From Nemertoderma westbladi (taxonomy: Eukaryota; Animalia; Xenacoelomorpha): a DNA stretch of 64,000 bases. Shown here one piece after another: positions 1 to 64,000 of the stretch (its first letter is position 1; every line of letters begins with the position of its first letter). The notes under the pieces are model-generated. The model was not told where the DNA came from, made no database searches, and worked only from the letters and a program-made list of their open reading frames with translations. Location: positions 95,770 through 159,769 of the forward strand of contig JAUCBJ010008094.1 in NCBI GenBank assembly GCA_032718475.1, in the 5' to 3' direction. Both the position numbers and the translations under genes were made by a program.

Positions 1-3000
1 ATTGCATTCCCATTCTCGTTCTATTATTAGTAGTACTTTATTGCATTCCCATTCTTGTTCTATTATTAGTAGTACTTTATTGCATTCCCATTCTCGTTCT
101 ATTATTAGTAGTACTTTATTGCATTCCCATTCTCGTTCTATTATTAGTAGTACCTTATTGCATTCCCATTCCCGTTCTATTATTAGTAGTGCTTTATTGC
201 ATTCCCGTAGAACTTTATTGCATTCCCATTCTTGTTCTATTACTAATAGTACTTTATTGCATTCCCATTCTCGTTCTATTATTAGTAGTACTTTATCGCA
301 TTCCCATTTTCGTTCTATTATTAGTAGTACTTTATTGCATTCACATTCTCGTTCTATTATTAGTAGTACTTTATTGCATTCCCATTCTCGTTCTATTATT
401 AGTAGTACCGGTACTTTATTGCATTCCCATTCTCGTTCTATTATTAGTAGTACTTTATTGCATTCCTGTAAAACTTTATTGCATTCCCATTCTCGTTCTA
501 TTATTAGTAGTACTTTATTGCATTCCCATTCTCGTTCTATTATTAGTAGTACTTTATTTCATTCCCGTAGAACTTTATTGCATTCCCATTCTCGTTCTAT
601 TATTAATAGTACTTTATTGCATTACCATTCTTGTTCTATTATTAGTAGTACTTTATTGCATTCCCATAGAATTTTATTGCATTCCCATTCTCGTTCTATT
701 ACTAATAGTACTTTATTGCATTCCCATTCTCGTCCTATTATTAGTAGTACTTTATTGCATTCCCATTCTCGTTCTATTATTAGTAGTACCTTATTGCATT
801 CCCATTCCCGTTCTATTATTAGTAGTACTTTATTGCATTCCCGTAGAACTTTATTGCATTCCTATTCTCGTTCTATTACTAATAGTACTTCATTGCATTC
901 CCATTTTCGTTCTATTATTAGTAGTACTTTATTGCATTCCCATTCTCGTTCTATTATTAGTAGTACTTTATTGCATTCCCGTAGAACTTTATTGCATTCC
1001 CATTCTCGTTCTATTACTAATAGTACTTTATTGCATTCCCATAAAACTTTATTGCATTCCCATTTTCGTTCTATTATTAGTAGTACTTTATTGCATTCCC
1101 ATTCTCGTTCTATTATTAGTAGTACTTTATTGCATTCCCGTAGAACTTTATTGCATTCCCATTCTCGTTCTATTACTAATAGTACTTTATTGCATTCCCG
1201 TAGAACTTTATTGCATTCCCATTCTCGTTCTATTACTAATAGTACTTTATTGCATTCCCATAAAACTTTATTGCATTCCCATTTTCGTTCTATTATTAGT
1301 AGTACTTTATTGCATTCCCATTCTCGTTCTATTATTAGTAGTACTTTATTGCATTCCCATTCTCGTTCTATTATTAGTAGTACTTTATTGCATTCCCATT
1401 CTCGTTCTATTATTAGTAGTAATTTATTGCATTCCCATTCTCGTTCTATTATTAGTAGTACTTTATTGCATTCCCATTCTCGTTCTATTATTAGTAGTAC
1501 TTTATTGCATTCCCATTCTCGTTCTATTATTAGTAGTACTTTATTTCATTCCCATCCTCATCCTATTATTAGTAGTACTTTATTGCATTCCCGTAGAACT
1601 TTATTGCATTCACATTCTCGTTCTATTACTAATAGTACTTTATTGCATTCCCATTCTCGTTATATTATTAGTAGTACCTTATTGCATTCCCATAGAACTT
1701 TATTGCATTCCCATTCTCGTTCTATTATTAGTAGTACTTTATTGCATTCCCATTCTCGTTCTATTATTAGTAGTACTTTATTGCATTCCCATTCTTGTTC
1801 TATTATTAGTAGTACTTTATTGCATTCCCGTAGAACTTTATTGCATTCACATTCTCGTTCTATTACTAATAGTACTTTATTGCATTCCCATTCTCGTTAT
1901 ATTATTAGTAGTACCTTATTGCATTCCCATAGAACTTTATTGCATTCCCATTCTCCTTCTATTATTAGTAGTACTTTATGGCATTCCCATTCTCGTTCTA
2001 TTATTAGTAGTACTTTATTGCATTCCCATTCTCGTTCTATTATTAGTAGTACTTTATTGCATTCCCATTCTCGTTCTATTATTAGTAGTACTTTATTGCA
2101 TTCCCATTCTCATTCTATTATTAGTAGTACTTTATTGCATTCCCATTTTCGTTCTATTATTAGTAGTACTTTATTGCATTCCCGTATAACTTTATTGCAT
2201 TCCCATTATCGTTCTATTACTAATAGTACTTTATTGCATTACCATTCTTGTTCTATTATTAGTAGTACTTTATTGCATTCCGTAGAACTTTATTGCATTC
2301 CCATTATCGTTCTATTACTAATAGTACTTTATTGCATTACCATTCTTGTTCTATTATTAGTAGTACTTTATTGCATTCCCGTAGAACTTTATTGCATTCC
2401 CATTCTCGTTCTATTACTAATAGTACTTTATTGCATTCCCATAAAACTTTATTGCATTCCCATTTTCGTTCTATTATTAGTAGTACTTTATTGCATTCCC
2501 ATTCTCGTTCTATTATTAGTAGTACTTTATTGCATTCCCGTAGAACTTTATTGCATTCACATATAACTTTATCGCGTTCCCATTCTCGTTCTATTATTAG
2601 TAGTACTTTATTGCATTCCCATTCTCGTTCTATTATTAGTAGTACTTTATTGCATTCCCATTTTCGTTCTATTATTAGTAGTACTTTATTGCATTCCCAT
2701 TCTCGTTCTATTATTAGTAGTACTTTATTGCATTCCCATTCTCGTTATATTATTAGTAGTACCTTATTGCATTCCCATAGAACTTTATTGCATTCCCATT
2801 CTCGTTCTATTATTAGTAGTACTTTATTGCATTCCCATTCTCGTTCTATTATTAGTAGTACTTTATTGCATTCCTGTAGAACTTTATTGCATTCCCATTA
2901 TCGTTCTATTACTAATAGTACTTTATTGCATTACCATTCTTGTTCTATTATTAGTAGTACTTTATTGCATTCCCGTAGAACTTTATTGCATTCCCATTCT

Positions 3001-6000
3001 CGTTCTATTACTAATAGTACTTTATTGCATTCCCATAAAACTTTATTGCATTCCCATTTTCGTTCTATTATTAGTAGTACTTTATTGCATTCCCATTCTC
3101 GTTCTATTATTAGTAGTACTTTATTGCATTCCCATTCTCGTTCTATTATTAGTAGTACTTTATTGCATTCCCATTCTCGTTCTATTATTAGTAGTATTTT
3201 ATTGCATTCCCATTCTCGTTCTATTATTAGTAGTACTTTATTGCATTCCCGTAGAAATTTATTGCATTCCCATTCTCGTTCTATTACTAATAGTACTTTA
3301 TTGCATTCCCATTCTCGTTATATTATTAGTAGTACCTTATTGCATTCCCATAGAACTTTATTGCATTCCCATTCTCGTTCTATTATTAGTAGTACTTTAT
3401 TGCATTCCCATTCTCGTTCTATTATTAGTAGTACTTTATTGCATTCGCATTCTCGTTCTATTATTAGTAGTACTTTATTGCATTCCCGTAGAACTTTATT
3501 GCATTCCCATTCTCGTTCTATTACTAATAGTACTTCTTTATTGCATTCCCATTTTCGTTCTATCATTAGTAGTATTTATTGCATTCCCATTCTCGTTCTA
3601 TTATTAGTAGTACTTTATTGCATTCCCATTCTCGTTCTATTATTAGTAGTACTTTATGGCATTCCCATTCTCGTTCTATTATTAGTAGTACTTTATTGCA
3701 TTCCCATAGAACTTTATTGCATTCCCATTCTCGTTCTATTACTAATAGTACTTTATTGCATTCCCATTCTCGTTATATTATTAGTAGTACCTTATTGCAT
3801 TCCCATAGAACTTTATTGCATTCCCATTCTCCTTCTATTATTAGTAGTACTTTATCGCATTCCCATTCTCGTTATATTATTAGTAGTACCTTATTGCATT
3901 CCCATTCTTGTTATATTATTAGTAGTACCTTATTGCATTCCCATAGAACTTTATTGCATTCCCATTCTCGTTCTCTTATTAGTAGTACTTTATTGCATTC
4001 CCATTCTCGTTCTATTATTAGTAGTACTTTATTGCATTCCCATAGAACTTTATTGCATTCCCATAGAACTTTATTGCATTCCCATTCTTATTCTATTATT
4101 AGTAGTACTTTATTGCATTCCCATTCTCGTTCTATTATTAGCAGTACTTTATTGCATTCCCATAGAACTTTATTGCATTCCCGTAGAACTTTATTGCATT
4201 CCCATTCTTATTCTATTATTAGTAGTACTTTATTGCATTCCCATTCTCGTTCTATTATTAGTAGTACTTTATCGCATTCCCATTCTCGTTCTATTATTAG
4301 TAGTACTTTATTGCATTCCCATTCTCGTTCTATTATTAGTAGTACTTTATTGCATTCCCATTCTCGTTCTATTATTAGTAGTACTTTATTGCATTCCCAT
4401 TCTCGTTCTATTATTAGTAGTACTTTATTGCATTCCCATAGAACTTTATTGCATTCCCGTAGAACTTTATTGCATTCCCATTCTTATTCTATTATTAGTA
4501 GTACTTTATTGCATTCCCATTCTCGTTCTATTATTAGTAGTACTTTATTGCATTCCCATAGAACTTTATTGCATTCCCGTAGAACTTTATTGCATTCCCA
4601 TTCTTATTCTATTATTAGTAGTACTTTATTGCATTCCCATTCTCGTTCTATTATTAGTAGTACTTTATCGCATTCCCATTCTCGTTCTATTATTAGTAGT
4701 ACTTTATTGCATTCCCATAGAACTTTATTGCATTCCCGTAGAACTTTATTGCATTCCCATTCTTATTCTATTATTAGTAGTACTTTATTGCATTCCCATT
4801 CTCGTTCTGTTATTAGTAGTACTTTATCGCATTCCCATTCTCGTTCTATTATTAGTAGTACTTTATCGCATTCCCATTCTCGTTCTATTATTAGTAGTAC
4901 TTTATTGCATTCCCATTCTCGTTCTATTATTAGTAGTACTTTATCGCATTCCCATTCTCGTTCTATTATTAGTAGTACTTTATCGCATTCCCATTATCTT
5001 TCTATTATTAGTAGTACTTTATTGCATTCCCATTCTCGTTCTATTATTAGTAGTACTTTATCGCATTCCCATTCTCGTTCTAATATTAGTAGTACTTTAT
5101 CGCATTCCCATTCTCGTTCTATTATTAGTAGTACTTTATTGCATTCCCATTCTCGTTCTATTATTAGTAGTACTTTATTGCATTCCCGTAGAACTTTATT
5201 GCATTCCCATTCTTATTCTATTATTAGTAGCACTTTATTGCATTCCCATAGAACTTTATTGCATTCCCGTAGAACTTTATTGCATTCCCATTCTTATTCT
5301 ATTATTAGTAGTACTTTATTGCATTCCCATTCTCGTTCTATTATTAGTAGTACTTTATCGCATTCCCAATCTCGTTCTATTATTAGTAGTACTTTATCGC
5401 ATTCCCATTCTCGTTCTATTATTAGTAGTACTTTATTGCATTCCCATTCTCGTTCTATTATTAGGAGTACTTTATTGCATTCCCATTCTCGTTCTATTAT
5501 TAGTAGTACTTTATTGCATTCCCATTCTCGTTCTATTATTAGTAGTACTTTATTGCATTCCCATAGAACTTTATTGCATTCCCGTAGAACTTTATTGCAT
5601 TCCCATTCTTATTCTATTATTAGTAGTACTTTATTGCATTCCCATTCTCGTTCTATTATTAGTAGTACTTTATTGCATTCCCATAGAACTTTATTGCATT
5701 CCCGTAGAACTTTATTGCATTCCCATTCTTATTCTATTATTAGTAGTACTTTATTGCATTCCCATTCTCGTTCTATTATTAGTAGTACTTTATCGCATTC
5801 CCATTCTCGTTCTATTATTAGTAGTACTTTATTGCATTCCCATAGAACTTTATTGCATTCCCGTAGAACTTTATTGCATTCCCATTCTTATTCTATTATT
5901 AGTAGTACTTTATTGCATTCCCATTCTCGTTCTGTTATTAGTAGTACTTTATTGCATTCCCATTCTCGTTCTATTATTAGTAGTACTTTATCGCATTCCC

Positions 6001-8127
6001 ATTCTTGTTCTATTATTAGTAGTACTTTATTGCATTCCCATTCTCGTTCTATTATTAGTAGTACTTTATCGCATTCCCATTCTCGTTCTATTATTAGTAG
6101 TACTTTATCGCATTCCCATTCTCTTTCTATTATTAGTAGTACTTTATTGCATTCCCATTCTCGTTCTATTATTAGTAGTACTTTATCGCATTCCCATTCT
6201 CGTTCTAATATTAGTAGTACTTTATCGCATTCCCATTCTCGTTCTATTATTAGTAGTACTTTATTGCATTCCCATTCTCGTTCTATTATTAGTAGTACTT
6301 TATTGCATTCCCGTAGAACTTTATTGCATTCCCATTCTTATTCTATTATTAGTAGCACTTTATTGCATTCCCATAGAACTTTATTGCATTCCCGTAGAAC
6401 TTTATTGCATTCCCATTCTTATTCTATTATTAGTAGTACTTTATTGCATTCCCATTCTCGTTCTATTATTAGTAGTACTTTATCGCATTCCCAATCTCGT
6501 TCTATTATTAGTAGTACTTTATCGCATTCCCATTCTCGTTCTATTATTAGTAGTACTTTATTGCATTCCCATTCTCGTTCTATTATTAGGAGTACTTTAT
6601 TGCATTCCCATTCTCGTTCTATTATTAGTAGTACTTTATTGCATTCCCATTCTCGTTCTATTATTAGTAGTACTTTATTGCATTCCCATAGAACTTTATT
6701 GCATTCCCGTAGAACTTTATTGCATTCCCATTCTTATTCTATTATTAGTAGTACTTTATTGCATTCCCATTCTCGTTCTATTATTAGTAGTACTTTATTG
6801 CATTCCCATATAACTTTATTGCATTCCCGTAGAACTTTATTGCATTCCCATTCTTATTCTATTATTAGTAGTACTTTATTGCATTCCCATTCTCGTTCTA
6901 TTATTAGTAGTACTTTATCGCATTCCCATTCTCGTTCTATTATTAGTAGTACTTTATTGCATTCCCATAGAACTTTATTGCATTCCCGTAGAACTTTATT
7001 GCATTCCCATTCTTATTCTATTATTAGTAGTACTTTATTGCATTCCCATTCTCGTTCTATTATTAGTAGTACTTTATCGCATTCCCATTCTCGTTCTATT
7101 ATTAGTAGTACTTTATCGCATTCCCATTCTCGTTCTATTATTAGTAGTACTTTATTGCATTCCCATTCTCGTTCTATTATTAGTAGTACTTTATTGCATT
7201 CCCATTCTCGTTCTATTATTAGTAGTACTTTATCGCATTCCCATTCTCGTTCTATTATTAGTAGTACTTTATCGCATTCCCATTCTCGTTCTATTATTAG
7301 TAGTACTTTATTGCATTCCCATTCTCGTTCTATTATTAGTAGTACTTTATTGCATTCCCGTAGAACTTTATTGCATTCCCATTCTTATTCTATTATTAGT
7401 AGTACTTTATTGCATTCCCGTCCCATTCTCGTTCTATTATTAGTAGTACTTTATCGCATTCCCATTTTCGTTCTATTATTAGTAGTACTTTATTGCATTC
7501 CCATTCTCGTTCTATTATTAGTAGTACTTTATTGCATTCCCATTCTCGTTCTATTATTAGTAGTACTTTATGGCATTCCCATTCTCGTTCTATTATTAGT
7601 AGTACTTTATTGCATTCCCATTCTCGTTCTATTATTAGTAGTACTTTATTACATTCCCATTCTCGTTCTATTATTAGTAGTACTTTATTGCATTCCCATT
7701 CTCGTTCTATTATTAGTAGTACTTTATTGCATTCCCATTCTTGTTCTATTATTAGTAGTACTTTATTGCATTCCCATTCTCCTTCTATTATTAGTAGTAC
7801 TTTATTGCTTTCCCATTCTCGTTCTATTATTAGTAGTACTTTATCGCATTCCCATTCTCGTTCTATTATTAGTAGTACTTTATTGCATTCCCATTCTCGT
7901 TCTATTATTAGTAATACTTTATGGCATTCACATTCTCGTTCTATTATTAGTAGTACTTTATTGCATTCCCATTCTCGTTCTATTATTAGTAGTACTTTAT
8001 TGCATTCCCATTCTCGTTCTATTATTAGTAGAACTTTATTGCATTCCCGTAGAACTTTATTGCATTCCCATTCCTATTCTATTATTAGTAGTACTTTATC
8101 GCATTCCCATTCTCGTTCTATTATTAC
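1..8127. repeat. 39-bp minisatellite (with 21-bp deletion-variant units), truncated by window start
   Basis: Unit TACTTTATTGCATTCCCATTCTCGTTCTATTATTAGTAG interspersed with AACTTTATTGCATTCCC(A/G)TAG. Both lengths are multiples of 3, which explains the spurious HSHSRSIISSTLL / VLYCIPILVLLL ORFs. Confidence 0.97.
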
Positions 8128-8457
8128 CTGGCAGGATAAACTCACTCGTGTAATAACATCCCTTGGTCAGGAATGCGTCACAACTCAATCCAGATTGAAT
8201 TAAATTATTCTGGAACAATAACTAATATAATTCGCTGCTTATTCTTTCCAATTGCGGCATACTTTTTGATTGGATGGTATTATGCCAATCAACCTAGAAT
8301 TTCCATGACTAAAAAATATATTATCCGCTATTTATATTTTTATAGGCATTTTTGGGCATTAACAATGAAAAAGAATCCAAAGAATGTAATTTGGATTGTT
8401 AGTGAACTTATTTTCGAGTGTGTTGCTAGATTGACTCGACTATTAGGAGGCCCAAAA

Positions 8458-9803
8458 TCAACGGTAGCCACTAAAAATACGTTTAAATTTATCCCACCAA
8501 CCTGCGAACAGGTAAACCACACTCAATACTACACCTACCACTACAACCATACCTCCTTCAAATAATGTCTTACCTTCATCTTCAATGTTATCATCTAGCC
8601 CTTCAACCTCACTAATCACATTATCATCTTTACGTAATTCCTCATTCTCGTTATCCGTAACGATGTTATCACGATCAACTGCCTGCTGCGATAGAGAATG
8701 TCTCTCTTGATTGTCGCTCGGAAGAGAAATACTTTTCAGATTGTTAGCGATTTGTTTTAGATTAGATAGAGACCTCGCAATATCCCCGTCCAACTGCTTC
8801 GCTGCGTTCGTGGCCAATGCCGTTCCAGATCTGTTAACTACATTTTGATTCGCCAGATCTCTATGGACCGACTTGCCTTCATCTATCGACCTCTTCGACT
8901 CCACAACATTCCCCTTTACAAACTCACTGGCGTTTATCTCATTCTCCTTATTCTCCATCACAGGCGCACCGATTTTTTCGTTCAAGGTTTTCGCGGTGAA
9001 AGAACAAGCGGCCATCGTCTTGTGAATTCTCTGACTCGCCTCTCTCATTTCCGCCAGGACACCGACCAGGTCTGTGCCCGGATGCTTGCGAGTGTTTCCC
9101 ACGTTTCTCTTCAACGAATCAGCGTCAAGGAGGTTAACCCGGTTCTCTCTGATTGGCGAACTATCCAATGATCGCACTGTAATCGCTGTAGTTTCTCGCG
9201 GCTGCTTTTCAGAGCCAATCGTTTTCTCATCGTCACGTTCATTCCCAGTGGAAAAATCACCTATTGAAGAAGGGTTACAGAGGTTACCCCCGAAGCGATG
9301 ACGTAACTCATTGCCGTTCGCCAATGGCGAACGATTACCCGTTGCCATGACGCCAATGTGCGAACACCACGTGTAATTCATGGAATCATTGTTGTCCCAG
9401 AATTCGTCGCTTTTGGTTTGATAGCAGACTGCCAACTGAACAAATGCGTCCCCTGGAGCAAGGAACCCAAATTTGAAGCGATCTATTTCCTGGGAAACCG
9501 TCTCCACAAAGGAAGCTTCTACATTTATATAGGAGTGCCAGTTATCTGTGGTATATCTTGCGAACAAGTGCTTATAGAAGGATATATTGGACACACACAC
9601 CATTCCAGAGACCAAACCACCCTCGCGTCTACTTATAATCTCCACCTGAACGCGTTTCTGTTTAATATGCTGCTGAATTTCTTCCTTTCCAAACATTTCG
9701 TGTCGCCATATCGTCACGTTCGCGCTTTTATTATAATCGATATCATCTTTGTGCTGATCAATTTTATCATTCGAAGAGCAAATGGTATCCATATTCTCGC
9801 AAT
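8458..9803 (-). CDS. CBM21 (glycogen-binding, PPP1R3-like) protein with C-terminal transmembrane helix; main coding exon
   Basis: VSGMVCVSNISFYKHLFARYTTDNW...DRFKF...LAVCYQ..EFWDNNDSMNY matches the CBM21 pattern (GxVxVxNxxFxKxVxxRYTxDxW...WDNNxGxNY). C-terminus MVVVVGVVLSVVYLFAGWW followed by basic residues. Acceptor TTATTTAG at 9804-9805 is in frame (AT TGC GAG AAT ATG). Confidence 0.85.
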
Positions 9804-9994
9804 CTAAATAATAATTTTCTTATCAGTATAAAATATTGAATCAGCGTTTTAATTAATATATCACCAAAAAATATTATTAAAATAAGTATAACAGTAAATG
9901 TTCAACATCCAATAAGTTCGCCTTTAAGTATTACAGTAGGTTGTTAGTTATACGACAAACAATAAACTATTATACCACGAAGTACAACTGTTAC

Positions 9995-10010
9995 CTAAAC
10001 TAAAGCCCAT
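9995..10010 (-). CDS. Probable first coding exon of the CBM21 gene (MGFSL)
   Basis: ATG GGC TTT AGT TTA G|gtaaca is a phase-1 donor matching the phase-1 acceptor at 9803 (G+AT=Asp). There is an in-frame TGA immediately upstream of the ATG; intron 191 bp. Confidence 0.5.
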
Positions 10011-10982
10011 TCATTATCGAGTCTGCTGATTGCCCACAGATTATTATTTGTAAACAATACACATGTAAGTAGTACATGTTGGTAAACATGAACACCAGAA
10101 AAGCTACCTACAGTATGGCCTGTTTTTTATTATAAAGTAGAAGATGTTTGCCATTATGCCAACAATTACAAGAGATGAGCACTGGGTTAATTATCACTAT
10201 TGTGCAGTAGCTCAGCTGCTGCTATAGGTAGCTAGGTACATTTCGGTAAAATATGGAATGAGAAAGTTTCTGGAACGACAAAACAATATCCATGGAAACA
10301 AACACAAAATTAAGGGAGTGGGGTCAATATAGGGAGTGGGCTATTGAAGCAACTTTGTGCGATTCATCAATATTAATTATAAATTAGGAGAAAGTCAAAG
10401 TTTACAGTGATAGGCTGCAGTATTCTAACCAAAACAATAAACGTGAGTCAAAAAACCCAAGCCGGTACTAACATCGATAGCGTCCGTTTAATTTGTAGAG
10501 ACTTGCTGCTTTCTGGATTATGGTACCAAAATAACCTATGCAATCAATAATTATTTGAATAATTATTTTATCATAAATATGTAATAATTAAATATTATAT
10601 TATTGTTAGCTTTAATTCCCCTATTTTCAATAATTTAACCTGGTATAACCCATTATGGCCCATGTGGTTTAGATCAATAAAGATGAATTAAGATTAAGAA
10701 ACTAGTTGCAATTTGGCTATAATATATACAGAAAGGGATTTGGGATTGAAAGTAGTTGCTTTCGTTTTTATGGGCGACCTATTCACTTTCCAAATTAGGC
10801 CAATTTATTTAGGTTAGACATTTAGACACCCCACTGGGTTGGCCTGCTGTCTTCCGTTCAGTGTGTTACTGGAAGCCAACTAACTGCTATCTTCTAATTA
10901 CCACGAGAAGGTTAATGGAGGTAGTCGGGAAACCTTAGATTCGTACGCAAACGTTTTGTACATTTTTCAATTATTATTTTAG

Positions 10983-11123
10983 GTTTCACAACCAGGGTTT
11001 AGTAGAAGTGAAACTTTTGGAAAAGTTACGATTATGTGATAAAGACGGGAGATACAACACAATCAGAATGGTAGATTATATGTACTTCAGAAACCATCTG
11101 TGCATAGTGTTTGATCTACTGGG
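10983..11123 (+). CDS. DYRK4: DYRK4-like kinase exon (subdomains III-V)
   Basis: ttttag|G..: [48 protein letters not shown]; donor GG|gtaatt. Confidence 0.9.
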
Positions 11124-11220
11124 GTAATTATATTATATATATTCAATAAATACTACAGTAACAATGTATATGAAAGAAAGTATTTATATTATTGGTAAAA
11201 AATATAGATAAATAAATATA

Positions 11221-11470
11221 TGGCGGGCCCACTATCAGGAGCGCTGCAAGACGCGCCGTATTCACTTCACCCCTCTCGTGTGCTCAAGTTTGTGGTGTGT
11301 TTCGGGCGGAAGCTCAGATATTCATTAAACACCTTGGTGAGACCTATGTGTCAACGCAGGTGGGGATGACGCAGGGTGGGTGTCGGGTGATGTGAGGCGG
11401 CGATTGCAGTTTGGGCTGCTGCGGGCTGTGTTGCTGTGTCTCAGGGGCGGAAGGAGACCATGGAGGAGTC
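11221..11470 (+). mobile_element. 3' remnant of CRE-like (restriction-like endonuclease) non-LTR retrotransposon ORF, frameshifted
   Basis: Across frames it reads HYQERCKTRRIHFTPLVCS / GVFRAEAQIFIKHLGE / VRRRLQFGLLRAVLLCLRGGRRPWRSLG, resembling from memory the C-terminus of CRE-clade RLE domains (FTPLVxS..G.EA..F.K.L...RxRLSFALLRA..LCLRGSR..WRSLG). Confidence 0.7.
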
Positions 11471-12430
11471 TCGGTTTCGGAGAAGGAGCGGGTGTGCGGG
11501 GGCGGAATGAGACCATGGAGGAGACTCGGTTTCGGAGACGGAGCGGGGTGGAAGGAGACCATGGATGAGTCTCGGTTTCGGAGACGGAGCGGGGTGTGCG
11601 GGGGTGGAAGGAGACCATGGATGAGTCTCGGTTTTGGAGATGGAGCGGGGTGGAAGGAGACCATGGATGAGTCTCGGTTTTGGAGACGGAGCGGGGTGGA
11701 AGGAGACCATGGAGGAGTCTCGGATTTGGAGACGGAGCGGGGTGGAAGGAGACCATGGAGGAGTCTCGGTTTCGGAGAAGGAGCGGGGTGGAAGGAGACC
11801 ATGGATGAGTCTCGGTTTCGGAGATGGAGCAGGGGGTGGAAGGAGACCATAGAGGAGTCTCGGTTTCGGAGACGGAGCGGGGTGGAAGGAGACATGGATG
11901 AGTCTCGATTTCGGAGATGGAGCGGAGTGGAAGGAGACCATGGAGGAGTCTCGGTTTCGGAGACGGAGCGGGGTGGAAGGTAACCATGGATGAGTCTCGG
12001 TTTCGGAGACGGAGCGGGGTGGAAGGAGACCATGGATGAGTTTCGGTTTCGGAGACGGAGCGGGGTGGAAGGAGACCATGGATGAGTCTCGGTTTCGAAG
12101 ACGGAGCGGGGTGGAAGGAGACCATGGATGAGTCTCAGTTTCGGAGACAGAGCGGGGTGGAATGAGACCATGGCGGAGTCTCGGTTTTGGAGACGGAGCG
12201 GGGTGGAAGGAGACCATGGAGGAGTCTCGGTTTCGGAGACGGAGCGGGGTGGAAGGAGACCATGGAGGAGTCTTGGTTTCGGAGAAGGAGCGGGTGTGGT
12301 GCGGGGCGGAATGAGACCATGGAGGAAACTCGGTTTCGGAGACGGAGCGGGGTGGAAGGAGACCACGGAGGAGTCTCGGTTTCGGAGAAGGAGTGGGTGT
12401 GCGGGGGCGGAAAGAGACCATGGAGGAGAC
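11449..12430. repeat. 46-bp GC-rich minisatellite followed by poly-C tract
   Basis: Unit GGAAGGAGACCATGGATGAGTCTCGGTTTCGGAGACGGAGCGGGGT, about 20 copies; C run at about 12430-12448. Confidence 0.95.
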
Positions 12431-12503
12431 CCCCCCCCCCCCCCCCCCCAACCACACCCCTGTGCCTTGAAATCTTTCATAATTTTATTGAATAATATTC
12501 TAG

Positions 12504-12642
12504 AATGAACCTCTATGAGTTAATGAAAAGGAATAATTTCCAAGGATTAACGATGAATCTGGTACGACGTTTTGCCTACTCCCTGCTACGATGTTTGGGA
12601 TTGCTATATGATGAACATATTGTTCATTGCGACTTAAAACCG
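12504..12642 (+). CDS. DYRK4: DYRK4-like kinase exon (to catalytic loop HCDLKP)
   Basis: ttctag|A ATG: MNLYELMKRNNFQGLTMNLVRRFAYSLLRCLGLLYDEHIVHCDLKP; HCDLKPEN is the DYRK signature; donor CCG|gtaggt. Confidence 0.93.
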
Positions 12643-15600
12643 GTAGGTGTAAGCCGACACTAACATCATTTAAAATCCGGTAAGTGTAAGCCGACACTAA
12701 CATCATCTACAATCCGGTAAGTGTAAGCCGACACTAACATCATCTACAATCCGGTAAGTGTAAGCCGTCCCTAACAACATCTACAATCCGGTAAGTGTAA
12801 GCCGACACTAACAACATCTACAATCCGGTAAGTGTAAGCCGACACTACCATCATCTACAATCCGGTAAGTGTAAGCCATCCCTACCATCATCTACAATCC
12901 GGTAAGTGTAAGCCGACACTACCATCATCTACAATCCGGTAAGTGTAAGCTGACACTAACAACATCTACAATCCGGTAAGTGTAAGCCGACACTACCATC
13001 ATCTACAATCCGGTAAGTGTAAGCCATCCCTACCATCATCTAAAATCCGGTAAGTGTAAGCCGACACTACCATCATCTACAATCCGGTAAGTGTAAGCCG
13101 ACACTACCATCATCTACAATCCGGTAAGTGTAAGCCATCCCTACCATCATCTAAAATCCGGTAAGTGTAAGCCGACACTACCATCATCTACAATCCGGTA
13201 AGTGTAAGCCGACACTACCATCATCTACAATCCGGTAAGTGTAAGCCATCCCTACCATCATCTAAAATCCGGTAAGTGTAAGCTGACACTAACAACATCT
13301 ACAATCCGGTAAGTGTAAGCCGACACTACCATCATCTACAATCCGGTAAGTGTAAGCCATCCCTACCATCATCTACAATCCGGTAAGTGTAAGCCGACAC
13401 TACCATCATCTACAATCCGGTAAGTGTAAGCCGACACTACCATCATCTACAATCCGGTAAGTGTAAGCCATCCCTACCATCATCTACAATCCGGTAAGTG
13501 TAAGCCGACACTAACAACATCTACAATCCAGTAAGTGTAAGCCGACACTACCATCATCTACAATCCGGTAAGTGTAAGCCGACACTACCATCATCTACAA
13601 TCCGGTAAGTGTAAGCCATCCCTACCATCATCTACAATCCGGTAAGTGTACGCCGACACTACCATCATCTACAATCCGGTAAGTGTAAGCTGACACTAAC
13701 AACATCTACAATCCGGTAAGTGTAAGCCGACACTACCATCATCTACAATCCGGTAAGTGTAAACCGACACTACCATCATCTACAATCTGGTAAGTGTAAG
13801 CCGACACTAACAACATCTACAATCCGGTAAGTGTAAGCCGACACTACCATCATTTACATTCCGGTAAGTGTAAACCATCCCTACCATCATCTACAATCCG
13901 GTAAGTGTAAGCCGACACTACCATCATCTACAATCCGGTAAATGTAAGCCGACACTAACAACATCTACAATCCAGTAAGTGTAAGCCGTCCCTAACAACA
14001 TCTACAATCCGGTAAGTGTAAGCCGACACTACCATCATCTACAATCCGGTAAGTGTAAACCATCCCTACCATCATCTACAATCCGGTAAGTGTAAGCCGA
14101 CACTACCATCATCTACAATCCGGTAAGTGTAAGCTGACACTAACAACATCTACAATCCGGTAAGTGTAAGCCGACACTACCATCATCTACAATCCGGTAA
14201 GTGTAAACCGACACTACCATCATCTACAATCCGGTAAGTGTAAGCCGTCCCTAACAACGTCTACAATCCGGTAAGTGTAAGCCGACACTAACAACATCTA
14301 CAATCCGGTAAGTGTAAACCATCCCTACCATCATCTACAATCCGGTAAGTGTAAGCCGACACTACCATCATCTACAATCCGGTAAGTGTAAGCCATCCCT
14401 ACCATCATCTACAATCCGGTAAGTGTAAGCCGTCCCTAACAACATCTACAATCCGGTAAGTGTAAGCCGACACTAACAACATCTACAATCCGGTAAGTGT
14501 AAACCGTCCCTAACAACATCTACAATCCGGTAAGTGTAAGCCGACACTAACAACATCTACAATCCGGTAAGTGTAAACCATCCCTACCATCATCTACAAT
14601 CCGGTAAGTGTAAGCCGACACTAACAACATCTACAATCCGGTAAGTGTAAGCTGACACTATACCATCATTTACAATCCGGTAAGTGTAAGCCGACACTAC
14701 CATCATTTACAATCCGGTAAGTGTAAACCATCCCTACCATCATCTACAATCCGGTAAGTGTAAGCCGTCCCTAACAACATCTACAATCCGGTAAGTGTAA
14801 GCCGACACTAACAACATCTACAATCCGGTAAGTGTAAGCTGACACTATACCATCATTTACAATCCGGTAAGTGTAAGCCGACACTACCATCATTTACAAT
14901 CCGGTAAGTGTAAACCATCCCTACCATCATCTACAATCCGGTAAGTGTAAGCCGACACTAACAACATCTACAATCCGGTAAGTGTAAGCCGACACTACCA
15001 TCATCTACAATCCGGTAAGTGTAAGCCATCGCTAACAACATCTACAATCCGGTAAGTGTAAACCGTCCCTAACAACATCTACAATCCGGTAAGTGTAAGC
15101 CGACACTACCATCATCTACAATCCGGTAAGTGTAAGCCGACACTACCATCATCTACAATCCGGTAAGTGTAAGCCATCCCTAACAACATCTACAATCCGG
15201 TAAGTGTAAGCCGACACTAACAACATCTACAATCCGGTAAGTGTAAACCATCACTACCATCATCTACAATCCGGTAAGTGTAAGCCGACACTAACATCAT
15301 CTACAATCCGGTAAGTGTAAGCCATCCCTAACAACATCTACAATCCGGTAAGTGTAAGCCGACACTAACAACATCTACAATCCGGTAAGTGTAAACCATC
15401 CCTACCATCATCTACAATCCGGTAAGTGTAAGCCGACACTAACATCATCTACAATCCGGTAAGTGTAAGCCGACACTAACAACATCTACAATCCGGTAAG
15501 TGTAAACCATCCCTACCATCATCTACAATCCGGTAAGTGTAAGCCGACACTACCATCATCTACAATCCGGTAAGTGTAAGCCATCCCTAACATCATCTAC

Positions 15601-15930
15601 AATCCGGTAAGTGTAAGCCGACACTACCATCATCTACAATCCGGTAAGTGTAAGCCATCCCTAACAACATCTACAATCCGGTAAGTGTAAGCCGACACTA
15701 CCATCATCTACAATCCGGTAAGTGTAAGCCATCCCTAACAATATCTACAATCCGGTAAGTGTAAGCCATCCCTAACATCATCTACAATCCGGTAAGTGTA
15801 AGCCATCCCTACCATCATCTACAATCCGTTAATTGTAAGCCGACACTACCATCATCTACAATCCGTTAAGTGTAAGCCGACACTAACAACATCTACAATC
15901 CAGTAAGTGTAAGCCAACCCTACAATGTAG
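12633..15930 (+). repeat. 37-bp minisatellite spanning the exon/intron donor junction
   Basis: Unit GTAAGTGTAAGCCGACACTACCATCATCTACAATCCG, about 88 copies. The first copy starts at the real donor and the unit end (TAAAATCCG/TACAATCCG) resembles the exon end TAAAACCG. Confidence 0.96.
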
Positions 15931-16014
15931 GGTAAATGTAAGCCAAGAATATACTGTATTATATACCTACCTGTAGTAATAAACCGTAGTACTCAGTTTC
16001 ACTTATATCTATAG

Positions 16015-16096
16015 GAAAATATTCTACTGAGACAGAGAGGAAGCAGTGCTATTACTGTTATTGACTTTGGGTCTAGTTGCTACGACAATCAAAAAG
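16015..16096 (+). CDS. DYRK4: DYRK4-like kinase exon (DFGSSC)
   Basis: ctatag|ENILLRQRGSSAITVIDFGSSCYDNQK G|gtaaat. Confidence 0.93.
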
Positions 16097-16142
16097 GTAA
16101 ATAATGGTTTAACAATTTATAAATAATTATCATTTAAACTCT

Positions 16143-16420
16143 GTAAAAGTAAAAGTAAATTTTCTTAGGCCGATAGGCCAGGGATTACGCACAAAGTCTG
16201 TCGACTTATTTCCAGTGCGGTCCCCCCAGAACTAAACTCCCCAAAGGAAACTCCGGTACTCATTTAGCTACCACTTAAGGATGCAAGGCGGAGATGCGCC
16301 CTGGCTGGTCCCTTTAAAGCATTCGTGCTGAAACGAAAACTGCCCTGGCCCATGTGAGGATCGAACCCACGACCTACGGGGGATGTGAATTCAATACAAC
16401 CACTACACCAAGGTGGGACC
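16143..16420 (-). mobile_element. tRNA-derived SINE
   Basis: Minus strand: GGTCCCACCTTGGTGTAGTGG (A box), GGTTCGATCC (B box, 16358-16367), internal AAATGAGTACC (16255-16265, like the conserved SINE central domains) and a (TTTAC)n-like tail. No intact cloverleaf was evident. Confidence 0.7.
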
Positions 16421-16466
16421 TAATCTGTGTAATATGTAACATAAATCTACATACAGTTAACCATGG

Positions 16467-16920
16467 CTACATAACTTACCTTTCTCCCTACAGTGTACAC
16501 CTACATAAGCTACTCTCCTCCCTACTGTGTACACCTACATAACTTACCTTTCTCCCTACAGTGTACACCTACATAACTTACCTTTCTCCATACAGTGTAC
16601 ACCTACATAAGCTACTCTCCTCCCTACTGTGTACACCTACATAACTTACCTTTCTCCCTTCAATGTACACCTAGATAACCTACCTTTTTCCCTACAATGT
16701 ACATCTGCTGTACATAACCTATCTGTCTCCATACAGTGTACACCTACATAACCAACCTGTCCCCCTACAGTGTACACCTACATAACCAACCTGTCCCCAT
16801 ACAGTGTACACCTACATAACCAACCTGTCCCCATACAGTGTACACCTACATAACCTACCTGTCTCCCTATAGTGTACACCTAGATAACCTACCTGTCTCC
16901 CTATAGTGTACACCTACATA
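16467..16920 (+). repeat. 34-bp minisatellite spanning the intron/exon acceptor junction
   Basis: Unit ACCTACCTGTCTCCCTA(C/T)AG|TGTACACCTACATA, about 13 copies; the last copy is the real acceptor plus exon start. Confidence 0.93.
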
Positions 16921-17140
16921 CAGTCCCGATTCTACCGATCACCTGAAATTATCCTCGGTTTATCGTACGGGAGACCAATCGACATGTGGAGTCTGGGATG
17001 TATTGTATCGGAACTCCATACAGGCAGACCGCTCTTCCCTGGAGAAAACGAGGCCGACCAGCTGTCCTGTATGATGGAATGTATGGGATTCCCACCAACT
17101 TCCGTAACAAAAGAGGCTTCCAGGAAACACGTATTCTTCG
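16907..17140 (+). CDS. DYRK4: DYRK4-like kinase exon (activation loop YTY, subdomains VIII-X)
   Basis: [61 protein letters not shown]...VFF G|gttaga. Confidence 0.95.
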
Positions 17141-17202
17141 GTTAGAAAAATCATTTCAGACAATGATTAATTATAATTTTTATTACACACATTAAATTTA
17201 TA

Positions 17203-19887
17203 CGGTGGTGATTTGTGGTCAATTAATTTTTTTTGTGATTTAAGATTGTGTTAATGAAATTATTATATCCGAAAATAAAATTAATATGTTTTAGAATCGA
17301 AAAAAGTATTTAATATGTTTTAACATTCAAAAAAGGAATGAATATGTTTTAACATTCAAAAAAGGAATTAATATGTTTTAACATCGATAATAATAATTAA
17401 TATGTTTTAACATCGATAATAATAATTAATATGTTTTAACATCGAAAATAATAATTAATATGTTTTAGAATCGAAAAAAGTATTTAATATGTTTTAACAT
17501 TCAAAAAAGGAATGAATATGTTTTAACATTCAAAAAAGGAATTAATATGTTTTAACATCGATAATAATAATTAATATGTTTTAACATCGATAATAATAAT
17601 TAATATGTTTTAACATCGATAATAATAATTAATATGTTTTAGCATCGGAAAAAGGAATTAATATGTTTTAGCATCGGAAAAAGGAATTAATATGTTTTAA
17701 CATCGAAAATAATAATTAATATGTTTTAACATCGATAATAATAATTAATATGTTTTAACATCGAAAATAATAATTAATATGTTTTAGCATCTGAAAAAGG
17801 AATTAATATGTTTTAACATCGATAATAATAATTAATATGTTTTAACATCCAAAATAATAATTAATATGTTTTAGCATCGATAATAATAATTAATATGTTT
17901 TAACATCGAAAATAATAATTAATATGTTTTAGCATCTGAAAAAGGAATTAGAGTAGGCCTAATATGTTTTAGCATCGAAAAAAGGTTTTAATAAGTTTTA
18001 ACATCCAAAATAATAATTAATATGTTTTAGCATCGGAAAAAGGAATTAATATGTTTTAACATCGATAATAATAATTAATATGTTTTAACATCGAAAATAA
18101 TAATTAATATGTTTTAGCATCGAAAAAAGGATTTAATAAGTTTTAACATCCAAAATAATAATTAATATGTTTTAGCATCGGAAAAAGGAATTAATATGTT
18201 TTAGCATTCAAAAAAGGAATTAATATGTTTTAACATCGAAAATAATAATTAATATGTTTTAGCATCGGAAAAAGGAATTAATATGTTTTAACATCGAAAA
18301 TAATAATAAATATGTTTTAGCATCGGAAAAAGGAATTAATATGTTTTAGCATTCAAAAAAGGAATTAATATGTTTTAGCATTCAAAAAAGGAATTAATAT
18401 GTTTTGGTGTTACTAAAAATAGATCTGATTGCTTATTTGTTTCTGCTAATCTGTTACTAACATGTTGTGAATTTATGTACCTACATAAACCTACAGTACC
18501 ACTTAGGTCATGATTTCAGTGTTCTTATCTTGTCCCATGATTGTTTAGGGTAGAAAAGTAAAGTGAAACCAAACGGATGTAAATATTACGCAGAAACCTG
18601 TGCATAACTAAGCCCAACTTATCACTCTTGGTTAATGCATTAGATATACTATATACTGTAGCATCGAAAAGAGACTGAACTAAAGTAAATTGAAATGTGA
18701 AAATTTTTTTAGCGTCCCTAGCGTTTCGTGTAAGATTTAAAAATTTCGCCAAAAAGACTAGGTACTCCTCCGTTATTTCCCATTTTCATTTTTCGATACT
18801 TCTATTCTTCGGCCACTTTTTTTATTTTCATTTTCTATTTCTGATAATTGGCAATTTTGTAAAAAAAAATTTTTAATTATTTTATAAAAATTGATTTTTT
18901 TAAAAAAATTGCGGAAATATTCTGAAATCAAAAAAGGTGGCCGAAGAATTAAATCTTATTCAAATTCCTTTCACAAAAAAAAGGTTAAGAAATGGCGGAG
19001 GAGTGTGTGTTTTTTGTGCGAAAAAATGTTATTCCCATTGAAGTTTGAACCTTCCCGCGCAAAAACTGTCTGTTAATATGTGATAATGTCTGTCAATATA
19101 TATCTAGCAACACGAAAGCACAAAACCATGATAAGATTTTAGCTATGGGGGTTTTCCTGGTCGCTGATTTAATTTCTAAGGTCATTTTTCAGTTTTAATG
19201 AAATCTAGATTGTCTGTATGTCTGTCTGTCGGTCTATCAGACTAACCGACAATCTGTCAAAAATATAAGGAAAGGGCGGATTTTCAAGCTAAAGGTTTAT
19301 CTCTAGGGGTTTTCAGGGTCGCAGAATCCATTTCGAGTGTCAGTTTTAACATTCATTTGATTCCAAATTGTCTGTTTGGCTATCAGACTGTCGGTTGTAT
19401 TTTGACGGACAGACTGACCGGCTTACAGACAGGAACGACGACGCCAAATTTAATTTTGATATTAGGAATGAAGTCACGAACCAAGAAAACCCATATTGGA
19501 AATTTTTTTAAAAAAATTTTAAATAGTATGAATTCTATTCTTTTGGAGACATACTGACGGACAGACCGACAGTAAAACGGACAAACAGCAATATCTCGAG
19601 AAGTAAGATAGATCTTGCTAAACGGTTTTCATATTTGGAATCTTGATTAAATTCTGCTCTAAATGGAATTTAAAAACATGTTAAAACATATTAATTCCTT
19701 TTTCCGATGCTAAAACATATTAATTATTATTTTCGATGTTAAAATATATTTATTATTATTTTCGATGTTAAAACATATTAATTCCCTTTTTCGATGCTAA
19801 ACCATATTAATTTTATTTTCGAATATAATAATTTCAATAACACAATTTTAAATTACAAAAAAATTAATTGGCCACAAATCACCACCG
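17203..19887. mobile_element. Non-autonomous DNA transposon with long TIRs, TA target duplication and 30-bp subterminal repeats
   Basis: TA|CGGTGGTGATTTGTGGTCAATTAATTT...AAATTAATTGGCCACAAATCACCACCG|TA. The 30-bp unit TTAATATGTTTTAACATCGAAAATAATAA spans about 17280-18405, with inverted copies at about 19675-19815. Confidence 0.88.
18763..19005. mobile_element. Small foldback/MITE inside the 17203-19887 element
   Basis: TACTCCTCCGTTATTT...AAATGGCGGAGGAGTG termini and internal inverted pair ATTCTTCGGCCACTTTTT / AAAAAGGTGGCCGAAGAAT; no TSD seen. Confidence 0.55.
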
Positions 19888-20036
19888 TACATTTATTTGA
19901 AAACGCGCATTTAATTATTTGATAACAAAATGTAGAAGTTTTATTTGCTTTATTAGTTTTATATTAAGTAGTTAGTTGCGCCTCCTAGTGGTCTTCGTTG
20001 GTATAATTTTTACAACAAATAAATATATTTCTTTAG

Positions 20037-20166
20037 ATTCGCAAGGAAAACCAAAATCGGTTACAAACAGCCGTGGGAGGAAGCGCATGATTGGTTGCAA
20101 GAAGCTGTGTCAGTTGGTCCGCAGTACAGACGTTTTATTCTTGGACTTCATACAAAAATGTCTTGA
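20037..20166 (+). CDS. DYRK4: DYRK4-like kinase exon (CMGC insert)
   Basis: ctttag|AT: DSQGKPKSVTNSRGRKRMIGCKKLCQLVRSTDVLFLDFIQKCLE; donor GA|gtaagt. Confidence 0.92.
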
Positions 20167-20302
20167 GTAAGTAAAAGTGGCTACAAACGGATTTGGTCCT
20201 CCTTTTGCTTTTATATAGGCCGTAGGCCTATTATTATTCTTTTATATTGAACTTTTTATTTAGTTTTGTCTTCCATATAATATTTAACATTAATTAATAC
20301 AG

Positions 20303-20424
20303 ATGGGACGCGGATTCGAGAATGACTCCAGCTGAAGGACTGCAACACCCCTGGATAAATGAGGGAAGACGGTTGCACCGGGAGAATATGAGTCTATCCC
20401 GTCAGTCAGATACTAAAAGGAGAG
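20303..20424 (+). CDS. DYRK4: DYRK4-like kinase exon (subdomain XI)
   Basis: atacag|A TGG: WDADSRMTPAEGLQHPWINEGRRLHRENMSLSRQSDTKRR G|gtagga. Confidence 0.9.
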
Positions 20425-23400
20425 GTAGGAACAGTCAGATACTAAAGGGAGGGCTTGGTTGGAACAGTCAGATACTAAAGGGAGGGCTTGGTTGGAACAG
20501 TCAGATACTAAAGGGAGGGGTTGGAACAGTCAGATACTAAAGGGGTTGGAACAGTCAGATACTAAAGGGGTTGGAACAGTCAGATACTAAAGTTGGAACA
20601 TTCAGATACTAAAGGGAGGGCTTGGTTGGAACAGTCAGATACTAAAGGGAGGGGTTGGTTGGAACAGTCAGATACTAAAGGGAGGGGTTGGTTGGAACAG
20701 TCAGATACTAAAGGGGGGGCTTGGTTGGAACAGTCAGATACTAAAGGGAGGGGTTGGTTGGAACAGTCAGATACTAAAGGGGGGGTTGGTTGGAACAGTC
20801 AGATACTAAAGGGGGGGTTGGTTGGAACAGTCAGATACTAAAGGGAGGGGTTGGTAGGAACAGTCAGATACTAAAGGGGTTGGAACAGTCAGATACTAAA
20901 GGGGTTGGAACAGTCAGATACTAAAGTTGGAACATTCAGATACTAAAGGGAGGGCTTGGTTGGAACAGTCAGATACTAAAGGGAGGGGTTGGTTGGAACA
21001 GTCAGATACTAAAGGGAGGGGTTGGTAGGAACAGTCAGATACTAAAGGGGGGGCTTGGTTTGAACAGTCAGATACTAAAGGGAGGGGTTGGTAGGAACAG
21101 TCAGATACTAAAGGGGGGGTCAGATACTAAAGGGAGGGGTTGGAACAGTCAGATACTAAAGGGAGGGGTTGGTTGGAACAGTCAGATACTAAAGGGGGGG
21201 TTGGTTGGAACAGTCAGATACTAAAGGGAGGGGTTGGTAGGAACAGTCAGATACTAAAGGGAGGGGTTGGTTGGAACAGTCAGATACTAAAGGGGTTGGA
21301 ACAGTCAGATACTAAAGGGGTTGGAACAGTCAGATACTAAAGTTGGAACATTCAGATACTAAAGGGAGGGCTTGGTTGGAACAGTCAGATACTAAAGGGA
21401 GGGGTAGGTAGGAACAGTCAGATACTAAAGGAGTTGGAACAGTCAGATACTAAAGGGAGGGGTAGGAGGAATATTCAGATACTAAGGGGAGGGGTAGGAA
21501 CATTCAGATACTAAAGGAGTTGGAACGGTCTGATACTAAAGGGAGGGGTAGGTAGGAACAGTCAGATACTAAAGGAGTTGGAACAGTCAGATACTAAAGG
21601 GAGGGCTTGGTTTGAACAGTCAGATACTAAAGGGAGGGGTTGGAACAGTCAGATACTAAAGGGAGGGGTTGGTAGGAACAGTCAGATATTAAAGGGAGGG
21701 CTTGGTTGGAACAGTCTGATATTAAAGGGAGGGCTTGGTTGGAACAGTCAGATACTAAAGGGAGGGCTTGGTTGGAACAGTCAGATACTAAAGTTGGAAC
21801 ATTCAGATACTAAAGGGAGGGCTTGGTAGGAACAGTCAGATACTAAAGGGAGGGGTTGGAAGGAACAGTCAGATACTAAAGTTGGAACATTCAGATACTA
21901 AAGGGAGGGGTAGGTAGGAACAGTCAGATACTAAAGGGAGGGGTTGGAAGGAACAGTCAGATACTAAAGTTGGAACATTCAGATACTAAAGGGAGGGGTA
22001 GGTAGGAACAGTCAGATACTAAAGGGAGGGGTTGGTAGGAACAGTCAGATACTAAAGGGAGGGCTTGGTTGGAACAGTCAGATACTAAAGGGAGGGGTTG
22101 GAACAGTCAGATACTAAAGGGGTTGGAACAGTCAGATACTAAAGGGGTTGGAACAGTCAGATACTAAAGTTGGAACATTCAGATACTAAAGGGAGGGGTA
22201 GGAGGAATATTCAGATACTAAGGGGAGGGGTAGGAACATTCAGATACTAAAGGAGTTGGAACAGTCAGATACTAAAGGGAGGGGTTGGTTGGAACAGTCA
22301 GATATTAAAGGGAGGGCTTGGTTGGGACAGTCAGATACTAAAGGGGGGGGGTTGGAACAGTCAGATACTAAAGGGAGGGGTTGGTTGGAACAGTCAGATA
22401 TTAAAGGGAGGGGTTGGAAGGAACAGTCAGATACTAAAGGAGTTGGAACAGTCAGATACTAAAGGGAGGGGTTGGTTGGAACAGTCAGATACTAAAGGGA
22501 GGGGTTGGTTGGAACAGTCAGATATTAAAGGGAGGGCTTGGTTGGGACAGTCAGATACTAAAGGGGGGGGGGGGGGGTTGGAACAGTCAGATACTAAAGG
22601 GAGGGGTAGGTAGGAACAGTCAGATACTAAAGGAGTTGGAACAGTCAGATACTAAAGGGAGGGGTTGGTTGGAACAGTCAGATACTAAAGGGAGGGGTTG
22701 GTTGGAACAGTCAGATATTAAAGGGAGGGCTTGGTTGGGACAGTCAGATACTAAAGGGGGGGGGGTTGGAACAGTCAGATACTAAAGGGAGGGGTTGGTA
22801 GGAACAGTCAGATATTAAAGGGAGGGCTTGGTTGGAACAGTCTGATATTAAAGGGAGGGCTTGGTTGGAACAGTCAGATACTAAAGGGAGGGCTTGGTTG
22901 GAACAGTCAGATACTAAAGTTGGAACATTCAGATACTAAAGGGAGGGCTTGGTAGGAACAGTCAGATACTAAAGGGAGGGGTTGGAAGGAACAGTCAGAT
23001 ACTAAAGTTGGAACATTCAGATACTAAAGGGAGGGGTAGGTAGGAACAGTCAGATACTAAAGGGAGGGGTTGGTAGGAACAGTCAGATACTAAAGTTGGA
23101 ACATTCAGATACTAAAGGGAGGGGTAGGTAGGAACAGTCAGATACTAAAGGGAGGGGTTGGTAGGAACAGTCAGATACTAAAGGGAGGGGTTGGAAGGAA
23201 CAGTCAGATACTAAAGGGAGGGGTTGATAGGAACAGTCCGATATTAAAGGGAGGGCTTGGTTGGAACAGTCAGATACTAAAGGGAGGGGTAGGTAGGAAC
23301 AGTCAGATACTAAAGGGAGGGGTTGGAAGGAACAGTCAGATACTAAAGTTGGAACATTCAGATACTAAAGGAAGGGGTAGGTAGGAACAGTCAGATACTA

Positions 23401-26400
23401 AAGGGAGGGGTTGGAAGGAACAGTCAGATACTAAAGGGAGGGGTTGGTAGGAACAGTCAGATACAAAAGGGAGGGGTTGGTAGGAACAGTCAGATACTAA
23501 AGGGAGGGGTTGGAAGGAACAGTCAGATACTAAAGGGAGGGCTTGGTTGGAACAGTCAGATACTAAAGGGAGGGCTTGGTTGGAACAGTCAGATACTAAA
23601 GGGAGGGCTTGGTTGGAACAGTCAGATACTAAAGGGAGTGGTTGGTTGGAACAGTCAGATACTAAAGGGAGGGGTTGGTAGGAACAGTCAGATACTAAAG
23701 GGGGGGTCAGATACTAAAGGGAGGGGTTGGAACAGTCAGATACTAAAGGAGTTGGAACGGTCTGATACTAAAGGGAGGGGTAGGTAGGAACAGTCAGATA
23801 CTAAAGGAGTTGGAACAGTCAGATACTAAAGGGAGGGCTTGGTTTGAACAGTCAGATACTAAAGGGAGGGGTTGGAACAGTCAGATACTAAAGGGAGGGG
23901 TTGGTAGGAACAGTCAGATATTAAAGGGAGGGCTTGGTTGGAACAGTCTGATATTAAAGGGAGGGCTTGGTTGGAACAGTCAGATACTAAAGGGAGGGCT
24001 TGGTTGGAACAGTCAGATACTAAAGTTGGAACATTCAGATACTAAAGGGAGGGCTTGGTAGGAACAGTCAGATACTAAAGGGAGGGGTTGGAAGGAACAG
24101 TCAGATACTAAAGTTGGAACATTCAGATACTAAAGGGAGGGGTAGGTAGGAACAGTCAGATACTAAAGGGAGGGGTTGGAAGGAACAGTCAGATACTAAA
24201 GTTGGAACATTCAGATACTAAAGGGAGGGGTAGGTAGGAACAGTCAGATACTAAAGGGAGGGGTTGGTAGGAACAGTCAGATACTAAAGGGAGGGGTTGG
24301 AACATTCAGATACTAAAGGGAGGGCTTGGTTGGAACAGTCAGATACTAAAGGGAGGGGTTGGTTGGAACAGTCAGATATTAAAGGGAGGGCTTGGTTGGA
24401 ACAGTCAGATACTAAAGGGAGGGGTTGGAACAGTCGATACTAAAGGGAGGACTTGGTTGGAACAGTCAGATACTAAAGGGAGGGGTTGGTAGGAACAGTC
24501 AGATACTAAAGGGGGGGTCAGATACTAAAGGGAGGGGTTGGAACAGTCAGATACTAAAGGGAGGGCTTGGTTGGAACAGTCAGATACTAAAGGGAGGGGT
24601 TGGAAGGAACAGTCAGATACTAAAGGGAGGGGTTGGTAGGAACAGTCAGATATTAAAGGGAGGGCTTGGTTGGAACAGTCAGATACTAAAGGGAGGGCTT
24701 GGTTGGAACAGTCAGATACTAAAGGGAGGGCTTGGTTGGAACAGTCAGATACTAAAGGGAGGGGTTGGTAGGAACAGTCAGATACTAAAGGGGGGGCTTG
24801 GTTGGAACAGTCAGATACTAAAGGGCGGGGTTGGTTGGAACAGTCAGATACTAAAGGGAGGGCTTGGTTGGAACAGTCAGATACTAAAGGAAGGGGTTGG
24901 TTGGAACAGTCAGATACTAAAGGGAGGGTTGGTTGGAACAGTCAGATACTAAAGGGGTTGGAACAGTCAGATACTAAAGGGAGGGCTTGGTAGGAACAGT
25001 CAGATACTAAAGGGACAGACAGATACTAAAGGGAGGGATTGGTAGGAACAATCAGATACTAAAGGGAGGGGTTGGAAGGAACAGTCAGATACTAAAGGGG
25101 GGCTTGGTTGGAACAGTCAGATACTAAAGGGAGGGGTTGGAACAGTCAGATACTAAAGGGAGGGCTTGGTTGGAACAGTCAGATACTAAAGGGAGGGGTT
25201 GGTTGGAACAGTCAGATACTAAAGGGAGGGGTTGGTAGGAACAGTCAGATACTAAAGGGAGGGCTTGGTTGGAACAGTCAGATACTAAAGGGAGGGGTTG
25301 GTAGGAACAGTCAGATACTAAAGGGAGGGCTTGGTTGGAACAGTCAGATACTAAAGGGAGGGGTTGGAACAGTCAGATACTAAAGGGAGGGCTTGGTTGG
25401 AACAGTCAGATACTAAAGGGAGGGGTTGGTAGGAACAGTCAGATACTAAAGGGAGGGCTTGGTTGGAACAGTCAGATACTAAAGGGAGGGGTTGGTAGGA
25501 ACAGTCAGATACTAAAGGGAGGGCTTGGTTGGAACAGTCAGATACTAAAGGGCGGGGTTGGTTGGAACAGTCAGATACTAAAGGGAGGGGTTGGTAGGAA
25601 CAGTCAGATATTAAAGGGAGGGCTTGGTTGGAACAGTCAGATACTAAAGGGAGGGGTTGGTTGGAACAGTCAGATACTAAAGGGAGGGGTTAGTAGGAAC
25701 AGTCAGATACTAAAGGGAGGGCTTGGTTGGAACAGTCAGATACTAAAGGGAGGGGTTGGTAGGAACAGTCAGATACTAAAGGGAGGGCTTGGTTGGAACA
25801 GTCAGATACTAAAGGGAGGGGTTGGTAGGAACAGTCAGATATTAAAGGGAGGGCTTGGTTGGAACAGTCAGATATTAAAGGGAGGGCTTGGTTGGAACAG
25901 TCAGATACTAAAGGGAGGGGTTGGAACAGTCAGATACTAAAGGGAGGGCTTGGTTGGAACAGTCAGATACTAAAGGGAGGGGTTGGTAGGAACAGTCAGA
26001 TACTAAAGGGAGGGCTTGGTTGGAACAGTCAGATACTAAAGGGAGGGGTTGGAACAGTCAGATACTAAAGGGAGGGCTTGGTTGGAACAGTCAGATACTA
26101 AAGGGAGGGGTTGGTAGGAACAGTCAGATACTAAAGGGAGGGCTTGGTTGGAACAGTCAGATACTAAAGGGAGGGGTTGGTAGGAACAGTCAGATACTAA
26201 AGGGAGGGCTTGGTTGGAACAGTCAGATACTAAAGGGCGGGGTTGGTTGGAACAGTCAGATACTAAAGGGAGGGGTTGGTAGGAACAGTCAGATATTAAA
26301 GGGAGGGCTTGGTTGGAACAGTAAGATACTAAAGGGAGGGGTTGGTTGGAACAGTCAGATACTAAAGTTGGAACAGTCAGATACTAAAGGGAGGGGTTAG

Positions 26401-29400
26401 TAGGAACAGTCAGATACTAAAGGGAGGGCTTGGTTGGAACAGTCAGATACTAAAGGGAGGGGTTGGTAGGAACAGTCAGATACTAAAGGGAGGGCTTGGT
26501 TGGAACAGTCAGATACTAAAGGGAGGGCTTGGTTGGAACAGTCAGATACTAAAGGGAGGGGTTGGTAGGAACAGTCAGATACTAAAGGGAGGGCTTGGTT
26601 GGAACAGTCAGATACTAAAGGGAGGGGTTGGAACATTCAGATACTAAAGGGAGGGCTTGGTTGGAACAGTCAGATACTAAAGGGAGGGGTTGGTTGGAAC
26701 AGTCAGATATTAAAGGGAGGGCTTGGTTGGAACAGTCAGATACTAAAGGGAGGGGTTGGAACAGTCAGATACTAAAGGGAGGACTTGGTTGGAACAGTCA
26801 GATACTAAAGGGAGGGGTTGGTAGGAACAGTCAGATACTAAAGGGAGGGCTTGGTTGGAACAGTCAGATACTAAAGGGAGGGGTTGGAACAGTCCGATAC
26901 TAAAGGGAGGGCTTGGTTGGAACAGTCAGATACTAAAGGGAGGGGTTGGTTGGAACAGTCAGATACTAAAGGGAGGGCTTGGTTGGAACAGTCAGATACT
27001 AAAGGGAGGGGTTGGTAGGAACAGTCAGATATTAAAGGGCGGGGTTGGTTGGAACAGTCAGATACTAAAGGGAGGGCTTGGTTGGAACAGTCAGATACTA
27101 AAGGGAGGGGTTGGTTGGAACAGTCAGATACTAAAGGGAGGGGTTGGTAGGAACAGTCAGATATTAAAGGGAGGGCTTGGTTGGAACAGTCAGATACTAA
27201 AGGGAGGGGTTGGTAGGAACAGTCAGATACTAAAGGGAGGGCTTGGTTGGAACAGTCAGATACTAAAGGGAGGGGTTGGTTGGAACAGTCAGATATTAAA
27301 GGGAGGGCTTGGTTGGAACAGTCAGATACTAAAGGGAGGGCTTGGTTGGAACAGTCAGATACTAAAGGGAGGGCTTGGTTGGAACAATCAGATACTAAAG
27401 GGAGGGGTTAGTAGGAACAGTCAGATACTAAAGGGAGGGCTTGGTTGGAACAGTCAGATATTAAAGGGAGGGCTTGGTTGGAACAGTCAGATATTAAAGG
27501 GAGGGCTTGGTTGGAACAGTCAGATACTAAAGGGCGGGGTTGGTTGGAACAGTCAGATATTAAAGCGAGGGCTTGGTTGGAACAGTCAGATACTAAAGGG
27601 CGGGGTTGGTTGGAACAGTCAGATACTAAAGGGAGGGCTTGGTTGGAACAGTCAGACACTGAAGGGAGGGGTTGGTAGGAACAGTCAGATACTAAAGGGA
27701 GGGCTTGGTTGGAACAGTCAGATACTAAAGGGAGGGGTTGGAACAGTCAGATACTAAAGGGAGAGCTTGGTTGGAACAGTCAGATACTAAAGGGAGGGCT
27801 TGGTAGGAATAGTCAGATATTAAAGGGAGGGCTTGGTTGGAACAGTCAGATACTAAAGGGAGGGGTTGGTTGGAACAGTCAGATACTAAAGGGAGGGCTT
27901 GGTTGGAACAGTCAGATACTAAAGGGAGGGCTTGGTTGGAACAGTCAGATACTAAAGGGAGGGGTTGGTAGGAACAGTCAGATACTAAAGGGAGGGCTTG
28001 GTTGGAACAGTCAGATACTAAAGGGAGGGGTTGGAACATTCAGATACTAAAGGGAGGGCTTGGTTGGAACAGTCAGATACTAAAGGGAGGGGTTGGTTGG
28101 AACAGTCAGATATTAAAGGGAGGGCTTGGTTGGAACAGTCAGATACTAAAGGGAGGGGTTGGAACAGTCAGATACTAAAGGGAGGACTTGGTTGGAACAG
28201 TCAGATACTAAAGGGAGGGGTTGGTAGGAACAGTCAGATACTAAAGGGAGGGCTTGGTTGGAACAGTCAGATACTAAAGGGAGGGGTTGGAACAGTCAGA
28301 TACTAAAGGGAGGGTTTGGTTGGAACAGTCAGATACTAAAGGGAGGGGTTGGTTGGAACAGTCAGATACTAAAGGGAGGGGTTGGTAGGAACAGTCAGAT
28401 ATTAAAGGGAGGGGTTGGTTGGAACAGTCAGATACTAAAGGGCGGGGTTGGTTGGAACAGTCAGATATTAAAGGGAGGGCTTGGTTGGAACAGTCAGATA
28501 TTAAAGGGAGGGCTTGGTTGGAACAGTCAGATACTAAAGGGCGGGGTTGGTTGGAACAGTCAGATACTAAAGGGAGGGCTTGGTTGGAACAGTCAGATAC
28601 TAAAGGGAGGGGTTGGTTGGAACAGTCAGATACTAAAGGGAGGGGTTGGAACAGTCAGATACTAAAGGGGTTGGAACAGTCAGATACTAAAGGGAGGGCT
28701 TGGTAGGAACAGTCAGATACTAAAGGGACAGACAGATACTAAAGGGAGGGATTGGTAGGAACAATCAGATACTAAAGGGAGGGGTTGGAACAGTCAGATA
28801 CTAAAGAGAGGGGTTGGAAGGAACAGTCAGATGCTAAAGGGGCTTGGTTGGAACAGTCAGATACTAAAGGGAGGGCTTGGTTGGAACAGTCAGATATTAA
28901 AGGGAGGGGTTGGTTGGAACAGTCAGATACTAAAGGGAGGGCTTGGTTGGAACAGTCAGATACTAAAGGGAGGGGTTGGTAGGAACAGTTAGATACTAAA
29001 GGGGGGTTCAGATACTAAAGGGAGGGGTTGGTAGGAACAGTCAGATATTAAAGGGAGGGCTTGGTTGGAACAGTCAGATACTAAAGGGAGGGGTTGGTTG
29101 GAACAGTCAGATACTAAAGGGGGGGTCAGATACTAAAGGGAGGGGTTGGTAGGAACAGTCAGATATTAAAGGGAGGGCTTGGTTGGAACAGTCAGATACT
29201 AAAGGGAGGGGTTGGTTGGAACAGTCAGATACTAAAGGGAGGGGTTGGTTGGAACAGTCAGATACTAAAGGGAGGGGTTGGAACAGTCAGATACTAAAGG
29301 GAGGGGTTGGAACAGTCAGATACTAAAGGGAGGGCTTGGTTGGAACAGTCAGATACTAAAGGGAGGGGTTGGTAGGAACAGTCAGATACTAAAGGGAGGG

Positions 29401-32400
29401 CTTGGTTGGAACAGTCAGATACTAAAGGGAGGGGTTGGTTGGAACAGTCAGATACTAAAGGGGGGGTCAGATACTAAAGGGAGGGGTTGGTAGGAACAGT
29501 CAGATATTAAAGGGAGGGCTTGGTTGGAACAGTCAGATACTAAAGGGAGGGGTTGGTTGGAACAGTCAGATACTAAAGGGAGGGGTTGGTTGGAACAGTC
29601 AGATACTAAAGGGAGGGGTTGGTAGGAACAGTCAGATACTAAAGGGAGGGCTTGGTTGGAACAGTCAGATACTAATAAAGGGAGGGGTTGGTAGGAACAG
29701 TCAGATATTAAAGGGAGGGCTTGGTTGGAACAGTCAGATATTAAAGGGAGGGCTTGGTTGGAACAGTCAGATACTAAAGGGAGGGGTTGGAACAGTCAGA
29801 TACTAAAGGGAGGGCTTGGTTGGAACAGTCAGATACTAAAGGGAGGGGTTGGTAGGAACAGTCAGATACTAAAGGGAGGGCTTGGTTGGAACAGTCAGAT
29901 ACTAAAGGGAGGGGTTGGAACAGTCAGATACTAAAGGGAGGGCTTGGTTGGAACAGTCAGATACTAAAGGGAGGGGTTGGTAGGAACAGTCAGATACTAA
30001 AGGGAGGGGTTGGAACAGTCAGATACTAAAGGGAGGACTTGGTTGGAACAGTCAGATACTAAAGGGAGGGGTTGGTAGGAACAGTCAGATACTAAAGGGA
30101 GGGCTTGGTTGGAACAGTCAGATACTAAAGGGAGGGGTTGGAACAGTCAGATACTAAAGGGAGGGCTTGGTTGGAACAGTCAGATACTAAAGGGAGGGGT
30201 TGGTTGGAACAGTCAGATACTAAAGGGAGGGGTTGGTTGGAACAGTCAGATACTAAAGGGCGGGGTTGGTTGGAACAGTCAGATATTAAAGGGAGGGCTT
30301 GGTTGGAACAGTCAGATATTAAAGGGAGGGCTTGGTTGGAACAGTCAGATACTAAAGGGCGGGGTTGGTTGGAACAGTCAGATACTAAAGGGAGGGCTTG
30401 GTTGGAACAGTCAGATACTAAAGGGAGGGGTTGGTTGGAACAGTCAGATACTAAAGGGAGGGGTTGGTAGGAACAGTCAGATACTAAAGGGAGGGCTTGG
30501 TTGGAACAGTCAGATACTAAAGGGAGGGGTTGGTAGGAACAGTCAGATATTAAAGGGAGGGCTTGGTTGGAACAGTCAGATACTAAAGGGAGGGTTGGTT
30601 GGAACAGTCAGATACTAAAGGGAGGGCTTGGTTGGAACAGTCAGATACTAAAGGGAGGGGTTGGTTGGAACAGTCAGATACTAAAGGAGGGCTTGGTTGG
30701 AACAGTCAGATACTAAAGGGAGGGGTTGGTAGGAACAGTCAGATATTAAAGGGAGGGCTTGGTTGGAACAGTCAGATACTAAAGGGAGGGGTTGGTTGGA
30801 ACAGTCAGATATTAAAGGGAGGGCTTGGTTGGAACAGTCAGATACTAAAGGGAGGGGTTGGAACAGTCAGATACTAAAGGGAGGGCTTGGTTGGAACAGT
30901 CAGATACTAAAGGGAGGGGTTGGTAGGAACAGTCAGATACTAAAGGGAGGGCTTGGTTGGAACAGTCAGATACTAAAGGGAGGGGTTGGAACAGTCAGAT
31001 ACTAAAGGGAGGGCTTGGTTGGAACAGTCAGATACTAAAGGGAGGGGTTGGTAGGAACAGTCAGATATTAAAGGGAGGGCTTGGTTGGAACAGTCAGATA
31101 CTAAAGGGAGGGGTTGGTTGGAACAGTCAGATATTAAAGGGAGGGCTTGGTTGGAACAGTCAGATACTAAAGGGAGGGGTTGGAAGGAACAGTCAGATAC
31201 TAAAGGGAGGGGTTGGAACAGTCAGATACTAAAGGGAGGGCTTGGTTGGAACAGTCAGATACTAAAGGGAGGGGTTGGTAGGAACAGTCAGATACTAAAG
31301 GGAGGGCTTGGTTGGAACAGTCAGATACTAAAGGGAGGGGTTGGAACAGTCAGATACTAAAGGGAGAGCTTGGTTGGAACAGTCAGATACTAAAGGGAGG
31401 GCTTGGTAGGAACAGTCAGATATTAAAGGGAGGGCTTGGTTGGAACAGTCAGATACTAAAGGGAGGGGTTGGTAGGAACAGTCAGATACTAAAGGGAGTG
31501 GTTGGTTGGAACAGTCAGATATTAAAGGGAGGGCTTGGTTGGAACAGTCAGATACTAAAGGGCGGGGTTGGTTGGAACAGTCAGATACTAAAGGGAGGGG
31601 TTGGAACAGTCAGATACTAAAGGGAGGGCTTGGTTGGAACAGTCAGATACTAAAGGGAGGGGTTGGTAGGAACAGTCAGATATTAAAGGGAGGGGTTGGT
31701 TGGAACAGTCAGATACTAAAGGGAGGGGTTGGAACAGTCAGATACTAAAGGGAGGGCTTGGTTGGAACAGTCAGATACTAAAGGGAGGGGTTGGTAGGAA
31801 CAGTCAGATATTAAAGGGAGGGGTTGGTTGGAACAGTCAGATACTAAAGGGAGGGGTTGGAACAGTCAGATACTAAAGGGAGGGCTTGGTTGGAACAGTC
31901 AGATACTAAAGGGAGGGGTTGGTAGGAACAGTCAGATATTAAAGGGAGGGGTTGGTTGGAACAGTCAGATATTAAAGGGAGGGCTTGGTTGGAACAGTCA
32001 GATACTAAAGGGCGGGGTTGGTTGGAACAGTCAGATACTAAAGGGAGTGGTTGGTTGGAACAGTCAGATACTAAAGGGAAGGGTTGGTAGGAACAGTCAG
32101 ATACTAAAGGGGGGGTCAGATACTAAAGGGAGGGGTTGGAACAGTCAGATACTAAAGGAGTTGGAACAGTTATATACTAAAGGAGTTGGAACAGTCAGAT
32201 ACAAAAGGGAGAGGAACAGTCAGATACTAAAGGGAGGTGTAGGAACAGTCAGATACTAAAGGGAGGTGTAGGAACAGTCAGATACTAAAGGGAGGGGTTG
32301 GAACAGTCAGATACTAAAGGGAGTGGTTGGTTGGAACAGTCAGATACTAAAGGGAAGGGTTGGTAGGAACAGTCAGATACTAAAGGGGGGGTCAGATACT

Positions 32401-32536
32401 AAAGGGAGGGGTTGGAACAGTCAGATACTAAAGGAGTTGGAACAGTTATATACTAAAGGAGTTGGAACAGTCAGATACAAAAGGGAGAGGAACAGTCAGA
32501 TACTAAAGGGAGGTGTAGGAACAGTCAGATACTAAT
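20403..32536 (+). repeat. 12-kb G-rich 29/33-bp minisatellite derived from the exon end plus donor
   Basis: Unit CAGTCAGATACTAAAGGGAGGG(G/C)TTGG(T/TA)..GGAA versus the genomic junction CAGTCAGATACTAAAAGGAGAG|GTAGGAA; several hundred copies with 21-, 24-, 29- and 33-bp variants. Confidence 0.97.
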
Positions 32537-32619
32537 GGGGGAATATGGACAGTCTTCGGACCTGATATTTGTTCATTTTAATGTTGATTTCCTTCATAAT
32601 AATATACATTATTACACGA

Positions 32620-34821
32620 CTAAACTAGACTGTTCCAAAAATTAGTTTTCGTTTTAAAACACGCCCATCTATGCTCGCGACGGCTTATCGGAACACCATT
32701 ATCTATCTTCAACGTAAACATAGGATTTTTAAAGTCGCTCTTGTCGCCATAGGCAACATGTAGATGGTTCCCATGGAGATTAACAACACCCATAGTCAGA
32801 GGAGGCAGGGCGATGTCAAACACAGGAGGATCGAGCCAATGTTTACAGGTGAACTCGACTCGATTACAGACGTTCCAGATCTTCGGACCGAGTTGATGGA
32901 ACACCAGTTGGTTCCATCCGAGTGCGTCGTTACTGACGAACCGGCACCCGGCGCCGCTCATAATAGCCCCGTAGACGACATACCCGTCGTCATAGACATC
33001 GTTGGGGACCAGGAAGTACTCACAGTCGGTGCCCTCCACGGACCACTGCATGTGCCGCCGTGTCACAATGAGAATCCGCGACCCGCCTCCGTCGCCCCGG
33101 AGCTGATGCGCTCGTCGCAAGGCTCGCACCAACGCAACCATCTTACCGGGTCCGTACGGACCTCGATGTTCGCCGTACTCGTATTTCGTTAGCTTCCCTC
33201 TCGTTAATCCAACATGCGAATTCGATCCGCAGTACTGCACATTCAGTCCGTCTATGATGTAGTCGTATTTGGGGTCAGCGTCGTTAATAAACTGGTGGAA
33301 CTCATCGAATACTCGAAGAGATCTTCCTCTTCTATCCTCGATTGTCGCCGCTTTCCCGGGCACCGATTTAGGTACGAATATATCCGATCTCATCTTCGCC
33401 AACATCGATTCCAGAAGGTCTGAAGTTATCAGTTGGTCCGGCGTCGGTAGAGGGGCGTCGCAGAATCGGCATCGAGTCGACGCGTCCTGCACGCTCCGGT
33501 TTATTTGCGGTTCGTTCGCCAAACCAGAACCCACGAGGGAGCTGATGAGCAGCGGGAAACTCCTCTCGTCGAATAAGTAACCGGTTTTCCGCCAATGGGT
33601 GAACAGATGAGAAAGAATGTAACGCCGTAACTCGGTAGGAAGATTGGTCTGTAGGAAAATGGGGCTTTGTTCGGAAGCACTATGGACTGAAGGTTGAAGG
33701 ACTCGCAAAGACATATCCACCATGGATTTAGCTGCATCCGGGTCGGTGTGTTTCGAAGCAGTTTCAGCGACAAGGAGTAGAAGACGACTGCTAACAGACT
33801 GAGTCGGAATGTGAGTGTCGATCTCCGCTCGAACTTTCTCAAACTTATCGATAAGTTCGATGGATTTCCTCCAATGGGAATCGAGTTCGCATAGAAAAGG
33901 CACAGCTACGGAGAGAATACCGATATTGACAGGAAGACCAACATTATTATAATCTTCCAAAGCCTTCAAAAATGTTTCATTATCATTCTGTTTAACCAAG
34001 AACCTGAAGTAAATGGCATAAAGTTGGTTGAGATTACCTCCCGGTACTTCCTCGCTATTGGTAGAGAGGTACGAAATTAACCAGGTCAGACTGTGTTTGT
34101 ATCCCAAGACGGAAAAACATTCAGCGAGTAAGGACAACCATCCTGCATGTTGGCGTCCTTTCATTGCCCCCGAGAGCAGCTCCGGATCCTTATATTTTTC
34201 CTCGTCTAGATTGTCTTCCGGTAACACCGCCTGTAAATAAATCGCTGATTGCTCTGTCGTCTTTAATAGGTCTTCCGATTTAATTTCTTCTTCGGTTTCT
34301 TCATCAGCGACAAGCGGTTGATTGTTTCGGAATGGTTTACGGTGATGCTGGTAAGGTTTCCTTTGGCTTTGGCTAGGAGACATATAGTATGGTTCATATT
34401 TACTTGGCATATGGTATGATGGTTCCCTTTGGTACCGGTACTGTTTGTTTTCGAGTTTGTATTGGTCCTTTCTATTTGGTTCGTTTTTATTTTGTTGAGA
34501 TTCGTATTGGCCATGGTTTGGTTTCCGTTTTCTATAAATTTCGTTTGGGTAGAGATTGCTTTGATTCGGGTTTTCTCTTTGCTTGGAATAAGATGCAAAT
34601 ATCTGTGAGTTTTGTAGTGATGGCCGTAACAGTAACTTGTGGTCCCGCTGAACATGGAAGTGCGTACTAATACAAAGCATTGCGTTTGGCGGATTAATTG
34701 AATGAAAATTATGAAAATACTTAGAGGTGAAACCACCGATCAATCGATTACTATTACCGATACAAATACTCTTCATCGAGGTTTTGATCACTGCTCCAGA
34801 AACATTGAGTTTGTGAAACAT
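32620..34821 (-). CDS. PRORP: Mitochondrial proteinaceous RNase P catalytic subunit (MRPP3), intronless, nested in DYRK intron
   Basis: 733 aa. Basic, acid-poor N-terminus (transit-peptide-like), helical PPR-like region, CRFC plus HLH and WAC zinc ligands, NYN motifs YIIDGLNV, YDDGYVVYGAIMSG, CRFVSND. Candidate ATTAAA poly(A) signal at 32577-32582 (minus). Confidence 0.9.
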   Translation of the reverse strand: MFHKLNVSGAVIKTSMKSICIGNSNRLIGGFTSKYFHNFHSINPPNAMLCISTHFHVQRDHKLLLRPSLQNSQIFASYSKQRENPNQSNLYPNEIYRKRKPNHGQYESQQNKNEPNRKDQYKLENKQYRYQREPSYHMPSKYEPYYMSPSQSQRKPYQHHRKPFRNNQPLVADEETEEEIKSEDLLKTTEQSAIYLQAVLPEDNLDEEKYKDPELLSGAMKGRQHAGWLSLLAECFSVLGYKHSLTWLISYLSTNSEEVPGGNLNQLYAIYFRFLVKQNDNETFLKALEDYNNVGLPVNIGILSVAVPFLCELDSHWRKSIELIDKFEKVRAEIDTHIPTQSVSSRLLLLVAETASKHTDPDAAKSMVDMSLRVLQPSVHSASEQSPIFLQTNLPTELRRYILSHLFTHWRKTGYLFDERSFPLLISSLVGSGLANEPQINRSVQDASTRCRFCDAPLPTPDQLITSDLLESMLAKMRSDIFVPKSVPGKAATIEDRRGRSLRVFDEFHQFINDADPKYDYIIDGLNVQYCGSNSHVGLTRGKLTKYEYGEHRGPYGPGKMVALVRALRRAHQLRGDGGGSRILIVTRRHMQWSVEGTDCEYFLVPNDVYDDGYVVYGAIMSGAGCRFVSNDALGWNQLVFHQLGPKIWNVCNRVEFTCKHWLDPPVFDIALPPLTMGVVNLHGNHLHVAYGDKSDFKNPMFTLKIDNGVPISRREHRWACFKTKTNFWNSLV

Positions 34822-35309
34822 AATTACACAAAATAAAAGATTTCAGACTTTCACATTTTAAATAGACAGACAGTTATTTCCAATTGCAATTGCGGTACAC
34901 TTCCGCTACCTTACCGGCAGTCGGGCACTTTGTCAATATTGACATGTTGTCAATATTGACATGATCCATGTCAAAATTGACATGATGTCAATATTGACAT
35001 GTTTTGATCATAAATTTTTTAAATATTGTGATTTGAAAAGTAGAAAATGTTTTTTTGTAAAGAGAATATCTATTTTAATTAAAATATTGTTGTATCCAAC
35101 CAATGTATATTGTTGTTTGTAATAATTTTAATGATATGTTTTATTTCATGTCAATATTGACATCTAATGTCAATATTGACATGAACGCTGGGTTCTTATG
35201 TTCATTTCAACCCCACCAAATCTATTTAGAGGCCTTCAAGCAGTCAAGTAGCATCACAAATACTGAAACGAACTGTCAAAACGCTTTAGTTAGAGACATT
35301 CTTGCTGAA

Positions 35310-35985
35310 TTTTAAATACTGAAAAGAGCTTTTGAAACTATTCAGAGGGTATCATGTGTCATGAGAAAAACTGAAAAGAACTGATAAAACTGCCCAGGGG
35401 CCTTCGCACAGTTTGAAAAATACATAAAAGATCTCTCAAAGCTGCTCAGAGACCTTTGTGCAGCATGATAAACGCTGAAAAAAGATTTTGAAATGAAACT
35501 ATTCAGAGCTTTGTGCAGCATGATAAATGCTGAAAAGAGCTGTTAAAACTGTTCGCAGCATGATAAATGCTGAAAAGAGCTGTTGAAACTGTTCAGAGGT
35601 CTTCGAGCAGCTTGAGAAAGACTGAAAATAAGTTTTGAAACTTTCAGGCCTTCGCACAGAATGTGAAATACTGAAAAGAGTTGATAAAACTGTTCACAGA
35701 GTTCTCCATGCAGCATGATAAATGCTGAAAATAACAGCTTTGAAATTGTTCAGATGGCTTCGTGCAACATGAGAAAAGCTGAAAATTGCTGTTGAAAGTT
35801 ATAAAACTGTTCAAAGTCCTTCATGCAGCATAAATGCTAAAAAATAACATTTGAAGTTGTTCAGAGGGCTTTGTGCAATATGAGAATGCTGAAAATAGCT
35901 GTTGAAACTGTTCAGATGCCTTCGTGCAGCATGATAAATGCTGAAAAGGGCTTTAGAAACTGCTAAAAGGCCTTCATGCAGCATG
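35310..35985. repeat. Degenerate ~60-bp tandem repeat
   Basis: Recurrent TGCAGCATGATAAATGCTGAAAAGAGCTGTTGAAACTGTTCAGA. Confidence 0.75.
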
Positions 35986-35994
35986 GCATGATGC

Positions 35995-37090
35995 ATGTGT
36001 CTGCACCACTGTATGCACCAGTGTCTGCACCACTGTCTGCACCAGTGTCTGCACCACTGTCTGCACCAGTGTCTGCACCACTGTCTGGACCAGGTGTCTG
36101 CACCAGTGTCCGCACCACTGTCTGCACCAGTGTCTCCACCACTGTCTGCACCACTGTCTGCACCAATGTCTGCACCAGTGTCTGCACCACTGTTTGCACC
36201 AGTGTCTGCACCAGGTGTCTGCATCACTGTCTGCATCACTGTCTGCACCACTGTCTGCACCAGGTGTCTGCAACACTGTCTGCACCACTGTCTGCACCAG
36301 TGTCCGCACCACTGTCTGCACCAGTGTCTGCACCAATGTCTGCACCAGTGTCTGCACCACTGTCTGCACCAGTGTCTGCACCACTGTCTGCACCAGTGTC
36401 TGCACCACTGTCTGCACCAAAGTCTTTACCAGTGTCTGCACCACTGTCTGCACCACTGTCTGCACCAGGTGTCTGCACCACTGTCTGCACCATTGTCTGC
36501 ACCAGTGTCCACACCACTGACCACTGTCTGCACCAGTGTCTGCACCACTGTCTGCACCACTGTCTGCACCAGGTGTCTGCACCACTGTCTGCACCACTGT
36601 CCGCACCTCTGTCTGCACCACTGTATGCACCAATGTCTGCACCACTGTCTGCACCAGGTGTCTGCATCACTGTCTGCATCACTGTCTGCACCAGTGTCTG
36701 CACCACTGTCTGGACCAGGTGTCTGCACCAGTGTCCGCACCACTGTCTGCACCAGTGTCTGCACCAATGTCTGCACCAGTGTCTGCACCACAGTCTGCAC
36801 CAGTGTCTGCACCAGTGTCTGCACCAAAGTCTGCACCACTGTCTGCACCAGGTGTCTGCACCATTGTCTGCACCAGTGTCCGCACCACTGTCTGCACCAG
36901 TGTCTGCACACTGCACCACTGTCTGCACGACTGTCTGCACCAATGTCTGCACCACTGTCTGCACCAGTGTCTGCACCAGTGTCCGCACCACTGTCTGCAC
37001 CACTGTCTGCACCAGTGTCGGCACCACTGTCTGCACCAGGTGTCTGCATCACTGTCTGCTCTGCACCACTGTCTGACTGTCTGCTCTGCA
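35995..37090. repeat. 12-bp minisatellite (TGTCTGCACCAC/G)
   Basis: Direct reading; produces SAPL/CLHH/VCTT spurious ORFs in all frames. Confidence 0.95.
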
Positions 37091-37427
37091 CTAGTGTCTG
37101 CTTAACGTTTACACCTCAAAATTAATTTGTACAACACGATGGACAGATTGATTAGTCTTACTGTCTTTCTGGTCTTAGCTCAATCAGTCAATGTAATACT
37201 TGGAATATTTAGCAAATTTTGCTCCGGGCTTCTGTAGTACAGTTAGGGACAACAGCCATATATGGACATAACAATGTAGCCAAAAATTACAATAATTTAT
37301 AGTTGATGCAGCCAAATAATATAAGTGATTCATATATTTGCAGCCAATTTTGGCTAGATTTACAGAAGAGCTCCAGCCAAATCACTACATCAAAATTATT
37401 TTAAATATAGATGTGTAGTTAGTGATA

Positions 37428-37873
37428 TGTATGGGGCGCCATTGATGCCAATACAGCAATACCCCTATGACTGTATGAGGGAGAGGTGGAGAGGTGTGTA
37501 ATTTTGTCATTGTCAGTAGTACTCCTGTACTCAGTCAAGTCAATAGCAGCAATCTAGATAAGAAATGTCAGCTGTATAGTTTTGGCATGTTTGGAAAGAC
37601 AATTTCCATCTAAATTTATTGGAATCAACGGCAACTGTGCTTTTTCAGCTTTCAGGCAATTTATCTGTCAGATGAGCCTTGTCAGCCTGTATTCTGAACA
37701 CTTCCACCCACCTCTACGCCGTAAAGGTGGGCATAAGTGTTTTCTGCTCCACTTAATGCCCACCTCATCTAGCTCGTCACATGGGTGGGTAAGAGAAACA
37801 TTCAAGAGTTGCAGCGCCCACCTAACACCCTAACGTTTTGATAGGGGTATTGGTATCAACGGCGCCCCATACA
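37428..37873. mobile_element. MITE-like foldback nested in 37240-39597
   Basis: TGTATGGGGCGCCATTGATGCCAATAC ... GTATTGGTATCAACGGCGCCCCATACA (2 mismatches); no TSD seen. Confidence 0.65.
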
Positions 37874-38073
37874 GCCACAGATTTACACCAACCAACCCCC
37901 CCCCCCCCCCCCCACCCTCAACGCCCAAGGTACAGTACATATGTTTTAAGTCTGTAAGTCAAGAATGAACTGCAGAATTGTAGAAATTGGTCTACTTAAC
38001 CTACACTATATAACTACTGTATAGCAGTATACTTATTGTATATCTGTATAAGAAGTATATTTTGGGCATTAGA

Positions 38074-38976
38074 GATGGCTTCTAAATTCAGCCGCAATTG
38101 TTGCTGCCTTCTTCATGAACACCTTGATGAACCAGATGGTGTCGCCTTCAGTTTAGTTAGTCTAAAAAAGAAGAGCAAAAAAGTCCCTAAAAGAGTGCAT
38201 GATGGCTTAATCGCAAAAGGGTGGCTGACTCCAACTCAAAATTTTATATGCACGTACTGTCTCTATCATTTCAAAATAATTACTGGGGATGTTGCTGAGA
38301 GAGAAGCAACTGCGGAAGTGGAAGAATGTATTGTGGATGTAGGCGACGATGATGATGATCTGCTAGATAAGGTTAAAAAAAGAATGGTGGATGATGAAGT
38401 ATTTCGTGGTAAAATCATAGATCATGTTGGAAGTTGTTTGGCCAAATCATTAGAAATTGAAATGATTGAAGATACCCGGGAAATAGATCAAAGTATGGTT
38501 GAATTTTCAGTGAAAGAAGTGCTTCAAAAAACAAATAAAGATGTAGTCACGTTTTTCAATGCTATAAGTACAAGACAGGCTCCTAACAAGCAATGAAAAG
38601 AAAGTAAATTATATTAAAGTTTTTGAGAAACACACAATATTATGGTCCCCTTTCAACACGTGAATCACTGTTTGACTGTGGGTATTTGGTTTCAGGGAGT
38701 AAGTGTTTTGTGAGTCTGTCTTCATGTACCTCTCCTACACCATCGTATAGCACAACTTTAAAGTTGTTAAATACTTTTGCAGTCAGAACAAGTCCACCAA
38801 CAGGCGAAGTTGTTATTGCGATTGACAATAACCAAGTACTTGGTAAGACGTACACACTATCTGACTATATCAACAAGGCTCAGGGCAGCCACTTTCAAAG
38901 GTGTGCTCTGTATTATCCCTTTCCATTTCCCAAGAACTTGGAATTCAAAGCCAGCAACTCACATGGGTTGATCTGA
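38074..38976 (+). pseudogene. Disrupted putative transposase (Cys/His-rich N-terminus plus possible start of DDE core)
   Basis: Two consecutive ORFs inside TIRs: CCCLLHEH...ICTYCLYH, then PSYSTTLKLL...PPTGEVVIAIDNNQVLGKTY; broken by stops/frameshifts and truncated. Confidence 0.5.
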
Positions 38977-40367
38977 ATGCTAATAGAAACATATTTTAAT
39001 AGATGTGATGAGATCTTCGAATCCATCAAGTATTCTTTTATAGAGTCTGAGATTGCCGTTTTGATGGCTGAGCTGACTGGGCAACCAACAGATGATACTT
39101 CGTTTATGGATAAGTTTTATGGATAGTTTTATATTATTATTAACGGTACCAGGAGTATGCAAAACCAAAACTATCCACTGTCTGACTTTTGCCAAATATG
39201 GCTTACTCCGCTTACTACAACAAATAATATGGCCAAAACAACTTATTGAAATAGGAATTAAACGAACTGAAATTGCCATATATGGCTGAAAATTTAGGGA
39301 GAAACGATACATATTTGGCTGTATTGTAGTAGGCTGATGCCTAATTATGCAATGCTTTTTAACTGTATCCATCTTATAAACATGAAGGTGAAATATTTGT
39401 CCTGTAAGGCAAAAAGACTTAGAGTCATATAGGGAATGGATTCCATATTACTACAGTATGCGCTAAAGCTTTGTATAGTGCGCCCATTAAGAATTAAATT
39501 TACAGTAGTGGACAGCCAAATATGGCAATGTTTTATAGCCATATTTGGCAATTTTTCAATCAATGACAATGCAGTATATGGCTGTTGTCCCTAACTGTAG
39601 TATCAATTGCAGAAGCCGAACCGAACCGAAATTGCCAAACTTCGGCCCGAACCGAAGCCGAAGCTTCTGTTGAGCCCTAGTTATAGTATAGTCTATAGGG
39701 TGGCGTGGCCTACAGCCTAACCCCACACTTATGTTCTCATCATTACATGTCAATTTTGACATGTATGTCAATTTTAACATGAGAAAAACTTTAAGTATTT
39801 ATATTAACTAAACGGCACGGTGAAAAAATTTTCCGCACGGTCAAAAGTTTCTAATTTACTTATAATTTCGATTTTTATATTTAGAAAACACGTCTGGAAA
39901 TATTTGAACACGTCAGGTAAAAAAATGTCAATATTGACATGTCCATGTCAATTTTGACATGCTCCATCCTGGAGAAATTAGCTTTACCTGTCAATATTGA
40001 CACATGTCAATATTGACAAAGTGCCCGACTGACCGGTACCGGTAATACAGGCCTGTAATAATTTAAGTGATGCGAGTATTTGTCAATTTGAATTTACCGC
40101 GTATTTAGCAACTTACAGTATCAATAATAACAGGTTTTTCCCCCATAGGTTGATGGGGTACTATAAATTTTTGTTAGAATAATTTATTTTTCTTTTGTTT
40201 GGAAACATTTCTTTGTTTTACAATATAATATTTCCTTGTTTACGTTCAATTGAGTTAAATGCGGTTTCTTGTAATATTTTAATTACAAGCATGTATCATG
40301 AATAAAATTGGATACACATGATTTATACATAAATAAATTATAACATTATTTATCTATTGCTTTACAG

Positions 40368-40471
40368 AATCCAAAGTGTCGTATCCCCCACGACAAGCTT
40401 CCCAACCGAGACAACAATTCGCTCGAAGGTTATCCGGAACAACATTCCTGCCACCTATCCATCCGACATAA
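40368..40471 (+). CDS. DYRK4: DYRK4-like kinase terminal exon
   Basis: ttgctttacag|AA is phase 1, matching the donor at 20424: ESKVSYPPRQASQPRQQFARRLSGTTFLPPIHPT*. LPPI resembles the DYRK4 C-terminal motif; AATAAA at 40473-40478. Confidence 0.75.
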
Positions 40472-41807
40472 TAATAAAAACTTGATAATATTTATATAAA
40501 TCGTTGTTCATAAAGTAGCACATTATAGCGTTACGTTAAGACACAGCGAATGAAATAACAAATTTGGCATTTGTAAAAGTCCAATTTTACTTATTTGTGG
40601 AAAATTATACTTTTTCCGACAACCTTGGCACAAAAAGCATGACATGTTAATTGTATACACTTTTATCTTCTACCAAACTGGCGTAGTAGATAAAGCTTAA
40701 AGTTAAAGGTTATATTCTGACCTATTCATTTTTGTAAGTTTTATAATTGTGAAATAGTTATACTGTGTATTCGAATGACTTCATGTGATTATAAATTATT
40801 TAGAATGACGTGATAAAATACTGGATATACTATACATAACAAATGTATGGTGTAGAGACATACTGAGAAATAGTGTCGCACTGCGATATAAAGTTAGAAA
40901 ATATGTCGGCCTGGCGATTTGGTAGTGCGAAATTAATTCCATACACCTAAATAAAAATTAATATCCCTTCATCAATACAATTATTACTATTTTATATTGA
41001 AATTTATATTTATAAACTGCGTGAACGATGATGCAATTGTAGGCCTTCTTACCTACTTACTGTAATAACTATATACTTAGGCATACTTATAATAATAAAT
41101 ATATAGTAATTTGTATATTATCATTTGTCGTACAAAAGAATCTCGTAGTGTATAATAATTTAATAATTATTGAATCATATACAGACATACAGATACTTAC
41201 AGACATACAGATACTTTATTTGTATCGGAAAAAAACAAGCATTGTATGTATATGCGCATGCGCAATATAGTATTGATAGAGCGTTTGGGTCACTCTGTAT
41301 TATATTTTGTCATACTTTTTCAATAAAAGTGAAGATGTAATAAATAATAAACTTAATAAATACGTTTTAACGTACAGTAGGTACTAACTAATAGTAGTAC
41401 TGATGGGAGAAAATGAGTTACTGGGGCCAGGGAGGAAGCTGCCCTAATTACCCGCGGGTTGCCTGATCCAAGGAGTATATATGTATATTGTGCGCAAAAC
41501 TTTAATTGAATTTTAATTGGTCAAATTATTCAAAACAATATGTGGTGGCATTTTCAATATTGTACCAAACTGGTTTAATTTGTGTCAGAAAACTTTCATG
41601 CAGCACAGTATAGTTGTAGTTTGGCAGTTGGGTAATATAGCCTGACCGGGATAAAAAGCAAAGATCCCGATCGGAAAATTTCAAGTAGGCCCTAGCCTAA
41701 CAGATGTGGTACCTGGTTTATCTGTTGCATTTTAAAATTCCCACCATAATGTTGCGTTCAAAGTAGGTCCAACTAAGATGGAAGTTATTACAGTACGCAC
41801 AATATAG

Positions 41808-44800
41808 TAAGATGTAGGTCTATACACCAGATACTAAGATGTAGGTCTATACACCAGATACCAAGATGTAGGCCTATACACCAGATACTAAGATATAGGC
41901 CTATACACCAGATACTAAAATGTAGGCCTATACACCAGATACTAAGATGTAGGCCTATACACCAGATACTAAGATGTAGGCCTATACACCAGATACTAAG
42001 ATGTAGGTCTATACACTAGATACTAAGATGTAGGCCTATACACCAGATACTAAGATGTATGCCTATACACCAGATACTAAGATTATGCCTATACACCAGA
42101 TACTAAGATGCATGCCTATACACCAGATACTAAGATTATGCCTATACACAATATACTAAGATGTAGGCCTTTACACCAGATACTAAGATGTAGGCCTATA
42201 CACCAGATACTAAGATGTATGCCTATACACCAGATACTAAGATTATGCCTATACACCAGATACTAAGATGTATGCCTATACACCAGATACTAAGATTATG
42301 CCTATACACAATATACAAAGATGTAGACCTTTACACCAGATACTAAGATGTAGGCCTATACACCAGATACTAAGATGTATGCCTATACACAATATACAAA
42401 GATGTAGACCTTTACACCAGATACTAAGATGTAGGCCTATACACCAGATACTAAGATGTAGGCCTATACACCAGATACTAAGATGTATGCCTATACACCA
42501 GATACTAAGATTATGCCTATACACAATATACAAAGATGTAGACCTTTACACCAGATACTAAGATGTAGGCCTATACACCAGATACTAAGATGTAGGCCTA
42601 TACACCAGATACTAAGATGTATGCCTATACACCAGATACTAAGATTATGCCTATACACCAGATACTAAGATGCATGCCTATACACCAGATACTAAGATTA
42701 TGCCTATACACAATATACTAAGATGTAGGCCTTTACACCAGATACTAAGATGTAGGCCTATACACCAGATACTAAGATGTATGCCTATACACCAGATACT
42801 AAGATTATGCCTATACACCAGATACTAAGATGTATGCCTATACACCAGATACTAAGATTATGCCTATACACAATATACAAAGATGTAGACCTTTACACCA
42901 GATACTAAGATGTAGGCCTATACACCAGATACTAAGATGTATGCCTATACACCAGATACTAAGATTATGCCTATACACAATATACTAATATGTAGGCCTA
43001 TACACATATACTTACTAAGATATTAGGCCTATACACAATATACTAGGATGTAGGCCTATACACAATATACTAAGATGTATGCCTATACACAATATACTAA
43101 GATGTAGGTAGGCCTATACACCAGATACTAAGATGTAGGCCTATACACCAAATAATAAAATGTAAGCATATACACCAGATACTAAGATGTAGGCCTATAC
43201 ACCAGATACTAAGATGTAGGCCTATACACCAGATACTAAAATGTAGACTATACATCAGGTACTAAGATGTAGGCCTATACACCAGATACTAAGATGTAGG
43301 CCTATACACCAGATACTAAGATTATGCCTATACACAATATACTAAGATGTAGGCCTATACACAATATACTAAGATGTAGGTAGGCCTATACACCAGATAC
43401 TAAGATGTAGGCCTATACACCAGATACTAAAATGTAGACTATACATCAGGTACTAAGATGTAGGCCTATACACCAGATACTAAGATGTAGGCCTATACAC
43501 CAGATACTAAGATGTAGGCCTATACACAATATACTAAGATGTAGGCCTATACACCAGATACTAAGATGTAGGTCTATACACAATATACTAAGATTAGGCA
43601 TATACACCAGATACTAAGATGTAGGCCTATACACCAGATACTAAGATGTTGGCTTATACACCAGATACTAAAATGTAGACTATACATCAGGTACTAAGAT
43701 GTAGGCCTATACACCAGATACTAAGATGTAGGCCTATACACCAGATACTAAGATATAGGCCTATACACAATATACTAAGATGTAGGCCTATACACCAGAT
43801 ACTAAGATGTAGGCCTATACACAATATACTAAGATTAGGCCTATACACCAGATACTAAGATGTAGGCCTATACACCAGATACTAAGATATAGGCCTATAC
43901 ACCAGATACTAAGAGGTAGGCCTATACACCAGATACTAAGATGTAGGCCTATACACAATATACTAAGATGTAGGCCTATACACCAGATACTAAGATGTAG
44001 GCCTATACACAATATACTAAGATTAGGCCTATACACCAGATACTAAGATGTAGGCCTATACACCAGATACTAAGATGTAGGCTTATACACCAGATACTAA
44101 AATGTAGATTATACATCAGGTACTAAGATGTAGGCCTATACACCAGATACTAAGATGTAGGCCTATACACCAGATACTAAGATATAGGCCTATACACAAT
44201 ATACTAAGATGTAGGCCTATACACCAGATACTAAGATATAGGCCTATACACCAGATACTAAGAGGTAGGCCTATACACCAGATACTAAGATTAGGCCTAT
44301 ACACCAGATACTAAGATGTATGCCTATATACCAGATACTAAGATATAGGCCTATACACCAGATACTAAGATGTAGGCCCATACACCAGATACGAAGATGT
44401 AGGCCTATACATACACCAGATACTAATATTTTGCCTACACACCAGATACCAAGATATATGCCTATACACCAGATACTAAGTTGTAACCTATACACCAAAT
44501 ACTAAGATGTAGGCCTATACACCAGATACTAAGATGTAGGCCTATACACATTATACTAAGATGTAGGCCTATACACCAGATACTAAGATGTAGGCCTATA
44601 CACCAGATACTAAGATGTAGGCATATACACCAGATTCTAAGATGTAGGCCTATACACCAGATACTAAGATGTAGACCTATACACCAGATACTAAGATGTA
44701 GGCCTATACACCAGATACTAAGATGTAGGCCTATACACCAGATACTAAGATGTAGGCCTATACACCAGATACTAAGATGTTGCCTATACACCAGATACTA

Positions 44801-46506
44801 AGATATAGGCCTATGCACCAGATACTAAGATGTAACCTATACACCAAATACTAAGATGTAGGTCTGTAGGCCTATACACACACAATATACTAAGATGTAG
44901 GCCTATACACCAGATACTAAGATGAAGGCCTATACACCAGATACTAAGATGTAGGCCTATACACAATATACTAAGATGTAGGCCTATAGACCAGATACGA
45001 AGATGTAGGCCTATACAACACATACTCAGATGTAGGCCTATACACCAGATACTAAGATGTAGGCCTATACACCAGATACTAAGATGTAGGCCTATACACA
45101 ATATACTAAGATGTAGGCCAATACACCAGATACTAAGATGAGGCCTATACACCACATACTCAGATGTAGGCTTATACACCAGATACTAAGATGTAGGCCT
45201 ATACACCAGATACTAAGATGTAGGCCTATACACCATACTCAGATGTAGGCCTATACACCAGATACTAAGATGTAGGCATATACACCAGATACTAAGATGT
45301 AGGCTTATACACCAGATACTAAAATGTAGGCTTATACACCAGATACTAAGATGTAGGCCTATACACCAGATACTAAGATGTAGGCCTATACACCAGATAC
45401 TAAGATGTAGGCCTATACACCAGATACTAAGATGTAGGCCTATACACCAGATACTAAGATGTAGGCCTATACACCAGATACTAAGATGTAGGATTATACA
45501 CCAGATACTAAAATGTAGGCCTATACACCAGATACTAAGATGTTGGCCTATTCACCACATACTCAGATGTAGGCTTATACACCAGATACTAAGATGTAGG
45601 CCTATACACCAGATACTAAGATGTAGGCCTATACACCATACTCAGATGTAGGCCTATACACCAGATACTAAGATGTAGGCCTATACACCAGATACTACGA
45701 TGTAGGCTTATACACCAGATACTAAAATGTAGGCCTATACACCAAATACTAAGATGTAGGCCTATACACCAGATACTAAGATGTAGGCCTATACACCAGA
45801 TACTAAAATGCAGGCCTATACACCAGATACTAAGATGTAGGCCTATACACCAGATACTAAAATGTAGGCATATACACCAGATACTAAGATGTAGGCCTAT
45901 ACACCAGATACTAAGATGTAGGCCTATACACCAGATACTAAAATGTAGGCCTATACACCAGATACTAAGATGTAGGTCTATACAACAGATACTAAGATGT
46001 AGGCCTATACACCAGATACTAAGATGTAGGCCTATACACCACATACTCAGATGTAGGCCTATACACCAGATACTAAAATGTAGGCCTATACACCAGATAC
46101 TAAGATGTAGGCTTATACGCCAGATACTAAAATGTAGGCCTATACACCAGATAGTAAGATGTAGGCCTATACACCAGATACTAAGATGTAGGCTTATACA
46201 CCAGATAGTAAGATGTAGGCCTATACACCAGATACTAAGATGTAGGCCTATACACCAGATACTAAGATGTAGGCCTATACACCAGATACTAAGATGTAGG
46301 CCTATACACCAGATACTAAGATGTAGGCCTATACACCAGATACTATGATGTAGGCCTATACACCAGATACTAAGATGTAGGCCTATACACCAGATACTAA
46401 GATGTAGGCCTATACACCAGATACTAAGATGTAGGCCTATACACCAGATACTATGATGTAGGCCTATACACCAGATACTATGATGTAGGCCTATACACCA
46501 GATACC
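41808..46506. repeat. 27-bp minisatellite
   Basis: Unit AAGATGTAGGCCTATACACCAGATACT, about 170 copies, with central palindrome TAGGCCTA. Confidence 0.97.
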
Positions 46507-49076
46507 ATGTACTACTGTATATATCCTTTTGCGTTCCTTTACTTGTTTACCTGTTTTCGGTTCCGTTTTAATTCGGTTCTGATATTTACCATAAATACTT
46601 TGTGTGGCCTGTAGGATGGCCTCATTATAGAGATGATATACTGTAAATAGCATCGGTGGACAGCCCATGACTTCCTTGAGGACCTTATAGGACTTCGAAG
46701 ATGCAGATAATTTCGAAACTCATGGGTGATGGAATTTATGGATATGCGGCGCAATTTTGTTGACTAGCGACATAGCAATAGCATTCTCAATATATACATG
46801 CTATTAAAAGTTGACCCAGATGAATATCAAATAAATATTTTTATGATCATTATTTCGAAAGTGTCATATTTTTTTGTTATTAATGCACTATTAATCTACC
46901 TTCCCCAGTCGAATCAATACGATTTTAATAATGTAAACCGGATAGGTTCGAATGAATACTGTTTACAGGATTAGGGTGAGGGATGTACCCGCTTAATTAA
47001 TGGAAGGCGGCCTTAATTAATAGGGGGAATTAACACCACAATATTGTTGTATGCTACCGCATACAATAAGCTGTTGTATTATCACCAAATTTAATTTGCT
47101 CTGCTTAATTTGAGTCCACAATACATTATGTATGTGTCAGTGTCATGAAATACCGACAAGATGTATTCATTCAGTATGTTTAATTAATGAAATTGTCTAA
47201 GCGTATGAAGTTTAGGCCTACGTTTATAGATTGTAATTTAAATACCATGACCTGTTTGAATTATTATTGCAATGCAGTATAGTCTATAACATTATAGTAT
47301 AGTGTTTAGTCAATTAATTACACCATGTCCTAGAATAGTGTCGTTATTCAGGTACATCCCCCCCCCCCCCCCCCCCCCCCAATTTTTGTACAAATCTTAA
47401 TGAGATTGCATGACATTTGAAACAGAGATGTTTCACCTCCATCCTCCTCCGTGGGTGAGCCAGAATTTTTATTTTTGCTACAAGTGTTTGAAAAAGGTGT
47501 CTCCGGTGATATTTCACAGGTCACAGTGCAATCATTCTTTAACCTAATAGTGATTTGTAATAGAAAGCTGCCCATGCAAGGACTCCAAATATGTTAAAAT
47601 ATTTGGATTTGGTTGGGAAATAGCTGAGATATGGGCATTCGAATGTTGCATGTATTTGCTTCCCCTGCAGGCCATTTATTTTATTAAATAAAAATACCAT
47701 ATTCGATATTATCCTTTATATTAGCAAGGCCATCGCAATACCAGGCCTGCTCACTACTGTACATTCTAGAATACCTCGATCAGCTGATATAAGAAGTCAT
47801 ACTTTTTGAAATTTTATTATTGCTGTAGGCTAAAATACCATGACTCGACCTGACTAAAATATAATAATCATATCATATATCAAGTTAAAGAAGAAAGGCA
47901 TGGCACTACTATGCTTTGTGTCACTTTTGTCTGTTAGGCTGGTCATTTCGCATAATATCCCCTTAATTACTACTAAATATTTCACCTATCTTTGCCGTGT
48001 TGCATTAAATTAACGTAGTTTTAAGCATAATAGGTAGGATAGATGTATACCAGAAAATTGATTTTATTCCAAAATTTTAACATAACTCAAAGTCGTTAGT
48101 ATTAACAGCGAGTTGTTATTTAGCACTTTACAACTTTTGAGGACATTACAACATTTGGCCTGTACATTTAGTATTGTAGCTGGTGTTAGTAGGCCTAGTT
48201 AAGTAATGACCCCTTAGTGGACATTACTTAACGCCGTCATTGGATTCCACGTAAACAGTAGGTGGTATTTGCCTGGCAGCCAGATAGGCCTACTGCATTA
48301 CCTACCGGTAGGCGGGGTATAGCTATTAATAAACAGTAGTTATAAACAATTAACATGGCTCCAAACGTCACCATAAATATAAACCAACTTATTTATAACA
48401 TAATTTATGTCATTTTTACATTTATTTATACAGCAACTAATATAATTTGTCCAGTTTCTATCACTTATAATATATATACAATCATTTCGTAATGTTACAA
48501 TTTTGGAATAAAACTACATACATACTTTTTGCAAAGTACTTTACAGTGTTCTGATCCTCGTGACTTTATTTTCACTCACTCACTAACGTTTGTTCGTGTA
48601 ACAAAGCCACTCGGATCATCACACTGTAAAGTGCTACTTTACACACAAGTATGTAAATAGTTATTCTATGCAAATTTATTATTTTTTAATTCTAGCTTTG
48701 CGTTTTGGGGGGTGTTCCACGGCGCCTAAATTCGCTTTACTACACCGAAATTCTTTGTACCAGGCTGCGAGGGCGATCATGTGGTGGGATGGTGATGGAC
48801 TTTAGGAGAGGACGCATCTCGCGGGCGCGCGCCGCGTGTAGTAAAATTAATGTTTAACCCTTTCTAACACTAAATTTGGTGATTGAAAGATTTTAAATCA
48901 CTACATTTTAGTGATGGAAAGTAATAGTGTGCGAAAGTAATAGTGTGCGAAAGTAATAGTGTGCGAAAGCTCTTCTTTCTATCACGATGTTTTTTACAAT
49001 TGTAAGTGAGAAATGGAGGCTTTATCAGATAAAGTTATTTTTCGCCTGATCTACGACAGAATATTACGTAACCTTA

Positions 49077-50040
49077 CAGAAGCGATAGGGCCCAGTGGAG
49101 TTGAACCCCAACAGAAGCGATAGGGGCCCGTGGAGTCGAACCCCAACAGAAGCGATAGGGGCCGGTGGAGTCGAACCCCAACAGAACGATAGGGGCCCGT
49201 GGAGTCGAACCCCAACAGAAGCGATAGGGGCCGGTGGAGTCGAACCCCAACAGAACGATAGGGGCCGGTGGAGTCGAACCCCAACAGAACGATAGGGGCC
49301 GGTGGAGTCGAACCCCAACAGAAGCGATAGGGGCCGGTGGAGTCGAACCCCAACAGAAGCGATAGGGGCCGGTGGAGTTGAACCCCAACAGAAGCGATAG
49401 CGGCCCGTGGAGTCGAACCCCAACAGAAGCGATAGGGGCCCGTGGAGTCGAACCCCAACAGAAGCGATAGGGGCCGGTGGAGTCGAACCCCAACAGAAGC
49501 GATAGGGGCCGGTGGAGTCGAACCCCAACAGAAGCGATAGCGGCCCGTGGAGTCGAACCCCAACAGAAGCGATAGCGGCCCGTGGAGTCGAACCCCAACA
49601 GAAGCGATAGGGGCCGGTGGAGTCGAACCCCAACAGAAGCGATAGGGGCCCGTGGAGTCGAACCCCAACAGAAGCGATAGGGGCCGGTGGAGTCGATCCC
49701 CAATAGAAGCGATAGGGCCCAGTGGAGTCGGAGTCGAACCCCAACAGAAGCGATAGCGGCCCGTGGAGTCGAACCCCAACAGAAGCGATAGGGGCCCGTG
49801 GAGTCGAACCCCAACAGAAGCGATAGGGGCCGGTGGAGTCGATCCCCAATAGAAGCGATAGGGCCCAGTGGAGTCGGAGTCGAACCCCAACAGAAGGCCA
49901 AATTTGTAGAGGGGCCGTTGGAGTCAAAACCCAACAGTAGGCCGAGTTCGTAGAGGGGCCGTTGGAGTCGAACCCAAACAGAAGGCCGAGTTCGTAGAGA
50001 GGCCGTTGGAGTCGAACCCCAACAGAAGGCCGAGTTCGTA
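49077..50040. repeat. 35-bp GC-rich minisatellite carrying a B-box-like motif
   Basis: Unit CAGAAGCGATAGGGGCCGGTGGAGTCGAACCCCAA, about 26 copies, diverging at the right end. Confidence 0.95.
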
Positions 50041-50058
50041 GCTGTGATAATTTTTTCC

Positions 50059-50241
50059 ATACAGGATGAGGATCATGTTTTATTGAAGTGCAGGAGTGCA
50101 GCCTTACATATCGGTTATGTGTCGACTATCGACTACTGTATGGGTTATGTTGGTTTGTCTGTAAGCGATTTATTTAATAACGGAACTTATTGGAATAAGT
50201 TGTTTACATTATGTATGAGGACCAGAAGTTATTTTCATTGA
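50059..50241 (+). mobile_element. Possible 3' remnant of a LINE ORF2 (zinc-knuckle tail)
   Basis: IQDEDHVLLKC...VSDLF...CM resembles the C-terminal E-D-E-x-H-x-L-L-x-C motif of non-LTR ORF2 proteins. Confidence 0.45.
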
Positions 50242-51056
50242 ACAAATATTGTTAAAACGTTTGCTAACTTGCTGTACTCCAATAATATTTCGTGCTAATT
50301 GGTGTTATTATATACAATATTTCGATAAATTTGTCAATAAACATATACTACTGCCACAAACCCGTTTTTCTCGTCCTAGTATATATATATGCCCTACAAT
50401 CTATACAATCCGGTACTTCTATTTCCATTTTTCATACCCATAATTAATTACTCACACTTCAGCTGACACCTCACATTCGTCACGTTTATTGCTCCTCGGT
50501 TATTGGCGTTTTTCTATTATAGTAACGTAGTTGATATATATTGCTCACAGCTACCACGATAGATAACATTACATAAACGAACATTTGGAAACTTGAGCGG
50601 GGGAAGGTTCATAATTTTGAGTTAGTAATCGTAACATATGTTTGGTCACTTACGTTAAGTTGTAGGTTGTAGATACGGTATAGGAAGAAATAGAGCAAGG
50701 ACACTATGATAATGTTAGAAGCTTCAATAGAAATTATTTATCCAATAGAAACCGCTTTGTTAATTGATCAACCAATAGAAAGTTTCCATAACTGGAGTTT
50801 TGATGAAAAACAGTTTTTCGTATTCTATTTAGTTATTCTGAAAGTATGGATTATTTAAATAAGAAAGACTATTTCTACGGGTGGATTTTTATTCGTTATT
50901 ACAGTAAACAGTTAATTTCTAGTTTGATTTGTAATAAATTATATATCGAAAGTTAGTCAGTAAAATTTTACACAGAAACGGCCGGGCCGTAAAATTTAAA
51001 GGTTCAATCATTACAAATCTAATAATTAACAATATTAAATTTGATTATATTTGAAG

Positions 51057-51148
51057 ATGTCAAAGTTACTGAGTTTATCGGTAGTTGTTTTAGTGGTTGC
51101 CCTGTTTCTCGCCTCAACGGACGCCGAACATGCCAGCATTATCAACAG
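51057..51148 (+). CDS. First coding exon of a putative secreted protein (signal peptide)
   Basis: MSKLLSLSVVVLVVALFLASTDA-EHASIIN: basic n-region, hydrophobic core, T-D-A cleavage site; donor CAG|gtaaat; preceded by tttgaag. Confidence 0.65.
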
Positions 51149-51280
51149 GTAAATCGTATAAATATTGGATAGGGCGGGATTCTCTAATGGAGAATGTCAA
51201 ACTGTCTAATTTCAAACATGAAATTCAGAAATGAATAATCGACATTTTATTTGTCATGATTACTATACATCTAAATATAT

Positions 51281-52434
51281 ACTATACAACTAACTTATAC
51301 AACTAACTATACAACTAACTATACAACTAACTATACAACTAACTATACAAATAACTATACAACTAACTATACAACTAACTATACAACTAACTATACAACT
51401 AACTATACAACTAACTATACAACTAACTATACAACTAACTATACAACTAACTATACAACTAACTACACAACTAACTATACAACTAACTATACAACTAACT
51501 ATACAACTAACTATACAACTAACTATACAACTAACTATACAACTAACTATACAACTAACTATACAACTAACTATACAAATAACTATACAACTAACTATAC
51601 AACTAACTATACAACTAACTATACAACTAACTATACAACTAACTATACAACTAACTATACAACTAACTATACAACTAACTATACAACTGACTATACAACT
51701 AACTATACAACTAACTATACAACTAACTATACAACTAACTATACAACTAACTATACAACTAACTATACAACTAACTATACAACTAACTACACAACTAACT
51801 ATACAACTAACTATACAACTAACTATACAACTAACTAACTATACAACTAACTATACAACTACCTATACAACTAACTATACAACTAACTATTCAACTAACT
51901 ATACAACTAACTATACAACTAACTATACAACTAACTATACAACTAACTATACAACTAACTAACTATACAACTAACTATACAACTAACTATACAACTAACT
52001 ATACAACTAACTATACAACTAACGATACAACTAACTATACAACTAACTATACAACTAACTATACAACTAACTATACAACTAACTATACAACTAACTATAC
52101 AACTAACTATACAACTGACTATACAACTAACTATACAACTAACTATACAACTAACTATACAACTAACTATACAACTAACTATACAACTAACTATACAACT
52201 AACTATACAACTAACTATACAACTGACTTATACAACTAACTATATAACTAACTATACAACTGACTTATACAACTAACTATACAACTAACTATACAACTAA
52301 CTATACAACTGACTTATACAACTAACTATACAACTGACTTATACAACTAAGTATACAACTAACTATACAACTAACTATACAACTAACTATACAACTAACT
52401 ATACAACTAACTATACAACTAACTATACAACTAA
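51281..52434. repeat. 12-bp minisatellite (AACTATACAACT)
   Basis: Direct reading, about 95 copies, highly homogeneous. Confidence 0.97.
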
Positions 52435-55002
52435 CACCTCTACGTACGCACAACCATAGGACTACCAAGACAAGCACCTCAACGTAGCACAACCATAGGA
52501 CTAACAAGACCAGCAAGCACCTCAACGTACGCACAACCACAGGACTACCAAGACAAGCACCTCAACGTACGCACAACCACAGGACTACCAAGACAAGCAC
52601 CTCAACGTACGTACAACCATAGGACTAACAAGGCCAGCACCTCAGCGTACGCACAACCATAGGACTACCAAGACAAGCACCTCAACGTACGCACAACCAT
52701 AGGACTACCAAGACCAGCACCTCAACGTACGCACAACCATAGGACTAACAAGGCCAGCACCTCAGCGTACGCACAACCATAGGACTACCAAGACGAGCAT
52801 CTCAACGTACGCACAACCATAGGACAACCAAGACAAGCACCTCAACGTACGCACAACCATAGGACTACCAAGACAAGCACCTCAACGTACGCACAACCAT
52901 AGGACTACCAAGACCAGCACCTCAACGTACGCACAACCATAGGATTAACAAGACCAATACTTCAAAGAACGCACAACCATAGGACTAACAAGACCAAAAC
53001 CTCAACGAACGCACAACCATAGGACTAACAAGACCAACACCTCACCGAACGCACAACCACAGGACTACCAAGACAAGCACCTCAACGTACGCACAACCAT
53101 AGGACTAACAAGGCCAGCACCTCAGCGTACGCACAACCATAGGACTACCGAGACCAGCACCTCAACGTACGCACAACCATAGGACTAACAAGGCCAGCAC
53201 CTCAGCGTACGCACAACCATAGGATTACCAAGACCAGCACTTCAACGTACGCACAACCATAGGACTAACAAGGCCAGCACCTCAGCGTACGCACAACCAT
53301 AGGACTACCAAGACAAGCATCTCAACGTACGCACAACCATAGGACAACCAAGACAAGCACCTCAACGTATGCACAACCATAGGACTAACAAGACCAGCAC
53401 CTCAACGTAAGCACAACCATAGGACTAACAAGACCAGCACCAGCACCTAAACGTACGCACAACCATAGGACTACCACGACCAGCACCTCAACGTAGCACA
53501 ACCATAGGACTAACAAGACCAGCACCTCAGCGTACGCACAACCATAGGACTAACAAGGCCAGCACCTCAACGAACGCACAACCACAGGACTACCAAGACA
53601 AGCACCTCAACGTACGCACAACCATAGGACTAACAAGGCCAGCACCTCAGCGTACGCACAACCATAGGACTACCAAGACCAGCACCTCAACGTACGCACA
53701 ACCATAGGACTAACAAGGCCAGCACCTCAGCGTACGCACAACCATAGGACTACCAAGACCAGCACCTCAACGTACGCACAACCATAGGACTAACAAGGCC
53801 AGCACCTCAGCGTACGCACAACCATAGGACTACCAAGACAAGCATCTCAACGTACGCACAACCATAGGACAACCAAGACAAGCACCTCAACGTATGCACA
53901 ACCATAGGACTAACAAGACCAGCACCTCAACGTAAGCACAACCATAGGACTAACAAGACCAGCACCAGCACCTAAACGTACGCACAACCATAGGACTACC
54001 ACGACCAGCACCTCAACGTAGCACAAACATAGGACTAACAAGACCAGCATCTCAGCGTACGCACAACCATAGGACTAACAAGGCCAGCACCTCAACGAAC
54101 GCACAACCATAGGACTAACAAGACCAGCACCTCAACAAACGCACAACCATAGGACTAACAAGACCAGCACCTCAACGTAAGCACAACCATAGGAATAACA
54201 AGACCAGCACCAGCACCTAAACGTACGCACAACCATAGGACTAATAAGACCAGCACCTCAACGTACGCACAACCATAGGACTAACAAGACCAGCTCCAGC
54301 ACCTAAACGTACGCACAACCATAGGACTACCACGACCAGCACCTCAACGTAGCACAACCATAGGACTAACAAGACCAACACCTCAACGAACGCACAACCA
54401 TAGGACTAACAAGACCAACACCTCAACGAACGCACAACCATAGGACTAACAAGACCAGCACATCAACGTACACACAACCATAGGACTAACAAGACCAACA
54501 CCTCAACGAACGCACAACCATAGGACTAACAAGACCAACACCTCAACGAACGCACAACCATAGGACTAACAAGACCAGCACCAGCACCTAAACGTACGCA
54601 CAACCATAGGACTAGTAAGACCAACACCTCAACGAACGTACAACCATAGGACTACCAAGACCAGCACCTCAGCGTACGCACAACCATAGGACGACCAAGA
54701 CCAGCACCAGCACCTCAGCGTACGCACAACCATAGGACTACCAAGACCAGCACATCAGCGTACGCACAACCATAGGACAAACAAGACCAGCACCAGCACC
54801 TCCGCGTATGCACAACCATAGGACTAACAAGACCAGCACCTCAGCGTACGCACAACCATAGGACTACCAAGACCAGCTCCTGAACCTCAGCGTATGCACA
54901 ACCATAGGACTAACAAGACCAGCACCTCAGCGTACGCACAACCATAGGACTACCAAGACCAGCTCCAGAACCTCAGCGTACGCACAACCATAGGACTAAC
55001 AA
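52434..55002. repeat. 40-bp minisatellite
   Basis: Unit CACCTCAACGTACGCACAACCATAGGACTA(A/C)CAAGACCAG, about 60 copies, directly abutting the 12-bp array. Confidence 0.96.
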
Positions 55003-56293
55003 GGTTGTATTCATACTTAACCAGCACCATTCAGCTGAGGATAGTATCCTCTTGGAAAACGAAATTAATTATGGTTAAGTAGGAAACGTAGCATGCGAGC
55101 TATCTGTTGGGCATGCGAGCTATCTGTTGGGCATGCGAGCTATCTGTTGGGGGTGAATGGACAGCGTGGCTGATGCTGGGGTCCTCTCCACAAGTGGCAT
55201 CTGCCAGTTCATGTGGAACTGGGGGTGTATAATATGTCAACCACATATACTAGTCATTGCGATAGTAGCCATTCGGGTGTAAACATTAGGGTAACTTATG
55301 TATAAAGTCCAAACTACATTCTAACTCAGGCAAAACGAAACCAGTCGTTGCAAGTATCACAAATGAAGTGTTGTAAGTAAAGCCACAGTACCATACAATT
55401 ATAGTTTAATTACTCATGTAAAATCTGAGTCAATTGACGTATTCTAGGGAATCTAACGCTATTTTAATTACAGTATTAGTATATGAGTATTACCATGGAA
55501 ACTGGGAAGTATTATTTACTTGAGATAGGCCTATACTTAAATACAATTAGGGAGAATGGTTACTTAGAGCTAAGGAAGTCTCTAGATATTGACGAAAATT
55601 AAACTATTATCAATATTGTCTTGCACTTTAGAACCAATAACATTCTCGACCACTCCAAAGAATTTCAAAGAAAGCTGATAAAATATAAATAATGAAAAAA
55701 TACTGTCATGAATCATTTAGAAAATGAACAAATAAACAAGGCAATTTATTTAATGAAAATCAGATGGCCCCCTCTTTATCGCAGAGCAAATAAATATTGA
55801 TAAATTTTGTCCATAAGCTACAGTATGTCTATCACTTTAAACTTCAAGCAGTGAAAGATATCACATATATATACCACACACGTCACTTATTGGGCGTGAA
55901 ACATGGAACACTCAAGAACTACTTCTGAAAAATACGGCACTTTTGTCATCGATGTGATTCATACGTTTCTAGAAACGCTGAGGGCAGCGTGAAACGAACC
56001 TGCTAACTACAGGCCGAACTCCAGCAACTCGTCTCTATTACAAGCCCAAGTTATTGCGCTCGTCCTGTACATATCGTCATATAGGTGTAGCTTACAACAT
56101 TCCACTACCGGTTTATTGTGTTCAATAATATGATATGATGAGTTCAATATAAACCATCTATTCTATAAACAGATGGTTTATTTTATAGGAATATTATGTA
56201 GTTAGCGCAGTACACGTTTTCATTATAAGCCTCGTTGTCCTCATAGAAGCATAAAGAACCTAAAAGCCCCATGAATTTACCGTGAGAAAACAT

Positions 56294-57518
56294 GGAAATA
56301 TACATAGAGAAACTACTGCGTAAGAGCCAAAACGGATTTCGACCAAGTAGGTCGACAATAGCTCAGATACTTGCACTACGGAGACTGATTGAAGGAATTA
56401 AGTCAAAGAATCTCCCCACAGTCATGACTTTTGTGGATTTCAAGAAGGCATTCGACTCCATCCATAGAGGCAAAATGCTTGAAATCCTAAGAGCTTATGG
56501 AATACCAGAAGTAATTGTTGCTGGCATTGGATTGTTATATTGTGACACAGAAGGGCAGGTACTCTCACCAGATGGTGAAGCGGAGTGTTTCTCAATCCTG
56601 GCTGGCGTACTGCAAGGTGACACATTAGCACCATTACTGTTTGTAATAATTGTGCTGGATTACATGAGGACGGCCACAAGGGTGAAGATCTGGGATTCAC
56701 ACTTCAAGAACGCAGAAGTAGTAGATATCCGGCAACTACAGTCACAGACACCGACTTTGCGGATGACATCGCCCTGCTCTCTAATACCCTAGCAGATGCA
56801 CAGTTTCTACTAAATAAAGTAGAGAGGGCTGCTAAGGAGGTTGTATTCCTTATAAATGCTACCAAGACCGAATTCATGGCCTTTAATGTTGATGGAAACT
56901 TGACAACCATTGATAATAATCAACTAACGAAGGTCGACGACTTCCAGTACCTTGGATCATGGATAGAGAGTAGCAAAAAGGATATAGAAGTTAGGAAAGC
57001 AAAGGCTCGGGTAGCTCTATCAAAAATGGATACCATCTGGAAATTAGATCTCCCCAGGCACCTGAAGACTAAGTTATTTCGAGCCACAGTGGAAAGTGTA
57101 TTTTTATACGGGGGTAGACCTGGACACTGACTAAATCAATTGAACAATGAATTGATGGTTGCTACATAAGACTACTAAGGGCAGCCCTAAACATCAGCTG
57201 GAGACAACACATGACAAATGCCGAGCTTTATGGTACAATACCACCAGTATCAACCACCCTCCGTGAACACAGATTAAGATTCAGTGGGCACTGTTGGCGA
57301 AGTAAAGACGAGGTCATACCAGATCTACTTCTCTGGCAACCAACTCATGGAAAGCGTAGTCGTGGACGATCGGCCATAACATATACAGATCAACTTGAAA
57401 GGGATACTGAACTTGGGAGAAACGAAATTGCGACAACTATGGAGAATCGGGAAGCCTGGAAGGATCTCATTTCCACTGTCCGAGTTCGCTCGACCTAGTA
57501 GTAGTAGTAGTAGTAGTA
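56294..57518 (+). mobile_element. 5'-truncated RTE-like non-LTR retrotransposon (frameshifted RT) with (TAG)n tail
   Basis: QNGFRPSRST, FVDFKKAFDSIHR, GVLQGDTLAP, DFADDIALL, FQYLGS, RLRFSGHCWR in three frames; ends in TAGTAGTAG. Confidence 0.92.
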
Positions 57519-57914
57519 ACATAGAAAACATTGTAGGAGGCGGTAACCGTGACAAAGTGCACAAAAGAAGTGAAATGTGATAGTAAAAATTTCATAGGCC
57601 AAGGTTATCACGACACTATTGGTTTCACAGAAGGGGGTTTTGCCCTGCGGTAAGTTTGATTGACAGTTTGATTGGATGTACAGTAGCTTCTCAGTTAAAC
57701 ATTTAATCGGTTTCATATATATATGTTAGTTATACAAAGCAGAAAAGATTTCAAGGCAGAAAGATCCCGGTATGTCGATTTATTTTCAGGTTTATCACTT
57801 TTTGGTTAGTTTGATATCAACTTTTTACGTGGCGAAACTCAAATTCACCAGCCCTTTTCTAAATTATGGGCTAGGCCAATAACTACTACTAGGATCGGCA
57901 TGTTGCGTTGCATT

Positions 57915-59313
57915 ATACGGGGGTGAGACCTGAACACTGACTAAATCACTTGAACAACTAATTGATGGTTGCTACACAAGACTACTAAGGGCAGCCCTAA
58001 ACATCAGCTGGAGACAACACATGACAAACGCCGAGCATTATGGTACAATACCACCTGTATCAACCACCCTCCACGAACTTTGTTCCAATGGTTGCGAACT
58101 TTGTTCCAATAGTTGCGAACTTTGTTCCAATCAACTTGATATTTTAAAAATTACCTTTGATATTTCAAGTACTAAATGATATAATATAATAAAGTTTTGC
58201 GCAAAATATAATAATACAAGTTTTGACAGTCTGGAAGCATTGGGTACTTTTAGAAGGATAAGGACACGTCTGTGCTAATTGGCCAGTTAAACAGACTGAG
58301 GCAATGGGACAATATTACACTGCAATTGTCTACCACTGTCTCTTCTTAATTAATAAAGATCCCGTCAGAGTCTAGCAATTTACAAATAGGTACTTTCAGA
58401 CTTCACCCGTGTGATAATGCAAGCTCATGTGATCCGGACGAAACTTGTCGATTCTCTATAAAGATCATCCCACACCATATTATAGTCTTTACATCATACA
58501 TCTCGCCTCACACTATAGGCTTAATCTGATAAGTTATGGACTACAACACTGAAGAAAATAGTTGGTAGTATAATCTATTTGTAATCGTATGCCGGTACTC
58601 TTACGTTAGTCAATATAAACTTACGGGGTAGGGTTCATTGGAACAAAGTTCGCATCCTATTGGAACAAAGTTCGCAACTATTGGAACAAAGTTCGCAACT
58701 ATTGGAACAAAGTTCGCAACTATTGGAACAAAGTTCGCAACTATTGGAACAAAGTTCGCAACTATTGGAACAAAGTTCGCAACTATTGGAACAAAGTTCG
58801 CAACTATTGGAACAAAGTTCGCAACTATTGGAACAAAGTTCGCAACTATTGGAACAAAGTTCGCAACTATTGGAACAAAGTTCGCAACTATTGGAACAAA
58901 GTTAGCAACTATTGGAACAAAGTTCGCAACTATTGGAACAAAGTTCGCAACTATTGGAACAAAGTTCGCAACTATTGGAACAAAGTTCGCAACTATTGGA
59001 ACAAAGTTCGCAACTATTGGAACAAAGTTCGCAACTATTGGAACAAAGTTAGCAACTATTGGAACAAAGTTCGCAACTATTGGAACAAAGTTCGCAACTA
59101 TTGTAACAAAGTTCGCAACTATTGGAACAAAGTTCCGCAACCCATTGGAATAAAGTTCGCGAAAGTAGGTTTTGGAACAAAGTACCGTACACGGCTTGAA
59201 ATGGATACTGAACTTGAGTGAAACGAAATTGCAACAACTATGGAGAATCGGGCGGGAAGCAAGGAAGGATCTCGTTTCCACTGTCTGAGTTCGCTCGACT
59301 TAGTAGTAGTAGT
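57915..59313 (+). mobile_element. Second short copy of the same RTE 3' end, interrupted by an insertion
   Basis: 57915-58075 matches about 57105-57265; 59195-59313 matches about 57394-57510 including the TAG tail; the intervening RTE sequence is missing. Confidence 0.85.
58074..59187. mobile_element. Foldback-type DNA element with inverted 21-bp subterminal arrays
   Basis: GAACTTTGTTCCAATAGTTGC x3 at left, ATTGGAACAAAGTTCGCAACT x about 23 (58637-59125) at right, ending AAAGTACCG|TA; the left terminus appears deleted. Confidence 0.65.
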
Positions 59314-62132
59314 AAATATGTATGTTACGGTTGTACTTGCGTACTGTAGGCCTAGTGTATGTCACACTCCCACGTGCACAAGTTTTATACTGTTTACCCA
59401 ATATTGTAATTTTTAATATATAACATAATCTTTCTTTTGTTTTGTAATCCGTATAAGCAACATATTTATGGATTAACAACAATCAATCATAACAGATCAT
59501 TGTTAGAGTAGTTATAGACTGGTCGATTCCCAACTAGATACAGTCACTCTAAATTTAATTAATAAAATAAACTAAACTAAACTAAATGGTCTGTGTATGT
59601 ATATCCCCATGGTGGTGCTGACATTTTCTATTTTCATTTTATTTGCTGAAAAATCGATCTTCGAAATTATTTCTGGTGCGGAAATACCGAGAAGTCGATC
59701 TTCTAGTTTTTAGTGTAAATCCTACAATATACTGAATTGAATATATCAAAAACTCATGACATTCCACACGCTGTCATTAATACAGTTTGTTAATGTACCG
59801 GTAATGTAACGAAACTTTAACGAAACGTTGAATCAACGTGACACAAAAACCCTGAAAACTAATAAGTCAAAAGTAATGAAATATTCCGTTAATTAACTGA
59901 TCTCAACTCATACCACAAGCTTGGTTTAACCCACACTAATATACGGGATATAAACATAATTGATAGCCAGATGTCAGCGGCTTGTCGCTGAAATGTATTC
60001 GAGTTCTGTAAATCAGTTTTTGGATTGTTTCTTGGAAGAAATTAACTCGAGCCGACTATCCGATATTACTGTATAGTGTGTTTGATTGTAACAACGTTAT
60101 TACATGTGGTTACAGCCAAGTGGAAGTACGTGTACAAAGGAGTTCGTATCTTTATAGTACCGGTACATATCTGGTTTATCTGTTGTATCCTCATATTATG
60201 CTCGCTATTGTATTTGGAAATAATACCACAATGGATTATAGGCACCATCCGTTATTTATGATTATGAAAGATATGATAAGACGATATGGAATAGGTTTGT
60301 TCGTACATCGTCTCTCATTATTGACCTATGTGGAACTCACAGTTAAATTAGCTAATATTATGTTTAACCTTTTATTGGAATATTGTTAACTGTTGATTTC
60401 TAGAATGTCTTTGAAAGTATATTGCTGATAGAGAAAACAGGAAAAACAATAATATTACCTCACCTTACTTTATCTTATCAAGGAAAATAACACATCTTTA
60501 CACTTTATTTTCATAAAATAAAACTAATATAGTGGTAACTACGACTGTTATAGTTGACCAGTAGTACAAATTTAATTAACTAAACCAACACCTACTACTA
60601 ACAGCTACTGCCTAGTGGTGTACAGCCTTTCCTCTTACACTGTATAACCAAAACTAGGCAAAATCCCAAAATCAATAATTACTCAATGTCAATTGCAGTT
60701 CGAGCGGTGAAGCAAAGACCGCGTCAATAGGGATGGTAAGAATTAATACAGTACAATATACTTTACAAGGGTTCGGCTGCCCCCCAAAGTAGGCCTACTG
60801 TACAATCCGTAGTCAAGAAAACGCCATTCCACACTGTAGTTGCGATATTTAAAGACACGAGGGAAAATTGTATTTAAGAATATTAATCATTATTATTAAA
60901 TAGGTACAATAAGGCTAACAAAACACCACAATATCTCAATAAACAACCACACATCAAAATGAAACATCACAATTAAGACCACTGTTATCAGTTCATTAAT
61001 AGCAATAGTAGCATCACTAAAGGCAATATGGACACAAATTAACATTTATAATTGTTTACAACACAAACAAAAACAATAATACTGTAATGGTAGTGTAAAA
61101 AAAAGTACCGGCAGGTTCTTTATATTACCTGCACCATACTAAGGTTTAACTTCGAATTCTGTTTTGTTTGATATCAAATAACGTAGGTTTACATAACATA
61201 ATTAGACAAATAAATGATATACAGTAGCTATTAGTTTCTCAGATATATGCCGTTGTTTTCACTGAGCATTGCCGGGGAGTATATAGTAAATGTTTTGGGA
61301 GATTTTGGTAGGAAATTTTATTGTGATCAATAATACCACATGCACAGCTTGCATCTTTGAGATTTTTTGTCGAATTTGCAAATAAAAAAAGAGACAGTTC
61401 ATCTGATAGATAATCCAATATATTAAGATACAACCATTAATTTAATTCTTAAAAATTAATTTAACTGAACAAAACTCCACTATCGTAACGATAGCACACT
61501 TCATAAACCGGGGCTGTTCCCACTGGACACCCATGGCGGGTCGAAAATCGTATTGCTTTTGCATATAAAGCCCCTGCATGATCCGATGTAGCTTTGGTAA
61601 CTTTTAGGAACCGCAATGATGTCAGTTGGGAATCAGTCGGATTATTGTTATTCATGACAACAATATTACCAACCCGTATCAGTTAACACATTTACTATAT
61701 GTGCCGCATTTCCGGCAACAAAATAACAACAACCACAAGTTCAAGTAAATATAAACTTATTGATTAATGGATGTCTAGAATATAGACTTCAGTAGTTATA
61801 CTATATTATATAAATAAATCGAATAATCAATATCTAGAATATATAATAGAATGAATATAGATGTATAGAATAGAAGACCTTGATATTTTGTATGAGTCTG
61901 TTACTCCGGCTGTAAACTAACCCATTGTTTACCTCACACACTAGCATACCGGTACCGGAATCGATACAATCGATCAATATCAGTGGTGGTAACAGTTTTC
62001 CTGACTCCCCACTCTATACTGAATGTCTAGTAATGTAATCAAAGATTATAACTTGGCCAAAATATTGATTTATACTGGTCAGACATCAACATGGGCTCTT
62101 TGTCTCAGCTTGGTGTGTCACCTATCACGGAA

Positions 62133-62897
62133 TTATTTAGTGAATACTTTTTGACATTGATCGCAAATCCTGGGCCCATGCCTCTTTGAGTGCCTTTTAA
62201 GATCTTTGGCGCACATAAATACTTTATAGCATACCTTACATTGGTGAGTGAGGTCACCTTCGTGGTGGATTCGTATGTGTCGTTTTACATCCCTTTTTAA
62301 GGAATATGTCTTATTGCATTCACTACAGCTGAATGTTCCCTTTATATTACAAACAACATTGGCCTTGCTGGCAGATTTATTTTTCTTCTCACGCATTAAT
62401 AAAACCGTCTTATCAGCCGCAGTTGAAACTGGTTTGGATATCGATTTGGATATTGCATCATCCTTCTTCCTAACTTTTCGTATGCCAACTACCTTGGAAC
62501 TTTTAGCAGCGGATTTAAACCTATCAACATCATTCTTATTAACTTTTCGCGGGCTATGCCTCACTGCAACCGATTTGGACTTCTTCAAATCTCCACGGAC
62601 GTATTCCACTTTCGCTAGGCCCCCTATGTCAATCTTTATAAATTTAGATATGGTATGTTCCGCATCACAGTCCGTAATGGTTTCAGAAGTACCGGTATCT
62701 TGATATGTGGCTAAAACGTTTCGGTTTGGCTGTGGGATTGAATGGCCAAGAGTATTTTCTCTCTCCCATACAGCCATAGCTGACCCTGACTGTGGACCAT
62801 GGGCTTCGTTTACGTGATTGGTTAGCTCCTCGAACTTCAGGAAGATAATCTGGCAGTCGTCGCAGTTGTAAATGGTAGGCAACAACTGCTTAAACAT
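62133..62897 (-). CDS. C2H2 zinc-finger protein (possibly pseudogenising)
   Basis: YNCDDCQIIFLKFEELTNHVNEAH, FSCSECNKTYSLKRDVKRHIRIHH, HQCKVCYKVFMCAKDLKRHSKRH, then truncated ICDQCQKVFTK*. Confidence 0.75.
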   Translation of the reverse strand: MFKQLLPTIYNCDDCQIIFLKFEELTNHVNEAHGPQSGSAMAVWERENTLGHSIPQPNRNVLATYQDTGTSETITDCDAEHTISKFIKIDIGGLAKVEYVRGDLKKSKSVAVRHSPRKVNKNDVDRFKSAAKSSKVVGIRKVRKKDDAISKSISKPVSTAADKTVLLMREKKNKSASKANVVCNIKGTFSCSECNKTYSLKRDVKRHIRIHHEGDLTHQCKVCYKVFMCAKDLKRHSKRHGPRICDQCQKVFTK

Positions 62898-63324
62898 CAC
62901 TGCCGCACTGCAGCACTGGGTTACAGGTCTTGTATACCGAACCGGTAGGCCTACTGTACTTGTACTAGACTGCTAGACTGCTAGAGCTTTAGGTAGCCTA
63001 CATTCACTACTTGACCAGTACCGTACAGCCGTACCGGTCCGGTAACTGGGTAACTACTTTACTGATTAGGCATAGTACAGTAGTAAGTACAGAACAGCAG
63101 AAGTAACGATATACCAGTACTGCAGTACAGCAGTAGGCCTATACCTGTATACAGTACCGTGCTGACAGTACAGTACAGTCCTTGCCTCCTTCTGTCCTTG
63201 GTCTGATGTTGGCCATAGCCTACTTTTTGTACTTTTTCATCACTGTGTGTATGGGGTATAACTTTTCGCCGTATCCGTATCCGTATGCATTTGCCGTAGG
63301 CCTATACGTATGTCTGTGGATCTA

Positions 63325-63440
63325 GGACACTTCCCCCCCGGACACTTCCCCCCCGGACACTTCCCCCCCGCCCAAGTAGGACACTTCCCCCCCGGACACT
63401 TCCCCCCCCGGACACTTGCCCCCCGGACACTTCCCCCCCA
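63325..63440. repeat. GGACACTTCCCCCCC short tandem repeats, likely a transposon terminus
   Basis: Seven copies of an about 16-bp unit following GGATCTA; the partner end is not in the window. Confidence 0.6.
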
Positions 63441-64000
63441 GTTAAGTGTTAAAATTAATCTGGGTGCATCAAAGCAATAAACAAAAGTTAAAGATGGTTA
63501 CAGGACAAGTTGTATCTAGACAAATTTTTCAAAATTATGAAAGAAACATTTTTATAGTCAAATTTTGTTTGTTTTTCTTTTAATTCCTTTAATTCTTTTA
63601 ATTTCATTTAAATGGGGGCTGCCGCCCCCAAACCCCCGCTTCTTTTATTGGGTGTTATCGCCCCCAGGCCCCGGCATTTCCCTGAGTGCCCGTGGTGAAA
63701 GACTTAAGACCACTTTGAAATAATTAATTCATGTTCGTATCATAAGATAATAAATTGACTAAGCCTAAAGTAGGAGCTGTATTGAATGTTAACCAATTTA
63801 ATATATAAATTACTACAATATTATATAATTCAACAAAATCCTATTAAAAATATTGCAAGTAACCAGGAAATTTAATATGTAGTGTGGATAATATCTATAT
63901 AGTATGTATAGTAGTAATATATATATCAATATGTAATGCTGAACACAGAATACAGGTCGACGCATGTCGATTTTACCCTGGAGAGGTATAATTTTGATTG

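Follow-up and report, generated by a model that had tools for sequence, protein, structure and literature searches.

Junction-spanning minisatellites in two, and likely three, introns of a DYRK4-like kinase gene of Nemertoderma westbladi

A DYRK4-like kinase gene in the 64-kb window (the whole stretch of DNA that was analyzed) possesses two introns, and likely a third, that have been enlarged to up to 20 kb by minisatellites overlapping an exon–intron junction. The repeat units of two of these arrays carry the edge of the adjoining exon together with its splice signal, at junctions fixed by homology; the unit of the third array probably does the same, at a junction placed by donor comparison. 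An earlier note on this DNA, made from the letters alone, had described three such arrays in the introns of one gene, and the presence of the arrays and their intronic position in one gene are borne out by Tandem Repeats Finder (periods of 37, 34, and 33) and by the gene model.

Results

Gene model and setting

Tandem arrays (18 after merging) make up 59.7% of the window. The array-bearing gene lies on the plus strand and is an intact DYRK4-like kinase gene, for which we built a model of seven exons (A–G) with GT–AG at every intron. Queries with 13 of the 120 listed proteins in tblastn gave six exon matches. The first five junctions are gapless at the junction in alignments with 12 homologues, one of which stops short of the fifth, and all five use the exon-nearest sites. 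No exons 5′ of exon A were found in the window by tblastn. Exons and junction arrays are as follows (window positions, strand, description, basis).

10983–11123, plus: exon A, first exon in the window (tblastn, gapless junction alignment)
12504–12642, plus: exon B, with the catalytic-loop proline at its end, donor at 12643 in phase 0 (tblastn, junction alignment)
12633–15958, plus: array 1, 37-bp donor-spanning minisatellite, ∼89 copies (Tandem Repeats Finder, unit/exon comparison)
16015–16096, plus: exon C, DFG motif (tblastn, junction alignment)
16467–16920, plus: array 2, 34-bp acceptor-spanning minisatellite, 13 copies (Tandem Repeats Finder, unit/exon comparison)
16907–17140, plus: exon D, activation loop onward (protein and structure matches, tblastn, junction alignment)
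20037–20166, plus: exon E (tblastn, junction alignment)
20303–20424, plus: exon F, start fixed by homology, probable end at 20424, alternative end at 20400 (tblastn, alignment, donor comparison)
20403–32539, plus: array 3, 29/33-bp minisatellite of 12.1 kb, ∼350–377 copies (Tandem Repeats Finder, donor and unit comparison)
40368–40471, plus: exon G, predicted last coding exon, phase 1 (C-terminal motif, frame)

Exon D (16909–17139 in frame) matches DYRK2/3/4 proteins, with a top identity of 75% among the 120 listed, and its best structure matches are those of DYRK3 and DYRK2. The kinase motifs and the YxY of the activation loop are present, and the best matches of the gene are DYRK2/3/4, i.e. 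class 2 of the DYRK kinases. Within this class, DYRK4 would be favored over DYRK2 by the names of the matches, the large number of introns, and the motif at the C-terminus. The motif in question, FLPPI, is found in exon G three residues before the stop; of the four matches to the motif in the six frames of the window, this is the only one so placed. In 26 of the 120 listed homologues, an FLPPI-like motif lies within the final 45 residues.

Upstream of exon A, a single-exon open reading frame on the minus strand (8458–9819) encodes a CBM_21 domain (Pfam, E 1.7e-21) followed by a hydrophobic C-terminal stretch. It resembles a glycogen-targeting PP1 subunit, and the DYRK4 intron that precedes exon A likely contains it in antisense orientation. 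A 39/21-bp compound array (1–8126, at least 8.1 kb) is likely also contained in a DYRK4 intron. The array ends against a minus-strand donor-like site near 8128, and its unit does not copy the preceding sequence.

Junction arrays

Array 1 comprises 88.6 copies of a 37-mer between 12640 and 15923 (90% match, Tandem Repeats Finder) and a degenerate tail that extends to 15958. It accounts for 3316 of the 3372 bases of intron B–C (98%), so that 93 nt would be left if the array were collapsed. Gapless homology fixes the donor at 12643. One gap is needed to align the first copy with the final 9 bases of the exon, a match equaled by 3 of 3000 random coding stretches. For the consensus copy, ∼6 exon bases are matched (three of them exact at the junction), and 124 of 3000 controls are as good. 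The unit of about 10 nt of exon end plus donor that had been proposed from the letters alone therefore holds for the first copy and not for the consensus copy.

The array contains 86 donor-like sites, of which the first is the real donor (CCG/GTAGGT, with the slash at the junction). The remaining 85 are decoys with the sequences CCG/GTAAGT (81 copies), CCA/GTAAGT (3 copies), and CCG/GTAAAT (1 copy). By a simple count against the donor consensus, the 81 decoys pair with U1 at 9 positions plus 1 wobble, compared with 8 plus 2 for the real donor. Read-through of exon B meets a stop at 12661, so any distal donor of array 1 would take in this stop. None of the nine common unit variants falls into the 9-nt donor block (P ∼0.056), which is near-invariant across the 83 full copies; therefore, there is no sign that decoys have been purged.

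In array 2, the 34-mer (13.2 copies between 16467 and 16920, 86% match, Tandem Repeats Finder) consists of 20 intron bases and 14 exon bases. All 14 exon bases are exact and the acceptor at 16907 is fixed by homology, which confirms the earlier reading of this unit as 20 nt of acceptor plus 14 nt of exon. Two of 3000 controls matched as well, and these are probably self-hits (the control pool contained exon D). The array makes up 54% of intron C–D, which would measure 404 nt in the collapsed state. A branch-like TAAC is located 22 bases before the real acceptor and is included in most copies; therefore, a complete 3′ site is predicted for each decoy of array 2. The AG is kept in 8 of the 12 upstream copies and lost in the other 4, and the frame from each of the 12 upstream acceptor positions is closed by a stop before exon D ends. 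The array has the 7-nt repeat CTACATA at each end, as would be expected of a seed formed by slippage or end-joining.

A protein scan of metagenome loci (80 of 544 kept, best identity 71%) bears on the age of the two introns. The position of intron C–D is common to 28 of the 80 loci, another 47 are intronless at this position, and 5 could not be determined; the 3′ end of exon D is common to all six loci inspected. As the position of intron C–D is shared with distant relatives, the intron is older than array 2, and we rejected the arrays as creators of the intron in this case. The position of intron B–C was found in one locus (L026). The exact 24-nt exon D pattern was present in 0 metagenome stretches, and thus no second allele or close relative was recovered there. 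Tandem Repeats Finder on the 80 loci returned 33 rows with a period of at least 10, none longer than ∼160 nt; loci this distant cannot be used as a control.

Array 3 comprises 376.7 copies of a 33-mer between 20403 and 32392 (83% match, Tandem Repeats Finder) and continues to 32539. It makes up 61% of the 19.9-kb intron F–G, which additionally contains a nested open reading frame and an inverted-repeat element and would collapse to ∼500 nt. The junction of exon F and this intron falls in the unconserved tail of the protein, beyond the constraint of homology, and eight GT sites are in phase 1 and stop-free (20392, 20401, 20425, 20434, 20458, 20467, 20491, and 20500). With 20425 as the donor, 22 exon and 7 intron bases make up the first unit, as the earlier note had it, and 0 of 3000 controls were as good. 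The donor at 20425 has the best U1 match (7 + 1), followed by 20401 (6 + 0), with 5 + 2 at 20458 (copy 2) and 20491 (copy 3), and its 9-mer occurs only once in the array. On these grounds, array 3 likely spans the donor at 20425. At the donor-equivalent position of 347 units, at least 237 read GTTGGA and ∼85 read GTAGGA; therefore, the proposed real site is stronger than most decoys of array 3.

Alternatively, 20400 is the last base of exon F, with only two intron bases ahead of the array, or exon F is the terminal exon and continues into the array as far as the stop at 20538. We consider such an off-junction placement rather unlikely. The donor at 20401 is in phase, stop-free, and only one U1 match short of 20425, and it would place array 3 wholly in the intron, merely abutting the junction; yet no other in-frame donor matches as well as 20425, and a terminal exon F is opposed by exon G with its conserved C-terminal motif. 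An off-junction array 3 would leave only two junction arrays and is compatible with the explanation that we prefer for arrays 1 and 2 (see “Discussion”).

For arrays 1 and 2, frame and homology predict that the exon-nearest site is spliced. The claim that the frame-compatible site is always the copy nearest the exon thus stands for these two arrays, where distal sites lead to stops, and does not extend to array 3, with its eight candidate donors. Likewise, “decoy array” is an apt term for arrays 1 and 2 and only in part for array 3, most copies of which carry a weakened donor.

How often arrays would overlap junctions by chance was estimated by collapsing each array to one unit and taking a surviving seed to be either wholly intronic or junction-spanning. 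The collapsed introns measure about 93–517 nt, and the junction-overlapping share of surviving seeds is 0.52 in intron B–C. With all 10 arrays of the six mapped introns counted, 0.35 arrays are expected at junctions (P(≥3) 0.004, P(≥2) 0.045). The expectation is 0.81 for the four arrays outside inserted elements (P(≥3) 0.027, P(≥2) 0.18), and 0.94 if the null is conditioned on the own intron of each array (P(≥3) 0.028, P(≥2) 0.21). This excess is a hint of enrichment in a window that was chosen for the pattern and with ancestral intron lengths that are estimates.

Other repeats and elements of the window

Seven of the 10 arrays in the mapped introns do not span a junction, among them the 29-mer and 12-mer arrays of the gene. 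A GC-rich 46-bp array (11440–12428) occupies most of intron A–B and lies off the junction, with a poly-C end ∼55 nt before the acceptor. Intron D–E contains a foldback-like element (17195–19895) with inverted arms that are themselves 29-bp tandem arrays (39 copies left, 5 right). In the last DYRK4 intron, ∼80 nt past the 12-kb array, a 740-codon open frame on the minus strand (32620–34842) is nested antisense and has a partial match to PRORP, the protein-only RNase P (Pfam, E 2.8e-6, below the curated cut-off). Positions 34918–40031 are occupied by a 5.1-kb element with perfect 30-nt terminal inverted repeats, inside which are a 12-bp array, a degenerate 40–52-bp array, two nested inverted-repeat pairs, and putative open frames at 38000–38976.

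A transposon origin of the three junction units was considered and rejected on the basis of the 64-kb window, where each unit has 0 matches outside its own array, in contrast to the 29-mer of intron D–E, which is part of an inverted-repeat element. The description of the three units as unrelated to each other is likewise sustained.

In a neighboring gene, a 40-bp array (52435–55003, plus strand, 63 copies) lies 3′ of a signal-peptide-like first exon (51057–51148), with a 12-bp array directly 5′. Its unit consists of an acceptor-like AG and 10 bases of a candidate exon (54994–55073), for which no Pfam match was found. Only the last of the 62 acceptor-like copies joins stop-free to the signal-peptide-like exon; the chance of such a stop-free stretch is 17%. 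The 40-mer array may represent a fourth junction array, with the exon being putative. A crude exon scan for further arrays at junctions yielded no reliable exons in the window.

The rest of the window holds a 35-bp and then a 44-bp array (49076–50041) with a unit that we take to resemble a tRNA T-arm/B-box; ARAGORN found no tRNA in these arrays. A 4.7-kb array of a 27-mer (41804–46505) is tied to no mapped exon. Further along are a broken, LINE-like reverse-transcriptase remnant (56286–57498, RVT_1 matches, Pfam), by eye a partial second copy of the LINE-like 3′ end that is interrupted by 21-bp arrays (57920–59300), and near the window end a C2H2 zinc-finger exon on the minus strand (62133–62972, Pfam).

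Discussion

The earlier note knew of no description at this density, but the phenomenon has been reported and named. In amphioxus Adh3 and globins, “mirages” were found at 5′ as well as 3′ boundaries, splicing being apparently undisturbed, and their mechanism was called unclear (PMC3087553). Troponin C and two arrays in PGBD5 were added later (PMC3902484), and lancelet PGBD5 thus also provides a precedent for more than one array per gene. The arrays of the globins BflGb6 and BflGb9 and of PGBD5 comprise 2–7 copies, compared with 13, ∼89, and ∼350–377 copies and up to 12 kb here. Normal splicing and length polymorphism have been demonstrated in amphioxus, whereas the DYRK4-like arrays are known from sequence alone.

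Human genes offer close parallels. In F7, a 37-bp VNTR consists of 4 exon and 33 intron bases, the first copy spans the boundary and is followed by pseudo-donors, and in 50 constructs the most upstream donor was chosen unless the decoys were perfect; 6-16, CBS, LAMIN B2 (LMNB2), and PDGF are listed there as similar VNTRs (PMC1557585). Array 1 resembles F7 in its 37-bp unit and boundary-spanning first copy, and in F7 it is the most upstream donor that is used. F7 has 5–9 identical copies versus ∼89 in array 1, and, unlike in F7, the decoys of array 1 match U1 better than the real donor. The 31-bp VNTR of CBS intron 13, c.1444_1467+7(16_21), consists of 24 exon and 7 intron bases in 16–21 copies (PMC2630376), an anatomy near the 22 + 7 proposed for array 3. 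CBS 844ins68 is a single duplication of the junction between intron 7 and exon 8 in which the exon-side site is favored (PMC2630376), as is predicted for array 2.

We regard it as probable that the arrays are minisatellites of the mirage type, i.e. chance duplications of junctions in once-short introns that were tolerated because of exon-nearest splicing and then grew by ordinary expansion. The seed may have arisen by slippage or end-joining between short repeats, such as the 7-nt repeat at both ends of array 2. The geometry suggests that duplication of a donor would place the first copy behind an intact exon, and duplication of an acceptor the last copy before it. With the exon-nearest site in use, the mRNA would be unchanged and the duplication hidden from selection, while exon-only duplications would be purged. 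As the introns are short, a large share of the surviving seeds would overlap a junction. Exon-proximal choice is known for donors in mammals from the F7 minigenes and is presumed here, and leaks in arrays 1 and 2 would lead to premature stops and clearance by nonsense-mediated decay. Unequal exchange or conversion would then homogenize the inner copies and leave the exon-side copy as the divergent edge. Arrays would have enlarged old introns and not created them, as the loci described above indicate for intron C–D and, by one locus, for intron B–C. The Rogers model, in which introns are gained when proto-splice sites are duplicated in tandem (PMC3087553 and PMC2812944), likewise invokes internal tandem duplication of splice-signal sequence, and differs in that the C–D array grew in an old intron. 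The route of junction-spanning duplication, amplification, and exon-proximal choice put forward in the earlier note fits this anatomy and the F7 experiments (PMC1557585). Nothing in these data needs a new mechanism.

Several observations count against this explanation. The decoys of array 1 pair better with U1 than the real donor, their donor block is free of the nine common unit variants (P ∼0.056), and perfect decoys did compete in F7 (PMC1557585). Furthermore, three junction arrays exceed the null (P(≥3) 0.004–0.028), with a further candidate at 54994 in the neighboring gene, which leaves room for a junction bias. Such a bias would arise if breaks or slippage favored exon–intron boundaries, e.g. 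as a result of pausing linked to the spliceosome, of RNA:DNA hybrids, or of composition steps, and enriched seeds beyond what survival explains. It would account for the junction position of 3 of the gene's 10 arrays (3 of 4 when those within inserted elements are set aside), and the amphioxus paper does call the generating mechanism unclear (PMC3087553). However, the window was picked for its pattern, P rises to 0.045–0.21 without array 3, the null is strongly sensitive to the assumed ancestral intron length, and many arrays of the window have no junction link. We therefore think junction-targeted mutation unlikely. Of the two causes that the earlier note had weighed, neutral survival is the better supported, given the short collapsed introns, a window that is 60% array, and the 7 of 10 arrays off junctions.

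The arrays might instead have a function as splice decoys and adjust the output of DYRK4, either by sending part of its transcripts into premature stops or, in the case of array 3, by lengthening the tail by 11 or 22 residues. The near-invariant donor block of array 1, stronger than the real donor, would agree with this, as would the two in-frame distal donors of array 3 and the use of the two nearest pseudo-sites in human 6-16 and CBS (PMC1557585). Yet the invariance is borderline and expected from recent homogenization, and both the loss of AG from a third of the acceptor decoys and the predominance of GTTGGA in array 3 speak against maintained function, which makes this reading very improbable. 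That the arrays or their lengths are assembly artifacts appears more improbable still. Exact internal repeats of 210 nt (array 1) and 560 nt (array 3) could mislead an assembler on copy number, but the copies are diverged (83–90% match), many variant types are interspersed, and the edge copies differ from the inner ones, features that collapse or expansion errors do not make.

A bolder proposal, to which we give little credence, holds that this lineage makes small duplications preferentially at junctions, that exon-proximal choice is strict against ∼80 stronger donors and 12-kb decoy fields, and that the arrays are among the chief means by which introns and the genome grow. A genome-wide enrichment at junctions beyond survival bias would point to a splicing-linked mutational process, which is more than one selected window can show. 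No genome-wide test of junction enrichment was found in the literature searched, most subscription papers being outside its coverage.

What is unusual in the DYRK4-like gene is the size of the arrays and the 81 decoy donors that outmatch the real one, the kind of repeat being already known. Junction arrays can mislead gene predictors. The gene provides a large and clean example of a named but little-studied type of repeat, and a natural test of splice-site choice, in which one real donor is followed by 81 better-matching decoys in array 1 and the real acceptor of array 2 is preceded by 8 complete decoys, each with a predicted branch motif.
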